Shown here one piece after another: positions 1 through 64,000 of a DNA stretch of 64,000 nucleotides. Numbering within the stretch: the stretch's first letter is position 1; every line of letters begins with the position of its first letter. The stretch covers positions 87,331 to 151,330 of the forward strand of contig DASTSO010000024.1 of the NCBI GenBank assembly GCA_035760645.1, given 5' to 3'. Below the pieces are notes generated by a model. It searched no databases. It saw nothing but the letters and a program-made list of their open reading frames with translations, and was not told the origin of the DNA. This DNA is from Gemmatimonadales bacterium (lineage in GTDB: Bacteria > Gemmatimonadota > Gemmatimonadetes > Gemmatimonadales > GWC2-71-9). The position numbers were made by a program, and so were the translations under genes.

Positions 1-324
1 GGCCGCGTCGGCCCCAACGACGAGCGCGAACTCCCGGCCCGGTTCCCGGCCACCGAGCTCGCGCAGCGTGTCCACCGTGTAGGAGGGCCCTTCCCGCTCC
101 AACTCGCAACGCTCCAGGCGGAAACGCGGTTCCCCCCGGATCGCCAGCTCCACCATCGCCGCCCGCGCCTCGGCTGGCGCCCGGTGCTGCCCCACCTTGA
201 ACGGCTGCAGGCGCGCCGGGACGAAGCGCAGCTCCTCGAGCTCGAGCGCCTCGACGACCGCCTGCGCGACCAGCAGGTGGCCGAGGTGGATCGGGTCGAA
301 CGAGCCGCCGAAGAGCCCGATCAT
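1..324 (-). CDS. nadD: nicotinate-nucleotide adenylyltransferase, N-terminal part (gene runs off left edge)
   Basis: Own translation of minus strand from ATG at 322-324: MIGLFGGSFDPIHLGHLLVAQAVVEALELEELRFVPARLQPFK...; GGxFDPxHxGH cytidylyl/adenylyltransferase motif. Not in ORF track because truncated. Confidence 0.75.
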   Translation of the reverse strand, partial: MIGLFGGSFDPIHLGHLLVAQAVVEALELEELRFVPARLQPFKVGQHRAPAEARAAMVELAIRGEPRFRLERCELEREGPSYTVDTLRELGGREPGREFALVVGADAA

Positions 325-335
325 GCCCGCGGCGC

Positions 336-1124
336 TCAGGACGCCTTGGCGGGCGTGGCCTGGCAGACCTTGTCGAGGTCGTTCGCCTTCGGGTGGAAGC
401 GCCGCAGGTAGCCGCAGGTCTCGGCCGCGTCCTCCGAGTAGCCGAGCACCCGGTAGGCCTCCACCAGCTTGACCAGCGCGTCCGGCGCCACCTGCGCCCG
501 GGGATAGGTGGCGACGAGGTCCTTGAGGTAGAGAATGGCCGAGTCGTAGGCCTTGAGGCGCAGGTAGTAGAGCGCCGACTTGTACTGCTTGAAGGCGAAC
601 CAGTCCTGCAGGTGCTGCATCTTCCCCTGCGCCCGCTGGGCGGCGGGGCTGTCGGGGTAGCGGCTCACCAGCTCCTGGTAGGTCGCCAGGGCGGTCTGGC
701 CGTAGGACGGATCGAGCTCGGGGCGGCGCCAGAGCTCGGCGTACGCGTCCCCGACGCGCAGCAGGGCGTCGGGTGCGAGCGGGTCGTTCGGCGTCTCGTC
801 GGAGACGCGGCGGAAATCGCGGGCCGCCTCGAGCCGCTGGCCCTGCGCGAGCTTGGTCTCGCCGATGTAGAACCGGGCCCGCGTGATCCGCCCGTCGCCC
901 GGCCCGGCCTCGAGCAGGAAGCGCTCGAAGAGGGTCCCCGCATCCGACCACTTGCCCCGGCGGTAGGCGTGCTCGCCCTGGGTCCAGATCGAGTCGAGCG
1001 CGGTCTGGGGAATGCGCTCGGCGCTCCCGGCCAGCGGCGCGGGCTGCGTGGCGTCCGACCGGCGGCCACCCGCGCAGGCGGCCGTCCCGAGCAGGGCAAG
1101 GAGGCAGAGGGTACGACGGAGCAT
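336..1124 (-). CDS. bamD: outer membrane protein assembly factor BamD-like lipoprotein
   Basis: 262-aa ORF; lipoprotein signal LLALLGTAAC; TPR-like helical repeats with SRYPDS..A..A and ATYPRAQVAPDALVKLVEAY segments typical of BamD/YfiO. Confidence 0.7.
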   Translation of the reverse strand: MLRRTLCLLALLGTAACAGGRRSDATQPAPLAGSAERIPQTALDSIWTQGEHAYRRGKWSDAGTLFERFLLEAGPGDGRITRARFYIGETKLAQGQRLEAARDFRRVSDETPNDPLAPDALLRVGDAYAELWRRPELDPSYGQTALATYQELVSRYPDSPAAQRAQGKMQHLQDWFAFKQYKSALYYLRLKAYDSAILYLKDLVATYPRAQVAPDALVKLVEAYRVLGYSEDAAETCGYLRRFHPKANDLDKVCQATPAKAS

Positions 1125-1199
1125 CAGGTCTCGCTCGAGCGGGTGCGGTCAGGGTTGTCCGGGAATCCTACCAAGATAATCGGGGAGACGCCCCGGCTG

Positions 1200-1907
1200 T
1201 CACCCGGCCGCACGCTCGACCATGGCGAGGTAGGCCTCCACCCGCGCGTTCTCGGGACGGCGGGCGAGGCAGCCGCGCCAGACGTCCCGCGCGGCGAGCG
1301 CGTCGCCTGCGAGGTAGTGGGCGAGCCCCAGCGCCGCCTCCGCGTCCACGAAGTTCGGCCGCGCCACGAGGACGCGCTCGAGCTCCTCGCGCGCCGCGAG
1401 CGGCTGCCCCGCCTCGAGGAGCAGACGGGCGAGGCGGTAGCGGAGGTCGTGGAACTCGGGCCCCAGCTCCAGCGCGCGCCGGTACTGGGCGACGGCCTCG
1501 GCGAGCGCGAACGCCTCGGCGTAGGCCTCGCCGAGGGCGGCGTGCTGGTTGGCGAGCCGGGCGGCGACGTGCCCCGGGAAGCCCGCGACGGCCGGCCCCT
1601 CGGCGGCGCGGGCCTGGCCGAAGGCGGCCTCGGCCTCCGCGGCCCGGCCCAGTTCGCTGAGGACGAGGCCGCGATGGATCAGCGCCTCGAGATAGCGGGG
1701 ATTGAGTCCGAGCGCGGCGTCGAAGGCCGCGAGCGCGCGCTCGGACTGGCCCAGAAGGGAGTAGGAGAGCCCGAGCAGGTGATGCGCGTCGGCGTAGGCC
1801 CCACCCGCCTCGATCAGCTCCTCGAGCAGGTGGATGGCGCCGTAGTAGTCCTGCAGCGCGAACCGCTCGCGGGCGGCGCCGAGCAGGTGCTCAGCGCTGA
1901 CGTGCAT
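1200..1907 (-). CDS. TPR repeat protein
   Basis: 235-aa ORF with repeated A..Y..AL.L.P motifs; 17-nt overlap of its start with the upstream epimerase stop. Confidence 0.65.
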   Translation of the reverse strand: MHVSAEHLLGAARERFALQDYYGAIHLLEELIEAGGAYADAHHLLGLSYSLLGQSERALAAFDAALGLNPRYLEALIHRGLVLSELGRAAEAEAAFGQARAAEGPAVAGFPGHVAARLANQHAALGEAYAEAFALAEAVAQYRRALELGPEFHDLRYRLARLLLEAGQPLAAREELERVLVARPNFVDAEAALGLAHYLAGDALAARDVWRGCLARRPENARVEAYLAMVERAAG

Positions 1908-2868
1908 AGGTCTCGCGGAACCACTCGGCGAAGCGCCGCACCCCCTCGGGGAAGGCGGTGCGCGGGGCGTAGCCCAGCACGCGGCCCGACTTGGTGAGAT
2001 CGGCGAAGGTGTGCTGCACGTCGCCCGGCTGCATCGGCGCCCACTGGATCACGGGCTCGGCGCCGAGCGCGGCGGCCACCTCGGCGACCATGTCGCGCAG
2101 CGGCACCGGGCGATTGCCGCCCAGGTTGAACGCCTCCATGCCGACCGGCGCCGTGGCGGTCCAGTCGAGCGCGGCGACGACGCCCGCGGTGATGTCGTCA
2201 CAGTAGGTGTAGTCGCGCGCCTGGCTGCCGTCGCCGAACAGGGTGAGCGGCTTCCCCTCGGCCATCCGTCGCATGAAGGCGTGAATGGCGAGGTCGGGCC
2301 GCTGGCGCGGCCCGTAGACGGTGAAGAACCGGAGCGCCGCGGCGCGGAAGCCCACGATCGGGGCGAGCGCCGAGAGGAAGAGCTCGCCCCCGCGCTTGGT
2401 GGCGGCGTAGGGCGAGACGGGCTCGACGGCCGGCGCGTCCTCGCGGAAGGGCGCCGGCGTCGAGTCGCCGTAGACCGACGAGCTCGAGGCGAAGACGACG
2501 CGCGACACGCCCGCGCGCCGCGCGGCCTCGAGCACGGCCGCGGTGCCGGTGAGGTTCACGCGCGCATAGCCGACGGGGTCGAGGATCGAGGGCCGCACCC
2601 CCGCCTTCGCGGCGAGATGGACGAGCACCGTCTCGGGGGTGAGCAGGCGCTCGAGCCGCTCGCCGTCGAGGAGGTCGAACTCGTGGAACTCGAGCGCGTC
2701 CTCGCCGAAGCGCGCGGCGACGTCGGCGAGATTGAGCTCCTTGAGCGACCGGTCGTAGAAGGGATCGAAGTTGTCGATGCCCACCACCTCGTCCCCACGC
2801 GCGAGCAGCGCCTCGACGAGGTGGGAGCCGATGAAGCCCGCGGCGCCGGTGACGACGACGCGCGTCAC
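1891..2868 (-). CDS. NAD-dependent nucleotide-sugar epimerase (UDP-glucuronate 4-epimerase-like)
   Basis: Last 325 codons of the 1281-aa run-on ORF; GTG at 2866-2868 overlaps ugd stop (GTGA); [13 protein letters not shown] Rossmann motif, SPYAATK (Y-x3-K). Confidence 0.8.
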
Positions 2869-4220
2869 GGGCAGCGCCGGCCGATGCCGTGGTACTCGAA
2901 GCCGGCGTGGGCCATGCGGTCGGGCTGATACAGGTTGCGGCCGTCGAGGATGAGCGGCCGGCGCAGGAGGCCCCGCAGGCGGACGAAGTCGGGGTTGCGG
3001 TAGACCAGCCACTCGGTCACGACCACGAGCGCGTCGGCGCCGTGCGCGGCGCTGTAGGGGTCGGCGGCATAGAGCACGCGGTCGCCGAAGATGGCGCGCG
3101 CCGACTCGATCGCCTTCGGGTCGTGGGCCTGCACGCGCGCGCCGGCGGCGAGGAGCCCCTCGACCAGCGGGATCGCCGGGCTCTCGCGCATGTCGTCCGT
3201 CTCGGCCTTGAAGGCGAGGCCCCAGATACCGACCGTCCGGCCACTGAGGTCGGGCCGGCGGCCGTCGCCGTTGCCGCCCCCGTTCGCGCCGGCGTCGTCG
3301 CCGAGGAAGCGATAGGCCTTCTCGAGCAGCACCAGCTTCTGGCGCTCGTTGACCGCCTCGACGCTCTTGAGGAGGTCGAGCTCGACGCCCCGCTCGTGCG
3401 CGGTGCGGATGATGGCCTTGACGTCCTTCGGGAAGCAGCTGCCGCCGTAGCCCGGGCCCGGGTAGAGGAACGCCCGCCCGATCCGCTGGTCGGAGCCGAT
3501 GCCGTTGCGGACCATCATGATGTCGGCGCCCACCGTCTCGCAGAAGTTCGCGAGCTGGTTCATGAACGAGATGCGCGTGGCGAGCATCGCGTTCGCGGCG
3601 TACTTCGTCACCTCGGCCGAGGCGATGTCCATGAAGAGGACGCGGTCGCCGCCCTGGCGGGTGAACGGCGCGTACAGCTCGGCCATGCACTCGCGCGCCT
3701 CGTCGCTGTCGACGCCGATCACGACCCGGTCCGGCTTCATGAAGTCGTCGATCGCCGCCCCTTCCTTCAGGAACTCGGGGTTGGCGCAGACGTGGAACGG
3801 CACGTCGGTCTCGGAGGCGACCGCGGCGCGCACCTTCTCGGCCGTGCCCACCGGCACGGTGGACTTGGTCACGACGACCTTCGGCGCGTTCATCGCCCGG
3901 CCGATGCCCTTCGCCACGGCGAGCACGTGCTGCAGGTCGGCCGAGCCGTCCTCGCCGGGCGGGGTGCCGACGGCGATGAAGACCACGCGCGACTGCTCGA
4001 CCGCCTCGCGCAGGTCGGTGGTGAAGCGGAGCCGGCCCTCGGCCTGGTTCCGCCGCACCATGTCCTCGAGCCCCGGCTCGTAGATCGGGATCTCGTTGTT
4101 CTTCAGCCGGGCGATCTTGCGCTCGTCCACATCCACGCAGACGACGTCGTTGCCAGTCTCGGCGAAGCACGCCCCCGCCACCAACCCCACGTATCCGCTG
4201 CCGATCACCGCCACGTGCAT
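2865..4220 (-). CDS. ugd: UDP-glucose 6-dehydrogenase
   Basis: 451-aa [18 protein letters not shown]-terminus, GGSCFPKD catalytic-Cys motif. Confidence 0.9.
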
Positions 4221-4232
4221 GCCGCCGCTCCC

Positions 4233-5519
4233 TTACCGCGGCTTCGCCAGCACGTGCCGGGTGTCCACGACCAGGGTCGCGTGGTCCCGCACCAGCCGGT
4301 AATCGATGTCCGAGTGGTCGGTCACGACCATGACCAGATCGGCGGCGGCCAGCGCCTCGGGCGTCAGCGCCACGGAGGCGAACCGGTGGCCGTCTTCGGT
4401 GAACGACGGCACGTGGGGATCGTGGTAGCTGACCTGCGCCCCCTGCTGCTCCAGGAGCTTGATGATGTCGAGCGCCGGGCTCTCGCGCAGGTCGTCGATG
4501 TCGCGCTTGTAGGCGACGCCGAGGACGAGCACGCGTGCGCCGCGCATCGCCTTGCCCCGGCCGTTGAGCGCCTCGACCGCCTTGCGCACCCAGAAGAGCG
4601 GCATCTCGGTATTCACCTCGCCGGCGAGGTCGATGAAGCGGGTCTTGTAGTTGAGCCCGCGCATCTTCCAGGCGAGGTAGTGGGGGTCGATCGGGATGCA
4701 GTGGCCGCCGAGTCCGGGGCCCGGCAGGAACTTCATGAAGCCGAACGGCTTGGTGGCGGCCGCCTCGATCACCTCCCAGACGTCCACGCCGAGCTTGTCG
4801 CAGACGATCGCCATCTCGTTGACGAGCCCGATGTTCACGCTGCGGAAGGTGTTCTCGAGCAGCTTGACGAGCTCCGCCGCCTCGGTGCTCGAGACCGGCA
4901 CCAGCGTGTCGATCGCCGGCTGGTAGAGCGCCTCCGCGACGCGCACGCAAGCCGGGGTGATGCCGCCGACCACCTTCGGGGTGTTCTTCGTGTGGTAGGT
5001 CGGATTGCCCGGGTCGACGCGCTCGGGGCTGAAGGCGAGGAAGAAGTCCTCGCCCACCCGGAGCCCGGTGCTCTCGAGCGCCGGCAGCATGATCTCGCGG
5101 GTGGTGCCCGGGTAGGTGGTGCTCTCGAGGATGATCGCCTGGCCCCGGCGGAGCGTCGCCTTGACCGCCTCGGTCGCGGCCTGGATGTAGCTCATGTCCG
5201 GGTCCTTGAACTTCGACAGCGGCGTCGGCACGCAGATCGAGATCGCGTCGGGCTCGCTCAGACGCGACGCGTCGGTCGTCGCCGTGAAGCGGCCGGCGCA
5301 GACCACCTCGCGCAGCTGCGCGTCCGTGACGTCCTTGATGTGCGACGTGCCCGCGTTGAGGCCGTCGACCACCCGCTGGTTGACGTCGTACCCGAGCACA
5401 TGGTAGCCGGCCTTCGCCAGCTCCACCGCCAGCGGGAGACCGACGTATCCCAGTCCCACGATCCCGAAGAGCGCCTCCCGGCGCTCCGCCTTCTGGATCA
5501 GCTCGTCCGCGACCGACAT
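4233..5519 (-). CDS. UDP-N-acetyl-D-glucosamine 6-dehydrogenase family (WbpA/WecC/TviB-like)
   Basis: 428-aa ORF, IVGLGYVGLPLAVELA Rossmann motif, GGHCIPIDP catalytic-Cys motif; WbpA-type call rests on the adjacent WlbA/C/B-like genes. Confidence 0.75.
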   Translation of the reverse strand: MSVADELIQKAERREALFGIVGLGYVGLPLAVELAKAGYHVLGYDVNQRVVDGLNAGTSHIKDVTDAQLREVVCAGRFTATTDASRLSEPDAISICVPTPLSKFKDPDMSYIQAATEAVKATLRRGQAIILESTTYPGTTREIMLPALESTGLRVGEDFFLAFSPERVDPGNPTYHTKNTPKVVGGITPACVRVAEALYQPAIDTLVPVSSTEAAELVKLLENTFRSVNIGLVNEMAIVCDKLGVDVWEVIEAAATKPFGFMKFLPGPGLGGHCIPIDPHYLAWKMRGLNYKTRFIDLAGEVNTEMPLFWVRKAVEALNGRGKAMRGARVLVLGVAYKRDIDDLRESPALDIIKLLEQQGAQVSYHDPHVPSFTEDGHRFASVALTPEALAAADLVMVVTDHSDIDYRLVRDHATLVVDTRHVLAKPR

Positions 5520-5641
5520 CTATGCTCCTCTGCGAGGGAATAGGGCCCCTTCGGGCCGTCTCGTTCAGTTGGGGGCGCCTCCGCCGGGCGCCCATCCGGG
5601 CAGGCCGCTGCAGGACCCGGGCCGCGGCCGCAGGACCGGCC

Positions 5642-6703
5642 TCAGTACTCGAGCGGCAGCGCGACGCGGCGTCCGTCGCGCGCGGCGAGATAGATCGCCA
5701 CCAGCAGCTCGAGCGAGCGGAGCCCTTCGCGCCCATCGGTTTCCGGCGCCGCCTCGCCCCGCAGCGCAGCGATCACGTTGGCGTAGTAGGCCGTGTGGCC
5801 GAAGCCGTAGACCGAGGTGGTCTCGTAGCTCGCCTGTTGCACCAGAGCATCACTCGGGTCCGGGGTGGCGAACTCCCAGGTTTCGATCTTGTTGACCGCG
5901 ACCCCGCCCACGCGCACCGTGCCGTGCTCGCCCAGGACGGTGATGCTGCCTTCGTAGTTGCGGGGATAGGTGAGCATCGTCACGCTCATCGTCCCCAGGG
6001 CCCCGGTGCGCCAGCGGATCGCCGCCACCCCGGTGTCCTCGACCTGGATGTTGCGGGCCAGCGTCGCCGTGTAGGCCTGCACGCTCTCGACGGGCCCGAT
6101 GAGCCAGTCGAGGAGGTCGACATAGTGCGAGGCCTGGTTCATGAACGCCCCGCCGTCGAACTCCCAGGTGCCGCGCCACGCCGCGCTGTCGTAGTAGCTC
6201 TGCGGGCGGCTCCAGAAGACGTTCACCGAGACCATGAAGATCCGGCCGAAGCGCCCCTGCTCCATCGCCCCCTTGAGCAACTGGAGGGTGGCGTTGCGGC
6301 GGTTCTGCTTGACCACGAAGAGGTGCACCCCGGCGACGTCGCAGGCATGGACCATCGCCTTGCCGTCCTGCCAGCGGGTCGCCATCGGCTTCTCGGTCAT
6401 GACGTGCCGACCCGCCGCGGCCACCCGGATCGCCTGCTCGGCATGCAGCCCGCTCGGGGTGGCGAGCACGACGATGTCCGCGTCGCAGCCGGCGAGCAGG
6501 GCGTCGAGGGACGCGAAGCCCGGCGCCCCGGTGCGCGCCACCGCCGCGGCGAGCGCCGCGGGGTCGATGTCGCACACGCCCACCAGTTCGGCCGCCTCCC
6601 GGTGCTGGTCGAGCGCGTCGAAGTGGTTCTTGGAGATCCGCCCGCAGCCCACCAGGGCGAAGCGAACCTTCCGGTCGGTCACGATCGGCTTGGTAATGAA
6701 CAT
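5642..6703 (-). CDS. Gfo/Idh/MocA oxidoreductase, WbpB/WlbA-like (UDP-GlcNAcA 3-dehydrogenase candidate)
   Basis: C-terminal 353 codons of the 788-aa ORF; RFALVGCGRISKNH Rossmann motif. ATG at 6703. An in-frame GTG at 6736 overlaps the upstream stop (GTGA) and is an equally plausible start. Confidence 0.7.
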   Translation of the reverse strand: MFITKPIVTDRKVRFALVGCGRISKNHFDALDQHREAAELVGVCDIDPAALAAAVARTGAPGFASLDALLAGCDADIVVLATPSGLHAEQAIRVAAAGRHVMTEKPMATRWQDGKAMVHACDVAGVHLFVVKQNRRNATLQLLKGAMEQGRFGRIFMVSVNVFWSRPQSYYDSAAWRGTWEFDGGAFMNQASHYVDLLDWLIGPVESVQAYTATLARNIQVEDTGVAAIRWRTGALGTMSVTMLTYPRNYEGSITVLGEHGTVRVGGVAVNKIETWEFATPDPSDALVQQASYETTSVYGFGHTAYYANVIAALRGEAAPETDGREGLRSLELLVAIYLAARDGRRVALPLEY

Positions 6704-6732
6704 GCCTGCGGGCCGCGCCGCCGCGACGTGCG

Positions 6733-7899
6733 TCACGCGGCGCTCCCGGCGGCCGCCCCGACCGCCTGGTAGAACTCCCGTACCGCCGCGACGACGGCGT
6801 CCTGCCGCTCGGGCGTGAGCTCGGGGTAGATCGGCAGCGACAGCACCTCGGCCGTTGCCGCCTCGGTCACCGGCAGCGCGCCGCGCGCGTAGCCCAGCGG
6901 CGCGAAGCAGGGCTGCAGGTGCAGCGGCGTCGGATAGTAGATCGCATGGCCGATTCCGCGCGCCCTGAGGTGCTCGGCCAGCGCGTCGCGGCGCCGGGCG
7001 CGAATCGTGTACTGGTGGAAGATGTGCTCGTTGGCGGGATCGGTGACCGGGGACAGCACCAGCCCCGCGTCGGCGAGGTCGGCGAAGGCCTCGGCGTAGC
7101 GTGCGGCCACCTGCCGACGGGCCACGTTCCAGGCCGCCAGGTGCGGCAGCTTGGCCAGCAGCACCGCGGCCTGGAGCGTGTCGAGGCGGCTGTTGAAGCC
7201 CACCTCCTCGTGGTGGTACTGCTTCGCCCCGCCGTGCAGGCGCAGCTTGCGGAGCCGCGCGGCGAGCGCGTCGTCCTGGGTCACCATCATTCCGCCGTCG
7301 CCCCAGGCGCCCAGGTTCTTGGAGGGGAAGAAGGAGAGCGTGCCCACCGTGCCCAGCTCGCCCGCCAGGCGCCAGGTCGGCCCCTCCGGCCCGTCCATCT
7401 TCCGTCGGGCACCGATCGCCTGGGCGCCGTCCTCGATCACGGCGAGCCCGTGGCGCTCGGCGAGCGGGAGGATCCGCTCCATCGCGGCCATCTGACCGTA
7501 GAGATGAACCACCACGATCGCGCGCGTGCGCGGGGTGATCGCCCGTTCGATGGCGGCGGGGTCGATGTTGAACGTGGCGGGATCGATGTCGGCGAACACC
7601 GGCGTGCCGCCGGCGTTGTGCACCGCGCCCGCGGTGGCGAAGAATGTAAAGGCCGGGCAGATCACCTCGTCGCCCGGCTGCAGGGAGAGCGTCTTGAGCG
7701 GGAGCAGGAGCGCGTCGGTCCCGCTCGCGCAGGCAATCCCGTGGCGCGTGTGGCAGAGCTCGGCGAGCGCCGTCTCGAGCGCGCCCACCTCGGGCCCCAT
7801 GATGAAGCCCTGCCGTTCGACGACGCCCATCAGCGACGCCAGGACCTCGTCCTTGATCGACTGGTACTGCGCGACCAGATCCAGCAGCGGGACGTTCAC
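6733..7899 (-). CDS. DegT/DnrJ/EryC1/StrS-family aminotransferase, WbpE/WlbC-like
   Basis: ORF 6733..7956. I prefer the GTG at 7899, preceded by GAGGAG (N-terminus VNVPLLDLVAQYQSIKDEV). Family segments GFIMGPEV and SFFPSKNLG (PLP-Lys region). Confidence 0.85.
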   Translation of the reverse strand: MNVPLLDLVAQYQSIKDEVLASLMGVVERQGFIMGPEVGALETALAELCHTRHGIACASGTDALLLPLKTLSLQPGDEVICPAFTFFATAGAVHNAGGTPVFADIDPATFNIDPAAIERAITPRTRAIVVVHLYGQMAAMERILPLAERHGLAVIEDGAQAIGARRKMDGPEGPTWRLAGELGTVGTLSFFPSKNLGAWGDGGMMVTQDDALAARLRKLRLHGGAKQYHHEEVGFNSRLDTLQAAVLLAKLPHLAAWNVARRQVAARYAEAFADLADAGLVLSPVTDPANEHIFHQYTIRARRRDALAEHLRARGIGHAIYYPTPLHLQPCFAPLGYARGALPVTEAATAEVLSLPIYPELTPERQDAVVAAVREFYQAVGAAAGSAA

Positions 7900-7930
7900 G
7901 GCTCCTCGCTTGCAGAGTGCGGTGCCGGCC

Positions 7931-7960
7931 GCGCGTGGCGCTCGCGCGAGCGCCACGCGC
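7931..7960. promoter_or_regulatory. 30-nt perfect GC-rich palindrome between the WlbB-like and WlbC-like genes
   Basis: GCGCGTGGCGCTCGC|GCGAGCGCCACGCGC read directly. No flanking U-tract on the transcribed (minus) strand. Confidence 0.6.
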
Positions 7961-8046
7961 CTCCCGGACAGGAAGCGCCCGCGCGGCGGCCGCCGGGGCC
8001 GGTCGCACGGGCGCGGGAACTCGCTAACCCCGTGACGGCGTGAATG

Positions 8047-11907
<3,861 letters not shown>

Positions 11908-11924
<17 letters not shown>

Positions 11925-12897
11925 CCACCAGCTCTTTCAGCGTCTCGTCCAGGGTGTACGTGGGCCGCCAGCCGGTCGCCCGGCGTAGCTTCGTGGCGTC
12001 GCCCACGAGATATGAGATGTCGCCCGCGCGCCGGAGCGCCGGGTCGGTGGCCGGATCGGCATCCACGCCGACGAGCCGGGCCAGCCTCGCGAAGACGTCG
12101 GCGAGCGTGACCCCCTCGCCCCGCGCGACGTTGAAGGTCTCCCCCGTCCCCGCGCCGCCGCCGATCCCGAGCTCGAGGAGGGCGAGGTAGGCGGCCGCCA
12201 CGTCCCGCACGTCGAGGATGTCGCGCACCGGGCTCAGATCCCCGGTCGGCACCGCGCGCGCGCCGCTGCGCCGCGCCTCGGCCAGCCGCCGCGCGAACGC
12301 CGGGATGGCGTAGAGCGGGGTCTGCCCCGGCCCGGTGTGCGCGAACGGGCGCGCGACGACGAGACGGAGCCCGGTCCGCCGCGCCACCTCGCGCGCCGCG
12401 ATCTCGGCGCCGAGCTTGCTCGCGGCGTACGGCGAGGGCGGCTCGACCGGATCGGTCTCGACGAAGGGCCGTCGCGCCGCGCCATCGGCGACCCCGGCCG
12501 CCGCGCCGTACACCTCGCCCGAGGAGACGAGCAGGAGGAGCGGTGCCGCCGGCTGCGCGGCCAGCGCCTCGGCGAGGCGCGCGGTGCCGGCGGCGTTCAC
12601 CGACCAGGCGAGGCCGGGGGCCCGGCGCGCCTCCCTGCCGCTGGCGAGCGCGGCGAGATGCACCACCGCGTCGACCGGCTCGGCGGCGAGCGCCTCGACC
12701 GAGGCGTCCTGCTCGAGATCCAGCTCACGCCACCGGACGCGCGCGTCCGCCTCCGCGGCGAGTGCCGGCAGCGGCGCGCCCGCCCGGCGCGTGCCGACGA
12801 CCGCGTGGTCCGCGGCGAGCAGCCGGGGGATCAGGTGGCCGCCGACGAACCCGTCGGCGCCGGTGACGAGGACGCGCAGCCGCGGTTCCTCAGGCAA
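11908..12897 (-). CDS. rmd: GDP-4-dehydro-6-deoxy-D-mannose reductase (Rmd-like SDR)
   Basis: 329-aa ORF; [33 protein letters not shown] and RDILDVRDV resemble Pseudomonas Rmd; directly downstream of gmd. Confidence 0.65.
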
Positions 12898-12906
12898 CGC
12901 CGCGCC

Positions 12907-13923
<1,017 letters not shown>

Positions 13924-14002
13924 TGGCGGTTTCCTGGGATTCACCAGGCTCGGCGTCGCCGCAGCGACTGAATTCGAACCGTTCAACAGTCAGGACCAAC
14001 CG

Positions 14003-14194
14003 ATGGCACGGATCTGCACCGTGTGCGCCAAGGGCCCCACGACGGGCAACAACGTCAGCCACGCCAACAACCGCACCAAGCGGCGCTGGTACCCCAATCT
14101 GCAGACCGTGCGCGTCCTGGTGGACGGGCAGCCGAAGCGGGTGAAGGTCTGCACGCAGTGCCTCAAGAGTAACCGGGTGACCAAGGCCAGCTGA
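14003..14194 (+). CDS. rpmB: 50S ribosomal protein L28
   Basis: [34 protein letters not shown]... (63 aa), inside the longer 13844..14194 ORF. Confidence 0.95.
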
Positions 14195-14217
14195 GCCCCG
14201 GCTCCCGCGTGCTCGCC

Positions 14218-14247
14218 GGGCCCGCACGACCTCCGTCGTGCGGGCCC
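14218..14247 (+). terminator. 13-bp GC hairpin downstream of rpmB
   Basis: GGGCCCGCACGAC-CTCC-GTCGTGCGGGCCC; only a weak T-run follows (GCGCCGTTTC). Confidence 0.5.
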
Positions 14248-14273
14248 GCGCCGTTTCGGGGTGCGAGGGCCAG

Positions 14274-14297
14274 AAAAAAGGGGACCCGAAGGTCCCC
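14274..14297 (-). terminator. rho-independent terminator of the rplQ operon
   Basis: Minus strand reads GGGGACC-TTCG-GGTCCCC followed by TTTTTT; 37 nt downstream of the rplQ stop. Confidence 0.7.
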
Positions 14298-14334
14298 TTC
14301 CCGTCCTTCCCACCACGGAGCGCTGGAGCGCCGG

Positions 14335-14691
14335 TCACTCGGCGAGCAGCTCGATGCGGGCGACGTCGGCCCCGTCGCCGGGCCGGTGGCCGAGCTTGAG
14401 GATCCGGGTGTAGCCGCCGGGGCGCGCGGCGAAGCGCGGCCCGATCTCGGCGAAGAGGCGGCCGAGGACCTCGCGGTCCTTGATCTTGCGCTCGACGAGC
14501 CGGCGGGCGTGCAGATCGCCCCGGCGCGCGAGGGTGATCAGCTTCTCGGCGAACGGCCGCAGCTCCTTGGCCTTGGCCTCGGTCGTCACGATCTGGCCGT
14601 GGGCGAAGAGGCTGGTGGCCATGTTGTTCAGCAGGGCCCGCTTGTGGCTCGAGGTCCGGCTCAGCTGCCGACCCTTGGCACGATGACGCAT
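14335..14691 (-). CDS. rplQ: 50S ribosomal protein L17
   Basis: [28 protein letters not shown]...; start overlaps the rpoA stop by 1 nt (TAATG). Confidence 0.95.
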
Positions 14692-15746
14692 TACGCTTCG
14701 TCTCCCCCAGCGGTCGGCTGGGCCATGGGCGGCGTCCCGGCGTCAAGCACGCGCAGGTCGCCGTCGACTTCGTCGAACTTCATTCCGAAATTCAGGCCTT
14801 CCCGCTGCAGCAGGTCGGCGATCTCGTTCAGGGCCTTCTCGCCCACGTTCTTGACCTTGAGCAGGTCGTCCTCGCTGAACTCGACCAGGTCGCGCAGGGT
14901 GCGGATGTTCGAGTTCTTGAGCGAGTTGAGCGAGCGCACCGAGAGCCCGAGATCGTCGATCGGGCGGGCGAGCCGCTGGCCGAGGTTGCCGCCGAGGGCC
15001 GCACCGGCGGCGCCGGCGCCCTCGCGCCCGGCGGGCACCTTGCCGAAGTCGGCGAAGAAGCGGAAGTGCTCCCGCGCGAGCTCGGCGGCGTAGGCGACGG
15101 CGTCCTCGGGCGTGATGGTCCCGTTGGTCTCGACCGTGACCGTCAGGCGGTCGTAGTCGGTACGCTGGCCCACGCGGGTCTCGGCGACGGTGAAGTTGGC
15201 GCGCCGGACCGGGTTGTAGATCGCGTCGATGCGCACGAGGTCGATCGGCATGCTGCGATCGGCCGGATGCAGCTCGGCCTCGACGTAGCCGCGGCCCTTA
15301 TTGACGTGCAGCTCCATCGTCACGTCCCGGTCGTCCTGCAGCGTGAAGAGCAGGTGATCGGGGTTGATGACGCGCACGGAGCCGTGCTCCTGGATGTCGC
15401 GCGCGTAGACCGGGCCCGCCCCCTCGCGGCGGATGTGCAGCACCGCCTCGTCCACGTCGTCGGCGAGCACCAGCGTCAGCTGCTTGAGGCGCTGGATGAT
15501 CTGGTGCACGTCCTCGAGGACGCCCTGCACCGTCTGGTGCTCGTGCACGACGCCGTCGAGGCGGAACGCCCAGACCGCGCTGCCGCGCAGGGAGCTGAGC
15601 AGGAGCCGCCGCAGCGAGTTGCCGAGCGTGTAGCCGAAGCCCCGCTCGAGCGGCTGCAGGCGGAACTCCGCCGCGTTGGGATTGTCCTCCCGCTTCGTCA
15701 TCTCGACGAGCTGGGGACGGACGAGACCGGTCAGATCGATTGCCAT
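14691..15746 (-). CDS. rpoA: DNA-directed RNA polymerase subunit alpha
   Basis: 351-aa ORF; [18 protein letters not shown]; [23 protein letters not shown]. Confidence 0.97.
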
Positions 15747-15773
15747 GTACGCTCCCTCTCCCGCTCCACTCGC

Positions 15774-16412
<639 letters not shown>

Positions 16413-16415
16413 GAC

Positions 16416-16814
16416 TCAGACCCGCCGCTTCTTCGGGGGACGGCACCCGTTGTGAGGAATCGGCGTGACGTCGCGGATCGACACCACCCGCAGCCCGACC
16501 GAGGCCAGCGCCTGGATCGCGCTCTCCCGGCCGCTGCCGGGCCCCTGGACGCGCACGTGCACGCGCCGGACGCCGAGGTTCATCGCCTCGCGCCCGCAGT
16601 TCTCCGCGGCCACGGTGGCGGCAAAGGGCGTCGACTTCTTCGAGCCCTTGAAGCCCGCCTTGCCCGCGGTGCCCCAGGTGAGCGCGTTGCCGCGCATGTC
16701 GGTGATCGTGATGAGCACGTTGTTGAACGTCGCCGAGATGTGGGCCATGCCCTCGCTCTCGACCACCTTCTTCGACCGCTTGCCGGTCGGCTTCGCCGCA
16801 GTAGGAGTCGTCAT
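16416..16814 (-). CDS. rpsK: 30S ribosomal protein S11
   Basis: [30 protein letters not shown]...; 132 aa. Confidence 0.95.
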
Positions 16815-16817
16815 AGG

Positions 16818-17198
16818 TTACTTCTTCGTCGCCTTCTTCTTGCCCGCGATGGCCCGGCGCGGCCCCTTCTTCGTCCGCGCGTTCGTGTGCGTGCGCTGCC
16901 CCCGCACCGGGAGACCCCGCCGGTGGCGGATCCCGCGGTAGCTGCCGATGTCCATCAGCCGCTTGATGTTCATCGCCACTTCGGTGCGCAGCGCCCCCTC
17001 GACCTTCACCTGCCGCTCGATGATCTGCCGCAGCCGCGCGACTTCCGCGTCGGAGAGATCCCGCACGCGCGTGTCGGGGTTCACGCCGGTCTCCTCGAGG
17101 AGCCGGGTGCTGGTCGGACGGCCGATGCCGTAGATGTAGGTCAGGGCGATCTCGACGCGCTTGTCGCGCGGAAGATCGACGCCAGCGATACGCGCCAT
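16818..17198 (-). CDS. rpsM: 30S ribosomal protein S13
   Basis: [26 protein letters not shown]...; 126 aa. Confidence 0.95.
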
Positions 17199-17200
17199 GG

Positions 17201-17317
17201 TTAGCCTTGCCGCTGCTTGTGCTTGGGGTTCCGCTTGCAGATGATCCGCGTGACGCCCTGCCGCTTGACGACCTTGCAGTGCTCGCAGATCGGCTTCACA
17301 CTCGAACGAACCTTCAC
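17201..17317 (-). CDS. rpmJ: 50S ribosomal protein L36
   Basis: Own translation (too short for the ORF track): (V/M)[37 protein letters not shown]; GTG start preceded by GAGGAG. Confidence 0.9.
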
Positions 17318-17357
17318 CGTGGACTCCTCGAGAACCAGGGTTTTGGACTAGCTTTCC

Positions 17358-17386
17358 AATATAGACCGCGCCTCGAAGGCACGCAA
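17358..17386 (-). promoter_or_regulatory. candidate promoter of the rpmJ-rplQ operon (TTGCGT-17 nt-TATATT on the minus strand)
   Basis: Read directly in the locally AT-richer 85-nt gap upstream of rpmJ. Confidence 0.4.
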
Positions 17387-17402
17387 GTCCAAGACGATCG
17401 CG

Positions 17403-17891
17403 CTATTCCACGACCCGCAGCTCCGCCAGCCGCCACTCCCCCGCCCCATCCCGCCGGTAGCCCAGCAGCAGGCTCTGGCTGCGCACCTCCTGGGTGCCCG
17501 CCACCCGGAAGCGCCGGCTCAGCTCGACGTAGCCGCGGTCGGGCGAGACCTCGCGCGCCGCGGCCAACTGCAGCCCGACCTCGGAGGCCGGGGCGAGATA
17601 GTCGCCGAGGAGGGCCGCGGCCTGCGCCTGGCCGAGCGGCGCGGCCGGCTCCGCGCCGGGGAGCTGGACCAGCACCCGGCCGCTCGAAGCCACCGCGGCG
17701 GCCGCATCGTGGCGCTCCCACGCGGCCCGCACCCGCTCGGCCGCAGCGGTGAGCGCCGCGGCGGCGGCCACGGCCGCGGGCCCCGTCGCGCTCGGCAGGG
17801 AGTCGGCGCGCTGAGCCCGGACGGCCCCCGGTCTGGCGGCCGCGACGAGCAGACAGGCGAACGCCGCGAGCCCGACCCGCCCGGCCCTCAC
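17403..17891 (-). CDS. hypothetical secreted protein (162 aa)
   Basis: GTG at 17889-17891 overlaps the pyrF stop (GTGA); signal-like N-terminus GLAAFACLLVAAARPGAVRAQ; high GC3; no family recognised. Confidence 0.55.
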   Translation of the reverse strand: MRAGRVGLAAFACLLVAAARPGAVRAQRADSLPSATGPAAVAAAAALTAAAERVRAAWERHDAAAAVASSGRVLVQLPGAEPAAPLGQAQAAALLGDYLAPASEVGLQLAAAREVSPDRGYVELSRRFRVAGTQEVRSQSLLLGYRRDGAGEWRLAELRVVE

Positions 17892-18568
17892 CCGGCCGCC
17901 TCCTGGAGCGCGCGGAACGCCGCCGCCGGATCCGCGGCGGCGAGCACCGGCCGCCCGACGACGAGGTGGGTCGCCCCCGCCGCCGCGGCCTCGGCCGGAC
18001 CGGCGGTCCGGACCTGGTCGCCGGCCGCATCGCCCGGGCGACGGATTCCCGGCACCACGATCCAGCGCCCCGGGCCGATGCGCCCCCGCACCGCGGCGGT
18101 CTCCCGCGGCGAGCAGACCACCCCGCGCAGCCCGCACGCGACCGCTCGCCCCGCCTGGCGCTCCACCTCCGCCAGCAGGTCCACCTCCGACCGGCCCACC
18201 GCCGCACCGTAGCTCGCCGGATCGTGCGAGGTGAGCACGGTGACGCCCACCAGGCCCAACTCGTCGCCCGCGGCGCGCGCGGCGGCCTCGAGCATGACGG
18301 GTCCGCCGAGGCAGTGGACCGTGGCCATCCGCACCCCCTGGGCCCGCGCCTGCTCGACGGCGCCCGCCACGGTGTTCGGGATGTCGTGCCACTTGAGGTC
18401 GAGGAAGACCTCGAGCCCGCGCGCGACGAGCTCGCGCACGAGCGCCGGCCCCTCGCGCGTCATCAGGATCGAGCCGACCTTCACCCAGCGCAGGCCGGGG
18501 AGCCGGTCCACCAGCGCGAGCGCCTCCGCGCCACTCGGCAGGTCCAGCGCGACGATCACCTCCGCCAT
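17888..18568 (-). CDS. pyrF: orotidine 5'-phosphate decarboxylase
   Basis: MAEVIVALDLP..., FLDLKWHDIPNTV motif; ATG at 18568 chosen inside ORF 17888..18598. Confidence 0.9.
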   Translation of the reverse strand: MAEVIVALDLPSGAEALALVDRLPGLRWVKVGSILMTREGPALVRELVARGLEVFLDLKWHDIPNTVAGAVEQARAQGVRMATVHCLGGPVMLEAAARAAGDELGLVGVTVLTSHDPASYGAAVGRSEVDLLAEVERQAGRAVACGLRGVVCSPRETAAVRGRIGPGRWIVVPGIRRPGDAAGDQVRTAGPAEAAAAGATHLVVGRPVLAAADPAAAFRALQEAAG

Positions 18569-18572
18569 CGAT

Positions 18573-19469
18573 TCAGGCGCCTCCCGCGCCGGGCGCATCG
18601 CGTTCGAGGTCCCGCACCACCCGCTCGGGCAGCCGCGGATCGGCGAGCCCCGCCGTGCCGATCGCCACGAGCGTCGCGCCGACGCGCAGGTACTGCCGCG
18701 CGTCCTCCGCGCTCCGGATCCCGCCCACGCCGATCACCGGCATCCCGCCGGTGCGCTCCACCACGCGCGCCGCGGCGAGCACGCCGACGGGCAGGAGCAC
18801 GGGCCCGCTCACCCCGCCGTTGCCGTTTCCGACCCGCGGGTGGCGGCCGTCGTGGCCGAAGAGGAACCCGGGGAGGGTGTTGACGACCGAGATCCCGTCC
18901 GCCCCCGCGTCGCGCGCGGCGACGGCGGTGCCGGCGATGTCGGGCAGCGCGGGCGAGAGCTTGACGACGAGGGCGCGGCGGGTGACCGCGCGGCACTCGG
19001 CGACGATGCGCTGCACACTGGCGCAGTCGGCGCCGAACTCGATCCCGCCGGCGTGGGTGTTGGGACAGGAGAGGTTGAGCTCGTAGCCCACGAGCCCGTC
19101 GAGATCGTCGAGCCCGGCGACGACCCGGGCGTATTCCTCCGCCCGGAAGCCGACGACGTTGACCAGGATGCGCGCCCGCGTGAGGCGCCGCGCGAGCCAC
19201 GGCAGCTCGTCGGCGTGCACCCGGGCGAGTCCGGGGTTGGCGAGGCCCACCGAATTGAGCATGCCGCCGGCGAACTCCGCCACCCGGGGCGGCCGGTTGC
19301 CATGGCGCGGCTCGATCGACACGGCCTTCGTGACGAGCCCGCCGAGGCGCTCGAGGTCCATCACCCCCTCGAGCTCGCGCCCGAAGCCGGCGGTGCCGGC
19401 GGCGAGGAGGACCGGGTTCTGGAAGCGGTGTCCGAAGACCTCGCGCGCGAGTCCCGCGGTCGGCGCCAC
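18573..19469 (-). CDS. pyrD: dihydroorotate dehydrogenase (class 1-type catalytic subunit)
   Basis: 298-aa ORF, FQNPVLLAAGTAGFG, NSVGLANPG, LNLSCPN; GTG start shares 1 nt with the upstream TAG. Confidence 0.9.
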   Translation of the reverse strand: MAPTAGLAREVFGHRFQNPVLLAAGTAGFGRELEGVMDLERLGGLVTKAVSIEPRHGNRPPRVAEFAGGMLNSVGLANPGLARVHADELPWLARRLTRARILVNVVGFRAEEYARVVAGLDDLDGLVGYELNLSCPNTHAGGIEFGADCASVQRIVAECRAVTRRALVVKLSPALPDIAGTAVAARDAGADGISVVNTLPGFLFGHDGRHPRVGNGNGGVSGPVLLPVGVLAAARVVERTGGMPVIGVGGIRSAEDARQYLRVGATLVAIGTAGLADPRLPERVVRDLERDAPGAGGA

Positions 19470-20959
19470 TACTCGACGCCCGGGCGCTTCGTCCCGCCTC
19501 GTGAGGGCTGCGGCCGCTCGCGGTCGCGCAGCCGGTCCCGCGGCGGCAGCGAGTCCCGGACCTCGCGCACGCCCGGCCCGGTGCGCGGCGCTTCCCGGCG
19601 GGCCGCCGCTTCCCGGGCCGCGTCGGCGGCCGTCGCGGCCCGGGCGACCGCAAAGGCGCGCAGCGAGTCCTCGAGCGCGCGGAACTCCGGCGACTGCTCT
19701 CCGCGGAGGGCGGTCACGTAGGGGCTCGTGCTGTAGCGCCCGTCGACGAGCGGCTGCGTCGCCTGCGCGAAGGCGGTGTCGAGTTGCCGTCCCGCGAGCA
19801 GCGCCTTCGGGGCGTAAGGCGACTCGGGCCAGCCGGTCACCACCCGGCGGAAGAGGTCGAGGGCGAGCCGGGGCGCCTGCAGCGAGTCACGCGCGGCCTC
19901 GCCCGCGAGGAAGAGCGCGAGATCGGCGCGGGGGGCGTCGGCCTGGGCCGAATCCGCGACGCCGGCGACCCGGCGTGCGGTGGCCGCGAGCACCTGCGCC
20001 GCCGGCCCCGCCCCGTGCTCGTCGTGGGCGATCGAGTCGAGCTCCGCGAGGACCGGGGCGAGGCCCTCGGGCGCGGCGACCTGCGCGAGCCGCAGCCGCG
20101 CGAGCGCGAGCCGCGTCCGGGCGACCTCGTCCTCCCGGCCGCCGAGGGCGGCGGCCTCGGCCAGGCGGGCCTCGGCGGCGGCCGGGTCCCGTTCGGCCAG
20201 CCGCAGCGCGTCGTCGGTCAGCCAGCGCGCCTGGAGCGCCGGCGAGGCGCCCGGCATCGTGCGCAGGCGGTTCACCAGCGCCGTGGCCGCCCGGGGATCG
20301 CGCCGCCCGAGCACCGCGAGCATCGTGTTCCAGGCGGCGGTCGTGTCCCCGCGGGCGATGAGCGAGTCGGCCACCACTTCGGCCGCGGGCCGCCGGTTCA
20401 GCCCGGCGAGCGCGATCATGCGCACCCCCGAGGCGCGCCAGTCGTCGAGCGAGTCCACGGCGGCGAGCGCGCCGGCCCAGTCCTCGCGAAGAAGCCGGGC
20501 CCGCCCCACCTGATAGTGGGCCTCGCGCCGCCGCTCGGGATCCGCGCTGTGCAGCAGCATGGCGAAGGTCTCGCCGGCGGCGACGGTGTCGCCGGCCTGC
20601 AGGCGGCAGTGCGCGAGGAAGAACGTGGCCTGTTCCAGCTGGTGAGGCTCGGTGAGACGCATGCGCGCCTCGGTGAGCGGCTTCACCGCGTCGCGGCACT
20701 GCCCGAGCTGCATGAGCGCGCGGCCGCGCAGCAGGAGCGCGTCGTCCACCCACTTGCTGGTCGGCTGCCGGACGATGACCGACTCCGCCTTCACCGCCGC
20801 CTGGCCCCAGTAGCTCTGCGCGTCGAAGGTCCGGCCCTCGCGCTGGGCCTTCTCGGCCGCCCGGGCGAGGCGGTTGGCGTTGTACATCCCGTTGTAGTAG
20901 CTGCACCCGGCCAGCGCGGCGAGCGCCACGAGGCCGAGGCGGCGAAGACGCGGGCGCAT
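19469..20959 (-). CDS. TPR-like lipoprotein (496 aa), function unknown
   Basis: ATG at 20957-20959 overlaps the amidase stop (ATGA); signal plus lipobox LVALAALAGCS; Ala/Leu-rich helical repeats. Confidence 0.65.
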   Translation of the reverse strand: MRPRLRRLGLVALAALAGCSYYNGMYNANRLARAAEKAQREGRTFDAQSYWGQAAVKAESVIVRQPTSKWVDDALLLRGRALMQLGQCRDAVKPLTEARMRLTEPHQLEQATFFLAHCRLQAGDTVAAGETFAMLLHSADPERRREAHYQVGRARLLREDWAGALAAVDSLDDWRASGVRMIALAGLNRRPAAEVVADSLIARGDTTAAWNTMLAVLGRRDPRAATALVNRLRTMPGASPALQARWLTDDALRLAERDPAAAEARLAEAAALGGREDEVARTRLALARLRLAQVAAPEGLAPVLAELDSIAHDEHGAGPAAQVLAATARRVAGVADSAQADAPRADLALFLAGEAARDSLQAPRLALDLFRRVVTGWPESPYAPKALLAGRQLDTAFAQATQPLVDGRYSTSPYVTALRGEQSPEFRALEDSLRAFAVARAATAADAAREAAARREAPRTGPGVREVRDSLPPRDRLRDRERPQPSRGGTKRPGVE

Positions 20960-22305
20960 CAGCGGCCCTCCTTCGGTTTCGGCGTGGCCGCCGACGCCGG
21001 GACGGTCCCCGCGCTGTCGGCGGCCACGCCGGTGCGCCGCTCGTAATCGCCGAGATAGGCCACGATCGCGTCGGCGAGCGCGGCGGCGAGGCGGCGCTGG
21101 CTCGCGGGCTCGCTCATCACGCGCGCGTCCTGCGGATTGGTGCTGTAGCCGAGCTCGACGAGGACGGCCGGGCGGCGCGCGGTGGTGAGCACCATGAACC
21201 CCGCCTGCTTCACGCCCTTGTCGGGGCCGTTGTGCACCTTCCCCAGGTGCCCCTGGACGAGCTCGGCCACCTGCGCGCTCTCGCGCAGGTGCTCGTTGAG
21301 CTGCAGGTCCTTGAGGATGAAGTCGAGCCCGCCGGTAGCGGCCGGCAGCTCCTTCGTCGCCTCGAAGCGCACGGCCTCGTTCTCCATCCGGGCCACGCGG
21401 GCCGCGTCCTCGGTCTTCGCCTCGGCGAGGAAGTAGGTCTCGAAGCCGCGCACCGCGGTGTAGCCCGGCCGCTTCGGGAGCGAGTTGACGTGGATGCTCA
21501 CGAAGAGGTCGCAGCGCGCCGTGCAGTAGCCGCCGCGGTCGCCGAGGGCGATGAGGGTGTCGGTCGTGCGGGTCATGCGCACCGCGACGCCGCGCGCGCG
21601 CAGCGCGTCGCGCAGCAGCAGGCTCACCTGCAGCGTGACGTCCTTCTCCCGGACGCCGCGTGGAAAGAACTCGCCCGGATTGCCCGGGTCCACGCCGCCG
21701 TGCCCGGGATCGATCGTCACGAGATGGCCCGGCCGCAGCTTGCCCGTCGGCGCCGCGGTCGGCCGGGCGATGCCGGCCCGCGCCGCCGCGGGCTCGGGGC
21801 CGTCCCCGTCGCCCGCGGCCGTCCCGGTCTCGAGCGGCATGGGCTTCCACCCGGCCGTCACCGCCACGGCGCGGCTGGTGCGGTCGCTCAGCCGGCCGGT
21901 GAGGGGATCGTACTCGAGCCGTTCGGCCGCCCGCGGCAGCACCTCGGCGACGAACTGATAGGGGACGAATACCGAGTCGCGCATCACGCTCGCGGTGGCG
22001 GAGAGCGGATAGAGCTGGCCGTCCAGGGCGAAGATGGGGCCGTCGAGGAGGAAGCGGAACGAGCGGCTCGCGACGCTGAGCTCGGCCCAGCCGTCGGTCA
22101 GCGTCAGGGAGCCGGCGAGCGCGGCAGCGAGCGGCGCGGCGGCGAGCACGGGCGCCCCGGTGCGGTCGAGACGCACGGGCACGCGCGCCTCGCCACGCGC
22201 GGTGGCCACGAGGACCGCGGGTGGGATGGGCGCCGCCGCGGCCACGGCCGGAGCGCCGGCCAGCGCGAGCAGCACGGCCGCGGCGAGGCGCGCGCGGCGG
22301 CTCAC
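20959..22305 (-). CDS. N-acetylmuramoyl-L-alanine amidase (Amidase_3 type) with an N-terminal accessory domain
   Basis: GTG at 22303-22305 overlaps the smpB stop (GTGA); signal peptide; catalytic part IDPGHGGVDPG ... LFVSIHVNS ... ETYFL. Confidence 0.85.
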   Translation of the reverse strand: MSRRARLAAAVLLALAGAPAVAAAAPIPPAVLVATARGEARVPVRLDRTGAPVLAAAPLAAALAGSLTLTDGWAELSVASRSFRFLLDGPIFALDGQLYPLSATASVMRDSVFVPYQFVAEVLPRAAERLEYDPLTGRLSDRTSRAVAVTAGWKPMPLETGTAAGDGDGPEPAAARAGIARPTAAPTGKLRPGHLVTIDPGHGGVDPGNPGEFFPRGVREKDVTLQVSLLLRDALRARGVAVRMTRTTDTLIALGDRGGYCTARCDLFVSIHVNSLPKRPGYTAVRGFETYFLAEAKTEDAARVARMENEAVRFEATKELPAATGGLDFILKDLQLNEHLRESAQVAELVQGHLGKVHNGPDKGVKQAGFMVLTTARRPAVLVELGYSTNPQDARVMSEPASQRRLAAALADAIVAYLGDYERRTGVAADSAGTVPASAATPKPKEGR

Positions 22306-22790
22306 TGGCGCCCCTTGTGCGAGGTCGCCCGCGCCACCTCGCGCTCGGCGATCCGCTTCTTGAGGTCCTCGCGCTTGTCGTGCTGCTTCTTGCCGCGGCC
22401 GAGCGCGAGCGCGACCTTGGCGCGGCCGCGCCGGAAGTAGATCTCGAGCGGCACGAGCGTGAGTCCCTGGCGCTCGACGGCGCCCACGAGGCGCTCGATC
22501 TCGCGCCGGTGCAGCAGCAGCTTGCGCGAGCGCACCGGGGCGTGGTTGTACCGGTTCCCCTGCTCGTAGGGCGTGACGTTCATGCCCTCGAGGAAGACCT
22601 CGCCGTTCTTCAGCCGAGCGTAGGCCTCCTTGATCGAGGCCTTTCCGTTCCGGAGCGACTTGACCTCGGTGCCGGTCAGCACGATGCCCGTCTCCCACGT
22701 GTCGAGCACGTGGTAGTCGTGGGTCGCGCGCGGGTTGCGCGCGACGGAAATCTTCCGCTCGTCGGCGGGGGGCGTAGAGGTCGGCTTCAT
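22302..22790 (-). CDS. smpB: SsrA-binding protein SmpB
   Basis: ATG at 22790 inside ORF 22302..22871; ARNPRATHDYHVLDTWETGIVLTGTEVKSLR. Confidence 0.93.
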   Translation of the reverse strand: MKPTSTPPADERKISVARNPRATHDYHVLDTWETGIVLTGTEVKSLRNGKASIKEAYARLKNGEVFLEGMNVTPYEQGNRYNHAPVRSRKLLLHRREIERLVGAVERQGLTLVPLEIYFRRGRAKVALALGRGKKQHDKREDLKKRIAEREVARATSHKGRQ

Positions 22791-22859
22791 GGTGTCGCGT
22801 GTCGCAGCAAAGGATAGGCCACGGAGCGGCCGAGGGCAACGGGCCCGCGCCCGCGCGCC

Positions 22860-22888
22860 TTGACCATCCACGGTGGACCGGCTACTTT
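22860..22888 (+). promoter_or_regulatory. candidate promoter of tRNA-Leu (TTGACC-17 nt-TACTTT)
   Basis: Read directly; the -10 element ends 10 nt before the mature tRNA 5' end. Confidence 0.5.
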
Positions 22889-22898
22889 ACCGCGCTTC

Positions 22899-22982
22899 GC
22901 CGAAGTGGTGGAATTGGTAGACGCGCTGCGTTCAGGGCGCAGTGGGCGCAAGCCCGTGTGGGTTCGAGTCCCACCTTCGGCA
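22899..22982 (+). tRNA. tRNA-Leu (anticodon CAG), type II long variable arm, CCA not encoded
   Basis: Acceptor GCCGAAG/CTTCGGC plus discriminator A; anticodon stem CTGCG/CGCAG with loop TTCAGGG; T arm GTGGG-TTCGAGT-CCCAC; variable arm TGGGCGCAAGCCCGT. Confidence 0.9.
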
Positions 22983-23017
22983 CTGCCGGCAGTCGCCGGC
23001 GCGTTCCAGCAGGCTCC

Positions 23018-23054
23018 AATCGAAAACCCCGGTCCTGGACCGGGGTTTTCGATT
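23018..23054. terminator. 17-bp perfect hairpin, bidirectional terminator candidate
   Basis: AATCGAAAACCCCGGTC-CTG-GACCGGGGTTTTCGATT; T-runs on both strands; lies after tRNA-Leu and 134 nt past the convergent moeZ-like stop. Confidence 0.7.
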
Positions 23055-23188
23055 TATGGGGGGACTACCGCCGCCCAGGAGCTCCTCACGAACCATCCCT
23101 TCGACGCGAACTGCTTGGCCGCGCGTCTCCGAGATGCCTGAACGACGGTAGCCCGATCCTTCCGGTCTGTGTCGGCCAAACCTCCCTG

Positions 23189-24355
23189 CTAGTAGCGCCG
23201 CACCGTGGGGTCTACCTCGACGGCCCAGGCGTCGATTCCCCCGGCGAGACTTCGTACCCGCTCGAATCCGGCCTCCCGCAGCAGCCGCACCGCCCGCAGC
23301 GAGCGGGCGCCGTGGTGGCAGTGGGCGACGATCTCCACCCCGCGCTCGAGCTCGTCCAGACGGCCCGGCAGCTCGCCGAGCGGGATGAGCCGCGCCCCGG
23401 GGATCCGGGCGATCTCCCACTCGTGCGGCTCCCGCACGTCCAGCACCACGGGGCGGGGCCCCTCGCCCCGCAGCGCCGCGCGCAGCTCGGCGACCGAGAT
23501 CTCGTCGCCCGCCGGCGCGGCCGGCTCGTGCATGCCGCAGAAGGCCTCGTAATCGATCAACGCCCGGATCGTCGGTGCCTCCCCGCAGACGGGACAGGCC
23601 GGATCCTTCTGCAGCGCGAGCTCCCGGAAGCTCATCCTCAGCGCGTCGAAGAGGAGGAGCCGCCCCACCAGCGTGTCGCCGCGGCCGAGGACCCACTTGA
23701 TCGCCTCGAGCGCCTGCAGCGCGCCGATGATACCGGGAAGGACGCCGAGGACGCCCCCCTCTGCACAACTCGGCACCAGCTCCCGGGGCGGCGGATCGGC
23801 GAAGAGGCAGCGGTAGCACGGGCCCCGGCGCGCGTCGAAAAGCGAGACCTGGCCCTCGAAGCGGAAGATGCTGCCGTAGACGTAAGGCAGCCCCAGCAGG
23901 ACGCAGGCGTCATTGACGAGATAACGGGTCGGGAAGTTGTCGCTGCCATCGAGGACGAGGTCGTAGCCGCGAAGGACGTCGAGGGCGTTCGTGCTGTCGA
24001 GCCGGAGCGGGTGCATCGCGACGCGGACGCCGGGATTGAGGTCGCGCAGCCGCGCCGCCGCGGCCTCGAGCTTGGGCCGGCCCACGTCGCCGGTCCCGTA
24101 GAGGACCTGGCGCTGCAGGTTCGTCGTGTCCACCCGGTCGAAGTCCACCAGCCCGAGCGTGCCCACCCCGGCCGCGGCGAGGTAGAGCGCGGCGGGCGAG
24201 CCCAGGCCGCCGGCCCCGACCAGGAGGATGCGGGCGGCCTTGAGCCGCCGCTGGCCCTCGATCCCGACGTCGGGGAGCGAGAGGTGGCGGGCGTAGCGGT
24301 GGAGGTCGTCCGGCGTGAGGTCGGCCGGGCTCGACTCGAGCAGGGTCATCGGCAT
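23189..24355 (-). CDS. ThiF/MoeB-family adenylyltransferase fused to a C-terminal rhodanese domain (MoeZ/MoeBR-like)
   Basis: ATG at 24355 (MPMTLLESS...); ILLVGAGGLGSP, CYRCLF...CPVC Zn motifs, C-terminal IVAHCHHGARS rhodanese active-site loop. Confidence 0.85.
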   Translation of the reverse strand: MPMTLLESSPADLTPDDLHRYARHLSLPDVGIEGQRRLKAARILLVGAGGLGSPAALYLAAAGVGTLGLVDFDRVDTTNLQRQVLYGTGDVGRPKLEAAAARLRDLNPGVRVAMHPLRLDSTNALDVLRGYDLVLDGSDNFPTRYLVNDACVLLGLPYVYGSIFRFEGQVSLFDARRGPCYRCLFADPPPRELVPSCAEGGVLGVLPGIIGALQALEAIKWVLGRGDTLVGRLLLFDALRMSFRELALQKDPACPVCGEAPTIRALIDYEAFCGMHEPAAPAGDEISVAELRAALRGEGPRPVVLDVREPHEWEIARIPGARLIPLGELPGRLDELERGVEIVAHCHHGARSLRAVRLLREAGFERVRSLAGGIDAWAVEVDPTVRRY

Positions 24356-24434
24356 GGTCCGGCAAGGCCCGAAAGGGCAGACCCGGCCGCGGGGCCGGGT
24401 CCGGGGTCCGACCGCGCTGCCTCCGCGACGGGCG

Positions 24435-24893
24435 TCAGCTGCCCACGGAGATGGTGACGAGCTCCTGCACCTCGGGCTCCTGCCGCAGCAGGTCGGCCAG
24501 GCTGATGCCGGCGAGGAGGTCGTCCACGCGCTGCTGCAGCGCACGCCAGACGGGGCGAATGCTGCACGACGAGCCGGGGCTGCAGCGCTCCGGGTTCACC
24601 GGGTGCTTGGCGCAGTTCATCTCGAACGTCTGGTGCTCGCTCGCGGTCATGACGTCGCGCACGCTGATCTCGGCGGGCGGTCGCGCGAGGAAGTAGCCGC
24701 CCCGGGCCCCGCGCACGCTCTCGACGAGGCCGGCACGCCTGAGGCGGAGCAGGATCTGCTCGACGTAGTCGGCCGGCAGCCGCTCGGCCTCGGCCAGCTC
24801 GCGGGCGGCCACGGCCGCGCGCCCCTCCAGCCCGCGCCGGGCGAGGTGGATCGAGATGATCAGACTGTACTCCGTCCAGGTAGTGACGCGCAT
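24435..24893 (-). CDS. Rrf2-family transcriptional regulator
   Basis: 152-aa ORF; wHTH YVEQILLRLRRAGLVESVRGARGGY; Cys residues C94/C105/C110 as a possible cluster or thiol site. Confidence 0.8.
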   Translation of the reverse strand: MRVTTWTEYSLIISIHLARRGLEGRAAVAARELAEAERLPADYVEQILLRLRRAGLVESVRGARGGYFLARPPAEISVRDVMTASEHQTFEMNCAKHPVNPERCSPGSSCSIRPVWRALQQRVDDLLAGISLADLLRQEPEVQELVTISVGS

Positions 24894-24962
24894 GGGGGGA
24901 AGTTACAACCCTGCGCGGGAGAGTCCAGTCAGGCCGAAGCCGGCGCCGCCCTAGCGCCCGGC

Positions 24963-25763
24963 TCAGCTCTTGTCCGCGGCGGTCCACCGGGCGACCTCCT
25001 GCGCGGTCATGTTGCCGTAGGGCCGGATGCGGCCGTCGCGGAACTCGCCCCCGAGGACGTCGCCGAGGTACTGGGACCAGGAGAGGAGCGTGCCGTTGCA
25101 GACCGGATCGGCGGCGTCGCCCGCGGCGATCTCGGCGGCGACCCGCCGGGCCAGCTCCTCCATCACCCAGGTGGGCACCCGGCTCCGCTGGGACGGGTAG
25201 ATGAAGCCGAAGAGCACCAGGTGGGCGAAGAGCACGCGCCAGTGCTTCCCGAAGCGGTCGATGAGGCGCCGCCAGTCGAGGCTTCCGCCGTGGCTCTGGA
25301 TGATGTGGGCGACATCGGCGCCGTCGAAGCGCTCGCGCTCCATCACGAAGGCCTTCGACCAGAGCGTCTCCTCGACCGGCGCGATCTTGACCTGGAGGCC
25401 CAGGAGATCGGCCGGGCGCGCGTGCTCGAACCAGCCGTCGTCGACGGCGGCGATGCCGTTGCCCGAGCTGAAGATCACGTCGATGAAGCCGGCCGGCGAG
25501 TGGATCTTCGCCAGCCAGTGGGAGAAGACGAGGTCGGCCTCGAAGCCGGCCCGCCGGCAGACCTCGAGCACCCGCATGATGTCGGCGGGCCGGACGAAGA
25601 TGTCGAGGTCCTTGGTGGACTTGTCGATCCCCGTCTGGTGCACGAAGGCGAAGGCGCCGCCGATGAGGAACGGGATGCCCGAGCGCGCCAGGAGATCGAG
25701 CGCCTCGCGGTAGAACGAGTGGGACGGAGTCTCGACGCTCGACTGCGTGGGCGCCATCGACAT
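24963..25763 (-). CDS. nucleotidyltransferase-fold protein of unknown function
   Basis: ATG at 25763 (MSMAPTQSS...); GGAFAFVHQTGIDKSTKDLDIFV fits the GG...DxD minimal NTase pattern. Confidence 0.55.
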   Translation of the reverse strand: MSMAPTQSSVETPSHSFYREALDLLARSGIPFLIGGAFAFVHQTGIDKSTKDLDIFVRPADIMRVLEVCRRAGFEADLVFSHWLAKIHSPAGFIDVIFSSGNGIAAVDDGWFEHARPADLLGLQVKIAPVEETLWSKAFVMERERFDGADVAHIIQSHGGSLDWRRLIDRFGKHWRVLFAHLVLFGFIYPSQRSRVPTWVMEELARRVAAEIAAGDAADPVCNGTLLSWSQYLGDVLGGEFRDGRIRPYGNMTAQEVARWTAADKS

Positions 25764-25930
25764 GGGCGGCTCCTGAAGTGGCTGTTCAGGATACCGCTCG
25801 CCGGCCGCATCGGGTGTGGCCCCCGTCACGGCTCCCCTTCCCCGTGCGGCCCTTGTTTGGCTCGACCCCCCGCCGCGGCCCCGCGTCGCGGCCGGCACGA
25901 GTCCCGGTCCCCGAACGTCGGAGCAGCGGC

Positions 25931-26731
25931 ATGGCCCAGCACGAGACGGTCCGCATCGCGGCGGTGAGCGATCTCCACTACGGACGCACCGGCATGGCGC
26001 CGCTGCTCCCCTTCCTCGCGCACGTCGTCGAGCAGGCCGACATCCTCGCCCTCTGCGGCGACCTCACCGATCACGGGCTGCCCGAGGAGGCGCGCGGGCT
26101 CGCCCGCGAGCTCAGCGGCTTCAAGATCCCGATGGTCGGCGTGCTGGGGAACCACGACTACGAGTCGGACCAGGTGGACGACCTGAAGACGATCTTCGCC
26201 GACCACCGCATCCGCATCCTCGACGGCGACGCGATCGAGATCCGCGGGATCGGCTTCGGGGGCGTGAAGGGCTTCTGCGGCGGCTTCGGCCGACGGGCGC
26301 TCGCCCCGTGGGGCGAGCCGGCGATCAAGGCGTTCGTCCAGGAGGCTCTCGGCGAGGCGCTCAAGCTCGAGACCGCGCTCAGCAAGCTGCGCAGCGAGCG
26401 GAAGGTGGCGCTGCTGCACTACGCCCCGATCCAGGCCACGATCGAGGGCGAGCCGCCCGAGATCTGGCCCTTCCTGGGCTCGACCCGCCTGGAGGACCCG
26501 ATCAACCGGCACACGGTGGACGTGGTCTTTCACGGACATGCCCACCATGGCTGCCCCGAAGGGGCGACCCTGGCGGGCATCCCGGTCTACAACGTCTCGA
26601 TCACCCTCCTGCAGCACCACTTCCCCGACCGCCCGCCCTTCCGCGTGACCGAGCTGGCGATCGACGTCGCGGCGAAGGAGGCACGGGCGGCGGATCCGCT
26701 GGCGCAGATCGCGAGCGCCCGCCCCGCGTGA
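25931..26731 (+). CDS. calcineurin-like metallophosphoesterase
   Basis: ATG at 25931; motifs VSDLHYG, CGDLTD, GNHDYE, LLHYAP, FHGHAHH. Confidence 0.8.
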   Translation: MAQHETVRIAAVSDLHYGRTGMAPLLPFLAHVVEQADILALCGDLTDHGLPEEARGLARELSGFKIPMVGVLGNHDYESDQVDDLKTIFADHRIRILDGDAIEIRGIGFGGVKGFCGGFGRRALAPWGEPAIKAFVQEALGEALKLETALSKLRSERKVALLHYAPIQATIEGEPPEIWPFLGSTRLEDPINRHTVDVVFHGHAHHGCPEGATLAGIPVYNVSITLLQHHFPDRPPFRVTELAIDVAAKEARAADPLAQIASARPA

Positions 26732-26749
26732 GCCCGCCCCGCGCGGGCT
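26731..26749. terminator. short hairpin spanning both convergent stop codons
   Basis: AGCCCGC-CCCGC-GCGGGCT; 7-bp stem, no U-tract; weak. Confidence 0.3.
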
Positions 26750-28175
26750 AGCCGGCCGCGACCATGCCGTGCGCCCCGCCGGGGACGCCGATCTCGGTCA
26801 TCTTGCGCAGGTCCAGCACCTCGTCAGCCTGCTCGGCGGGGAGGACGTGGTCGCGCTTGACGAGGTCGCGGATGAGGACCCCCTCCTTGACCGACTGTTT
26901 GCTCAGCTCGGCGGCCTTCGTGTAGCCGATGTGCGGCATGAGCGCCGTGGCGAGCGCGGCGGAGCGCTCGACCCAGTAGGCGCACATCGCCTCGTTGGCC
27001 TGGATCCCCTTCACGGTGCGCTCGGTGAGCGTCGTCGCGGCGTTGGTGAGGATCTGCATCGAGAGCAGCAGGTTGTGGGCGATGACGGGCATCATCACGT
27101 TGAGCTCGAGCTGCCCGTGCTCGCTCGCGATGGCCACCGTGGTGTCGCAGCCCATCACCTGGAAGCAGACCTGGTTGACCATCTCGGGGATCGACGGATT
27201 GATCTTCCCCGGCATGATCGAGCTGCCCGGCTGGACCGCGGGCAGCGTGATCTCGTCGATGCCGGTGCGCGGGCCCATGACCATGAGCCGCAGGTCGCTG
27301 GCGATCTTGCTGAGGTCGATGGCGAGGCCGCGCAGCGTGGCGCTGAAGGCCGCCGCGTCGCCCATGCTCTGCATGAGCTGGATGCGGTCCTGGCCGACCC
27401 GGAGGTCGAGTCCCGTGATCTGCTTGAGGTGCTTGTTCATGAGCGCGGGGTACTCCCGCTCCACCGTCACCCCGGTGCCCACCGCGCTGCCGCCGATGCC
27501 GAGGTCGCGCAGGTAGTCGGCCGCTTCCCGTACGCGCCGGAGCGCGCGGTCCATCGAGCCGGCGTAGGCCGTGAACTCCTGCCCGAGCCGGATCGGCATC
27601 GCGTCCTGCAGGTGGGTGCGCCCCGCCTTGACGATGTGGTCGAACTCCTTCCCCTTCGCCGCGAGCGCGTCGCGCAGCCCCTCGAACGCCTGAACGAGCG
27701 CGGGCAGCTGCGCCAGCGCCGAGAGGCGGATGTTCGTCGGGATCGTGTCGTTGGTGGACTGCGCCATGTTGACGTGATCGTTCGGATGCACCGGCTTGTA
27801 CTCGCCGCGCTTCCCGCCGAGGAGCTCGTTGGCGCGGTTCGCCAGCACCTCGTTCACGTTCATGTTGTGGCTCGTGCCGGCACCCGCCTGGTAGGGGTCG
27901 ACGACGAACTGCGCGTCGTGCCGGTGGGCGAGGACCTCGTCGGCGGCCTGGACGATGGCGTCGGCGAGCTTGGCGTCGAGCCGGCCGGTCTCCTTGTGCG
28001 TGAGCGCGGCGGCCTTCTTGATCCACACCTGCGACTGGACGAACGGCCAGAGCGGCTTCAGCCCGCTGATCGGGAAGTTCTCCAGCGCGCGCACGGTCTG
28101 GATGCCGTAGAGGGCATCGGCGGGAACGGGCTTCTCGCCGAGGGGGTCCTTTTCGAGTCGAGTGTTCGTGGTCAT
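26748..28175 (-). CDS. aspA: aspartate ammonia-lyase (class II fumarase/aspartase family)
   Basis: 475-aa ORF; GSSIMPGKINP signature; QAGAGTSHNMNVNEV and VNQVCFQVMG look closer to aspartase than to FumC as I recall them. Confidence 0.8.
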   Translation of the reverse strand: MTTNTRLEKDPLGEKPVPADALYGIQTVRALENFPISGLKPLWPFVQSQVWIKKAAALTHKETGRLDAKLADAIVQAADEVLAHRHDAQFVVDPYQAGAGTSHNMNVNEVLANRANELLGGKRGEYKPVHPNDHVNMAQSTNDTIPTNIRLSALAQLPALVQAFEGLRDALAAKGKEFDHIVKAGRTHLQDAMPIRLGQEFTAYAGSMDRALRRVREAADYLRDLGIGGSAVGTGVTVEREYPALMNKHLKQITGLDLRVGQDRIQLMQSMGDAAAFSATLRGLAIDLSKIASDLRLMVMGPRTGIDEITLPAVQPGSSIMPGKINPSIPEMVNQVCFQVMGCDTTVAIASEHGQLELNVMMPVIAHNLLLSMQILTNAATTLTERTVKGIQANEAMCAYWVERSAALATALMPHIGYTKAAELSKQSVKEGVLIRDLVKRDHVLPAEQADEVLDLRKMTEIGVPGGAHGMVAAG

Positions 28176-28224
28176 CGTCGGCTGCTTGGGCTGCGGGGAA
28201 CGGGTGCGGGGGTCGGGTCCAATA

Positions 28225-29118
28225 CTACCGGTGTTGGTCGGAAAAGGCGATCGCCTGCTCGGTGCGACGGAAGATCTTCCGCACGATCCCCCAGCCGTAG
28301 TAGCGCACCGCGAGCGCGAGGCCGAGGACGACGCCGACGCCGTTGGTGTAGACGCGCCAGAGGAGGAGGATCAGGTGCTCGTCGCCGCCGAGATTGCCGG
28401 CGGCGCCGCCCAGGAAGCCGAGGTCCACGGCGCCGGCGCCCGACGGCGTCGGCAGGACGAGCTGGCTGTAGAGGAGCGCGAAGGAGCCGAACCAGAGCGG
28501 GCCCATCGGCGGCGGGTCGGGCAGCGTCATCGCGAGCACCGGCAGGATGGCCACGCGCGTGACCAGATCGATGAGCGACATCGGCACGCTGGCCACGAGC
28601 GGCCAGGCGGGCATGCGGCGCCAGTAGACGCGGGCGCGCTTGACCGGCCGCTGGATCTGGCGCACCGCGGGATGCGTGAGCCGGCGCGCGAGGAGCCAGG
28701 CGAGGAGGCTCACCACCGCGACCACGACGAGCCAGGGCCAGGCCCGCGCGGCGGCCCGCACGAGGCTGGGGCCCGCCATCGCCCACCAGTCGCCGGAGTA
28801 GCGCCAGGCGAGCCAGCCCGCGCCGACGATCACGACCGGCCACGAGGCGAGGACCTCGAAGCTGATCGCGACGAACGCCGCGGGCGCGGGGACGCCGCAG
28901 CGCAGGATGCCGGCGAGCCGGGCCGGCTCGCCGCCCAGGCGCATCGGCGTGACCGCGCAGGCGCCCTCGCCGAAGGCGTTCAGCACGACACCGTCCCAGG
29001 TGCTGATCCGGTGGCCGAGCCCCTGCAGGATCCACTTGATGCGCCAGGCGCGCGCCAGGAAGTCGAGCGCCAGGAGGGCGATGCAGAGGAGCTGGGCCTC
29101 GACGAATCCGAGATGCAC
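28225..29118 (-). CDS. flippase-like / lysylphosphatidylglycerol-synthase-TM-type (UPF0104) integral membrane protein
   Basis: 297-aa ORF, about 8 hydrophobic segments, GGEPARL motif region; starts 6 nt after the GT4 stop. Confidence 0.6.
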   Translation of the reverse strand: MHLGFVEAQLLCIALLALDFLARAWRIKWILQGLGHRISTWDGVVLNAFGEGACAVTPMRLGGEPARLAGILRCGVPAPAAFVAISFEVLASWPVVIVGAGWLAWRYSGDWWAMAGPSLVRAAARAWPWLVVVAVVSLLAWLLARRLTHPAVRQIQRPVKRARVYWRRMPAWPLVASVPMSLIDLVTRVAILPVLAMTLPDPPPMGPLWFGSFALLYSQLVLPTPSGAGAVDLGFLGGAAGNLGGDEHLILLLWRVYTNGVGVVLGLALAVRYYGWGIVRKIFRRTEQAIAFSDQHR

Positions 29119-29124
29119 GGCCGC

Positions 29125-30402
29125 TCAGCCCTGTCCCGCCACGCGGCGATAGGCGTCGAAGATCCGCTCGAGGGCGAGCGGCCACGCATGGTGCCGCTCG
29201 GCGTGGGCGCGCGCGCGCAGGCCCAGGGCCGCGAGATCGCGCCCGAGGAGCGCGACCGCCGTCTCGGCGAGCGCGGCGGCGTCGCCATCGGGGTAGAGGT
29301 CGCCGGCCCCGCTCTGGCGCACCTGCTCGGGCACGCCGCCCCGGTCCACCGAGAGCACGGGGAGCCCGCTCGCCATCGCCTCGAGCGCGGCGAGGCCGAA
29401 GGTCTCGTTGGGTCCGGCGGCCACGTAGAGATCGGCGGCGGCGAGCAGATCGGCGAGCGCCGCCCGGTCGGTGGCGAACGGGAGCCAGTGCACCTGGCTG
29501 GCGCCGGGCTGCGCCTGGAACCAGCGCCGCGACGGTCCGTCCCCGATCAGCGCGAGCTGTGCGCCGGTGCGGCGCGCCACCGCGGGCCAGGCACGCAGCA
29601 GCACCTCGAGCCGCTTCTCGCGCGCGAAGCGGCCCGCGAAGACGGCGAGCGGCGCGTCCGGGTCGAGCCCGTGCCGCGCGCGCGTCGCGGCGCGGGCCGC
29701 CGCGCGTGTGGGATGGAAGAGGTCCACGTCCACGCCGAGCGGCACGCGCAGCGCGTTGTCCACGCCGTGGCGCGCGAGCTCTTCCGCGACGAAGTCGGAA
29801 GCGACGAGCACGGCGCGGAAGAGCCGGCTCACCCGCCGCACGTAGGCCCACGCCGCGGCGTGCGCCGCGCGGCGCCCGCCGCTCCGCTCGGGCTGCGGCG
29901 CGACCAGGTGCGGCACATTGCCGTGGTAGAACCACACCATCGGCACGCCGAGGCCGCGGTTCACGTGATGCGTGGTCCAGGGCACGAGGAACGGGCTCCC
30001 GACCTCGATGAGGTCGGGACGCTCGTGCTCGAGGATCCGTCGCATCGTGCGGGGCGCCCAGAGAAAGCGGTAGGGATGCTGCGTCGGGATGCGCGCGCCG
30101 CGCAGGCGGTAGCAGCGCACGCCGTCGCCGTCGATCAGTCCGTCACGCTCGCCGGGGATCGCGATCGTCTGCCGGAGCTCGGGGTGCGCCGCGACGTACG
30201 CGGCCTTCTGCAGCAGGTAGGTGCGCACGCCGCCCGTGGTGGGGCCGAAGTACTTCGTGACGTCGAGCAGCCCGAAGCGCGCCTCCGGGCGCTGGCGCGG
30301 CGGGAACGGCGTCGGCCACGGACGGCCGCCGGCGTCGATCGCCGCGGCGAGCGTCTCCCGGTCGAGGGCGTCGCGGTCGGGCACCGAGCCGGCTGTCGTC
30401 AA
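29125..30402 (-). CDS. GT4-family (GT-B, retaining) glycosyltransferase
   Basis: E-x7-E region ETFGLAALEAMASGLPV and N-terminal GPTTGGV. No ATG or GTG upstream; TTG at 30400-30402 overlaps the stop of the micro-ORF (TTGA). Start is uncertain. Confidence 0.75.
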   Translation of the reverse strand: MTTAGSVPDRDALDRETLAAAIDAGGRPWPTPFPPRQRPEARFGLLDVTKYFGPTTGGVRTYLLQKAAYVAAHPELRQTIAIPGERDGLIDGDGVRCYRLRGARIPTQHPYRFLWAPRTMRRILEHERPDLIEVGSPFLVPWTTHHVNRGLGVPMVWFYHGNVPHLVAPQPERSGGRRAAHAAAWAYVRRVSRLFRAVLVASDFVAEELARHGVDNALRVPLGVDVDLFHPTRAAARAATRARHGLDPDAPLAVFAGRFAREKRLEVLLRAWPAVARRTGAQLALIGDGPSRRWFQAQPGASQVHWLPFATDRAALADLLAAADLYVAAGPNETFGLAALEAMASGLPVLSVDRGGVPEQVRQSGAGDLYPDGDAAALAETAVALLGRDLAALGLRARAHAERHHAWPLALERIFDAYRRVAGQG

Positions 30403-30626
30403 TCGGAGCAGTCGCCGAGCGGGTAGACGGTCCCGCAGTTCCGGCATGGATTCTTGCACCCCATCGCGCGCGAGGTGACGGGGTGGCCGCAGCGCTGGCA
30501 CGTGGGCGGAACGGCGGGACGGCGGGACGGCGGGAGGTCCGCTCCGGTGCGTGGAGCTACTCCCTGCGAGGAGGCCACCTCCCGGCGTCCCGCCTCTCCC
30601 GCCGTCCCGCCCTCAGCCGAGCCCAT
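30399..30626 (-). CDS. candidate Cys-rich micro-protein (up to 75 aa; conserved-looking part CQRCGHPVTSRAMGCKNPCRNCGTVYPLGDCSD)
   Basis: In-frame part of ORF 30399..30932. The last 34 codons are about 90 percent G/C at position 3. The N-terminal half coincides with repeat copy A, and GC3 is lower there. An internal ATG would give a 21-aa MGCKNPCRNCGTVYPLGDCSD. Confidence 0.4.
   Translation of the reverse strand: MGSAEGGTAGEAGRREVASSQGVAPRTGADLPPSRRPAVPPTCQRCGHPVTSRAMGCKNPCRNCGTVYPLGDCSD
30504..30612. repeat. GGCGGGAC-type inverted-repeat element, copy A
   Basis: Plus-strand arm GGGCGGAACGGCGGGACGGCGGGACGGCGGGAGG (30504-30537) and complementary arm CCTCCCGGCGTCCCGCCTCTCCCGCCGTCCCGCCC (30578-30612). 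On the minus strand it starts right after the MBL stop: TGAGGGCGGGACGGC. Confidence 0.75.
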
Positions 30627-31269
30627 ACGCCCCGGTGAGGAACGGATTCGTCGTGCGCTCGGTGCCGATCGTGGTGTCGGGGCCGTGGCCGCTGTGGACG
30701 ATGGTGGCGTCGGGGAGCGAGAGGAGCTGCTCGCGGATCGAGCGCAGCAGCGTCGCCGGGTCGCCGCCGGGGAGGTCGGTCCGGCCGACCGAGCCGGCGA
30801 AGAGGACGTCGCCGGCGAAGACGCGGCCGTGGCCGACGAACGCCACGCTGCCGGGCGAGTGGCCCGGCGCGTGCCGCACCTCGAACTCGTACGCGCCGAC
30901 GCGCACCCGCTGCCCGTGCGCGAGCTCGCCATCGGGCGCGGGCGGCACGGCGAGCGGCCGCCCGACCCACGCGCCGAACTGCGGCAGCGCGTCGTAGATC
31001 GGCCGGTCGGCCGGGTGCAGATGCACCGGCACGCCGGTCGCGTCCTTCACGGCTTGGACGCCGAGCACGTGGTCGACGTGGGCGTGGGTGAGCCAGACCG
31101 CGGTCAGCGTCCAGCCGCGGCGCGCGAGCTCGGCGAGGAAGCGCTCGGCCTCCTCGCCCGGGTCGACCATGACCGCCTCGCGTGTGGCGGGATCGGCGAC
31201 GAGGTAGCAGTTCTGGACGAACTGCCCGTTCGGAATCCGGACGACGACCGGGCCCTGCTCAGCCGACAC
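30613..31269 (-). CDS. MBL-fold hydrolase (hydroxyacylglutathione hydrolase / glyoxalase II-like)
   Basis: 218-aa ORF, THAHVDH motif, HAPGHSPG; start overlaps the trxB stop by 11 nt. Confidence 0.8.
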   Translation of the reverse strand: MSAEQGPVVVRIPNGQFVQNCYLVADPATREAVMVDPGEEAERFLAELARRGWTLTAVWLTHAHVDHVLGVQAVKDATGVPVHLHPADRPIYDALPQFGAWVGRPLAVPPAPDGELAHGQRVRVGAYEFEVRHAPGHSPGSVAFVGHGRVFAGDVLFAGSVGRTDLPGGDPATLLRSIREQLLSLPDATIVHSGHGPDTTIGTERTTNPFLTGAYGLG

Positions 31270-32221
31270 CAGCCCCCGTCCTCCGGTCCGCGAGGTCGCT
31301 GAGATACTTCTCGACCGCGATCGCGGCGGTCGTCGCGTCGCCCACGGCGGTCGTGACCTGGCGGGTGAGCTGCACGCGGAGGTCGCCCGCGGCGAAGAGG
31401 CCGGGGATCGACGTCATCATCCGCTCGTCGGTGACGATGTACCCCGCCGCATCGTGCGCGAAGTGGCCGTTGACGAGATAGCTGTTCGGCTGGAAGCCGA
31501 TGAAGATGAAGCAGCCGGTGGCCGCGAGCGTCGAGTTGTCGCCGGTGACGGTGTCCTGCATGTGCACCGTGTGCAGCCCGCTCGGGCCGCCGTCGAGCGC
31601 GGTGGCGACCTTGTTCCAGATCACCTCGATCTTCGGATTGGCGAAGAGCCGCTCCTGGAGGATCTTCGAGGCCCGCAGCTCGTCGCGGCGGTGGATGAGG
31701 TAGACCTTCGCCGCGTAGCGCGTGAGGTAGTCGGCCTCCTCGACCGCGGCGTCGCCGCCGCCGACCACGGCGATCACCTCGTTGCGGAAGAAGGCGCCGT
31801 CGCAGACCGCGCAGTAGGACACGCCCCGCCCCGCGTACTCGAGCTCGCCGGGGATGCCGAGCTTGTTCGGGGTGCCGCCGGCGGTGAGGATCACGGCGGG
31901 CGCCTCGTAGAGGTTGCCGAGCGAGGTGACGACCTCGAAGAGACCGTCGGGGCGGCGGGTGATCGACTCGACGTTCTCCTGGCGGATCTCGGCGCCGAAC
32001 TCCCGGGCATGCTCCGTCATCCGCTCGGCGAGCTCGCGGCCCTTGATCTTGCCGAAGCCCGGGTAGTCCTCGATCCACTCGGTGTTGAGCAGCTCGCCGC
32101 CCGGCATCCCCCGCTCGAGCAGCACCGCGCGCAGCATGCCGCGCCCCGCGTACATGGCCGCGCACAGCCCGGCCGGCCCGCCGCCGACGATGATCACCTG
32201 GTACTCGAACCGCTCGCTCAT
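31259..32221 (-). CDS. trxB: thioredoxin-disulfide reductase
   Basis: 320-aa ORF, IIVGGGPAG, redox-active CAVCDG, GGGDAAVEEA NADPH site. Confidence 0.92.
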   Translation of the reverse strand: MSERFEYQVIIVGGGPAGLCAAMYAGRGMLRAVLLERGMPGGELLNTEWIEDYPGFGKIKGRELAERMTEHAREFGAEIRQENVESITRRPDGLFEVVTSLGNLYEAPAVILTAGGTPNKLGIPGELEYAGRGVSYCAVCDGAFFRNEVIAVVGGGDAAVEEADYLTRYAAKVYLIHRRDELRASKILQERLFANPKIEVIWNKVATALDGGPSGLHTVHMQDTVTGDNSTLAATGCFIFIGFQPNSYLVNGHFAHDAAGYIVTDERMMTSIPGLFAAGDLRVQLTRQVTTAVGDATTAAIAVEKYLSDLADRRTGAGVG

Positions 32222-32281
32222 GCAGGTCCCCGGAGTGAATCGGATGGTGGATCCAGCGTGTTCGGAATATAAACCGGCGCC

Positions 32282-33040
32282 TCAGGCGCCCAGATGCAGC
32301 AGGCTCACCGCCCCGTGGCATGCCGACACCGTGCCGACGACGACGTCCACCGCCGTGCCCGCGGCCCCCGCCTCGGCGACGAGCGCCTCGCCCGCCTCGA
32401 CCGTGGCGGCGTCGAACATGCCGACGCCGTGCACGCGGTGGCGGCAGGTGAAGAGCACGGGGCCGGCCGCGGGGCGCCGGCGCGCGAGGCGCGCCGTGAG
32501 CCGCTCGAGCGCCTCGTCCATCTCCCACGTGCGCGGCGCGTGGATCATCGGGCAGGTGGGCGGCTCGATGCAGTGCACCGGGCAGAGCCAGTCGGCAAAG
32601 GAGACGTAGCGCGTGCCGTCGGGCCCCAGCGCGTCGTACGGCGTGCCGGCCTCGACGTCCACCGGCCGCACCTCGATCGGCCGGCCCGGCCAGCGCGCGC
32701 GGGCGCGGCGCACGAGCCACTCGAACATGAGGTGCGGCATGAGCGGCGACGGCACGATCGCGTCGGGCGCGGCGGGGTCGCGCGGCGCGCCCCGGCCCAG
32801 CCAGCCGTCGAAGAACTCGCCCCAGTCGGCGACGACGAGCTCGCGATCCTCGCCCGGGCCGAGCTCGACGGCGGCGCGGCAGCGCGGATCGCGGTCCACG
32901 ACGAGGAGCCGGCGGTAGACGGCCTTGCCGAGCGCGCGGGCGCGGCCGAGCTGCGTGGCGTAGAACGTCCCGTAGCAGCCGCCGCCCACCACGACCACGT
33001 CGCCCAGGGCGACGACGGGCTCAGCGGAGGCGGCGGCCAC
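32282..33040 (-). CDS. hypothetical protein with an N-terminal dinucleotide-binding motif and a Cys/His-rich motif
   Basis: 252-aa ORF; VVVVGGGCYGTFYA; DWLCPVHCIEPPTCPMIHAPRTWEM; further FTCRHRVHG and SACHG; start overlaps the upstream SDR stop by 20 nt; family not recognised. Confidence 0.6.
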   Translation of the reverse strand: MAAASAEPVVALGDVVVVGGGCYGTFYATQLGRARALGKAVYRRLLVVDRDPRCRAAVELGPGEDRELVVADWGEFFDGWLGRGAPRDPAAPDAIVPSPLMPHLMFEWLVRRARARWPGRPIEVRPVDVEAGTPYDALGPDGTRYVSFADWLCPVHCIEPPTCPMIHAPRTWEMDEALERLTARLARRRPAAGPVLFTCRHRVHGVGMFDAATVEAGEALVAEAGAAGTAVDVVVGTVSACHGAVSLLHLGA

Positions 33041-33752
33041 CGTCCACCACCAGGGTCTCGCCGGTCACGTAGTCGCCGTGCTCGAGCAGGTAGAGCACCG
33101 CCTGCACCGCGTCCTCCGGCGTGCCGAGCCGGCCGAGGGGGGTGGCGCGCGCGAGGCGCTCGCGGGCGGCCGCGTCGTAGTCGTCGGGAACGAGCACCGC
33201 GCCGGGCGCCACCGCGTTCACGGTCACCTCGGGGGCGAGCGCGCGCGCGAGCACCTCGGTGAGCATCACGACGCCGGCCTTGCTCACCGAGTGCGCGGCG
33301 AAGCCGGGCCAGGGCTCGAGCCCGCTGAGATCGGCGAGGTTCACCACCTTGCCCTGCGCGCGGCGGAGCGCGGGCGCGGCGCCCTGCGTCACGAAGAAGA
33401 CGCTCCGCAGGTTGAGGTCGAGGATCGCATCGAACTGCGCGATCGTCGTCTCCTCGAAGGCGAGCTTGTGCATGACGGCGGCCGAATTGACGAGCACGTC
33501 GAGCGCCCCGAAGCGCTCGACGACCCGCGCCGCGAGCGCCCGCGCCGCCTCGGCGTCGGTGAGGTCGGCCTCGAAGCACTCGGCCTCGCCGCCCGCGGCC
33601 CGCACCGCCGCGCGCAGCGCCTCGGCGCCCTCCGCGGAGGCGTTGTAGTGGATGGCGAGCCGCACCCCGCGCGCGGCGAGCGCCGCGGCGATCGCGCGGC
33701 CCAGCCGGCGGCCGGCGCCGGTGACGAGCGCGACGCGACCGCGGAGCTCCAT
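33021..33752 (-). CDS. short-chain dehydrogenase/reductase
   Basis: ATG at 33750-33752 overlaps the upstream SDR stop (ATGA); ALVTGAGRRLGRAIA, Y/K region HSVSKAG. Confidence 0.8.
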   Translation of the reverse strand: MELRGRVALVTGAGRRLGRAIAAALAARGVRLAIHYNASAEGAEALRAAVRAAGGEAECFEADLTDAEAARALAARVVERFGALDVLVNSAAVMHKLAFEETTIAQFDAILDLNLRSVFFVTQGAAPALRRAQGKVVNLADLSGLEPWPGFAAHSVSKAGVVMLTEVLARALAPEVTVNAVAPGAVLVPDDYDAAARERLARATPLGRLGTPEDAVQAVLYLLEHGDYVTGETLVVDGGRRLR

Positions 33753-34498
33753 CAGACCTTGCCGCGCGTGATCGGCATGACGTGGCCCGTGATCCCGCTC
33801 GCCGCGTCGCTCGCGAGGAAGAGCACGCCGTCGGCGATCTGCGCCATCTCGACGTAGTGGGCCTCGGGCCCCGCCTGGCTCACGTTGTCGCCGGTGCGCA
33901 CCATGCCCGGCGCGATCGCGTTGACCCGGATCCCGCGGTCGAAGAGCTCGACGGCGAGGCTCCGGGTGAAGCCCGCGACCGCCGCCTTCGCCGCGGTGTA
34001 GACGGCCATCTGGCCCGCGGGCTGGACGTAGGCGATCGAGGCGAAGTTCACGATCGCGCCGCGGGTCGCGGCGAGCGGCTCGACCGCGGCTTGGGAGACG
34101 AGGAACGTCGTCTTGAGGTTGATCGCGACCTCGCGGTCGAAGTCGGCGACCGTGGTCCGCTCGATCGGGCCGTAGGTCGTGAGCCCGCCGGCGACGTTCA
34201 CGACGACGTCGAGCCGGCCGAAGTGCTTCTGCGCGGTCTCCATCGCGATCGCGGCCGCGTCGGGCTCGGTGAGGTCGCCGGCGGCGGGGCGCGCCTCGAG
34301 GCCCAGCGCGGCCAGCTCGCGCGCCCGCTCGCTCACGGCGACGGCGTTGCGGTCGCAGACGACGAGCTTCGCCCCGGCCTCGCCGAAGGCGCGGGCGACG
34401 GCGTAGCCGATCTGCCCGGGCCGCGCGACGCCGGTGACGAGCACGACCCGGTCGCGGAAGTCGAAGCGGATGCCATCGGTGCGGGCGGGCGTCGTCAT
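33752..34498 (-). CDS. short-chain dehydrogenase/reductase (atypical glycine motif)
   Basis: ATG at 34498 (MTTPARTDG...); VLVTGVARPGQIGYAVA, YTAAKAAV (Y-x3-K). Confidence 0.8.
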   Translation of the reverse strand: MTTPARTDGIRFDFRDRVVLVTGVARPGQIGYAVARAFGEAGAKLVVCDRNAVAVSERARELAALGLEARPAAGDLTEPDAAAIAMETAQKHFGRLDVVVNVAGGLTTYGPIERTTVADFDREVAINLKTTFLVSQAAVEPLAATRGAIVNFASIAYVQPAGQMAVYTAAKAAVAGFTRSLAVELFDRGIRVNAIAPGMVRTGDNVSQAGPEAHYVEMAQIADGVLFLASDAASGITGHVMPITRGKV

Positions 34499-34545
34499 GG
34501 AGACCTCGTGCGGAGTCGGGCGGAGTGAGGCGGAGTGCCGCGGGC

Positions 34546-35454
34546 TCAGGCGGGGCGCGCGGCCTCGAGCTGCGCGAGCCACTCGAGCGGCACCTGCTGC
34601 GCGCCGATCGTCGCGTGCTCGCGGTCGCCGGCGTCCTCGGGGGCACGCTCGCCGTGCCAGTCGGAGCCGCCGGTGCGGCGCAGGTTCAGCGCGAGCGCCA
34701 GATCGGTGAGCCGGGCGCGGGTGTCGGGGTCGTGGCTCGGGTGGCGGGTCTCGACGGCGTCGAGGCCCTCGGCCTTGAGCCGCTCGAGCGCGCCGCGCGT
34801 ACCGCGGTCCTTGAGGTGCGCGGCCGAGACGACGCCGCCCAGCCGGTGCACCAGCGCCGCCACCTCGGCGAAGGGCGGCAGCGCCTTCTCGACGAACGCC
34901 GGGCGGCCCCGGCCCAGGTAGCGGTCGAAGGCGTCCTGGACGTCGCGCGCCGCGCCCTGGCGCACCAGCGCCCGCGCCACGTGCGGGCGGCCGATCGCGC
35001 CGCCGCCCGCCGCGGCGAGGACCTGGTCGAAGTCCAGCACGACGCCGGCGGCGCGCACCTTGTCGACCATCGCGCGGCCGCGCCGCTCGCGGTCGATGCG
35101 GCAGCGGACGAGGAAGCTCTCGAGCTCGTCCGACGCGGCCGGGAGGAAGTAGCCGAGGAGGTGCATCTCGCCCCAGGAGACGGCGACCGAGAACTCGCAG
35201 CCCGCCACCACCCGCACCCCCAAACGCGCGCCGGCCGCGAGCGCGGCCGGCAGACCCGCCACCGTGTCGTGGTCGGTCAGGGCCACCGCGGCGAGCCCCG
35301 CGGCCGCGGCCGCCTCGATCACGCGCTCGGGCGGGAGCGTCCCGTCGGAGGCGGTCGAGTGCACGTGCAGGTCGACGGTGGCGCCCGAGGCCCCCCCCGC
35401 GGCCGTGCCGGGGTCGCCGCTCAGCGCCGGTACCCCAGCTCGGGCGACGTCCAC
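34546..35454 (-). CDS. PHP-domain phosphoesterase (TrpH/YciV-like)
   Basis: VDLHVHSTASDG, ALTDHD, later HP.H and GSDWHG motifs. Start uncertain: the nearest in-frame GTG is at 35454, which gives a 34-nt overlap with the upstream small gene. Confidence 0.75.
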   Translation of the reverse strand: MDVARAGVPALSGDPGTAAGGASGATVDLHVHSTASDGTLPPERVIEAAAAAGLAAVALTDHDTVAGLPAALAAGARLGVRVVAGCEFSVAVSWGEMHLLGYFLPAASDELESFLVRCRIDRERRGRAMVDKVRAAGVVLDFDQVLAAAGGGAIGRPHVARALVRQGAARDVQDAFDRYLGRGRPAFVEKALPPFAEVAALVHRLGGVVSAAHLKDRGTRGALERLKAEGLDAVETRHPSHDPDTRARLTDLALALNLRRTGGSDWHGERAPEDAGDREHATIGAQQVPLEWLAQLEAARPA

Positions 35455-35687
35455 GACGGCTGCGAGAGCCGGAGGAAGCGCGCGAGCTCCGCGTCGGTGA
35501 GCTGCGCGAGCGAGGTCTCGCGCTGCTTCGTCATCCGCGGCACGTAGCGCATGATCCGCTGCTCGCGCCCGGGCCCCTCGCCCCGCGTGAACACCAGCCC
35601 GAACTCGTCCTTGTTGTACTGCGTGTAGTGGCCGCTCACGCTCACCAGCCACCGCTCGCCGTCCACCTCGATCATCCGTCGGGGCAT
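35421..35687 (-). CDS. hypothetical small protein (88 aa)
   Basis: ATG preceded by GAGGACGAG; MPRRMIEVDGERWLVSVSGHYTQYNKDEFGLVF...; high GC3; no family recognised. Confidence 0.55.
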   Translation of the reverse strand: MPRRMIEVDGERWLVSVSGHYTQYNKDEFGLVFTRGEGPGREQRIMRYVPRMTKQRETSLAQLTDAELARFLRLSQPSWTSPELGYRR

Positions 35688-35708
35688 CGCTCGTCCTCGT
35701 CGCCTGGC

Positions 35709-36011
35709 TCAGGCCACCGGCCGGTCGGCCAGCGGCACCTCGTTCCACATCTCGTCGGCCGTCTCGTCGTAGAGCGCGAGCTCGCGCAGCCGCTGCTCGA
35801 GCCGCCGCTCGCCGGCGAGCCGCCGGATCGGCCACCCGCCCGTCCCCTCGCGGAACTCGACGAACTCGAGCGGGTCGGCGGCATTGCGGAAGACCCAGAA
35901 GCGGCGCCCCTCGCCGCGCACCAGCTGCGCGAGCTCGGCGACGAGGGCCAGGTACTCCGCGTCGCGCCCGGGCGCCACCGTGGCCCGGGCGATCGTCAGG
36001 GTGCGCCGCAC
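35709..36011 (-). CDS. hypothetical small protein (100 aa), possibly a ferredoxin-like (ABM/Dabb-type) fold
   Basis: GTG at 36011 preceded by GAGGGAG; (V/M)RRTLTIARATVAPGRDAEYLALVAELAQLV...WVFRNAADPLEFVEFRE. Confidence 0.5.
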   Translation of the reverse strand: MRRTLTIARATVAPGRDAEYLALVAELAQLVRGEGRRFWVFRNAADPLEFVEFREGTGGWPIRRLAGERRLEQRLRELALYDETADEMWNEVPLADRPVA

Positions 36012-36022
36012 CGGCTCCCTCG

Positions 36023-37450
36023 TCAGACGGCGCCCTCGGGGAACTCCTGCAGCATCCGCTTGACGTCGGCCATGAAGCGGTCGGCGTCGGCGCCGTCGAC
36101 GATCCGGTGGTCGAAGGCGAGCGAGAGCATCCCCTTGAGGCGGATGCCCAGCGTGTCGGCGCCGTCCACCGTGACCACGGTCGGCTGCTTCTCGATCGCG
36201 CCGACGCAGAGGATGGCCGCCTGCGGCTGGTTGATGATCGGCGTGCCGATCACCGAGCCGAAGACGCCGGGGTTCGTGATCGTGAAGGTCCCCTTCTGCA
36301 CGTCGTCGGGCGAGAGCTTCTTCGTGCGCGCCCGCTCGCCCAGATCGTTGATCGCGCGGGCGATGCCCAGGAGACTCAGCTCGTCGGCGTGCTTGACGAC
36401 GGGGACGATGAGCCCCCAGTCGAGCGCGACGGCGATGCCGAGGTTGATGTCGCGCCGCAGCACCGTGCTCTCGCCCGAGACGGCGGCGTTGAGCGTCGGG
36501 TGCTGGCGGAGGCTGTCGGCCACGGCCTTCGCGATGAAGGCGAGGTAGGTCAGGTTCACGCCGCGCTCGGCGTACTCCGCCTTCTTCCTCGCCCGGAGCT
36601 GCTGGACGCGCGTGTAGTCGATCTCGAAGAAGGTGTTGACGTGCGGCGAGAGCCGGCGCGACAGCACCATGTGGTCGGCGGTGAGCTTCCGGATGCGCGA
36701 CCAGGGCTCGACCTTGTCGCCCTCCCAGGCCTCGACCTGCGGGGCCGCGGGCAGGGCGGCCGGGGCCGCGGTCGCCGGCGCGCCGGGCGCCGCCGGAGCG
36801 CCCGGCGCGGCGGGCGCCTGGGGCGCGGCCGGCTGGGCCTGGGGCGCGGTCGCGGCGCCGCTCTCGATGTAGCTGAGGACGTCGTTCTTGGTGACCCGAC
36901 CCGCGACGCCGCTGCCCGGGATCGCCTCGAGGTTCAGGTTGTGCTCGGCCGCCATCTTCCGCACGAGCGGCGTCGAGCGGCGCCGCAGCCGCTCCTCGAG
37001 CGACTCGACCCCGCCCACCTGGTCCATGCTGCGCGTGGCGGGCACCGCCGGGGGCGGCGCCGCCGGGTTGGTGATGCCGCCGTAGCCGCTCTTCGGTTCG
37101 TCGGCCGCGACGGGCGTCGCCGGCGCAGCCGGGGCCGCCGGGGCCGCCGGGGCCGCAAGCGCCGCCGGAGCCGTGGCCGGAGCGGCCGGCGCGGGCGCGG
37201 CGGCGCCGGCCTCGGTCTCGATCCGCGCGACGACGGTGTTCACGGCCACCGTCTCGCCCTCCTTCACGATGATCTCGGCCAGCACGCCGGCATTCGGCGC
37301 CGGGATCTCGGCGTCGACCTTGTCGGTCGAGATCTCGAAGATCGGCTCGTCCCGCTTCACGGTGTCGCCCACCTGCTTGAGCCACTTCGAGAGCGTCCCC
37401 TCGGCGATCGACTCGCCCATCTGGGGCATGATGACGTCAATGCGGGCCAT
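36023..37450 (-). CDS. 2-oxoacid dehydrogenase complex E2 (dihydrolipoamide acyltransferase)
   Basis: 475-aa ORF; lipoyl domain EISTDKVDAEIPAP, Ala/Pro linkers, PSBD, catalytic DHRIVDGA. Confidence 0.92.
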   Translation of the reverse strand: MARIDVIMPQMGESIAEGTLSKWLKQVGDTVKRDEPIFEISTDKVDAEIPAPNAGVLAEIIVKEGETVAVNTVVARIETEAGAAAPAPAAPATAPAALAAPAAPAAPAAPATPVAADEPKSGYGGITNPAAPPPAVPATRSMDQVGGVESLEERLRRRSTPLVRKMAAEHNLNLEAIPGSGVAGRVTKNDVLSYIESGAATAPQAQPAAPQAPAAPGAPAAPGAPATAAPAALPAAPQVEAWEGDKVEPWSRIRKLTADHMVLSRRLSPHVNTFFEIDYTRVQQLRARKKAEYAERGVNLTYLAFIAKAVADSLRQHPTLNAAVSGESTVLRRDINLGIAVALDWGLIVPVVKHADELSLLGIARAINDLGERARTKKLSPDDVQKGTFTITNPGVFGSVIGTPIINQPQAAILCVGAIEKQPTVVTVDGADTLGIRLKGMLSLAFDHRIVDGADADRFMADVKRMLQEFPEGAV

Positions 37451-37486
37451 GCTCGGATCTCCGGTCAGTGCGTTATTCCGCCGAGT

Positions 37487-37529
37487 GGGCGGGACGGCGG
37501 GAAGGGCGGATGGCTCCGGCCGTCCCGCC
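37487..37529. repeat. GGCGGGAC-type inverted-repeat element, minimal copy B (intercistronic E1beta/E2)
   Basis: GGCGGGACGGC (37488-37498) pairs with GCCGTCCCGCC (37519-37529) around a 20-nt loop. The minus strand reads TAGGCGGGACGGC starting in the E1beta stop codon. Confidence 0.7.
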
Positions 37530-38506
37530 TAGTAATCAGCCAGCCAGCGAACCGCCTTCACGATGTCCGACGTCTGGGGGAGCACGAAGTCCTCGAGCGC
37601 CGGCGCGTACGGGAGCGGCACGTCGTGCGCCGCGACGCGCTTCACGGGGGCGTCGAGCCACTCGAAGCACAGGTCGTTGATGCGCGCCGTGATCTCGCCG
37701 GCGATGCCGCCGGTGACGGTGTCCTCGTGCACGATCAGGACGCGGTTCGTCTTCTTCACCGTGGCGACGATCGCCGCATCGTCCATCGGCAGCAGCGAGC
37801 GCAGGTCGAGCACCTCGACGCTGATCCCGTGCTCCTGCTGGAGCTGCTCGGCCGCCTCGAGCGCCTTCCACACCGTGGCGGCGTAGGTGATGATCGAGAC
37901 GTCCGTGCCCGCGCGCGCCACCCGCGCCTGGCCGATCGGCACGAGGTGCTCGCCGGCGGGGAGCGTCTCCTTGATGCGCCGGTAGAGGTACTTGTGCTCG
38001 AAGAAGAGCACGCAGTCCTCGTCGCGGATCGCGCTCTTGATGAGCCCCTTCGCGTCCGCGGGCGTCGAGGGATAGACGATCTTGAGCCCCGGCGTGTGGA
38101 GGAACGCCGCTTCGGGGTTCTGCGAGTGGAACGGGCCGCCGCGCACGTAGCCGCCCGAGGGCCCGCGCACCACCATCGGGCACGGCAGGAACGCCCGGTA
38201 GCGCGCCGTCGCGACGTAGTTCGTCAGCATGTCGTAGGCGCAGGAGATGAAGTCGATGAACTGCATCTCCACCACCGGCCGCATCCCCATGTGCGCCGCC
38301 CCGGCGGCCGCGCCGACGAAGCCCGCCTCGCTGATCGGCGTGTCGATGACGCGCCGCTCGCCGAAGCGCTCGAGGAGCCCTTCGGTGACCTTGAACGCGC
38401 CGCCGTAGGCCCCGATGTCCTCGCCCAGCAGGAAGACGTCGGAATCGCGCTCCATCTCCTCGCTGATCCCCTGGCGGATCGCCTCGAGGAAGGTGACCTC
38501 AGACAT
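37529..38506 (-). CDS. 2-oxoacid dehydrogenase E1 component, beta subunit
   Basis: 325-aa ORF; MSEVTFLEAIRQGISEEM, GEDIGAYGGAFKVT. Confidence 0.92.
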   Translation of the reverse strand: MSEVTFLEAIRQGISEEMERDSDVFLLGEDIGAYGGAFKVTEGLLERFGERRVIDTPISEAGFVGAAAGAAHMGMRPVVEMQFIDFISCAYDMLTNYVATARYRAFLPCPMVVRGPSGGYVRGGPFHSQNPEAAFLHTPGLKIVYPSTPADAKGLIKSAIRDEDCVLFFEHKYLYRRIKETLPAGEHLVPIGQARVARAGTDVSIITYAATVWKALEAAEQLQQEHGISVEVLDLRSLLPMDDAAIVATVKKTNRVLIVHEDTVTGGIAGEITARINDLCFEWLDAPVKRVAAHDVPLPYAPALEDFVLPQTSDIVKAVRWLADY

Positions 38507-39599
38507 CGTACGTCCCCCAGCCCTGGGCGCGCTCGTTGACCTCGACCGCCGAGCGGACGCCCGCGCGGTACCACTGCACCGGCATCATCGCCGGCTCGGC
38601 GTAGACCCCGCTGAGCGCGTCGAGCGGCTCCGGCGTCCCCGACCGCTCGGCGACGTCGGTGGCGGCGTCCACCTCCTCGCGCACCCGCGCGTCGATCGCC
38701 GCGAGCTCGTCGGCCGCGAAGCCGTACGTCCCGGTCAGCGCGCGCACGTAGCGGTCGAGCGGGTCGTTCTCCGCCGCCCAGCGCTCGGTCTCGCCCGCCG
38801 GCACGTAGCTCTGGTTGTCGTGCTCGGCATGGCCCTTCCGCCGGTACGTCATGAACTCGAGGAGCGTCACGCCCCCGCCCTGCCGGGCGCGGTCCACCGC
38901 CTCCTGCGTCAGGCGATACACTTCGAGCACGTCGTTGCCGTCGCCGCGGATGCCCGGGACGCCGTAGCCCGGCCCCTTGTCGGCGAGCCGCTCGGCGGCG
39001 CACTGCTTCGCCGTGGGCGTCGAGTAGGCGTAGCCGTTGTTCTCGACGACGACGACGAGCGGGCAGCGCTGCACGGCGGCGAGGTTGACCCCCTCGTGGA
39101 AGGCACCGGTGCTGGTGGCGCCGTCGCCGACGTAGACGAGGCCGACGCGGGGCTCCTGGCGGAGCTTGAAGGAGAGCGTCACCCCGGCCATCACCGGCAC
39201 CATGTCGCCCAGATGCGAGATCTGGCCGACGAAGTTGCGCTCGGTGACGTCGCCGAAGTGGATGTTGAGCTCGCGCCCGCGGGTGGGGCTGTCGCCCTTG
39301 GCCATGTACTGGCGGAGCACCTCGACCGGGGTGGCGCCCTTGACCAGCATCGAGCCCAGGTTGCGGATGAGGGGCGAGAGGACGTCCTCGCGCCGCAGCG
39401 CGAAGGCGCTGCCGACGGCGCAGGCCTCCTGGCCCAGCGAGCGGAAGAGCCCGCCGACCACCTTCGTCTGGCGGTAGAGGGCGACCAGCCGCTCCTCGAG
39501 CGTGCGGGTCAGGCGCATCCAGTAGTACAGCTCCAGCAGCTGCTCGCGCGACAGGCCAGCGGGCGGGGCGGCCGGCGTCGGGAGGCTCGTGGCGGTCAT
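38499..39599 (-). CDS. 2-oxoacid dehydrogenase E1 component, alpha subunit (TPP-binding)
   Basis: ATG at 39599 (MTATSLPT...); GDGATSTGAFHEGVNLAAV TPP motif. Whether the substrate is pyruvate or branched-chain 2-oxoacids cannot be told from sequence. Confidence 0.88.
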   Translation of the reverse strand: MTATSLPTPAAPPAGLSREQLLELYYWMRLTRTLEERLVALYRQTKVVGGLFRSLGQEACAVGSAFALRREDVLSPLIRNLGSMLVKGATPVEVLRQYMAKGDSPTRGRELNIHFGDVTERNFVGQISHLGDMVPVMAGVTLSFKLRQEPRVGLVYVGDGATSTGAFHEGVNLAAVQRCPLVVVVENNGYAYSTPTAKQCAAERLADKGPGYGVPGIRGDGNDVLEVYRLTQEAVDRARQGGGVTLLEFMTYRRKGHAEHDNQSYVPAGETERWAAENDPLDRYVRALTGTYGFAADELAAIDARVREEVDAATDVAERSGTPEPLDALSGVYAEPAMMPVQWYRAGVRSAVEVNERAQGWGTYDV

Positions 39600-39687
39600 G
39601 CGGCTCCGAAGTCCGAGAGTGGGCCCGGGCTGCGCGCCCCGGGCCGGTCCGGGCAGGAAAATCGACCGGAAGAGGGGGAAAATCAAC

Positions 39688-39799
39688 GGCGGGACGGCGG
39701 GAAGGCGGGACGGCGGGAGCGCCCGACGGCAAACGGGCCCCCGGTGTCGTCACCGGAGGCCCGTTGGGAGAGCGGTTTCCCGCCGTTCCGCCCTCCCGC

Positions 39800-39800
<1 letters not shown>
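39688..39800. repeat. GGCGGGAC-type inverted-repeat element, full copy C
   Basis: Arm GGCGGGACGGCGGGAAGGCGGGACGGCGGGAGC (39688-39720). Inner hairpin GGGCCCCCGGTG-TCGT-CACCGGAGGCCC (39735-39762). Complementary arm CCCGCCGTTCCGCCCTCCCGCC (39779-39800). The minus strand reads TAGGCGGGAGGGCGG starting in the hppA stop. Confidence 0.8.
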
Positions 39801-42343
<2,543 letters not shown>

Positions 42344-42412
42344 CGAGACTCTCCTGAATTGACGGGCATGCATGCGCCGCGGGTTGGAGGGCGGCGCGGA
42401 GGGGGACCAGCG

Positions 42413-42443
42413 AAAACCCCGAGCATGGCGGGCATGCTCGGGG
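42413..42443 (-). terminator. rho-independent terminator after the 96-aa gene
   Basis: Minus strand: CCCCGAGCATG-CCCGC-CATGCTCGGGG followed by TTTTCG. Confidence 0.7.
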
Positions 42444-42449
42444 CAGACT

Positions 42450-42740
42450 TCAGTAGGCGCCGATCGGACGGTGCGTCGGGTCGGCGGCGGTGTGGACGAG
42501 CGTGAGGAACCGCTTGCCCAGTTTGTCGATCTCGCTCTCGCCCACCTGGTTGGTCTCGATCGTGACCAGGGTGTAGTGCCCGCCCTCGGGCACGGCGGTG
42601 ACGGCGAGGGTGCCGATCGCCCCGGCGAACGCCCGGCGGCGCGGTGTCTCCTCGGTGGGGCTGAGGCGCTGGCCGAAGAAGGTCGCGGCCTGCGCGATCA
42701 CCTCGTCGGGCGAGAGTTGGGTGCGATGCAGGTATTTCAT
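42450..42740 (-). CDS. hypothetical protein (96 aa)
   Basis: ATG at 42740; MKYLHRTQLSPDEVIAQAATFFGQRL...; last gene before the terminator downstream of ino1; no family recognised. Confidence 0.55.
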   Translation of the reverse strand: MKYLHRTQLSPDEVIAQAATFFGQRLSPTEETPRRRAFAGAIGTLAVTAVPEGGHYTLVTIETNQVGESEIDKLGKRFLTLVHTAADPTHRPIGAY

Positions 42741-42823
42741 GACCGGTGGATGCGGGGACGCACGGAGCCGGGCGATCGAAGAGGCGGCCCGGACCGGACC
42801 GCCTCCCGGATCATAACCCCTGC

Positions 42824-44167
<1,344 letters not shown>

Positions 44168-44169
44168 TG

Positions 44170-44862
44170 CTACTGTCCTTTCGCGAGAGTATCGAGGGCC
44201 GCTCGCCGGGGGCGCGGGGCGACCTCGCGGGCGGGGGCGGCGCCATCGACGCCGTCGGCCGTCCGGTAGACGTAGACGAACCGCTGGACCACCGTGATCA
44301 CGCTGGCCAGCGCCAGGAGGCCGACCATCGCCTCCAGGACGAGGGCATGGGGCCCGGCGCCCACGAGGAGCGAGGCGAGCCCCAGCCCCAGGATCCGCTC
44401 GGCGCGCTGGGCGATCCCGACCTTGCACTCCAGCCCGAGCCCCTCGGCCCGCGCGCGGGCGTAGGAGACGAGGAGCGAGCTGAGAATGGCCACCATGCAG
44501 AGGATGACGGCGAGCGGCCGCCAGGCGACGTCCGGGGCGTAGAGGAGAAAGGCCCCGATGCCGATGAACGTCGCGCCGTCGCCCACGCGGTCGAGCGTCG
44601 AGTCGTAGAACGCGCCGAACTTGGTCACCATCGCCCCGCCGCGGGCCACCTGGCCGTCGAGCGTATCGGCGACGCCACTCACCAGCAGCAGGAGGCCGCC
44701 GATGCGGATGTGGCCGAGCCCGTAGGCCACGGCCGAGGCCAGCACGAGGCCGGTGCCGACGGTGGTGATCGTATTGGGCCGGACGCCGGAGCGGATCAGC
44801 CGGTCGACCGCTGGTCGCACCACCGCGTAGTACGGCCGCTCGAGGGCCCCGACGAGTTTCAC
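44170..44862 (-). CDS. CDP-alcohol phosphatidyltransferase (phosphatidylinositol-phosphate synthase candidate)
   Basis: GTG at 44862; motif DTLDGQVARGGAMVTKFGAFYDSTLDRVGD (D-x2-DG-x2-AR...G-x3-D-x3-D); several TM segments; stop is 2 nt from the ino1 start. Confidence 0.75.
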   Translation of the reverse strand: MKLVGALERPYYAVVRPAVDRLIRSGVRPNTITTVGTGLVLASAVAYGLGHIRIGGLLLLVSGVADTLDGQVARGGAMVTKFGAFYDSTLDRVGDGATFIGIGAFLLYAPDVAWRPLAVILCMVAILSSLLVSYARARAEGLGLECKVGIAQRAERILGLGLASLLVGAGPHALVLEAMVGLLALASVITVVQRFVYVYRTADGVDGAAPAREVAPRPRRAALDTLAKGQ

Positions 44863-45031
44863 GCTCGGCTCGACCTCACGTTCCGGGAAGGGCGCAGGCG
44901 GCCGGGGGCCGCCGCAATCGGGCAAAAGGATAACGGCTAAATCCGCCCCGGGCAATGCACGTGGCCCATTCTGCCCCACCGCCGTGACCCCGGCGTGACC
45001 CGGCGCGCGCTCCCGGGGGTGCGCGGCTAAC

Positions 45032-46312
45032 TCATTCGGGATAGAGGAGAAACGGCTGCCGCCGCGCCCGGAAGCCGGCGAGCTCGGCCGCCCAGCCGTC
45101 CACGATCCGGTCCGGCGCCTCGCCCGCTACCAGCGCCCGGCGCAGGCGGTCGGTCCCGGCGAGCCGGTCGAAGTGGCGCTCGAGCCAGGCCAGCTCGCCC
45201 GCCGGCGCGCCGTGGCGCGCCACGACCGCGGCGAGGAGGTGCACCGCCGTCCGGGTCGGGTCGTAGCGGGCGCGGTCGGTCACGACGAGCCGGACGCCGC
45301 GCACCAGGGTGTCCGCATACTTCCCGTCCCCCGGCGCGTGCGGGGTGAACGCGACGCCCCGGAACTCGACCCCCGGGAGCCGCGCCGCGCGCACCCGCGC
45401 GAGCACCGCGGCGGTGTCGAGCCAGGGCGCCCCGACCTGCTCGAAGGGCGCCTCGCTCCCCCGCCCGACCGAGAGGTTGGTGCCCTCGAAGAGACAGGTC
45501 CCCGGGTAATGGATCAGCGCCTCGAGGGTGCGGAGATTCGGGCTCGGCGCGATGAACGGCAGCCCGGTGGCGTCGAAGTACATCGACCGGCGCCACCCGG
45601 CCGCGGGCACCACGGTGAGCGCGGTCGCGAGCCCCAGGTCGTTGCGCGCGAGCCGCGCGAGCTCGCCCAGCGTCATCCCGTGGCGCATCGGCACCGCCAG
45701 CGCGCCGACGAAGGTACGGTAGGCGGTGTCGAGCACGTTCCCCTGCACCGCCCCGCCGATCGGGTCGGGGCGGTCGAGCACGACGACCGGGATGCCGCGG
45801 CGGGCCGCCGCGCGCATCACCTCGATCGTGGTCGAGAGATAGGTGTAGTAGCGCGCCCCCGCGTCCTGCAGGTCCACGAGCAGGACCTCCACGCCCCCGA
45901 GCATCGAGTCGGTGGGGGCGGAAGTCCGGCCGTAAAGGCTGTAGATTGGTAGCCCGGTGGCCGAATCGATCGTGCTCGACACCGCCGCGCCCGGCGCGGC
46001 GGCGCCGCGGAAGCCGTGCTCGGGGCTGAAGAGCGCCACGAGCCGCACGCCGGCCGCGCGCAGGCGCTCGACGTCGCCCACGCCCGCGGCGTCCACGCCC
46101 GACTGGTTCGTCACGAGCCCCACGCGCCGGCCGCGCACGAGCGCGAGGCTGTCGGCGAGGAGGACGTCGATCCCCGGGCGGACGCGCGGGCCCGCGGCCG
46201 GCGTCGCGGTGGCCGCCGCCTGCAGCGGAGTCGTCCGCGCGCCGGGGGCGCAGGCCGCGCTCCCCCATCCCAACATCACCAGCAGCCCGAATCCAGCGAG
46301 TCGTCCGTGCAC
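45032..46312 (-). CDS. DUF1343 / NamZ-like exo-beta-N-acetylmuramidase candidate, lipoprotein
   Basis: Last 426 codons of the 994-aa run-on ORF; GTG at 46310-46312 preceded by GAGGGA; signal (V/M)HGRLAGFGLLVMLGWGSAAC; VGLVTNQSGV and FSPEHGFRG segments. Confidence 0.7.
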   Translation of the reverse strand: MHGRLAGFGLLVMLGWGSAACAPGARTTPLQAAATATPAAGPRVRPGIDVLLADSLALVRGRRVGLVTNQSGVDAAGVGDVERLRAAGVRLVALFSPEHGFRGAAAPGAAVSSTIDSATGLPIYSLYGRTSAPTDSMLGGVEVLLVDLQDAGARYYTYLSTTIEVMRAAARRGIPVVVLDRPDPIGGAVQGNVLDTAYRTFVGALAVPMRHGMTLGELARLARNDLGLATALTVVPAAGWRRSMYFDATGLPFIAPSPNLRTLEALIHYPGTCLFEGTNLSVGRGSEAPFEQVGAPWLDTAAVLARVRAARLPGVEFRGVAFTPHAPGDGKYADTLVRGVRLVVTDRARYDPTRTAVHLLAAVVARHGAPAGELAWLERHFDRLAGTDRLRRALVAGEAPDRIVDGWAAELAGFRARRQPFLLYPE

Positions 46313-48136
46313 CGTTCGTCCCTCGCAGCGTTGGCGGTCTCCGTCTCTGCGCTCACCGTGGCCTGCGCCCCGGCCGTCCGCGCGCCCGCGTCCGGGCTCT
46401 CGCCGGCCCAGGCGGGCTGGGCGCATCTCTCCACCGACCGGATCCTCGACTCGCTCTCGCTGCGCGACCGCGTCGCGCAGCTGGTCTGGCCCTGGGTGGA
46501 CGGCACCTACACGGCGTACGATGCCGAAACGTACACCCGGACCGTCGCGATGTGGGTGGACACGCTCCACGTCGGCGGGGTGCTCGTCTCGATCGGCTCG
46601 CCGCTCGACATCGCGGCGAAGCTGAACGACCTGCAGCGCCGCTCCCCGCTCCCGCTCCTGGTCGGCTCCGACCTCGAGAGCGGCACCTCGTTCCGGTTCG
46701 TCGGCGGGACGCCGACGCCGCCGAACATGGCGGTCGGCGCCGACGGACGCGAGCTCGACGCCTACGAGCTGGGCCGGCTCACCGCGCTCGAGGGGCGTGC
46801 GGTCGGCGTCCACATCGCCTTCGCGCCGGTGGCGGACGTGAACGACAACCCCCTCAACCCGGTGATCAACACCCGCTCCTTCGGCGGGGACCCGAAGGCG
46901 GTCGGCACGCTCGTCGCCGCGGCGGTGCGCGGGATCCAGGACCACGGGATGCTCGCCGTGGCGAAGCACTTCCCCGGCCACGGCAACACCGACACCGACA
47001 CCCACCTCGCGCTCCCCGCCATTCCCGGCGACTGGGCCCGGCTCGACTCGGTCGAGCTGGTCCCCTTCCGCCAGGCGATCGACGCGGGCGTGGGCGGCGT
47101 GATGACGGCCCACATCGTCGTGCCGTCGCTCGAGCAGGGAGCGCACCGCCCCGCGACGATGTCGCCCCCGATCCTCACCGGGGTGCTCCGCGACTCGCTC
47201 GGCTTCAAGGGGCTCGTCATCACCGACGCGCTCAACATGGGAAGCCTGGTGAACAACTTCCCCGGCGTCGAGCCCGCGATCGAGGCGCTCCTCGCCGGGG
47301 CCGACGTGCTGTTGCAGCCGGCCGACCCGAAGAAGCTGATCGACGGCGTCACCGCCGCGGTCGCGAGCGGACGCGTGCCCGAGGCGCGGCTCAACGAGGC
47401 GGTGCGCCGGGTGCTCGAGCTCAAGCGCCGCTTCGGCCTCTTCGCGCGGCGCACGGTCGCGCTCGACAGCATCCCTGCCGTCGTGGGCGACTCGGCCTTC
47501 CAGCGCCTCGCCGACCAGGTGGCCGCGCGCGCGATCGTGCTCGCGCGCGACAGCACGGGCGTCGTGGACTCGCTCCGCGCGCGTCCCTCGAAGCTGGCCC
47601 TCGTCACCTTCGGCGACGAGCGCAGCCCCGCGATCGGTCTCGCGCTCTCGGCGGAGCTGCGCGCGCGTGGCTACGGGGTCTCGCTCTTCCGCCTCTGGCC
47701 CAACAGCGGCCCGGCGAGCTACGACTCGGCGCGGGCCGTGCTCGCGAGCGCGCCGTCGGCGCTCTTCGCCGTCGCGGTGCGCGCCTATCCCTGGCACGCG
47801 AACCGGGTCGTGATCCCCGACGCCATGGCCGCTCTCATCGACGACACGGCCGACGAGCGCCCCGCCGCGCTCGTCTCGCTCGGCTCGCCCTACGTCTCGG
47901 CCCAGGTGCCGTGCGTCACGTCCTACCTGCTGGGCTGGATCTCGAACCCCACGACCGAGCGCGCGGTGGCGCGCGCGCTGAGCGGGGCGCCGATCACCGG
48001 CACGCTCCCGATCCACGTCGCGCCCGACCTCCCACTCGGCGCGGGGCTCCAGCGGCCGGGCATCGGTCGCTTCGCCGAGCGGGCCGACGAGCGGCCGGCG
48101 CCCGCGGCCCGCGCGGCCGAGCAGGCCGCCCGATGA
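46307..48136 (+). CDS. nagZ: glycoside hydrolase family 3 beta-N-acetylglucosaminidase (NagZ/YbbD-like), lipoprotein
   Basis: GTG at 46307; signal (V/M)HRSSLAALAVSVSALTVAC; KHFPGHGNTDTDTH, ITDAL.MG; two-domain length (609 aa). Confidence 0.8.
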   Translation: MHRSSLAALAVSVSALTVACAPAVRAPASGLSPAQAGWAHLSTDRILDSLSLRDRVAQLVWPWVDGTYTAYDAETYTRTVAMWVDTLHVGGVLVSIGSPLDIAAKLNDLQRRSPLPLLVGSDLESGTSFRFVGGTPTPPNMAVGADGRELDAYELGRLTALEGRAVGVHIAFAPVADVNDNPLNPVINTRSFGGDPKAVGTLVAAAVRGIQDHGMLAVAKHFPGHGNTDTDTHLALPAIPGDWARLDSVELVPFRQAIDAGVGGVMTAHIVVPSLEQGAHRPATMSPPILTGVLRDSLGFKGLVITDALNMGSLVNNFPGVEPAIEALLAGADVLLQPADPKKLIDGVTAAVASGRVPEARLNEAVRRVLELKRRFGLFARRTVALDSIPAVVGDSAFQRLADQVAARAIVLARDSTGVVDSLRARPSKLALVTFGDERSPAIGLALSAELRARGYGVSLFRLWPNSGPASYDSARAVLASAPSALFAVAVRAYPWHANRVVIPDAMAALIDDTADERPAALVSLGSPYVSAQVPCVTSYLLGWISNPTTERAVARALSGAPITGTLPIHVAPDLPLGAGLQRPGIGRFAERADERPAPAARAAEQAAR

Positions 48137-49374
48137 GCCGCGCGGCTCGCACGCCCCGGCTCGCCGCCGTCCTCCCCACCCTCCTCGCGGCAGCCGCTCT
48201 GGCGGCCTGCGCCCGCGCCCCCGAGCCCCCCGCGCCGCGCTGCGCCGTCGGGACCTGCGACTGGTCGCCGGTGACGCGCTATCTCGACAGCGCGGTCGCG
48301 AGCGGCGCGGCCCCCGGCGCGGTGCTCGGCGTGAGCATCGCGGGCGAGCGATTCGTCTACGGCACCGGCCGGCTCGGCCTCGCCGACTCGACCCGGCCGG
48401 GCCCGCGCACCGTGTACGACCTCGCCTCCCTCACGAAGGTCGTCGGCCTCACCACCGCGGCGATGATGGCGGTGGACGAGGGCCGGCTCGACCTCGACGC
48501 GCCGGTGCAGCGCTACGTCCCCGAATTCGCGGGGCCCGAGCGGGCGCGGGTGACGATCCGCCATCTCCTCACCCACTCCTCGGGTCTCCCCGCCTGGCGC
48601 CCGCTCTACCGCGAAGCCGCGACGCGGGCCGAGGCACTCGCGCTCGCCGACACGACCCCGCTCGAGGCCGAGCCGGGGACGCGCTTCACCTACTCCGACC
48701 TGGGCGCGATCGTGCTCACCCAGGCGCTCGAGCGCCTCTACGGCACGCGCCTCGACACGCTCCTCGAGCGGCGGCTCTTCCGGCCGCTCCGGCTGCGGGA
48801 TACGCGCTACCTGCCGCCCCCGGCATGGCTGCCGCGCATCGCCCCCACCGAGAACGACCCGTGGCGCGGCCGCATCCTCCGGGGCGAAGTGCACGACGAG
48901 AACGCGGCGCGGCTCGACGGCGTCTCGGGCCACGCGGGCCTCTTCGCCTCCGCCGCCGACCTCCTCACCTTCGGCGAGTGGCTCCTGGGCGAGCGCGACA
49001 CCGCCTCGGCCGCGGGCCGCGCCGGGGTGACGCGCCCCGGCGTGGCGCCGATGTTCTTCCGCCGCCAGGCGCTCCCGCCCGGCTCCAGTCGCGCCCTCGG
49101 CTGGGACACGCCGAGCGAGGGGAGCAGCGGCGGGACGCGGCTCTCGGCGCACGCCTTCGGGCACACCGGCTTCACCGGCACGTCCATCTGGATCGATCCC
49201 GACCGCCGGCTGGTGATCGTCCTGCTGAGCAACCGGGTGCACCCGACGCGCGAGAACAACCGCTGGGGCCCGGTCCGCGGCCGCGTCGCCGATCTCGTCG
49301 TGGGCACCCTCGCGAGCGCGCCGGCGGAGGCACCGGCGGGAGCGCCGGCCGAACCGCGGCCGGGAACCGAATGA
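48133..49374 (+). CDS. beta-lactamase-fold serine hydrolase, lipoprotein (AmiE/YbbE-like MurNAc-L-Ala amidase candidate)
   Basis: ATG overlaps the nagZ stop (ATGA); lipobox LLAAAALAAC; S-x-x-K = SLTK, YSD, HTGFTG. Confidence 0.7.
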   Translation: MSRAARTPRLAAVLPTLLAAAALAACARAPEPPAPRCAVGTCDWSPVTRYLDSAVASGAAPGAVLGVSIAGERFVYGTGRLGLADSTRPGPRTVYDLASLTKVVGLTTAAMMAVDEGRLDLDAPVQRYVPEFAGPERARVTIRHLLTHSSGLPAWRPLYREAATRAEALALADTTPLEAEPGTRFTYSDLGAIVLTQALERLYGTRLDTLLERRLFRPLRLRDTRYLPPPAWLPRIAPTENDPWRGRILRGEVHDENAARLDGVSGHAGLFASAADLLTFGEWLLGERDTASAAGRAGVTRPGVAPMFFRRQALPPGSSRALGWDTPSEGSSGGTRLSAHAFGHTGFTGTSIWIDPDRRLVIVLLSNRVHPTRENNRWGPVRGRVADLVVGTLASAPAEAPAGAPAEPRPGTE

Positions 49375-49438
49375 GGGCCGCGTGCGTTCCGATGGTCGGG
49401 AACGGCACAGCGGCGGCGCCCGCCGGCGCCCGCCGGCG

Positions 49439-49467
49439 TTGACGCTGCCCCGGCCGGCCGATAGGTT
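49439..49467 (+). promoter_or_regulatory. candidate promoter of erpA (TTGACG-17 nt-TAGGTT)
   Basis: Read directly, 50 nt upstream of the erpA ATG. Confidence 0.4.
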
Positions 49468-49516
49468 TTCCGGAGCGATACGACCGACGATCTCGGTTTA
49501 CTTCAAGGAGTCACGC

Positions 49517-49885
49517 ATGAGCACCACCGAGCAGCAGGCGCCCACGAGCGGCTTTCAGCTCATCCTCTCGGACCGCGCGGCGGCAGAGGTGAGGAAGTTC
49601 ATCGCCGCCGAGCAGGTGCCGGCGGAGACGGCGGGGCTCCGGGTCAGCGTCCTGCCGGGCGGCTGCTCGGGCTTCAAGTACAGCCTGAACATCGAGGAGC
49701 GTCCGCTGGAGGACGACCTGGTGCAGGAGATCAACGGCGTGCGCGTGTTGGTGGACGGCTTCAGCGCCCAGTACCTCAACGGCGTCACGATCGACTACAC
49801 GTCGAGCATGCAGGGCTCGGGGTTCACGTTCACCAATCCCAACGCCACCGGCGGCTGCGGCTGCGGGAGCAGCTTCACCGCCTGA
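49517..49885 (+). CDS. erpA: iron-sulfur cluster insertion protein (HesB/IscA/ErpA family)
   Basis: ATG preceded by AAGGAG; GCSGFKY and C-terminal CGCGSSF motifs; 122 aa. Confidence 0.9.
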   Translation: MSTTEQQAPTSGFQLILSDRAAAEVRKFIAAEQVPAETAGLRVSVLPGGCSGFKYSLNIEERPLEDDLVQEINGVRVLVDGFSAQYLNGVTIDYTSSMQGSGFTFTNPNATGGCGCGSSFTA

Positions 49886-49913
49886 GCCGCGCCGCAGGAC
49901 GCGGCGGTCCGCG

Positions 49914-49945
49914 GGGCCCCGACGAGTCGGGGCCCTTTTCCTTTC
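49914..49945 (+). terminator. rho-independent terminator of erpA
   Basis: GGGCCCCGA-CGAG-TCGGGGCCC followed by TTTTCCTTTCC. Confidence 0.8.
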
Positions 49946-50017
49946 CGCGCCCCCGCTGCACCTTTCTCCGTCCCGCGTCCGGCACCGCAGCCCGCTCACT
50001 CCTCAGCTCACCGGTCC

Positions 50018-51553
50018 GTGTCCCCACTCGACCTCGGCGTCATCGCGCTCTACTTCGTCCTCACCGTCGGCATCGGCCTCTGGGTGACGCGCCGCCAGAC
50101 CACGGCGAGCGACTACTTCCTCGGCGCGCGCGACCTGCCCGCCGTCGCCGTGCTCCTCTCGATCGTCGCGACCGAGACCTCCGCGCTCACGGTGATCTCG
50201 ATCCCCGGCATCGGCGCCCGCAGCGACCTGACGTTCCTGCAGCTGACCTTCGGCTATCTCCTGGGCCGCATCGTCGTGGCCTGGTGGCTGCTGCCGGGCT
50301 ACTTCCGCGGCGACCAGGAGACGGCCTACGCGCGCCTCGAGTCGCGCTTCGGGCCGGGCACGCGGCGGCTGGTCTCGCTCGTCTTCCTCGTCACCCGCTT
50401 CCTGGGCGACGGCGTGCGCATCTACGCCGGCGCGATTCCGCTCGCGCTGCTCACCGGCTGGAGCGTCCCGGTGGCGATCGTCGCGATGGGCGGGATCACG
50501 CTCCTCTACACCTATTTCGGCGGGCTCAAGGCGGTCGTCTGGGCCGACGTGATCCAGCTCGTCGTCTACCTCGCCGGCGGCGTCGCGGCGCTCGCCATCG
50601 CCTGGCACCTCGCCGGCGGGGCGGGCAGCGCGCTCGCGGCGGCGGCCGACGCGGGGAAGCTGCGCCTGATCGTCCCGCGGATCGACTTCACCGAGACCTA
50701 CACGCTCCTGGGCGGCCTCGTCGGCGGCGCGATGCTCTCGGCCGCCTCGCACGGCACCGACCAGCTCATCGTGCAGCGCCTGCTCGCCACCCGCTCGTTG
50801 CGCGACGCGCAGGTGGCGCTGGTCGGCTCGGGGGTCGTCGTGATCCTGCAGTTCCTCCTCTTCCTCCTGGTCGGCTCGGCCATCTGGGCGGCGGGCTTCG
50901 CGCCCGCCGGAATGAAGGGCGACGACATCTTCCCGCGCTTCGTCATCGAGCACCTGCCGGCGGGCCTCGCGGGGCTCGTCGTCGCGGGCATCCTCGCGGC
51001 GGCGATGAGCACGATCAGCTCGTCGATCAACGCCCTCGCGAGCTCGCTCACGCACGACATCTACGCGAGCTGGACCGGCCGGCACGATCCACGGCACCTC
51101 TACCGGGTGGGCCGGTTCTTCTCCGCCCTCTGGGGCCTCGGGCTCATCGGCTGCGCCCTCTTCTTCCAGTTCTACGCGAGCGGCAACGACACGCCGGTCG
51201 TCGTCCTCGCGCTGCAGATCGCCTCGGTGACCTACGGCGCACTGCTGGGCAGCTACATCCTGGCGACCCGGGTGCCGCGCGCGCGCGGGCGCGATGTGGT
51301 CGGCGGCGTCCTCGCCACGGTGGCGGTGATGCTCGTCGTCATCTTCGCGGCGCGTCTCGCCACGGAGCCCGGGCTCGCCTGGCTCGCGCCGGTAGGACGG
51401 CTCGCCTGGCCCTGGTATGTTCCGCTGGGCACGGCGCTCACCGTGCTCGCGGCGCTGGCGCTGAGCCTCCTGCCCGCCGGCGCGGGCGCCGCGAGCACCG
51501 CGCCGGCGGCCGAGGCGGAACGCGCCTCGCGCACGCCGAGCGGCGCGGTCTGA
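50018..51553 (+). CDS. sodium:solute symporter family transporter
   Basis: 511-aa ORF (GTG start), about 13 TM segments, DYFLGAR N-terminal motif. Confidence 0.8.
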   Translation: MSPLDLGVIALYFVLTVGIGLWVTRRQTTASDYFLGARDLPAVAVLLSIVATETSALTVISIPGIGARSDLTFLQLTFGYLLGRIVVAWWLLPGYFRGDQETAYARLESRFGPGTRRLVSLVFLVTRFLGDGVRIYAGAIPLALLTGWSVPVAIVAMGGITLLYTYFGGLKAVVWADVIQLVVYLAGGVAALAIAWHLAGGAGSALAAAADAGKLRLIVPRIDFTETYTLLGGLVGGAMLSAASHGTDQLIVQRLLATRSLRDAQVALVGSGVVVILQFLLFLLVGSAIWAAGFAPAGMKGDDIFPRFVIEHLPAGLAGLVVAGILAAAMSTISSSINALASSLTHDIYASWTGRHDPRHLYRVGRFFSALWGLGLIGCALFFQFYASGNDTPVVVLALQIASVTYGALLGSYILATRVPRARGRDVVGGVLATVAVMLVVIFAARLATEPGLAWLAPVGRLAWPWYVPLGTALTVLAALALSLLPAGAGAASTAPAAEAERASRTPSGAV

Positions 51554-51632
51554 GCCGCCGGCCGGGCACGCAGGCGAGAGGCTCCAAGCGCCCGGACGAC
51601 GGGCACGAGTACACCGAGCACGAGGACGAGGG

Positions 51633-52526
51633 ATGCGCGAGCTGTTCATCGGGGTGGACGTCGGCGGCACCAAGACGGTAGCCGCCGTGGGCGACGCGAC
51701 GGCGGAGCTGGGCCGCGCCGACGGCCCGGGCGCGGCGGTGCGGCCGGGCCGTGCGCTCGTCTCGGCGGGGACGATCACCGAGGTGGCGCGCCGCGCGCTC
51801 GCCGCGGCCGGCGCGATGCACGCGGCGGCAATGGTGGTGGGCGCCGCGGGCGCGGGCCGCGAGCCCGAGCGCACCGACCTGCGCGAGGCGCTCCGCGCCG
51901 AGGGGCTCGCCGAGCGCCTGGTCGTCACGACCGACATCGAGATCGCCCTCGCGGCGGCGTTCGGGCCCGGGCCGGGGATCGTGGTGAGCGCGGGCACCGG
52001 GAGCATCGCGGTGGGCCGTGATAGCCGGGGCGCGCTCCACCGCATCGGCGGCTACGGCTGGCAGATGGGCGACGAGGGGAGCGGCTACGCGATCGGCCGC
52101 GCGGCGCTCGGTGCGGTGGGCCGCGCCGCCGACGGCCGGAGCGCGCCGACGGCGCTCCAGGAGCGCGTCCTCGCCGCCACCCGCAGCGCGGACCTCGACG
52201 CCCTGGTGCGCTGGGCCGCGAGCGCGGGGCCGGCGGAGGTGGCGAGCCTCGCGCCGCACGTCCTCGCCGTCGCGGCCGAGGGCGACATCGTGGCGCGCGG
52301 GATCGCCGACTACGCCGCGCGCGAGCTCTCGCAGCTCGCCAAGCAGCTCCTCCCCGCCCTCGACGCCGACCGCCCCGTTCCCGTCGCCGTCACCGGCGGC
52401 CTCCTCGCCCCCGCCCGGCTCCTCTACGGCACCGTCCTCGAGAAGCTGCGTGAAGACTCCGACCTCGCCGTCCGCGATCAGCCGATCGACGCGGCGGCGG
52501 GGGCGCTGGCAATGGCGAGGAGCTAG
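51633..52526 (+). CDS. BadF/BadG/BcrA/BcrD-type ATPase (N-acetylglucosamine / MurNAc kinase family)
   Basis: 297-aa ORF; IGVDVGGTKT, GTGSIA, GWQMGDEGSG. Confidence 0.75.
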   Translation: MRELFIGVDVGGTKTVAAVGDATAELGRADGPGAAVRPGRALVSAGTITEVARRALAAAGAMHAAAMVVGAAGAGREPERTDLREALRAEGLAERLVVTTDIEIALAAAFGPGPGIVVSAGTGSIAVGRDSRGALHRIGGYGWQMGDEGSGYAIGRAALGAVGRAADGRSAPTALQERVLAATRSADLDALVRWAASAGPAEVASLAPHVLAVAAEGDIVARGIADYAARELSQLAKQLLPALDADRPVPVAVTGGLLAPARLLYGTVLEKLREDSDLAVRDQPIDAAAGALAMARS

Positions 52527-52610
52527 GCGGAGCGGCGGGAGCGAAAGGACACGGGCCTCCGGTGACGTCACCGGAGGCCCGTGCGTTTGCTGAGCTTCCT
52601 GCCGTCCCGG

Positions 52611-52611
<1 letters not shown>
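52526..52611. repeat. GGCGGGAC-type inverted-repeat element, full copy D; fills the convergent intergenic gap
   Basis: Arm GGCGGAGCGGCGGGAGC (52526-52542). Perfect 28-nt palindrome GGGCCTCCGGTGAC|GTCACCGGAGGCCC (52553-52580). Arm CCTGCCGTCCCGGC (52598-52611). Each outer arm begins with the G of a TAG stop codon on its own strand. Confidence 0.8.
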
Positions 52612-54173
<1,562 letters not shown>

Positions 54174-54259
54174 GTTTTCCGAAGATCGGGGATGGGCCTG
54201 ACCGCGCGACGCCCCTCGGGGCGGAGCCGGACAAAGTTAACCCCGGCGCCTGCCCGGTG

Positions 54260-55150
54260 CTACTTGCTCAGCAGCGTGAACGTCATCGGATAGGTGGAAG
54301 GCACCGGCAGCCCGGCCGGCGAGCGCGCGGGCCTGAAGCGGAAGCTCTGAAACACCTCGGCGAGCTTCTCGCGGTACTTCCGGTCCTGGATCTCGGGCTG
54401 GATCTCGAAGTGCTGCACCGTGCCGTCGGCACGGATCCAGAAGGTCACGACGATCTGCGCGCCGCGGAGCTCCTTCGGCGGCATGTCGTAGGGCAGCGTA
54501 CCCTGAATCCACTCGGGCGCCTTGATGGTGCCGCCCTCGCCGCCGCCCGTGCCGGGGCCGCTGCCGGGCCCCGTGCCCGGGCCCACGCCCGGCCCCACGC
54601 CGCCGCCGACCCCGCCACCCGCGCCGCCGCCGCCGCCCGCGCTCGCCGCACCGGCGGCGGCCGCGCCCGCCGGTGTGGTGGCCGGCGCGCTCGTCGCCTG
54701 TGGCGCGGCCGGCGGCGGCACGGGCGTGACCGCCTTCGGCGCCTCGGGCTTCGGCTCGGGCTCGGGCGGCGGCACCGGCTTCGGCGCCTCCACCGGCTTC
54801 GCCGCGGGGGGCGCGGGCGGCGCAGGGGCGGGCGCGCCGCTCGGCGGCAGCTCGATCTCGTGCACGCGGGGACCGCCGTTGCCGCCGCCGCCGCCCCCGC
54901 CGCTCCCGATCGGCAGGCCCAGCGCCCCGGCGACCGGCGTCGGATCCCACGGCGCGCCGGCGACGCGCACGACGAGCCAGATCAGCAGCGCGTGCAGCGC
55001 CAACGAGCCCACCAGCGCCATCCGGCGACGGCGGGGCCTCGCATAGAGCGATTCGGGCGCAGGACGGACCTTCGGCCGGCGCGGTGCCGGGGGCGCGTCG
55101 GACGCGTCCGGCGCGTCGGGTGAGGGGAGCGGAGCGGCGTTCACGGTCAC
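54260..55150 (-). CDS. TonB-like energy transducer with Pro-rich and unusually long Gly-rich linkers
   Basis: 296-aa ORF (GTG start, uncertain); TM LVGSLALHALLIWLVV; PAPAPPAPPAAKPVEAPKPVPPPEPEPKPEAPK; C-terminal domain FRFRPARSPAGLPV. Confidence 0.7.
   Translation of the reverse strand: MTVNAAPLPSPDAPDASDAPPAPRRPKVRPAPESLYARPRRRRMALVGSLALHALLIWLVVRVAGAPWDPTPVAGALGLPIGSGGGGGGGNGGPRVHEIELPPSGAPAPAPPAPPAAKPVEAPKPVPPPEPEPKPEAPKAVTPVPPPAAPQATSAPATTPAGAAAAGAASAGGGGGAGGGVGGGVGPGVGPGTGPGSGPGTGGGEGGTIKAPEWIQGTLPYDMPPKELRGAQIVVTFWIRADGTVQHFEIQPEIQDRKYREKLAEVFQSFRFRPARSPAGLPVPSTYPMTFTLLSK
54530..54640 (-). repeat. low-complexity GGN/CCN tract encoding GGGGGAGGGVGGGVGPGVGPGTGPGSGPGTGGGEGG
   Basis: Read from the translation (aa 171-207 of the TonB-like protein). 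A second poly-Gly run (SGGGGGGGNGG) lies at about 54872-54907. Confidence 0.8.
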
Positions 55151-55212
55151 AAGTTAACCGGTCCTGGGCGCGGGCTGTTCCTGGGAGACGTGAAGCGGGG
55201 GGGCCGAACGCA

Positions 55213-55242
55213 CGCGCGGGGACCCGTCTGGGTCCCCGCGCG
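55213..55242 (-). promoter_or_regulatory. 13-bp GC hairpin between exbD and the downstream TonB-like gene
   Basis: CGCGCGGGGACCC-GTCT-GGGTCCCCGCGCG; no U-tract. Confidence 0.55.
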
Positions 55243-55268
55243 GCGAACTGCCGGGTGGTACGAGCCTG

Positions 55269-55682
55269 CTACTTCGCTTCCCGCGGCGTGAAGCCGATGA
55301 TCTGGATCCCGGCGCCCTTCGCGACGTCCATCGCGTCGATGACGTCCTGGTAGAGCCGATTCGGCGCCGACTTGATGAACAGCAGCTTCGCGGGCCGCTG
55401 ATCGTAGATCGCGTGGAGCTGGGTGTCGAGCTGGTCCCGCGGCACCGGCTGGCCGTTGATGGCGTAGCCGCCGCCGTCCTGCAGCTCGAGGACGATCTGG
55501 TTCGAGGGCGCGGTGCTCGCCGTCGGCCGGTCCTCGGGCGGGACCTGGATCGTGAGCGACATCCGGTTCAGCGGCTGCGAGATCATGAAGATGATCAGCA
55601 GCACGAGCAGGATGTCGATCATCGGCACGACGTTGGGCTCGGACTGCGGGCCGCCTGCGCCCCCGCCGACTGACATGCCCAT
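55269..55682 (-). CDS. exbD: biopolymer transport protein ExbD/TolR
   Basis: 137-aa ORF; MGMSVGGG...PNVVPMIDILLVLLIIFM. Confidence 0.88.
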   Translation of the reverse strand: MGMSVGGGAGGPQSEPNVVPMIDILLVLLIIFMISQPLNRMSLTIQVPPEDRPTASTAPSNQIVLELQDGGGYAINGQPVPRDQLDTQLHAIYDQRPAKLLFIKSAPNRLYQDVIDAMDVAKGAGIQIIGFTPREAK

Positions 55683-55683
55683 G

Positions 55684-56145
55684 CTACTTGCCTCCCTTCT
55701 CGTCGTCGCCGCCGAGGATCGGACCGCTGCGGTTCGGCTCGGTGATCGCCGCCATCACGCGCACGCCGGCGCGGCGGGCGGTCTCCACGGCGTCCTGGAT
55801 CTTCGCGTAGCGGAGGGTGTTGTCCGCCTTGAAGTACAGGACCTTGTCCTCGGTCCGCGCGGCGAAGATCCCGCGCAGCTGGTCCTCGAGCGTACCGTCG
55901 GGGATCGGCTTCCCGTTCAGGAAGTAATGCCCCGCCACGTCGATGCCCAGCACGACCTCGTCATCCTTCTCGGGGTCGGAATCGAGGTTCCTGCCCTTGG
56001 GCAGCGTCGCCTTGAAGCCCGCCGCGATGAGCGGCGTGACGATCATGAAGATGATCAGCAGCACCAGCATGATGTCGATCATCGGCACCACGTTCGGCTC
56101 CGACTTGACCGTCGTCTGGCCGGCGCTTCCGACTGACATACCCAT
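55684..56145 (-). CDS. exbD: biopolymer transport protein ExbD/TolR (paralog)
   Basis: 153-aa ORF; MGMSVGSAG...PNVVPMIDIMLVLLIIFM. Confidence 0.88.
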   Translation of the reverse strand: MGMSVGSAGQTTVKSEPNVVPMIDIMLVLLIIFMIVTPLIAAGFKATLPKGRNLDSDPEKDDEVVLGIDVAGHYFLNGKPIPDGTLEDQLRGIFAARTEDKVLYFKADNTLRYAKIQDAVETARRAGVRVMAAITEPNRSGPILGGDDEKGGK

Positions 56146-56194
56146 GGTGGCCTACCTCCTTTCCCGGTGGACGGGCGTGTGGTACCGCTCCGCC

Positions 56195-56944
56195 TCAGCC
56201 GGCGACGTGGCCACTGCCGCTCACGGCCTTCTGGGCCTGGAACTCCTTGGTGAAGATCGAGCGGCCGAACTCGCTGCCGACGCTCTTGATGAGGTAGTCG
56301 ATCAGCTCCTTCGAGGTGTACGTCATCTCGACCGTCAGGTTCTCGATCTTGGTCGTGAAGTAGTTGTACGCCCACACCGCCGGGATGGCGACGAGCAGAC
56401 CGAAGGCGGTCGTGATCAGCGCCTCGGCGATACCGGCCGAGATGCCCGCGAGGCCGCCCGAGGTGCCGCCGGCCGACATGGACGTGAAGGCGTTGACGAT
56501 ACCCATCGTGGTGCCGAGCAGACCGACGAACGGCGCCGTCGAGCCGACCGTGGCGAGCACGCCGGTGCCGCGCTTGAACTCGCTGAGGACGATGAGCATC
56601 TGGCGCTCGACCGCGCGCTCGGCCGAGTTGATGTCGGCGGCGGTGATCGTGGCGCGGTCGCGGAGCAGCGGCTTCACCTCGGCGAGGGCGTCACCCAGCA
56701 CGCGCGAGACGTGGCTCTTGCGGTGCTTCTCGGCGAGCGCGATCGCCTGGTCCAGGTTCTCCTCCTGGATGGCGCGCGAGAACTGGGGGGCGAACTTGCG
56801 GGTCTCGGCCTGGCTCCGCGAGACCTGGATCGCCTTCGAGATCATGATCGTCAGCGAGTACACCGACATGATCGCCATGATGATCACGATCCCCTTCGGG
56901 AACCAGCTCATCGTGCCCCAGAGGTGCAGCAGATCGACATTCAT
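56195..56944 (-). CDS. exbB: MotA/TolQ/ExbB proton channel protein
   Basis: 249-aa ORF; GSTAPFVGLLGTTMGIVNAF, AEALITTAFGLLVAIPA. Confidence 0.9.
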   Translation of the reverse strand: MNVDLLHLWGTMSWFPKGIVIIMAIMSVYSLTIMISKAIQVSRSQAETRKFAPQFSRAIQEENLDQAIALAEKHRKSHVSRVLGDALAEVKPLLRDRATITAADINSAERAVERQMLIVLSEFKRGTGVLATVGSTAPFVGLLGTTMGIVNAFTSMSAGGTSGGLAGISAGIAEALITTAFGLLVAIPAVWAYNYFTTKIENLTVEMTYTSKELIDYLIKSVGSEFGRSIFTKEFQAQKAVSGSGHVAG

Positions 56945-57052
56945 GGTATGCAGTCTCCTTGGAGAGAACGGGTCGCGGCGGCGAGCCGCGGCCGACGACG
57001 GTTACCTGATGGTTGCCCGGTCGCCCGGCGCGGAGGCCGGCGCGGCCGGGGC

Positions 57053-57766
57053 TCAGCCCGCGTTGGCGCTGAAGTTGATCGCCTGCTCCACCAGCTGGCG
57101 GACCGGCTTGCCCTGCGAACGGCCGGGCTTGAACGTGGCCTTCATGACGGCCTCCTTCGCAGGCTCGACGAACGCCGGATGCGTCGTGCTGATGACCTTG
57201 AACGAGGTCGCCTCGGCCTTGCCCTCGGTATCGATGATGAACTGGAGCACCACGCGGCCGGCGATCCCCGCGGCGGCCATGGCCGGCGGATAGCGCGGCG
57301 ACGGCATCGAGATCACGCTCGCCGGATCGTCGAGCTGCGTGGAGGAGTAGACCTGGCCCTGGACGTCCACCGGGCCGGTCCCGCCCACGATGCCCGCGGC
57401 GACGCCGCCCTCGACGCCCTTGCCCGTGAAGTCCTTCGGGTCGAAGGGCTTCTCGTTCAGGTTGACCGGCGGGATCTCCTTCGGGATGTCCGTCGGCGGC
57501 ACCACCGTCTGGAAGCCCTTCGGCGGCGGGTTCTGCGACACCACCACGTCCGGTGGCGGCTCGTTCTGCGGCGGCGGCGGGGGCGGCGGCGGCGGCTTCA
57601 GGAAGACCATCGTCGTGTCGGGCTTGATCTCCTTCGCCGCCTCGACCGCCCCTTGGGTGGCCTTGACCGCGCCGAAGGCGAGCAGCCCGTGCACCACGAA
57701 CGACAGCACCGTCTGCCCTACCGACCGCTTCTTCTTCGGCTTGGATTCGAGCAGGTTATCGAACAC
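57053..57766 (-). CDS. tonB: TonB family protein
   Basis: GTG at 57766 preceded by GGAGGT (6-nt spacing); TM LSFVVHGLLAFGAV; PPPPPPPPPQNEPPP; C-terminal YPPAMAAAGIAGRVVLQFIIDTEG. Confidence 0.85.
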   Translation of the reverse strand: MFDNLLESKPKKKRSVGQTVLSFVVHGLLAFGAVKATQGAVEAAKEIKPDTTMVFLKPPPPPPPPPQNEPPPDVVVSQNPPPKGFQTVVPPTDIPKEIPPVNLNEKPFDPKDFTGKGVEGGVAAGIVGGTGPVDVQGQVYSSTQLDDPASVISMPSPRYPPAMAAAGIAGRVVLQFIIDTEGKAEATSFKVISTTHPAFVEPAKEAVMKATFKPGRSQGKPVRQLVEQAINFSANAG

Positions 57767-57903
57767 TCGGACACCTCCAATAGGTGTGGCCAGAAGTACG
57801 GCGAGAAAAGTAAAGGCCACCGTTGAGCACGGCAGTGCAAGTGGATTACAAGACGATGACAACCGGGTGAGGCGTCACTGTCATCGGACGCCGGCCGGCA
57901 AGC

Positions 57904-58635
57904 TTACGGCGCCCGTGTGAGCCGGAACACGAGCCGCTGCCGCACCCGCGCCGCGCTCGGCTGCCCCGCCACACGCGCCGGGGCGAACCGGGCCGCCGCG
58001 AGTGCCACCCGCGCGGCGGTGACGAAGCCCGGCGCCGGCGCCGGCCCGAGCACTCGCACCGAGTTCGTGTCCACCCGCCCCGTCACGTCCACGACGTACT
58101 CGAGCTCCACCGCACCTTCGGTTCCTGCGGCCCGCAGTGCCGCCGGATAGCTCGGTTCGGGCATCGTGAGGAGCCGCGGGGGCGTGCCCTCGGGTGTCGT
58201 CGCCATAGGATCGGTCGCCGGGCCGAGCGGGCCCCCGTCGCCGACGGCCGCCACCGGGCCGCCGCGCGGCGCAGTTCGAATCCGGTCGAGGACGGCATCG
58301 TGCATGGCGTCACGGGCCGGGGCGAGGACGTCGTCGAGCGACGGGATCGGGAGCGGCTCCGTGGTGGGCACGACCGGCGGCGTTCGATCCGGGGTGTGCT
58401 CCGAAACCGGAGGCGCGCCATGTCCCGGTTCGCGCGCGGGCGTGCGCGGATGCACTTCGAACATCGGCGGCAGAATGCGCGTGGTGTCGGGCCCGGACCG
58501 GGGCGCGAGAGCCGGGTGCCCGGTGGCGTGCACCAGCGCGACCGCCATGGTCGCGTGCGCGGCGAAGGCGAGGAGCGGGACGCCGACCGCACGCCGCGGC
58601 GGCCGCAGACGGGAGGCAACGAGGTGCTCGAACAT
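57904..58635 (-). CDS. TonB C-terminal-domain protein (third paralog)
   Basis: ATG at 58635; TM VPLLAFAAHATMAVALV; C-terminal YPAALRAAGTEGAVELEYVVDVTGRV. Confidence 0.65.
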   Translation of the reverse strand: MFEHLVASRLRPPRRAVGVPLLAFAAHATMAVALVHATGHPALAPRSGPDTTRILPPMFEVHPRTPAREPGHGAPPVSEHTPDRTPPVVPTTEPLPIPSLDDVLAPARDAMHDAVLDRIRTAPRGGPVAAVGDGGPLGPATDPMATTPEGTPPRLLTMPEPSYPAALRAAGTEGAVELEYVVDVTGRVDTNSVRVLGPAPAPGFVTAARVALAAARFAPARVAGQPSAARVRQRLVFRLTRAP

Positions 58636-58727
58636 GGACGACACCTCCGCAGAAAGGGGTGTCTCCACGATGCGATCGAGCGGTTGCGGCGGAGTGGGGG
58701 GCGGGTGACGGGACGATGAAGCCGCGG

Positions 58728-60209
58728 TTACGCCTCGGCGTCACGCCTCGGCGGTGCGGCGGCGGGCTCGCCGGTCTTCGGCAGCACGACGGTGAAGACG
58801 GTCCCCCGCCCCGGCCGGCTCTGCACGCCGATGGTGCCGCCGTGTGCCTCGGCGATCCACTTGGTGATGGCGAGTCCAAGGCCGGTGCCGGCGCGCTCGC
58901 CGGTGCGCGAGCGCGCGGGATCGGCGCGCCAGAAGCGCTCGAAGATGTGCGGCAGGTCGCCCGGGGCGATGCCGATGCCGGTGTCGCGTACCGTGATCGT
59001 CACCTCCTCGACGCCATCGGCGAGGCCGAGCTCGACCCGGCCGCCGGCAGGGGTGTACTTGACGGCGTTCGTCGCGAGGTTGAGCAGGAGCTCGCGGATG
59101 CGTCCGGCGTCGACCGCGAGGCGGACCGGATGGTCGGGGAGCTCCGTCGTCACGGTGAGCCCGCCTTCCTCGCCCAGGATCCCGGCCGTCTCGGCGATGT
59201 CGGTCATGATGTCGCGCAGGTCGTGATCCTCGAGCGCCAGCGGTGCGCGCCCCTCGTCGGCGCGGGCGAGGGTGAGGAGACTTTCGACCATCTCGCTCAT
59301 CTGGTTGACCTGCTCGAGCGTCTCGTCGAGCGTCTGCAGCGTCTCGGCCGGCGTCTTCGGGTGGGTCAGGGTCCGCTCGACGCCGGCCCGGAGCACCATG
59401 AGCGGGGTCTTGAGCTCATGGCTCGCGTCGGCGGTGAAGCGGCGCAGGGAGGCGAAGCTCTGCTCGAGCCGCGCGAGCATGGCGTTGACGGCGTGGCCCA
59501 GGCGGCGGATCTCGTCCCCGCCGGCGGGCACCACGATGCGGCGATGCAGCGTGCGACCGTCGGTGATCGCCTCCAGCTCGTCGATGATCCCCTCGACGGG
59601 GCGCATCGCGGCCCCCGCGAGCCACCAGCCGAGCGCCCCCGAGGCGAGCAGCACGATGGGGAGCGAGACCAGCATGGCGTTCAGGAGCACGCCCGGGTCG
59701 AACGAGAGATTCCGGTACGGCGTCGCCACGAGCAGGGCGCCGATGTCGGCGCCCGCGCTGTCCACCGGCGCGACGAGATAGTGGAGTGTGAGCTTCGACG
59801 CGGGCTCGACGGTGACGCGGCCGAACTGCGGGCCGGTCGGCAGGGGCTGGAGCGGCGCCGTGAGCCGCTCGAGGGCGGCGAAGCTCAGCTCGCGCGCGGG
59901 CTCGGAGAGATAGAGCAGCTCGCCGCGGCGGCCGACCAGGACGAGGTATTCGCGGACGCTCTCGAAGTAGGGACTGATGGCGCTGTTGAGCGAGGGCGTC
60001 CCCTCGAGGTGGTCCACCAGCGGCCCCAGGACGCGGTGGGACTCCTGCAGGTACTTCGTGGCCGCCTCCGCCTGCAGCCGGACGCGGTAGTCGAGCTCGC
60101 GCGGGTTGGGCTTCTGGAGCTCGTGATAGAGCGCGGCGCCGAAGATCAGGATCGTCGCCGTGATCGCCGCCGCGTACCAGGCGGTGAGGCGTGCGCGGAT
60201 CGTCGTCAT
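58728..60209 (-). CDS. membrane sensor histidine kinase (HAMP-HisKA-HATPase)
   Basis: ATG at 60209; two TM segments, H-box ADASHELKTPL, N/G boxes NAVKYT, DTGIGI, GTGLGL. Confidence 0.88.
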   Translation of the reverse strand: MTTIRARLTAWYAAAITATILIFGAALYHELQKPNPRELDYRVRLQAEAATKYLQESHRVLGPLVDHLEGTPSLNSAISPYFESVREYLVLVGRRGELLYLSEPARELSFAALERLTAPLQPLPTGPQFGRVTVEPASKLTLHYLVAPVDSAGADIGALLVATPYRNLSFDPGVLLNAMLVSLPIVLLASGALGWWLAGAAMRPVEGIIDELEAITDGRTLHRRIVVPAGGDEIRRLGHAVNAMLARLEQSFASLRRFTADASHELKTPLMVLRAGVERTLTHPKTPAETLQTLDETLEQVNQMSEMVESLLTLARADEGRAPLALEDHDLRDIMTDIAETAGILGEEGGLTVTTELPDHPVRLAVDAGRIRELLLNLATNAVKYTPAGGRVELGLADGVEEVTITVRDTGIGIAPGDLPHIFERFWRADPARSRTGERAGTGLGLAITKWIAEAHGGTIGVQSRPGRGTVFTVVLPKTGEPAAAPPRRDAEA

Positions 60210-60244
60210 CGGGCCCTCACGGCGCGGGCGCGGCCACCCGCCCG

Positions 60245-60913
60245 TCACTCCCGCACCACGTACCCGACGCCGCGCACCGTGTGGATCAGCTTCCTCGCGT
60301 GGCCCGAGTCCACCTTCTTGCGCACCCGGTTGATCACGACGTCCACGATGTTGGTGCCCGGATCGAAGTGGTAGTCCCAGGCGTACTCGGTGATGAGCGT
60401 GCGGCTCATGACGCGGCCGGCGTGCCGCATGAGGTACTCGAGGACCGCGAACTCCTTCGGTGTCAGGTCGATCCGCACACCGGCCCGGCGCACCTCGCGG
60501 GTGGCGAGGTCCATCTCGAGGTCCGCGACGCGCAGCGTCGGGGTGGTGAGCTGCTTGGGCCGGCGGCCGAGCGCCTCGACGCGCGCCAGCAGTTCCTCGA
60601 AGGCGAAGGGCTTCGTGACGTAGTCGTCGGCGCCCGAGCGCAGCGCCTGCACCTTGAAGTCGAGCGCGTCCTGCGCCGTGAGGACGAGGATGGGGACGTT
60701 GTTCCCGCGGTCGCGCAGGGTGCGCAGGACCTCGATGCCCGTCATCCCCGGCAGCCGCAGGTCGAGGACGAGCAGGTCGTACTGCCCGCCCGAGGCGAGC
60801 CGCAGCGCCTCGAGCCCGTCGTCCACGAGGTCGGCGTGGTAGTGGTTTTCCTCCAGGCCGCGCTTGACGTACTGACCGACGGTCCGGTCGTCCTCGATGA
60901 CGAGGATCTTCAT
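60245..60913 (-). CDS. OmpR-family response regulator
   Basis: 222-aa ORF; receiver DLLVLDLRLPG; winged-helix C-terminus LTPKEFAVLEYLM...VRGVGY. Start overlaps the upstream kinase stop (ATGA). Confidence 0.92.
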   Translation of the reverse strand: MKILVIEDDRTVGQYVKRGLEENHYHADLVDDGLEALRLASGGQYDLLVLDLRLPGMTGIEVLRTLRDRGNNVPILVLTAQDALDFKVQALRSGADDYVTKPFAFEELLARVEALGRRPKQLTTPTLRVADLEMDLATREVRRAGVRIDLTPKEFAVLEYLMRHAGRVMSRTLITEYAWDYHFDPGTNIVDVVINRVRKKVDSGHARKLIHTVRGVGYVVRE

Positions 60914-62502
60914 CCTTCCCCCTGGACGGCCGCCGCCCGACCCGAATCGGCGGGCAGGATGATGCGGAAGAGCGAGCCGCGCCCCGGCTGGCTGTCCACC
61001 TCGATGCGGCCGTGGTGGTCCTCGACGATCCCGTAGCAGATCGACAGCCCGAGCCCGGTCCCGCGGCCCGGCGCCTTGGTCGTGTAGAACGGCTCGAAGA
61101 TCTTCGACTGCTCGGCGCGCGGGATCCCCGCCCCGGTGTCCTCGATCTCGCAGACGACCTCGTGGCCGCGCGCCCGCCCCCCGCGCGTGCGCACGGTGAG
61201 CTGCCCACCGGCGTCGAGCGCGTCCAGCGCGTTCAGCATGAGCGCGAGGAGCACCTGGATGAGCTGCTCGGCATTGCCGTGGGCCGCCGGGAGCGCGGGC
61301 GCGAGCTCGGTGACGACGGTCATCTGCTTGTAGCGGTGGTGGTGCTTGAGGAGGAAGAGCGCGTCCTCGGCGATCGCGTTGAGCGCGACGGGCCCCTTCG
61401 CCTTCCCCTTGGGCCGGCTGAAGTCGAGCAGCCCGTCCACGATGCGCGTGCAGCGCTGCACCTCCTTGTCCACCATCTCGTAGTACTCGCGCCGCACGGC
61501 GTCCGCCTCGGGCGAGTGGTCGCCGAGGCGCGTCTCGAGCGCGGCCACGCAGGCGGAGATGGTGGCGAGCGGGTTGTTGATCTCGTGCATGACGCCCGCG
61601 GCGAGCTGGCCCACGGCGGCGAGCTTCTCGCTCTGGAGGATGCGGCTCTGGATCGCGTGGTACTCGGTCACGTCCTCGCCGATGGTGATGACGTGCGAGA
61701 TGTGCCCCTCGGCATCGCGCATCGGGATCTTGCTGAGGCGGTAGAAGCGCGGCCCGTCGGCGCCCGGGACCTCGAGCTCCTGCTGCGCCACGCGCCCCGA
61801 CTCGAACACCTCGTCGAAGCCCGCCCGCAGCTCCTCGGGCGCCTGGCGAGTCAGGACCTCGAAGACGGGCCGGCCCACCACGTCCTCGCGCCGGAGGCCC
61901 TGGGTGCCCGTCTCGCGCTTGCGGTTCCAGAGCAGGATGCGGTACTCGCGGTCGACCACGTACAGCCCGACCGGGAGGCAGTCGATGACGTTCTCGGTGA
62001 AGCGCCGCTGGGCGTCGATCTCGCGCGACTGGAGCGCGACCTCGTAGGCGAGGTCCTCCGAGAGCTCGACCGAGCTGAGGAACGGCCCGAGCACGTCGAC
62101 CACGACGCCGAGGACCTCGGCCGGTGGGCGGTCCGCCGCGGGCACCGCGTCCGGCGCGAGCTCGACCTCGAGCAGGCCGAAGCGCGCGCCGTCGTCGCGC
62201 AGCGGGAAACGGAGCGTGTGGGGCGGGAGCGGCGGCAGCTCGTCGAGCGAGCCGAGGGAAGCGAGGGAGCTCCCGGCCGCGGGGATCGGCCGGTACAGAC
62301 GCGTCCGCGGATCCAGGAGCCAGAAGGCGGCCCGCCGTGCCGGGAGCGCGGTGCGCAGCAGGTCGGCCACCGCCTCGAGCGTGCGCTCGGGCCGGAGCCC
62401 GGTGGTGAGGAGGCGCGCGATCCGGCCGACCAGCGCGAGCGTGTCGGCGCGCTCCCCCGCCCCGGCGGCGGCCCCGCCCGGCGAGGCGCTCGACGCGGTC
62501 AC
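60910..62502 (-). CDS. cytoplasmic sensor histidine kinase (GAF-like N-terminus, PAS, HisKA, HATPase)
   Basis: 530-aa ORF, GTG start; no TM segment seen; PAS LPVGLYVVDREYRILLWN; H-box MHEINNPL; GTGLGLSI. Confidence 0.85.
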   Translation of the reverse strand: MTASSASPGGAAAGAGERADTLALVGRIARLLTTGLRPERTLEAVADLLRTALPARRAAFWLLDPRTRLYRPIPAAGSSLASLGSLDELPPLPPHTLRFPLRDDGARFGLLEVELAPDAVPAADRPPAEVLGVVVDVLGPFLSSVELSEDLAYEVALQSREIDAQRRFTENVIDCLPVGLYVVDREYRILLWNRKRETGTQGLRREDVVGRPVFEVLTRQAPEELRAGFDEVFESGRVAQQELEVPGADGPRFYRLSKIPMRDAEGHISHVITIGEDVTEYHAIQSRILQSEKLAAVGQLAAGVMHEINNPLATISACVAALETRLGDHSPEADAVRREYYEMVDKEVQRCTRIVDGLLDFSRPKGKAKGPVALNAIAEDALFLLKHHHRYKQMTVVTELAPALPAAHGNAEQLIQVLLALMLNALDALDAGGQLTVRTRGGRARGHEVVCEIEDTGAGIPRAEQSKIFEPFYTTKAPGRGTGLGLSICYGIVEDHHGRIEVDSQPGRGSLFRIILPADSGRAAAVQGEG

Positions 62503-62509
62503 GCCGCCC

Positions 62510-63037
62510 TCACCGCTCGCGCGCGACCGGCTCGGGCGCGCTCACGAGGTTGACGATCTCCCAGCGCGGCCCCACGCGCCGGAGCACGAAGTGCTCGGTC
62601 CGGCTCACCTCGTGCACCGCGCCGTCGAGGCCCCGCTCGTTGAGACGCGTCGCCACCCACATCGCGGCGATGCCGCCCTCCTGCCGGAACTCGGTGCGGA
62701 CCATGCGCGGGCCGAGCTCGCCGGGCTGCATTCCGCGGTCGCGCTCGGCGAGGTAGCCGACGTAGTCGGCGGCGCTGCGGAAGGCGAGCCACCCCGAGTC
62801 GGCGCGCGGACGGACTTCCACGGCGGCACTGTCCCAGAGGAGCGCGCGGGTCGAGTCCCACTGCTGCGCGGAGGCGGTCCGATAGAACGTCGCGACGGCC
62901 GCACGTACCGCCTCCTCGTCGCGACGGCTACCGGTGGGCGTGCGGTCCTCGATGCGACAGGCGGCGAGTGCGACCACCGCGAGCGGGAGCAGCAGCGTGC
63001 GGGCGGTCACTGGGCGCGGAGGGCGCAGCGGGCGCAT
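62510..63037 (-). CDS. lipoprotein, possibly NTF2/SnoaL-like fold
   Basis: 175-aa ORF; lipobox LAVVALAAC; the fold suggestion rests on size and pattern only. Confidence 0.5.
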   Translation of the reverse strand: MRPLRPPRPVTARTLLLPLAVVALAACRIEDRTPTGSRRDEEAVRAAVATFYRTASAQQWDSTRALLWDSAAVEVRPRADSGWLAFRSAADYVGYLAERDRGMQPGELGPRMVRTEFRQEGGIAAMWVATRLNERGLDGAVHEVSRTEHFVLRRVGPRWEIVNLVSAPEPVARER

Positions 63038-63123
63038 GCTCAGACATCACCTTGAAGTCGGGGGGCGAAGCGACGAGCGGAGGAGCCCGCCGCGCCGAAA
63101 GATATACGGCGGATGCGCCGCGG

Positions 63124-64000
63124 TCACCACTCGAAGCGCACCTCGTGGGTGGCGTCGGCGGCGAACCGGGCGGTGGCACCGCCGAGCTCCACGTCGTCCA
63201 CCGTGAGCCGACCCGGCACCGCGCCGGCGAGCGCGAGCGCGAGCCGGAGCGGCGGTCCGTGGGCGCGCGTGACCACCACGTGGACCCGCCCGAAGCGGCG
63301 GCGCGCCAGGAGGTCGAGCACGGTCGCGCCGAGGCGGAGCCGCCGGAGCGCGGCGCGGGGCCAATCGGCCGGCAGATCGAGCGTCACCTCGGCGGCCTCC
63401 GCCCCCTGCTCCGGGCGCACGCCCCAACGGCCGATCACCTCCCGCAGCACTCCGTCGGCCGCGCGGCGAAGCGCGGGATGGGCCGGAAGCCAGAGCGCCT
63501 CGGGCGGGCCGGGTGACTCGGGCGCGCCCGGACCACCGGATGCCGTCCGCGCGGCCGCATCGGCCACCGTCCGGGCCACGGCGAGGAGCCGGGCGGCCGG
63601 CGTGAGCCCATCGGCGTCGCCGCTCCAGTCGCGGTAGGCGCCGGCCAGGCGGAGGAGTGCCCGCGCGGTCTCCGCTTCGGCCGCGGGCTCGCGCGCGAGG
63701 CGGCCGTCGGGCGTGGCCGACGTCGGCAGTCCGCCCTCGCGCTCGTGCACCGCGGCGGCGAGACGCAGCAGGTCGCGCGCGGGCTCGCGAACGCCCGCGA
63801 CGAGGAGCGCGTAGGCGGTCGCCGCGGCGTCCGCCAGCGCGACGGGGTCCCGGGGCGCGGTGACGCCGACCCAGCCGCGGCCCCAGCCGGGCAGCTCGAC
63901 CCGGGTGTCGTCGAGCCGGCGCTTCGCCGCCTCGAAGGCGCGGTCCCGCGCGGGCTCGGGGGTCTCGATCGACACGGCGTACTCGCGCAGGAGCTTCGCG
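63124..64000 (-). CDS. hypothetical protein, C-terminal part (probably continues past the right edge)
   Basis: ORF 63124..63975 stays open to the window end in the same frame; Ala/Arg-rich helical region followed by a beta-rich C-terminus; no family recognised. Confidence 0.4.
   Translation of the reverse strand, partial: AKLLREYAVSIETPEPARDRAFEAAKRRLDDTRVELPGWGRGWVGVTAPRDPVALADAAATAYALLVAGVREPARDLLRLAAAVHEREGGLPTSATPDGRLAREPAAEAETARALLRLAGAYRDWSGDADGLTPAARLLAVARTVADAAARTASGGPGAPESPGPPEALWLPAHPALRRAADGVLREVIGRWGVRPEQGAEAAEVTLDLPADWPRAALRRLRLGATVLDLLARRRFGRVHVVVTRAHGPPLRLALALAGAVPGRLTVDDVELGGATARFAADATHEVRFEW

What the first reader, a model, noticed from the sequence alone, without database searches (positions are those of the whole stretch)
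30399..30626. Unannotated Cys-rich micro-ORF coupled to the GT4 start and overlapping a repeat element
The frame ending at 30399 encodes ...PPTCQRCGHPVTSRAMGCKNPCRNCGTVYPLGDCSD, with the pattern CxxC-x10-CxxxCxxC-x9-C. About 31 of the last 34 codons end in G/C, as expected for real coding sequence here. Its TGA overlaps the only usable GT4 start (TTGA). The possible ATG at 30626 overlaps the MBL gene by 14 nt. However, the first 40 or so codons coincide with inverted-repeat copy A and have weaker GC3, so the true product may be only the 21-aa MGCKNPCRNCGTVYPLGDCSD. Candidate roles: a zinc-ribbon or metal-binding peptide, a coupling leader for GT4 translation, or a modified peptide.
Basis: seen in the sequence. 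Interest (0 to 1): 0.55.

Follow-up and report, generated by a model that had tools for sequence, protein, structure and literature searches.

The report
Detached cysteine-rich domain of neighbouring hydrolase
The unannotated small reading frame is a real, strongly conserved gene: it encodes as a separate mini-protein the six-cysteine, zinc-ribbon-like tail that related bacteria carry fused to the end of the neighbouring metallo-beta-lactamase-fold hydrolase, and it is not a helper for the glycosyltransferase gene downstream.

Summary
The ORF is there as described: minus strand, stop at 30401-30399, core CQRCGHPVTSRAMGCKNPCRNCGTVYPLGDCSD. It is a real coding sequence. The 33-aa core is 73-85% identical in 11 related Gemmatimonadota loci. 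pN/pS is 0.21 in this frame and 1.7-1.9 in the other two. At least 120 database clusters of 37-79 aa share it, and all end in GDCSD.

The key result is that the same module is the C-terminal domain of 58 of the 121 best-matching MBL-fold hydrolases. One of these, P0314, sits in the same syntenic locus. The window therefore holds a split gene: MBL (30613-31269) plus its detached Cys6 domain.

The ORF stays next to the MBL where GT4 is absent (L078, L089) or displaced (L077), so it is not a GT4 leader. The internal Met is not conserved and the 21-aa form would lack the first CxxC, so that product is rejected. The best-supported start is ATG 30626, which overlaps the MBL stop.

The variable N-terminal part contains a dispersed REP-like hairpin (30504-30612). 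TTG 30402 is not the only possible GT4 start; the NCBI record uses GTG 30384.

No Pfam or NCBIfam model covers the module. Zinc binding and action as an MBL subunit are inferred.

The parts
30399..30626 (-). Small ORF of 75 aa (ATG 30626 to TGA 30401-30399). This is the best-supported extent. The alternative start is GTG 30578 (59 aa). ATG 30464 (21 aa) is rejected.
   Evidence: A start codon in frame with the core overlaps the MBL stop by 4-14 nt in 12 of 12 loci, about 10 of them independent.
30402..30500 (-). Conserved 33-codon Cys6 core (C43-D75): C-x2-C-x10-C-x3-C-x2-C-x8-C, ending YPLGDCSD-COOH.
   Evidence: 73-85% identity in 11 loci. G56, C57, P60, C61, P69, G71, D72, C73, S74 and D75 are invariant in 121 sequences. 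pN/pS is 0.21 against 1.7-1.9 in the other frames. 67% identical to residues 217-249 of the fused MBL P0314.
30504..30612 (.). REP-like palindromic element made of tandem GGCGGGAC units with a central hairpin. It lies inside the variable N-terminal coding part, immediately after the MBL stop.
   Evidence: The RNA fold over 30490-30630 is -101.9 kcal/mol (z -6.6); over 30498-30626 it is -91.8 kcal/mol (z -6.4). No Rfam family and no U-tract terminator.
30613..31269 (-). MBL-fold hydrolase of 218 aa, of the YcbL/TTHA1623/BLEG-1 type (HEU4698196.1). It is the partner whose C-terminal domain the small ORF represents.
   Evidence: Pfam Lactamase_B 2.8e-31. PDB matches 7ev5, 2zwr and 2xf4 at E 4e-48 to 4e-38. 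63% identical to residues 4-208 of the fused P0314.
31259..32221 (-). Thioredoxin-disulfide reductase (TrxB). It overlaps the MBL start by 11 nt and lies upstream of the MBL in every locus examined.
   Evidence: TIGR01292 scores 358.8 bits against a cut-off of 343.45. Contexts.
29125..30384 (-). GT4 glycosyltransferase, with the annotated start GTG 30384. The alternative TTG 30402 overlaps the small ORF's stop. It is a lineage-specific downstream neighbour, not a constant partner.
   Evidence: GT4 is absent in L078 and L089 and displaced in L077.
28225..29118 (-). LPG_synthase_TM-family membrane protein. It travels with GT4.
   Evidence: Contexts.

Best explanation
The window carries a split gene. 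In sister Gemmatimonadota lineages, one polypeptide of about 245-250 aa consists of a YcbL/TTHA1623-type MBL-fold hydrolase followed, after a 3-12-residue linker, by a roughly 35-residue six-cysteine module ending ...YP(L/H)GDCSD. In the window's lineage the hydrolase ends at 30613, and the module is encoded by its own small ORF (30626-30399). The ORF's start codon overlaps the hydrolase stop.

Inferred mechanism: ribosomes finishing the MBL gene re-initiate at ATG 30626 (translational coupling). They read through a poorly constrained 42-residue N-terminal tail, which in this genome includes an in-frame REP-like hairpin. They then make the 33-residue core. The core folds as a zinc ribbon around one metal ion held by the two CxxCG knuckles (C43/C46 and C61/C64). 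The invariant C57, C73 and the C-terminal GDCSD form a second metal-binding, redox or contact surface. The mini-protein binds the MBL hydrolase non-covalently and restores the two-domain enzyme.

What is shown: coding status, homology to the fused domain, orthologous position, linkage to the MBL rather than GT4, and the conserved overlapping start.

What is inferred: metal binding, physical association with the MBL, which start is used, and the biochemical role of the module.
For: 1. Conservation and selection. tblastn finds the core in all three closest GT4-orthologous loci at 74-83% identity, although GT4 itself is only 54-59% identical. At least 120 clusters of 37-79 aa share it, all ending in GDCSD. 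pN/pS is 0.21 in this frame against 1.87 and 1.67 in the others. Synonymous codon variants occur at almost all invariant residues.
2. Fusion. 58 of the 121 best hits to the fusion protein P0186 are MBL proteins, mostly 240-278 aa, that carry the module C-terminally. They include NCBI-annotated Gemmatimonadota and Gemmatimonadales proteins.
3. Colinearity. P0314 matches the window's MBL (residues 4-208, 63% identity) and the small ORF (residues 217-249, 67%, E 9e-16) in order. It sits in the same SDR-SDR-TrxR-MBL-...-fumarase-ThiF-SmpB synteny (compared).
4. Phylogeny. Split MBLs form one clade, sister to the fused subtype that has the same GCKNPCxNCGxxYPLGDCSD motif.
5. Linkage. The ORF follows the MBL in 11 of 11 related split loci (L001-L003, L075-L082). 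It stays intact where GT4 is missing (L078) or displaced by a histidine-kinase gene (L077). In L077, the copy left beside GT4 has lost 4 of 6 cysteines.
6. Start. A start codon in frame with the core overlaps the MBL stop by 4-14 nt in 12 of 12 loci. In L075 and L002 it is the only start available.
7. Zinc-ribbon character. The best PDB profile hit is the HVO_2753-like small zinc finger protein (E 0.0017), which aligns both knuckles. Weak Pfam hits go only to zinc-ribbon families. The non-significant Foldseek hits are mostly zinc-ribbon modules.
Against: - There is no expression, metal or interaction data.
- AlphaFold models the module with only moderate confidence: pLDDT 63-79 alone, and 63-77 with the last 5 residues below 50 in the fused protein. 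Neither the fold nor docking onto the MBL is established.
- No curated zinc-ribbon model reaches its threshold.
- A hairpin of about -92 kcal/mol lies between ATG 30626 and the core. The other three copies of that repeat in the window are intergenic. The N-terminal region therefore behaves like non-coding DNA, and the hairpin could impede or prevent translation in this genome.
- The direction of the event (fission or repeated fusion) rests on a midpoint-rooted NJ tree only.
- More distant stand-alone relatives are not next to an MBL (L085-L088), so the module can also work in other contexts.
Confidence: 0.8

Rival explanations
1. The module is chiefly a redox or electron-transfer element, not a structural zinc ribbon. 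It could be a zinc-thiolate redox switch or a rubredoxin-like Fe(Cys)4 or Fe-S centre. It would be serviced by the thioredoxin reductase encoded immediately upstream and would control or feed the MBL-fold enzyme. This concerns the biochemical role and is compatible with the split-domain origin.
For: There are six conserved cysteines, including two CxxC motifs. A true trxB overlaps the MBL start and sits upstream of the MBL in split and fused lineages alike. The second fused subtype adds conserved histidines around the cysteines (GCKGGHCPNCGHPYPHGDCSD). Weak hits include rubredoxin-type domains such as Zn_ribbon_LapB and the rubrerythrin-like domain.
Against: trxB is a housekeeping gene, and the whole block is syntenic across the order, so adjacency alone is weak evidence. 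The MBL has the hydrolase-type HxHxDH motif (THAHVDH). Its nearest structures are the hydrolases YcbL, TTHA1623, BLEG-1 and GloB. There is no hit to the rubredoxin family itself.
Confidence: 0.15
2. In this particular genome the ORF is a silent relic. The REP-like hairpin inserted after the MBL stop blocks translation, or acts as a terminator or processing site, and the core has not yet decayed.
For: The hairpin is very stable. The same repeat elsewhere in the window is strictly intergenic, directly after stop codons. No canonical start lies between the hairpin and the first Cys. N-terminal GC3 is lower, 32 of 42.
Against: All 10 invariant residues and 12 of 14 near-invariant residues are intact in the window. 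By contrast, the truly redundant copy in L077 has lost 4 of 6 cysteines. Other lineages (L076, L080) have equally strong hairpins of different sequence at the same place and also keep the frame and the core. There is no U-tract terminator.
Confidence: 0.07
3. The ORF is an upstream or leader ORF whose translation serves mainly to deliver ribosomes to the GT4 start (TTGA overlap).
For: The ORF's stop abuts or overlaps candidate GT4 starts in the window (TTG 30402, and GTG 30384 15 nt downstream). In several loci the called GT4 start overlaps the ORF by 17 nt.
Against: The peptide sequence, not merely the ORF, is under strong purifying selection. The ORF persists without GT4 (L078) and apart from GT4 (L077), and the module exists inside MBL proteins in loci without GT4 (L083, L089). 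The frame relation between the ORF and GT4 differs among loci. Incidental coupling within a tightly packed operon remains possible.
Confidence: 0.04
4. The ORF encodes a precursor of a ribosomally made, post-translationally modified peptide, or only the 21-aa peptide MGCKNPCRNCGTVYPLGDCSD is made.
For: It is small and Cys-rich with an internal ATG at 30464. MBL-fold proteins occur in some peptide-maturation clusters (general knowledge).
Against: The N-terminal 'leader' is hypervariable (4-46 residues) and the C-terminal 'core' nearly invariant, which is the opposite of RiPP precursors. The neighbours are TrxB, SDRs, GT4, an LPG-synthase-like protein and fumarase, with no maturase. The internal Met is W in most relatives, and the conserved first CxxC lies upstream of it. 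The module is a covalent domain of an enzyme in 58 clusters.
Confidence: 0.03

Closest known systems
C-terminal Cys6 domain of Gemmatimonadota 'MBL fold metallo-hydrolase' proteins (e.g. P0314 from GCA_036493755.1, P0213, P0222, P0228, P0255). It is annotated only as part of the MBL protein, with no domain model.
   Same: The motif is the same, CxRCG-x9/10-GCKNPCxNCGxxYPLGDCSD at the extreme C-terminus, with 67% identity over 33 residues. The syntenic position after TrxB is the same, and the MBL subgroup is the same at 63% identity.
   Different: There it is covalently fused through a 3-12-residue linker. In the window it is a separate ORF with its own start, a 42-residue variable tail and a REP-like hairpin in the former linker position.
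Stand-alone 37-79-aa 'hypothetical proteins' of Gemmatimonadota (P0001-P0120, e.g. P0019, P0077, P0079 and P0106 in NCBI). JGI labels some 'predicted RNA-binding Zn-ribbon protein (DUF1610 family)'.
   Same: They are direct orthologues, with the same core, the same GDCSD end and the same position downstream of the MBL.
   Different: Only the N-terminal tail and the repeat insertion differ. The window's copy is not annotated in its own genome record. The DUF1610 label is an automatic assignment that Pfam thresholds do not support.
HVO_2753-like small zinc finger proteins (Pfam PF07754; PDB 9fhl_C) and generic zinc ribbons (PF13240, PF13248)
   Same: They share two CxxCG / CPxCG knuckles about 14 residues apart in a protein of about 50-65 aa, with profile-to-sequence E 0.0017.
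   Different: All scores are below the gathering thresholds. Those families lack the extra invariant C57, C73 and YPLGDCSD terminus, and they have no MBL association.
YcbL (2xf4), TTHA1623 (2zwr), BLEG-1 (7ev5) and S. aureus GloB (7l0b), the single-domain glyoxalase-II-like MBL hydrolases
   Same: The partner enzyme belongs to this subgroup. Sequence E-values are 4e-48 to 2e-30, and the fused model gives Foldseek TM up to 0.95.
   Different: None of the solved members has the Cys6 module. Alignments stop at about 205-210 columns, and the module has no structural counterpart.
Flavorubredoxin NorV with NorW, and persulfide dioxygenase-rhodanese fusions (5ve3). These are MBL-fold enzymes with an appended small Cys domain and a flavoprotein reductase neighbour (analogy from general knowledge).
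   Same: The architectural logic is the same: an MBL-fold catalytic domain, a small Cys-containing accessory domain that can be fused or separate, and a pyridine-nucleotide-disulfide oxidoreductase gene adjacent.
   Different: There is no flavodoxin domain. The metal motif is the hydrolase type, not the diiron type. The module is neither rubredoxin nor rhodanese. This is an analogy only and was not tested.

Membership tests
Unnamed 'GDCSD' Cys6 module (stand-alone small proteins plus the C-terminal domain of Gemmatimonadota MBL hydrolases) | Motif C-x2-C-x(9-10)-G-C-x3-C-x2-C-x8-C with a C-terminal YPxGDCSD | tested here: met
   All invariant columns of the 121-sequence alignment are present in the window. 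Cysteines lie at residues 43, 46, 57, 61, 64 and 73.
Unnamed 'GDCSD' Cys6 module (stand-alone small proteins plus the C-terminal domain of Gemmatimonadota MBL hydrolases) | Significant sequence similarity to other members, fused ones included | tested here: met
   phmmer E down to 4.7e-17 in a database of 5.8e9 sequences. BLASTP against the P0314 C-terminus gives E 9e-16.
Unnamed 'GDCSD' Cys6 module (stand-alone small proteins plus the C-terminal domain of Gemmatimonadota MBL hydrolases) | Encoded immediately downstream of, or fused to, a YcbL/TTHA1623-type MBL gene | tested here: met
   Window; 11 of 11 related split loci; fused forms.
Unnamed 'GDCSD' Cys6 module (stand-alone small proteins plus the C-terminal domain of Gemmatimonadota MBL hydrolases) | Purifying selection on the protein sequence | tested here: met
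   pN/pS 0.21 (median pairwise dN/dS 0.12) against 1.7-1.9 in the alternative frames.
Zinc-ribbon domains (Pfam Zn_Ribbon_1 PF13240, Zn_ribbon_3 PF13248, HVO_2753_ZBP PF07754) | Two Cys knuckles (CxxC ... CxxC), each followed by Gly, on a short beta-hairpin scaffold | tested here: met
   The knuckles CQRCG and CRNCG are in the sequence. The hairpin scaffold is not confidently modelled: only four isolated one-residue bridges and pLDDT 63-79.
Zinc-ribbon domains (Pfam Zn_Ribbon_1 PF13240, Zn_ribbon_3 PF13248, HVO_2753_ZBP PF07754) | Score at or above the family's gathering threshold | tested here: not met
   The best scores are 15-19 bits against cut-offs of 25-27. At most 13 of 121 members match any one family at E<0.01.
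Zinc-ribbon domains (Pfam Zn_Ribbon_1 PF13240, Zn_ribbon_3 PF13248, HVO_2753_ZBP PF07754) | Binds one Zn(II) through four Cys | not testable with these tools
   This needs metal analysis of purified protein.
Rubredoxin | Match to the rubredoxin family model; CxxCG ... CPxCG about 30 residues apart; Fe(Cys)4 | tested here: not met
   No rubredoxin hit in Pfam or NCBIfam. The knuckles are 14 residues apart. Iron binding cannot be tested here.
RiPP precursor peptide | Conserved leader, variable core, and an adjacent maturase or modification enzyme | tested here: not met
   The N-terminus is hypervariable and the C-terminal core invariant. The neighbours are TrxB, SDR, GT4, an LPG-synthase-like protein and fumarase.
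Leader or upstream ORF for translational coupling to GT4 | Presence and position depend on the downstream gene, and the peptide sequence is unconstrained | tested here: not met
   The ORF is present without GT4 (L078; module in L089) or apart from it (L077). The peptide is strongly constrained.

The most novel reading that the evidence does not exclude
The GDCSD six-cysteine module is a so far undescribed cofactor or redox domain. It might be a two-metal or zinc-thiolate switch, or a small iron-sulfur or rubredoxin-like centre. It would give YcbL-type MBL hydrolases a thioredoxin-reductase-linked regulatory or catalytic function, and it could act either in cis (fused) or in trans as a 4-8 kDa subunit. 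The lineage-specific REP hairpins inside its coding region would tune how much of the subunit is made relative to the enzyme.
Probability: 0.12. Interest if true: 0.7.

Novelty: new variant of a known kind. Interest (0 to 1): 0.45.

Why it matters
The finding adds a missed gene to this genome. It also shows that a widespread small-protein family is the same entity as an unmodelled C-terminal domain of an MBL hydrolase clade. That family has at least 120 clusters at 90% identity in Gemmatimonadota, with more distant relatives elsewhere.

The fusion/fission pair assigns a physical partner to an otherwise orphan mini-protein, so its function becomes directly testable by co-expression, metal analysis, and enzyme assays with and without the module.

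It is also a clear example of two annotation traps in high-GC genomes. First, a small domain-sized ORF is lost between two annotated genes. Second, REP-like palindromes sit in frame inside a tolerated, unconstrained coding linker.

The YcbL/TTHA1623/BLEG-1 subgroup has no settled physiological substrate. An accessory Cys domain linked to trxB may give a clue.

Tried and rejected
- Pfam and NCBIfam scans of the peptide and of all 121 family members gave only sub-threshold zinc-ribbon hits and no family assignment.
- AlphaFold2 of the 75-aa protein gave pLDDT 63. Foldseek of that model against the PDB found nothing at E<=0.001; the weak hits are mostly zinc ribbons.
- AlphaFold2 of the fused protein P0265 modelled the MBL domain above pLDDT 90 but the module only at 63-77. 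Foldseek aligned only the MBL part. No docking geometry could be obtained.
- Programmed frameshift or readthrough joining the MBL to the module was considered and rejected. The frame offset between the MBL and the ORF is +1 in some loci and -1 in others (coordinates). Each locus has its own overlapping start.
- Database 'fusions' P0136, P0156 and P0196 were set aside. They look like out-of-frame gene calls or frameshifted contigs, not real fusions.
- Rfam search and sigma-70/terminator scans of 30200-30800 found nothing.
- Contexts of distant relatives were mostly on contigs too short to be informative.
- Two literature searches found no description of an MBL or glyoxalase-II protein with such a Cys module.
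Full report
**The observation**

On the minus strand, a frame ending in TGA at 30401-30399 encodes MGSAEGGTAGEAGRREVASSQGVAPRTGADLPPSRRPAVPPTCQRCGHPVTSRAMGCKNPCRNCGTVYPLGDCSD when read from ATG 30626.
- The cysteines are at residues 43, 46, 57, 61, 64 and 73.
- 31 of the last 34 codons end in G/C, and 30 of the 33 core codons do. The N-terminal 42 codons are weaker, at 32 of 42.
- Over 30401-30520, the third position of the MBL/GT4 frame drops to 0.68 GC, while the third position of the Cys frame is 0.88.
- ATG 30626 overlaps the MBL gene (30613-31269) by 14 nt.
It is not the only possible GT4 start: GTG 30501, GTG 30459, ATG 30447 and GTG 30384 are all in frame.
- The exact-sequence look-up shows that the public record of this genome (a Gemmatimonadales MAG) annotates GT4 as the 419-aa protein starting at GTG 30384 (HEU4698195.1). 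It annotates the MBL as HEU4698196.1. None of the three possible versions of the small ORF is in the collection. The ORF is therefore truly unannotated there.

**Is it a gene?**

Searching genomes with the GT4 protein returned three orthologous Gemmatimonadales loci with GT4 at 54-59% identity. In all three, tblastn finds the Cys-rich peptide directly upstream of GT4 at 74-83% identity (E 1e-17 to 3e-21). That is better conserved than GT4 itself.

A protein search returned 120 clusters of 37-79 aa, almost all from Gemmatimonadota metagenomes or MAGs. Some are annotated 'hypothetical protein'. In the alignment, G56, C57, P60, C61, P69, G71, D72, C73, S74 and D75 are invariant. C43, R45, C46, F48, V50, K58, N59, N63, C64, G65, T66, V67, Y68 and L70 are at least 90% conserved. 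Every sequence ends in GDCSD. The part before the first Cys varies from 4 to 46 residues and is rich in A, P, G and R.

I compared ten distinct core DNA sequences from the window and related loci. pN/pS is 0.21 (median pairwise dN/dS 0.12) in this frame, against 1.87 and 1.67 in the other two frames. Synonymous codon variants occur at nearly every invariant residue. This is coding sequence under purifying selection.

The internal Met of the proposed 21-aa product is Trp in most relatives, and the conserved first CxxC lies upstream of it. The 21-aa product is rejected.

**What it belongs to**

Gene contexts of eight homologues share a conserved block: SDR, SDR, AF_1314_C-like protein, thioredoxin reductase, MBL hydrolase, small ORF. 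The window has the same block. Its reductase passes the TIGR01292 cut-off.

GT4 plus an LPG_synthase_TM protein usually follow, but not always:
- In L078 there is no GT4, and the small ORF is intact.
- In L077 a histidine-kinase gene on the other strand separates the ORF from GT4. A second, decayed copy of the ORF (NGSAGWEVLERRMGVEDKCKCANCGMEYPLGVRSD*, 4 of 6 cysteines lost) lies just before the displaced GT4.

The copy next to the MBL is the one that selection keeps.

A profile search of 1.8 billion representative proteins then turned up two MBL proteins with the module fused in frame to their C-terminus, P0133 and P0186. Using P0186 as query, 58 of the 121 best hits are MBL proteins, mostly 240-278 aa, that carry the module 3-12 residues after the NPF(L/V) motif that ends the MBL fold. 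There are two subtypes:
- ...GCKNPCPNCG(F/H)VYPLGDCSD, which matches the window's ORF;
- ...GCKGGHCPNCGHPYPHGDCSD(x).

Several of these proteins are NCBI-annotated 'MBL fold metallo-hydrolase' from Gemmatimonadota.

P0314 (249 aa, Gemmatimonadales GCA_036493755.1) aligns with the window's MBL over residues 4-208 (63% identity). It aligns with the small ORF over residues 217-249 (67% identity, E 9e-16). It lies in the same synteny (SDR-SDR-TrxR-MBL::Cys-...-fumarase-ThiF-SmpB) without any GT4.

In a neighbour-joining tree of the MBL domains, the split MBLs form one clade. That clade is sister to the fused subtype with the same motif. Stand-alone versions of the second subtype also exist (P0150, P0151, P0160, P0161, P0173, P0184). 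Separation and fusion have therefore happened more than once.

The micro-ORF is the detached C-terminal domain of the neighbouring hydrolase.

**The start codon and the repeat**

In 12 of 12 loci (about 10 independent), a start codon in frame with the core overlaps the MBL stop by 4-14 nt. In L075 and L002 it is the only start available. In several loci a stop codon in that frame lies just upstream, so the frame is not simply open by chance. About a third of the family's called N-termini begin MS or MN, which is consistent with such overlaps.

I therefore favour ATG 30626 (75 aa) with a probability of about 0.6. GTG 30578 (59 aa) gets about 0.3.

Between the MBL stop and the first Cys codon lies a 109-nt palindrome (30504-30612). 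Its arms are built from tandem GGCGGGAC units.
- As RNA, the fold over 30490-30630 is -101.9 kcal/mol (z -6.6). Over 30498-30626 it is -91.8 kcal/mol (z -6.4).
- The same unit forms similar hairpins at 37488-37529, 39688-39800 and 52526-52611. Each lies immediately after the stop codon of a minus-strand gene. It is a dispersed REP-like element.
- Other genomes carry equally strong hairpins at the same spot, made of different units: GGCGGTCA in L076 (z -10.3) and GCGTTCC in L080 (z -6.0). L003, L075, L002 and L079 have none.

The former inter-domain linker has thus become a landing site for such elements, and the reading frame has been kept each time. No Rfam family, sigma-70 promoter or U-tract terminator matches the region.

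**What the module is likely to do**

Sequence-only evidence points to a zinc ribbon.
- The two CxxCG knuckles align with those of the HVO_2753-like small zinc finger protein (PDB 9fhl_C, E 0.0017).
- The only Pfam hits are sub-threshold zinc-ribbon families.
- The non-significant Foldseek hits of the weak model are mostly zinc-ribbon modules.

No curated family threshold is met, and AlphaFold confidence for the module is moderate. C57, C73 and the strictly invariant C-terminal YPLGDCSD have no counterpart in known zinc ribbons.

The partner MBL belongs to the YcbL/TTHA1623/BLEG-1/S. aureus GloB subgroup. None of the solved structures in that subgroup has such a tail.

My best inference is as follows. 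The small protein is made by translational coupling to the MBL. It binds one zinc through C43/C46/C61/C64 and associates with the hydrolase, rebuilding the two-domain enzyme.

A redox-switch or electron-carrier role linked to the adjacent trxB is a live alternative for the biochemical function. Nothing in the data supports a RiPP precursor or a dedicated GT4 leader.

**Verdict**

It is wrong on the partner gene and on the 21-aa product.

The feature is a new, unmodelled variant of a known kind: a zinc-ribbon-like accessory domain, here split from its enzyme. Interest is moderate.

Noticed in passing
window 37488-37529, 39688-39800, 52526-52611 (and 30504-30612): A dispersed REP-like palindromic element. 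Its arms are tandem GGCGGGAC octamers around a GC-rich central hairpin. Each copy sits immediately 3' of the stop codon of a minus-strand gene. The unit gives 14 matches against 2.55 expected by chance. It is not in Rfam.
   Followed up: partly
L076 5950-6069; L080 3491-3640: Other Gemmatimonadota genomes have analogous, very stable hairpins at the same MBL/small-ORF junction, built from different repeat units (GGCGGTCA, z -10.3; GCGTTCC, z -6.0). They are always kept in frame with the small ORF. This suggests genome-specific REP families that repeatedly target this junction.
   Followed up: partly
L077 8604-8711: A second, decayed copy of the small ORF (4 of 6 cysteines lost) lies just upstream of a GT4 gene. 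A histidine-kinase gene on the opposite strand has separated that GT4 from the MBL locus. This is a relic of a local duplication or rearrangement.
   Followed up: partly
window 28225-30384 (GT4 plus LPG_synthase_TM): The GT4/LPG_synthase_TM pair is absent from the otherwise syntenic loci L078 and L089, so it appears to be a lineage-specific insertion. GT4's best NCBIfam hit is N-acetylglucosaminyl phosphatidylglycerol synthase (272.8 bits, below the 480 cut-off). This hints at a glycolipid-modifying pair.
   Followed up: no
window 30384-30501 compared with L001, L003, L075, L076, L080, L082: The GT4 reading frame relative to the small ORF differs between the window and L002 on one side and most other loci on the other. 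L079 differs again: its GT4 is in the same frame as the small ORF and starts 7 nt after the ORF's stop. In most loci a GTG inside the GGTGAC (Gly-Asp) codons of the small ORF is the called GT4 start, giving a 17-nt overlap; the window has GGCGAC instead. The first 30 or so residues of GT4 are therefore not conserved, and its true start is uncertain.
   Followed up: partly
window 30399-31046 (minus strand, Cys frame): The Cys frame stays open for 216 codons, right through the MBL gene in an alternative frame. In public databases this has produced chimeric gene calls that run from out-of-frame MBL sequence into the module (P0136, P0156, P0196).
   Followed up: partly
P0162-P0188 group; L085 4609-4827: More distant stand-alone relatives carry acidic N-termini and a short extension after the motif (...GDCSDLAEN / LVEN). 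In L085-L088 they are encoded downstream of a penicillin-binding/SpoIID protein, not an MBL. P0195 and P0197 carry the module behind unrelated N-terminal regions. The module is therefore not restricted to the MBL partnership.
   Followed up: partly
window 31259-31269: The trxB stop and the MBL start overlap by 11 nt, and the MBL stop overlaps the small-ORF start by 14 nt. trxB, the MBL and the small ORF therefore overlap in series on one strand, and GT4 either overlaps the small ORF's stop (TTG 30402) or starts 15 nt after it (GTG 30384). This suggests a single tightly packed operon.
   Followed up: no
P0121 (2247 aa): The top hit of the profile search is a highly repetitive protein whose repeat contains VCQRCSFPVSGRH. 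It matches only profile positions 19-36, in 34 stretches. I set it aside as a spurious repeat match.
   Followed up: no

Follow-up and report, generated by a model that had tools for sequence, protein, structure and literature searches.

The closest published description of the sequences analysed here is that of the GGGAATC heptamer repeats of Xanthomonas (Rehm 2015, PMC4692102). Arrays of short units, GGGAATC in Xanthomonas and GGGGAYT in Nostoc, were found genome-wide with enrichment in non-coding DNA, and they lay within 50 bp of a stop codon or overlapped it (Rehm 2015, PMC4692102). Approximately four units were preferred, 70-75 convergent pairs capable of forming a stem-loop were counted per Xanthomonas genome, and the same site was kept between species with a different number of units. 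The authors of that work proposed a G-quadruplex role for the repeats and did not mention the PF05635 family (Rehm 2015, PMC4692102). The four loci presented below lie in a 64-kb stretch of DNA from a soil bacterium of the Gemmatimonadota, referred to as the window. They resemble the Xanthomonas arrays in the head-to-tail arrangement of G-rich units of 6-9 nt (four sites in 64 kb, with 2-4 units per arm), in the convergent pairing, which applies to all four copies, and in the proximity of stops, seen at five of five gene ends. They differ in the length of the unit, 8 nt (GGCGGGAN) instead of 7, and in the phylum of the host, and nearly all of them form a paired hairpin beginning at a distance of 0-1 nt from the stop.

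Intervening sequences (IVS) of 23S rRNA were reportedly described by Burgin in 1990 and by Ralph and McClelland in 1993. They are described as selfish elements with terminal inverted repeats, whose stem of ~28 bp is cut by RNase III, and they occur with or without the S23p ORF; cleavage by RNase III was shown for the Coxiella IVS (Warrier 2016, PMC4990558). Terminal inverted repeats forming a long stem, the existence of gene-bearing and gene-less forms, PF05635 cargo, sporadic spread and the lack of a known mobility gene are common to IVS and the elements described here. IVS, however, occupy helices 9, 25 and 45 of the rRNA, whereas the present elements follow the stops of protein genes and lie inside operons. 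No description of IVS stems as arrays of tandem units was found.

The REP, BIME and REPIN elements (Nunvar 2010, PMC2817692) are also abundant extragenic G+C-rich palindromes, often located near gene ends; as with them, no target-site duplication accompanies the window copies, each of which has GT[AG]G at one end. In contrast to REPs, each window copy is a single hairpin of 40-110 nt whose arms contain arrays of several units, and a cognate RAYT is not known for these Gemmatimonad genomes. Terminal inverted repeats of the Drosophila Foldback elements are themselves built of short tandem units. MITEs and eukaryotic Foldback elements share with the present family the terminal inverted repeats and the presence of non-autonomous gene-less copies beside rarer gene-bearing ones, but target-site duplication and transposase are missing from the present elements and the PF05635 cargo is not a known recombinase. 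Intrinsic terminators are similar in forming a G+C-rich stem-loop past the stop and, in the case of copy C, in the U-rich tail. What sets the window copies apart from terminators is the lack of a U tract in A, B and D, stems that greatly exceed the necessary length and the sequence they have in common; many of the elements also sit between co-transcribed genes.

Four Related Hairpins in the Window

The four copies reported in the initial annotation were recovered at the positions listed in Table 1. Their G-rich and C-rich arms consist of tandem 8-nt GGCGGGAN units placed opposite N'TCCCGCC units. The folding energies range from -36 to -96 kcal/mol, with z between -4.4 and -7.1 when compared with dinucleotide shuffles.

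Table 1. Hairpin copies in the window and the stop codons at their ends.
Feature	Position	Strand	Remarks
Copy A	30504..30612	-	-96.2 kcal/mol, z -7.1; sequence, and Pfam for flanking genes
TGA stop of MBL-fold hydrolase gene (30613-31269)	30613..30615	-	abuts copy A directly
Copy B, shortest, 2 + 2 units, 12-nt loop	37488..37529	-	-35.8 kcal/mol, z -4.7
TAG stop of E1beta (37529-38506)	37529..37531	-	G of the stop is the first base of the copy B arm
Copy C, archetype	39688..39800	-	-93.4 kcal/mol, z -6.3
Inner palindrome of copy C, ACGGGCCCCCGGTGTCGTCACCGGAGGCCCGT, common to copy D	39732..39763	.	sequence comparison
TAG stop of H+-pyrophosphatase gene hppA (39800-42373)	39800..39802	-	G of the stop is the first base of the copy C arm
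Copy D, between convergent genes	52524..52613	.	-69.5 kcal/mol on +, -58.8 kcal/mol on -
Inner perfect palindrome of copy D, 17 + 17 nt	52550..52583	.	sequence
TAG stop of BadF/BcrA-type ATPase gene (51633-52526)	52524..52526	+	sequence and Pfam
TAG stop of amino-acid permease gene (52611-54173)	52611..52613	-	sequence and Pfam

Copy A separates the stop of the MBL hydrolase gene from the putative GTG start of a GT4 gene and is composed of a four-unit G arm (30504-30535), an irregular inner stem (30536-30579) and a four-unit C arm (30580-30612). Copy B follows the E1beta stop and precedes the Shine-Dalgarno sequence and start of E2 (ATG at 37450). In copy C a G arm of four units (39688-39718) is paired with a C arm of three (39778-39800); on the minus strand GUUGAUUUUCC comes next, and then ~85 nt lead to the start of E1alpha. 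The outer arms of copy D (52526-52544 and 52593-52611) are degenerate, with ~13 of 20 positions complementary, and at the base of its stem two stop codons are paired with each other. The core differs by copy: B has a short loop, A an irregular stem, and C and D the 32-nt palindrome that they share.

The genes flanking the copies were assigned by Pfam to MBL hydrolase, E1beta, E2, E1alpha, H+-PPase, BadF-type ATPase and amino-acid permease, in agreement with the initial annotation, whose kinase is the BadF-type ATPase. The G-rich arm coming first when read along the upstream gene is an automatic property of both strands of any inverted repeat. Rfam 15 at the gathering score matched none of the four copies, and its sole match in the window was a tRNA at 22899-22982; rRNA is absent from the 64 kb, and all four copies are situated between protein-coding genes. 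A transposase encoded between neighbouring copies was also considered and rejected, the intervening ORFs being ordinary housekeeping genes.

The double unit GGCGGGASGGCGGGA, with up to two mismatches allowed, occurs 16 times in the window against 4.1 +/- 2.1 expected from shuffles, and 14 of the 16 matches fall inside the four sites. The single 8-mer GGCGGGAN is not enriched in the window (14 occurrences vs 12.1 expected). Copies C and D are identical overall at 69 of 82 positions, the shuffle maximum being 64, and their inner hairpins, described before as near-identical, indeed show only two differences in 28-32 nt. The enrichment of the double unit and the C/D alignment above the shuffle maximum support a recurrent dispersed inverted-repeat family. 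Since 30 of the 32 inner bases are alike in C and D and the same 8-nt unit is used in A-C, the hairpins are copies, not convergent structures, and the family consists of dispersed repeats.

Adjacency to Stop Codons and the Excess of TAG

The arms were claimed to begin at stop codons, and in the window they do so within 0-1 nt at five of five gene ends. The junctions read TGA-GGGCGGGAC, TAG-GCGGGAC, TAG-GCGGGAG, TAG-GCGGAGC and TAG-CCGGGAC, the hyphen marking the end of the stop codon. In contrast, ~28-39 nt separate the stop from the start of the terminator in the two clearest canonical cases of the window, those following 14335-14691 and 49382-49885. At other, related Gemmatimonad loci an ORF of at least 60 codons ends within 6 nt at 15 of 54 arm ends vs 3.6% of random positions (odds ratio 10, p = 6e-10), which reveals a real tendency towards stops.

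TAG is over-represented at the GGCGG-type arm junctions, where it provides four of five junction stops in the window vs 8 of 40 other stops. This excess is left unexplained by the foldback-element model proposed below. A TAG trinucleotide target as the whole explanation was dropped, as no more than 12 of the 411 TAG trinucleotides in the window are called stops. A contribution of the element to the final codons and the stop of the upstream gene is not supported for hppA, whose C-terminal tail has the same length in orthologues without any element; the GCCGCGTAG shared by the ends of hppA and the permease gene is most simply read as Ala-Ala-stop in a genome of 72% GC. In the relatives hppA does not adjoin E1alpha, so the copy C junction is not comparable between genomes, and the hppA data were used for the comparison of the C-terminal tails only.

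Gain and Loss of Hairpins in Related Genomes

Two Gemmatimonad MAG loci are syntenic with the window, L096 with protein identities of 71-87% and L052 with 43-76%, and this synteny places the window in Gemmatimonadota, at phylum level only. A three-unit pattern scan of 185,579 species genomes gave at least 111 loci, at least 37 of which were labelled Gemmatimonad, and among the matches listed most of the Gemmatimonad-labelled loci had a complementary arm near the G-rich arm. The same hairpin architecture is common in Gemmatimonadota, the sequence and length (7-10 nt) of the unit varying by genome. The assumption of one 8-nt unit per genome was rejected after periods of 7, 8, 9 and 10 nt had been found, with several unit families within one locus. 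The TRF pair search in all Gemmatimonad loci examined yielded 22 candidate pairs, some of them with weak unit matches or gaps of up to 300 nt.

The comparison of presence and absence in relatives, recommended in the initial annotation, showed that the E1beta-E2 junction is empty (TGA, 8-14 nt and ATG) in many of 80 orthologous loci. Elsewhere hairpins of other units, such as GGCAAGGT, ACGGACG, GGTGTCAG and GGCGGTCA, occupy exactly the space from the stop to GGAG. Filled and empty states are interleaved in the E1beta tree, and a filled locus (L157) is 93% identical at the nucleotide level to an empty one (L160), the insertion being precise and without target-site duplication. The window's own junction at 8658 (a TGATG overlap) is empty, and the orthologous junction in L096 carries TAA-GACGGGAAGG. 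Target-site duplication, a mark of the DDE-derived MITEs, appeared in none of the comparisons of filled with empty sites. Insertion into a TA target of the IS630-like type was rejected as well, most ends being without TA and without duplication.

PF05635 Genes within Tandem-Unit Arms

All ten PF05635 genes examined (L076, L068, L195, L197, L199, L200-L203 and L204), which were picked as homologues of one case with the exception of the Xanthomonas gene, lie between tandem-unit inverted arms. The enclosing arms have 28-65 nt, are 70-100% complementary and stand 380-640 nt apart. In L076 they are built of the window unit GGCGGGAN, and the G arm begins with GAGTAG-GCGGGAGG. Loci with PF05635 elements also hold gene-less arrays of the same unit, and L197 and L199 contain extra hairpins with units unlike those of their PF05635 arms, so unit families can coexist in one genome. 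In X. campestris a PF05635 gene of the family of PDB 2GSC is located between the accB stop and the accC ATG, within GGGAATC-type arms, one of which is repeat number 15 of Rehm 2015 (PMC4692102). Literature searches brought no earlier account of PF05635 genes within tandem-unit arms.

With ten of ten such genes inside arms of this kind, the window copies are best read as gene-less relatives of IVS-like foldback elements. Long terminal inverted repeats, with a stem of ~20 bp or more, are present in the window copies and in the gene-bearing relatives. No PF05635 gene was found in the 64-kb window, hence the tie between the gene-less and gene-bearing forms rests on the common architecture and unit and not on internal sequence. 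PF05635 genes might also insert into pre-existing hairpins rather than own their arms.

Discussion

From the anatomy of the hairpins, their dispersal, their gain and loss, their adjacency to stops and their association with PF05635, we conclude that the four loci are probably copies, devoid of a gene, of a family of foldback (giant hairpin) elements that is dispersed in Gemmatimonadota and belongs to a class with PF05635 cargo. The family would be part of a wider class in which the unit and the period (7-10 nt) are genome-specific and to which the GGGAATC repeats of Xanthomonas would also belong. Its cargo-bearing members would enclose the gene of PF05635 (the '23S rRNA intervening-sequence' or four-helix-bundle, Avd-like protein), and the window copies would relate to them as gene-less IVS or MITEs relate to their gene-bearing forms. 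Such elements could spread via copying without visible target-site duplication and may persist only at harmless sites, which in genomes as compact as these are the few bases between a stop and the next RBS or the next stop. No transposase, target-site duplication or defined ends were found, so we infer mobility from the distribution only. At the RNA level, the elements would be co-transcribed with the upstream gene and would fold into near-perfect duplexes of 15-40 bp. By analogy with the rRNA intervening sequences, the stems would probably be cut by RNase III, or they might block 3' exonucleases; either way the upstream and downstream segments of the message would be uncoupled or stabilised, with no canonical termination.

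Host-selected RNA structures, i.e., terminators or 3'-end stabilisers that evolved in place and look alike through convergence of G+C-rich stems, seem to us improbable. The position directly after stop codons, the very stable folds, the U-rich tail of copy C and the resemblance of the C and D inner palindromes to the genuine terminators of the genome would suit them, but the 30 of 32 inner bases common to C and D, the same 8-nt unit in A-C and the frequently empty orthologous sites argue for copies of an element. Copy B and many relatives are, moreover, placed within operons (E1beta-E2, rimM-trmD, T2SS genes, accB-accC), and the E1beta-E2 junction in relatives is a coupled spacer of 8-14 nt. 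The terminator cassette suggested in the initial annotation did not find support: a consensus terminator scan called none of the four copies, the U-rich tail (GUUGAUUUUCC) is confined to C, and B occupies the junction inside the E1beta-E2 operon; a role as canonical terminator is without support in three of the four. Sense and antisense folding of 14 hairpins revealed no bias, the differences averaging near 0 within a range of -5.5 to +8.5 kcal/mol, and therefore gave no signature of selection on the RNA fold. The use of G.U pairs as a mark of the functional RNA strand was dropped, there being no such asymmetry in these 14 hairpins. The action of G-quadruplex-forming simple-sequence repeats via DNA or RNA G4, as proposed for the Xanthomonas and Nostoc heptamers, is very improbable here, even though the quadruplex motif pointed out earlier (G3-N5 x3) is present on the plus strand of copy C, copy A has at least five G3 tracts on the mRNA strand, and arms of four units are common (4+4 in A, 4+3 in C), matching the four-unit preference in Rehm 2015 (PMC4692102). 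The canonical motif of copy C falls on the template strand, its mRNA arm having only three G3 tracts; the complementary arm competes, with hairpins of -36 to -96 kcal/mol; and related hairpins at E1beta-E2 junctions have units devoid of G tracts (such as GTCATCAG, GGTGTCAG and AATTGCGA) or, in L145, open with the C/T-rich arm. Local replication slippage with hairpin-templated copying, a mutational by-product in which nothing moves, is scarcely credible as the source of the family. It agrees with the number of units differing between arms and between orthologous sites, with the co-evolution of arms in place (the same T2SS junction has GGCGGGAN in L076 and GGCGGACR in L200) and with the near-perfect complementarity at the DNA level, which fits template switching. 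Slippage accounts for the growth of arrays but not for their origin at many sites, and the same unit and the C/D inner palindrome at unlinked loci of one genome, as well as whole arm-PF05635 gene-arm units inside conserved operons, speak against it. The likeness of C and D already hints at near-identical copies at unrelated sites.

A relationship with REP/REPIN elements, the substrates of RAYT (Y1 HUH) proteins, is rather unlikely, though a Planctomycete locus keeps the idea alive. The 8-nt unit would then be a tandem-amplified REP half-stem, and the TAG of the junction would be a RAYT-recognised GTAG head doubling as the stop. This locus (L088, a Tepidisphaerales MAG) comes with a 205-aa RAYT gene (phmmer E 2.5e-40 vs E. 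coli RayT) flanked by four GTAG-GGCGGGAT REP hairpins (CGTAGGGCGGGATGnnAATCCCGCC), in one of which the half-stem is doubled, GTCCCGCC GTCCCGCC, giving the window's unit. L088, however, entered the data set via the same pattern, which introduces an ascertainment bias, and the resemblance of the window copies to its REP stem is confined to the single unit. Exactly one end of each window copy carries GT[AG]G (GTGG on the plus strand in A and B, GTAG on the minus strand in C and D), and the published REP consensus begins with GTAGG(G)CGGG in several enterobacteria (PMC2817692). The enrichment of GT[AG]G at arm ends is weak (8 of 65 vs 2.4% background), and outside stop contexts the head was seen at 3 of 46 ends, which is not significant. 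The lack of target-site duplication is as expected for HUH enzymes. No RAYT gene (PF01797) was found with phmmer among all ORFs of the window or of any Gemmatimonad locus examined, L088 being the only match; the ~0.8 Mb of Gemmatimonad sequence covered is uninformative in this respect, as at most ~1 RAYT per genome is expected. The best 120 RAYT homologues bore Planctomycete names only, and a literature search on RAYT in Gemmatimonadota found nothing relevant. In Xanthomonas the RAYT-associated REP (GTAGGAGCGCGC...) and the GGGAATC arrays are unlike each other, and GTAG is missing from the X. campestris element. As to the REP/BIME-like character suggested in the initial annotation, the repeat family stood, whereas REPs of 20-40 nt in alternating orientation did not. 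The copies have 42-113 nt with 2-4 tandem 8-nt units per arm in place of a single stem-loop of ~20-40 nt, and with one unit orientation per arm they form one giant hairpin of a pure G-unit and a pure C-unit arm instead of REP pairs or a BIME/REPIN cluster. Membership of the window copies in the REP/RAYT system is unproven.

Returning to the foldback elements, we note three things that were absent from the initial annotation: the broader class, in which units differ and periods span 7-10 nt, the analogue published for Xanthomonas, and the link with PF05635. A more far-reaching reading, which we put forward tentatively as a possibility, is that tandem-unit foldback elements make up one widespread unrecognised class of bacterial selfish element, extending over Gemmatimonadota, Planctomycetota and Xanthomonas, whose gene-bearing members encode the Avd-like PF05635 and of which the classical 23S rRNA IVS would represent the members that happened to insert into rRNA. 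The PF05635 pentamer would act on the units, in spreading or in arm matching, and integration would take place precisely on the stop-codon side of junctions. If this reading were true, stop-side integration would explain the excess of TAG-G junctions, and a common answer would be available for the 7-9 nt arrays of several phyla and for the 30-year-old question of IVS/S23p function.

The finding joins three literatures, namely those on G-rich short-unit repeats near stops, on REP-like palindromes and on rRNA IVS with the orphan PF05635/S23p, a relative of the Avd protein of diversity-generating retroelements. A tractable setting is offered by operon junctions that contain a hairpin in one strain but not in a relative of 93% identity. 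If the link with PF05635 holds genome-wide, it raises two testable questions, one on the binding partner of this very common protein and the other on the making and moving of the arms. Many PF05635 genes reside on contigs under 2 kb, hence the hairpins probably break metagenome assemblies. Reading through them can also produce spurious C-terminal tails or leader peptides (L052, L200), and they may reshape operon expression at the E1beta-E2, rimM-trmD and accB-accC junctions.

Four Inverted Repeats Built of Tandem Units

All four sites read directly in the window, copies A to D, are inverted repeats. On either strand, 8-nt units resembling GGCGGGAN follow one another head to tail in the left arm, and the right arm is complementary to it. 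In this sequence of approximately 72% GC, the single 8-mer was not over-represented (14 occurrences, 12.1 expected). The double unit, with up to two mismatches allowed, was found 16 times (shuffles, 4.1 ± 2.1); the four sites contain 14 of these matches. Copies C and D, identical at 69 of 82 positions (shuffle maximum of 64), have in common an inner palindrome of 32 nt, differing at two positions, that is absent elsewhere in the window. These results confirmed the recurrent repeat family recognized in the initial annotation, and the sequence likeness shows C and D to be dispersed copies that did not arise locally.

Coordinates of the four window copies and of the PF05635-bearing units in comparison loci
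Feature	Position	Context	Basis
Copy A	30504-30612	between MBL-fold hydrolase stop and putative GT4 glycosyltransferase start	Pfam
Copy B	37488-37529	between 2-oxoacid dehydrogenase E1beta stop and E2 gene; 37 nt ahead of E2 ATG	Pfam
Copy C	39688-39800	between H+-pyrophosphatase stop and E1alpha	Pfam
Copy D	52524-52613	between convergent stops of BadF-type ATPase and amino-acid permease	Pfam
PF05635 unit, L076	707-1213		
PF05635 unit, L068	5860-6575		
PF05635 units, L195, L197, L199-L203	~2850-4510		
PF05635 unit, L204 (X. campestris)	1430-1872		

The predicted folds reached −96 kcal/mol for copy A, −36 for B, −93 for C, and −70 (plus strand) or −59 (minus strand) for D, with z scores of −4.4 to −7.1. 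Fourteen hairpins in co-directional contexts folded equally well in the sense and antisense orientations (differences of −5.5 to +8.5 kcal/mol, mean near zero) and contained few G.U pairs, hence the arms are true complements at the DNA level; no sign of RNA-only compensatory evolution was noticed in this comparison. The Rfam scan of the window assigned no family to copies A–D, the tRNA gene at 22899-22982 being its sole match.

Adjacency to Stop Codons

The arms start 0–1 nt after the stop at all five gene ends that adjoin the copies. TAG accounts for four of these stops, its G serving as base 1 of the unit, and TGA for the fifth. The initial annotation was right about this start at stop codons; its second remark, that the G-rich arm comes first, is uninformative since an inverted repeat shows the G-rich arm first on both strands. 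Arm ends carrying three or more units were examined in Gemmatimonad loci; at 15 of 54, an ORF of 60 codons or longer terminated at most 6 nt away, compared with 3.6% of random positions (odds ratio 10, p = 6e-10). The suspected enrichment at stops thus held in related loci, and the adjacency of the family to stop codons is strong.

The window's two clearest canonical terminators (hairpin plus U tract) begin approximately 28–39 nt past their stops, so direct abutment is a property of the tandem-unit family, with the exception of a small hairpin bridging convergent stops at 26729-26750. The two genes lie 16 nt apart there and the spacer is the hairpin GCCCGC cccgc GCGGGC, stop to stop, which illustrates the compactness of the intergenic space. 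At 14240-14334 (minus strand), 3' of the gene 14335-14691, a canonical terminator (GGGGACCTTCGGGTCCCC plus T6) is preceded by the G-rich, unit-like GGGAAGGACGGGAAGG, which lacks a complementary arm and may be a decayed solo arm.

TAG was in excess beside GGCGG-type arms: four of five junction stops in the window versus 8 of 40 other stops, and about 12 of 20 in a by-eye tally of junctions at other loci. Several of these other junctions read ATAG or TGATAG, as though TAG arrived with the element. The proposal that the element donated the last codons and the stop of hppA is not supported, the tail length being conserved in orthologues devoid of the element.

Gain and Loss at Orthologous Junctions

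The E1beta–E2 junction was read in 80 metagenome loci with E1beta orthologues (63–86% identical). Many junctions were empty, with a spacer of 8–14 nt (e.g., TGA GGAGACTGC ATG); in the filled ones, the hairpin is inserted precisely after the stop and before the GGAG Shine–Dalgarno sequence. Their tandem arm units were unlike those of the window, e.g., GGCAAGGT, ACGGACG, CGGATGG, GTCAGAC, GGTGTCAG, GTCATCA, GGCGGTCA, and GGCTATG. Filled and empty junctions were interleaved in the E1beta tree, and this one junction has been occupied in several lineages. Filled L157 and empty L160, 93.1% identical in nucleotides and 98.5% in amino acids, are as close as two empty loci; their alignment displays a clean 69-nt insertion and no target-site duplication. 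The reverse case was provided by the window junction at 8658, a TGATG stop-start overlap, whose orthologue in the Gemmatimonadales MAG L096 reads TAA/GACGGGAAGG...hairpin...GGAG...ATG (the slash marks the boundary between stop and arm). Since filled and empty states differ between close orthologous junctions, gain or loss of the elements takes place over short evolutionary times, frequently and without target-site duplication. The presence/absence variation in relatives, suggested as a check in the initial annotation, was therefore found at the E1beta–E2 junction.

In the lower clade of the tree (L117–L152), the hairpin is replaced by a small ORF that contains a hydrophobic stretch and overlaps the E1beta stop as TGATG; the stop-to-E2 distance is 284–375 nt.

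Distribution and Diversity of Units

The window proteins are syntenic with those of L096 (71–87% identical) and of the Gemmatimonadota MAG L052 (43–76%). A scan for three consecutive units in a database with one genome per species returned at least 111 loci, and 37 among the matches listed came from Gemmatimonadota MAGs. In most of these listed loci, the G-rich arm has a complementary partner nearby, and in some the G-rich array stands alone; the core is variable, and a stop codon precedes many copies. These tandem-unit foldback elements form a genuine and dispersed family. The GGCGGGAA unit is not confined to Gemmatimonadota, since five contigs of one Acidobacteriota MAG, Holophagales UBA2201 (L013, L034, L039, L046, and L056), carry such arrays, mostly solo and followed by other short-unit repeats.

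Tandem Repeats Finder gave periods of 7, 8, 9, and 10 nt among hairpin units, and more than one unit family may coexist in a single locus. The window family is one member of a broader class with differing units. A second palindromic family, GTGTCATCCCGAGCG[AC]AGCGAGGGATC...GATCCCTCG..., was nested in GGCGGGAN hairpin cores of four Gemmatimonad MAGs (L011, L022, L107, and L114), which suggests either that the elements are composite or that insertion took place in hairpin loops.

Some copies reach into coding sequence. A 12-unit array at L052:994-1089 (minus strand) is read through as the C-terminal tail of an ORF; pseudopilin leader peptides apparently begin inside the C arm at L200:3770-3800 and L076:1185-1230; and a GGGAACCG hairpin seemingly lies within an N-terminal extension of E1alpha (L130). 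The 10-nt unit CCGCCCTCTA forms intergenic hairpins (L176:5631-5718 and L174:10690-10776) and is also tandem within the coding region of the E2 inter-domain linker, approximately 300–400 nt into E2 (L167, L168, L173, L174, and L176). At L199:5604-5700, a hairpin takes up the entire rimM–trmD junction, leaving no spacer at either end: TAA/GGCGGGATGGCGGTATGG ... CCGCC/G-TTG, where TTG is the trmD start.

PF05635 Genes between Tandem-Unit Arms

In the type II secretion operon of L076, a Gemmatimonadales MAG, an 8-unit GGCGGGAN arm begins at the gspE stop (GAGTAG/GCGGGAGG) and its complementary arm lies approximately 400 nt beyond. Between them, on the opposite strand, a 117-aa ORF matches PF05635, the '23S rRNA intervening sequence protein' family of four-helix-bundle proteins (E = 1e-26), and gives a weak bAvd-like hit. 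A Planctomycete MAG (L068) provided the second case. The homologue search with the PF05635 protein returned 1609 proteins at E ≤ 1e-10; the name 'four helix bundle protein [Gemmatimonadales bacterium]' is given to some, and many come from contigs about 1 kb long. All seven homologues chosen for their long contigs (L195, L197, and L199–L203) were enclosed by inverted tandem-unit arms of 28–65 nt, 75–100% complementary, with the units GGCGGTAAG, GGCGGTCA, GGGGAGGAC, GGCGGACR, GACGGTCA, and GGGCGGACA. A number of these arms begin at stops, e.g., GAGTAG/GGCGGTCA (far end ...GACCGCC/TCA), GGGTAG/GCGGGCGG, and CTGTAG/GCGGACGG. PF05635-bearing loci also hold gene-less arrays of the same unit as their arms, and L200 carries the window's own unit, CTCCCGCCGTCCCGCC. 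The same junction is represented by L076 in one genome, with GGCGGGAN in both arms, and by L200 in another, with GGCGGACR, hence the two arms change in concert at a fixed site.

Among solved structures, 2GSC (XCC0516 of Xanthomonas campestris) was the sole match to the PF05635 protein. The gene in X. campestris follows the accB stop and precedes the accC ATG; the 30-nt arms on its two sides, GGGAATCGGGAGTGGAGAATCGGGAATCGG and CCCATTCCCCATTCTCGACTCCCTATTCCC, are 87% complementary, and arms and gene together form the insert at this junction. In the supplementary table of Rehm et al. (2015; PMC4692102), repeat #15 overlaps the XCC0516 start and is 6 nt away from bccP (XCC0517). The arrays reported by these authors, with the unit GGGAATC in Xanthomonas and GGGGAYT in Nostoc, have 2–26 units (four preferred) and a strong tendency to overlap a stop codon or to be found at most 50 bp from one; each Xanthomonas genome has 70–75 convergent pairs, i.e., potential stem-loops, and between species the site is conserved and the length is not. 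G-quadruplexes were the proposed role (PMC4692102). The window family is the same kind of object.

Altogether, PF05635 genes lay between inverted arms of tandem 7–9 nt units in 10 of 10 cases examined, and this architecture is consistently tied to them in three phyla. No description of such an arrangement was found in the literature searched. PF05635 has been recognized as Avd-like (PMC10053308), and 23S rRNA intervening sequences were described as selfish inserts whose terminal inverted repeats form a stem of about 28 bp cut by RNase III, with the S23p ORF present or absent (PMC4990558).

Origin and Possible Role

The main alternative, that the copies are REP elements, is compatible with the PF05635 link. 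The pattern scan retrieved a Tepidisphaerales locus (L088) in which four canonical REPs, CGTAGGGCGGGATGnnAATCCCGCC, flank a gene for a REP-associated transposase (RAYT), and one REP has two copies of its half-stem, GTCCCGCC GTCCCGCC, which is identical to the window's unit. GT[AG]G occurs at one end of each window copy and is five-fold enriched across 65 arm ends; outside stop-codon contexts, however, only 3 of 46 ends have it, and in Xanthomonas the RAYT-associated REP sequence differs from the GGGAATC arrays. No RAYT was found in the Gemmatimonad sequence searched, which covers a small part of any one genome and so carries no weight. The RAYT gene of L088 and its GTAG-GGCGGGAT hairpins occupy 5990-6760, one hairpin copy (6367) being inside the RAYT reading frame.

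We infer that the window copies are gene-less derivatives of PF05635-bearing foldback elements. The excess of TAG at GGCGG-type junctions and the 7–10 nt period are not accounted for by this model. The terminator cassette of the initial annotation appears unlikely, as none of copies A–D was called by the terminator scan and B lies within an operon. As RNA, the elements would rather be RNase III-processed or act as exonuclease barriers, and they may persist at the stop-codon side of junctions because a compact genome offers no other position where they do no harm.
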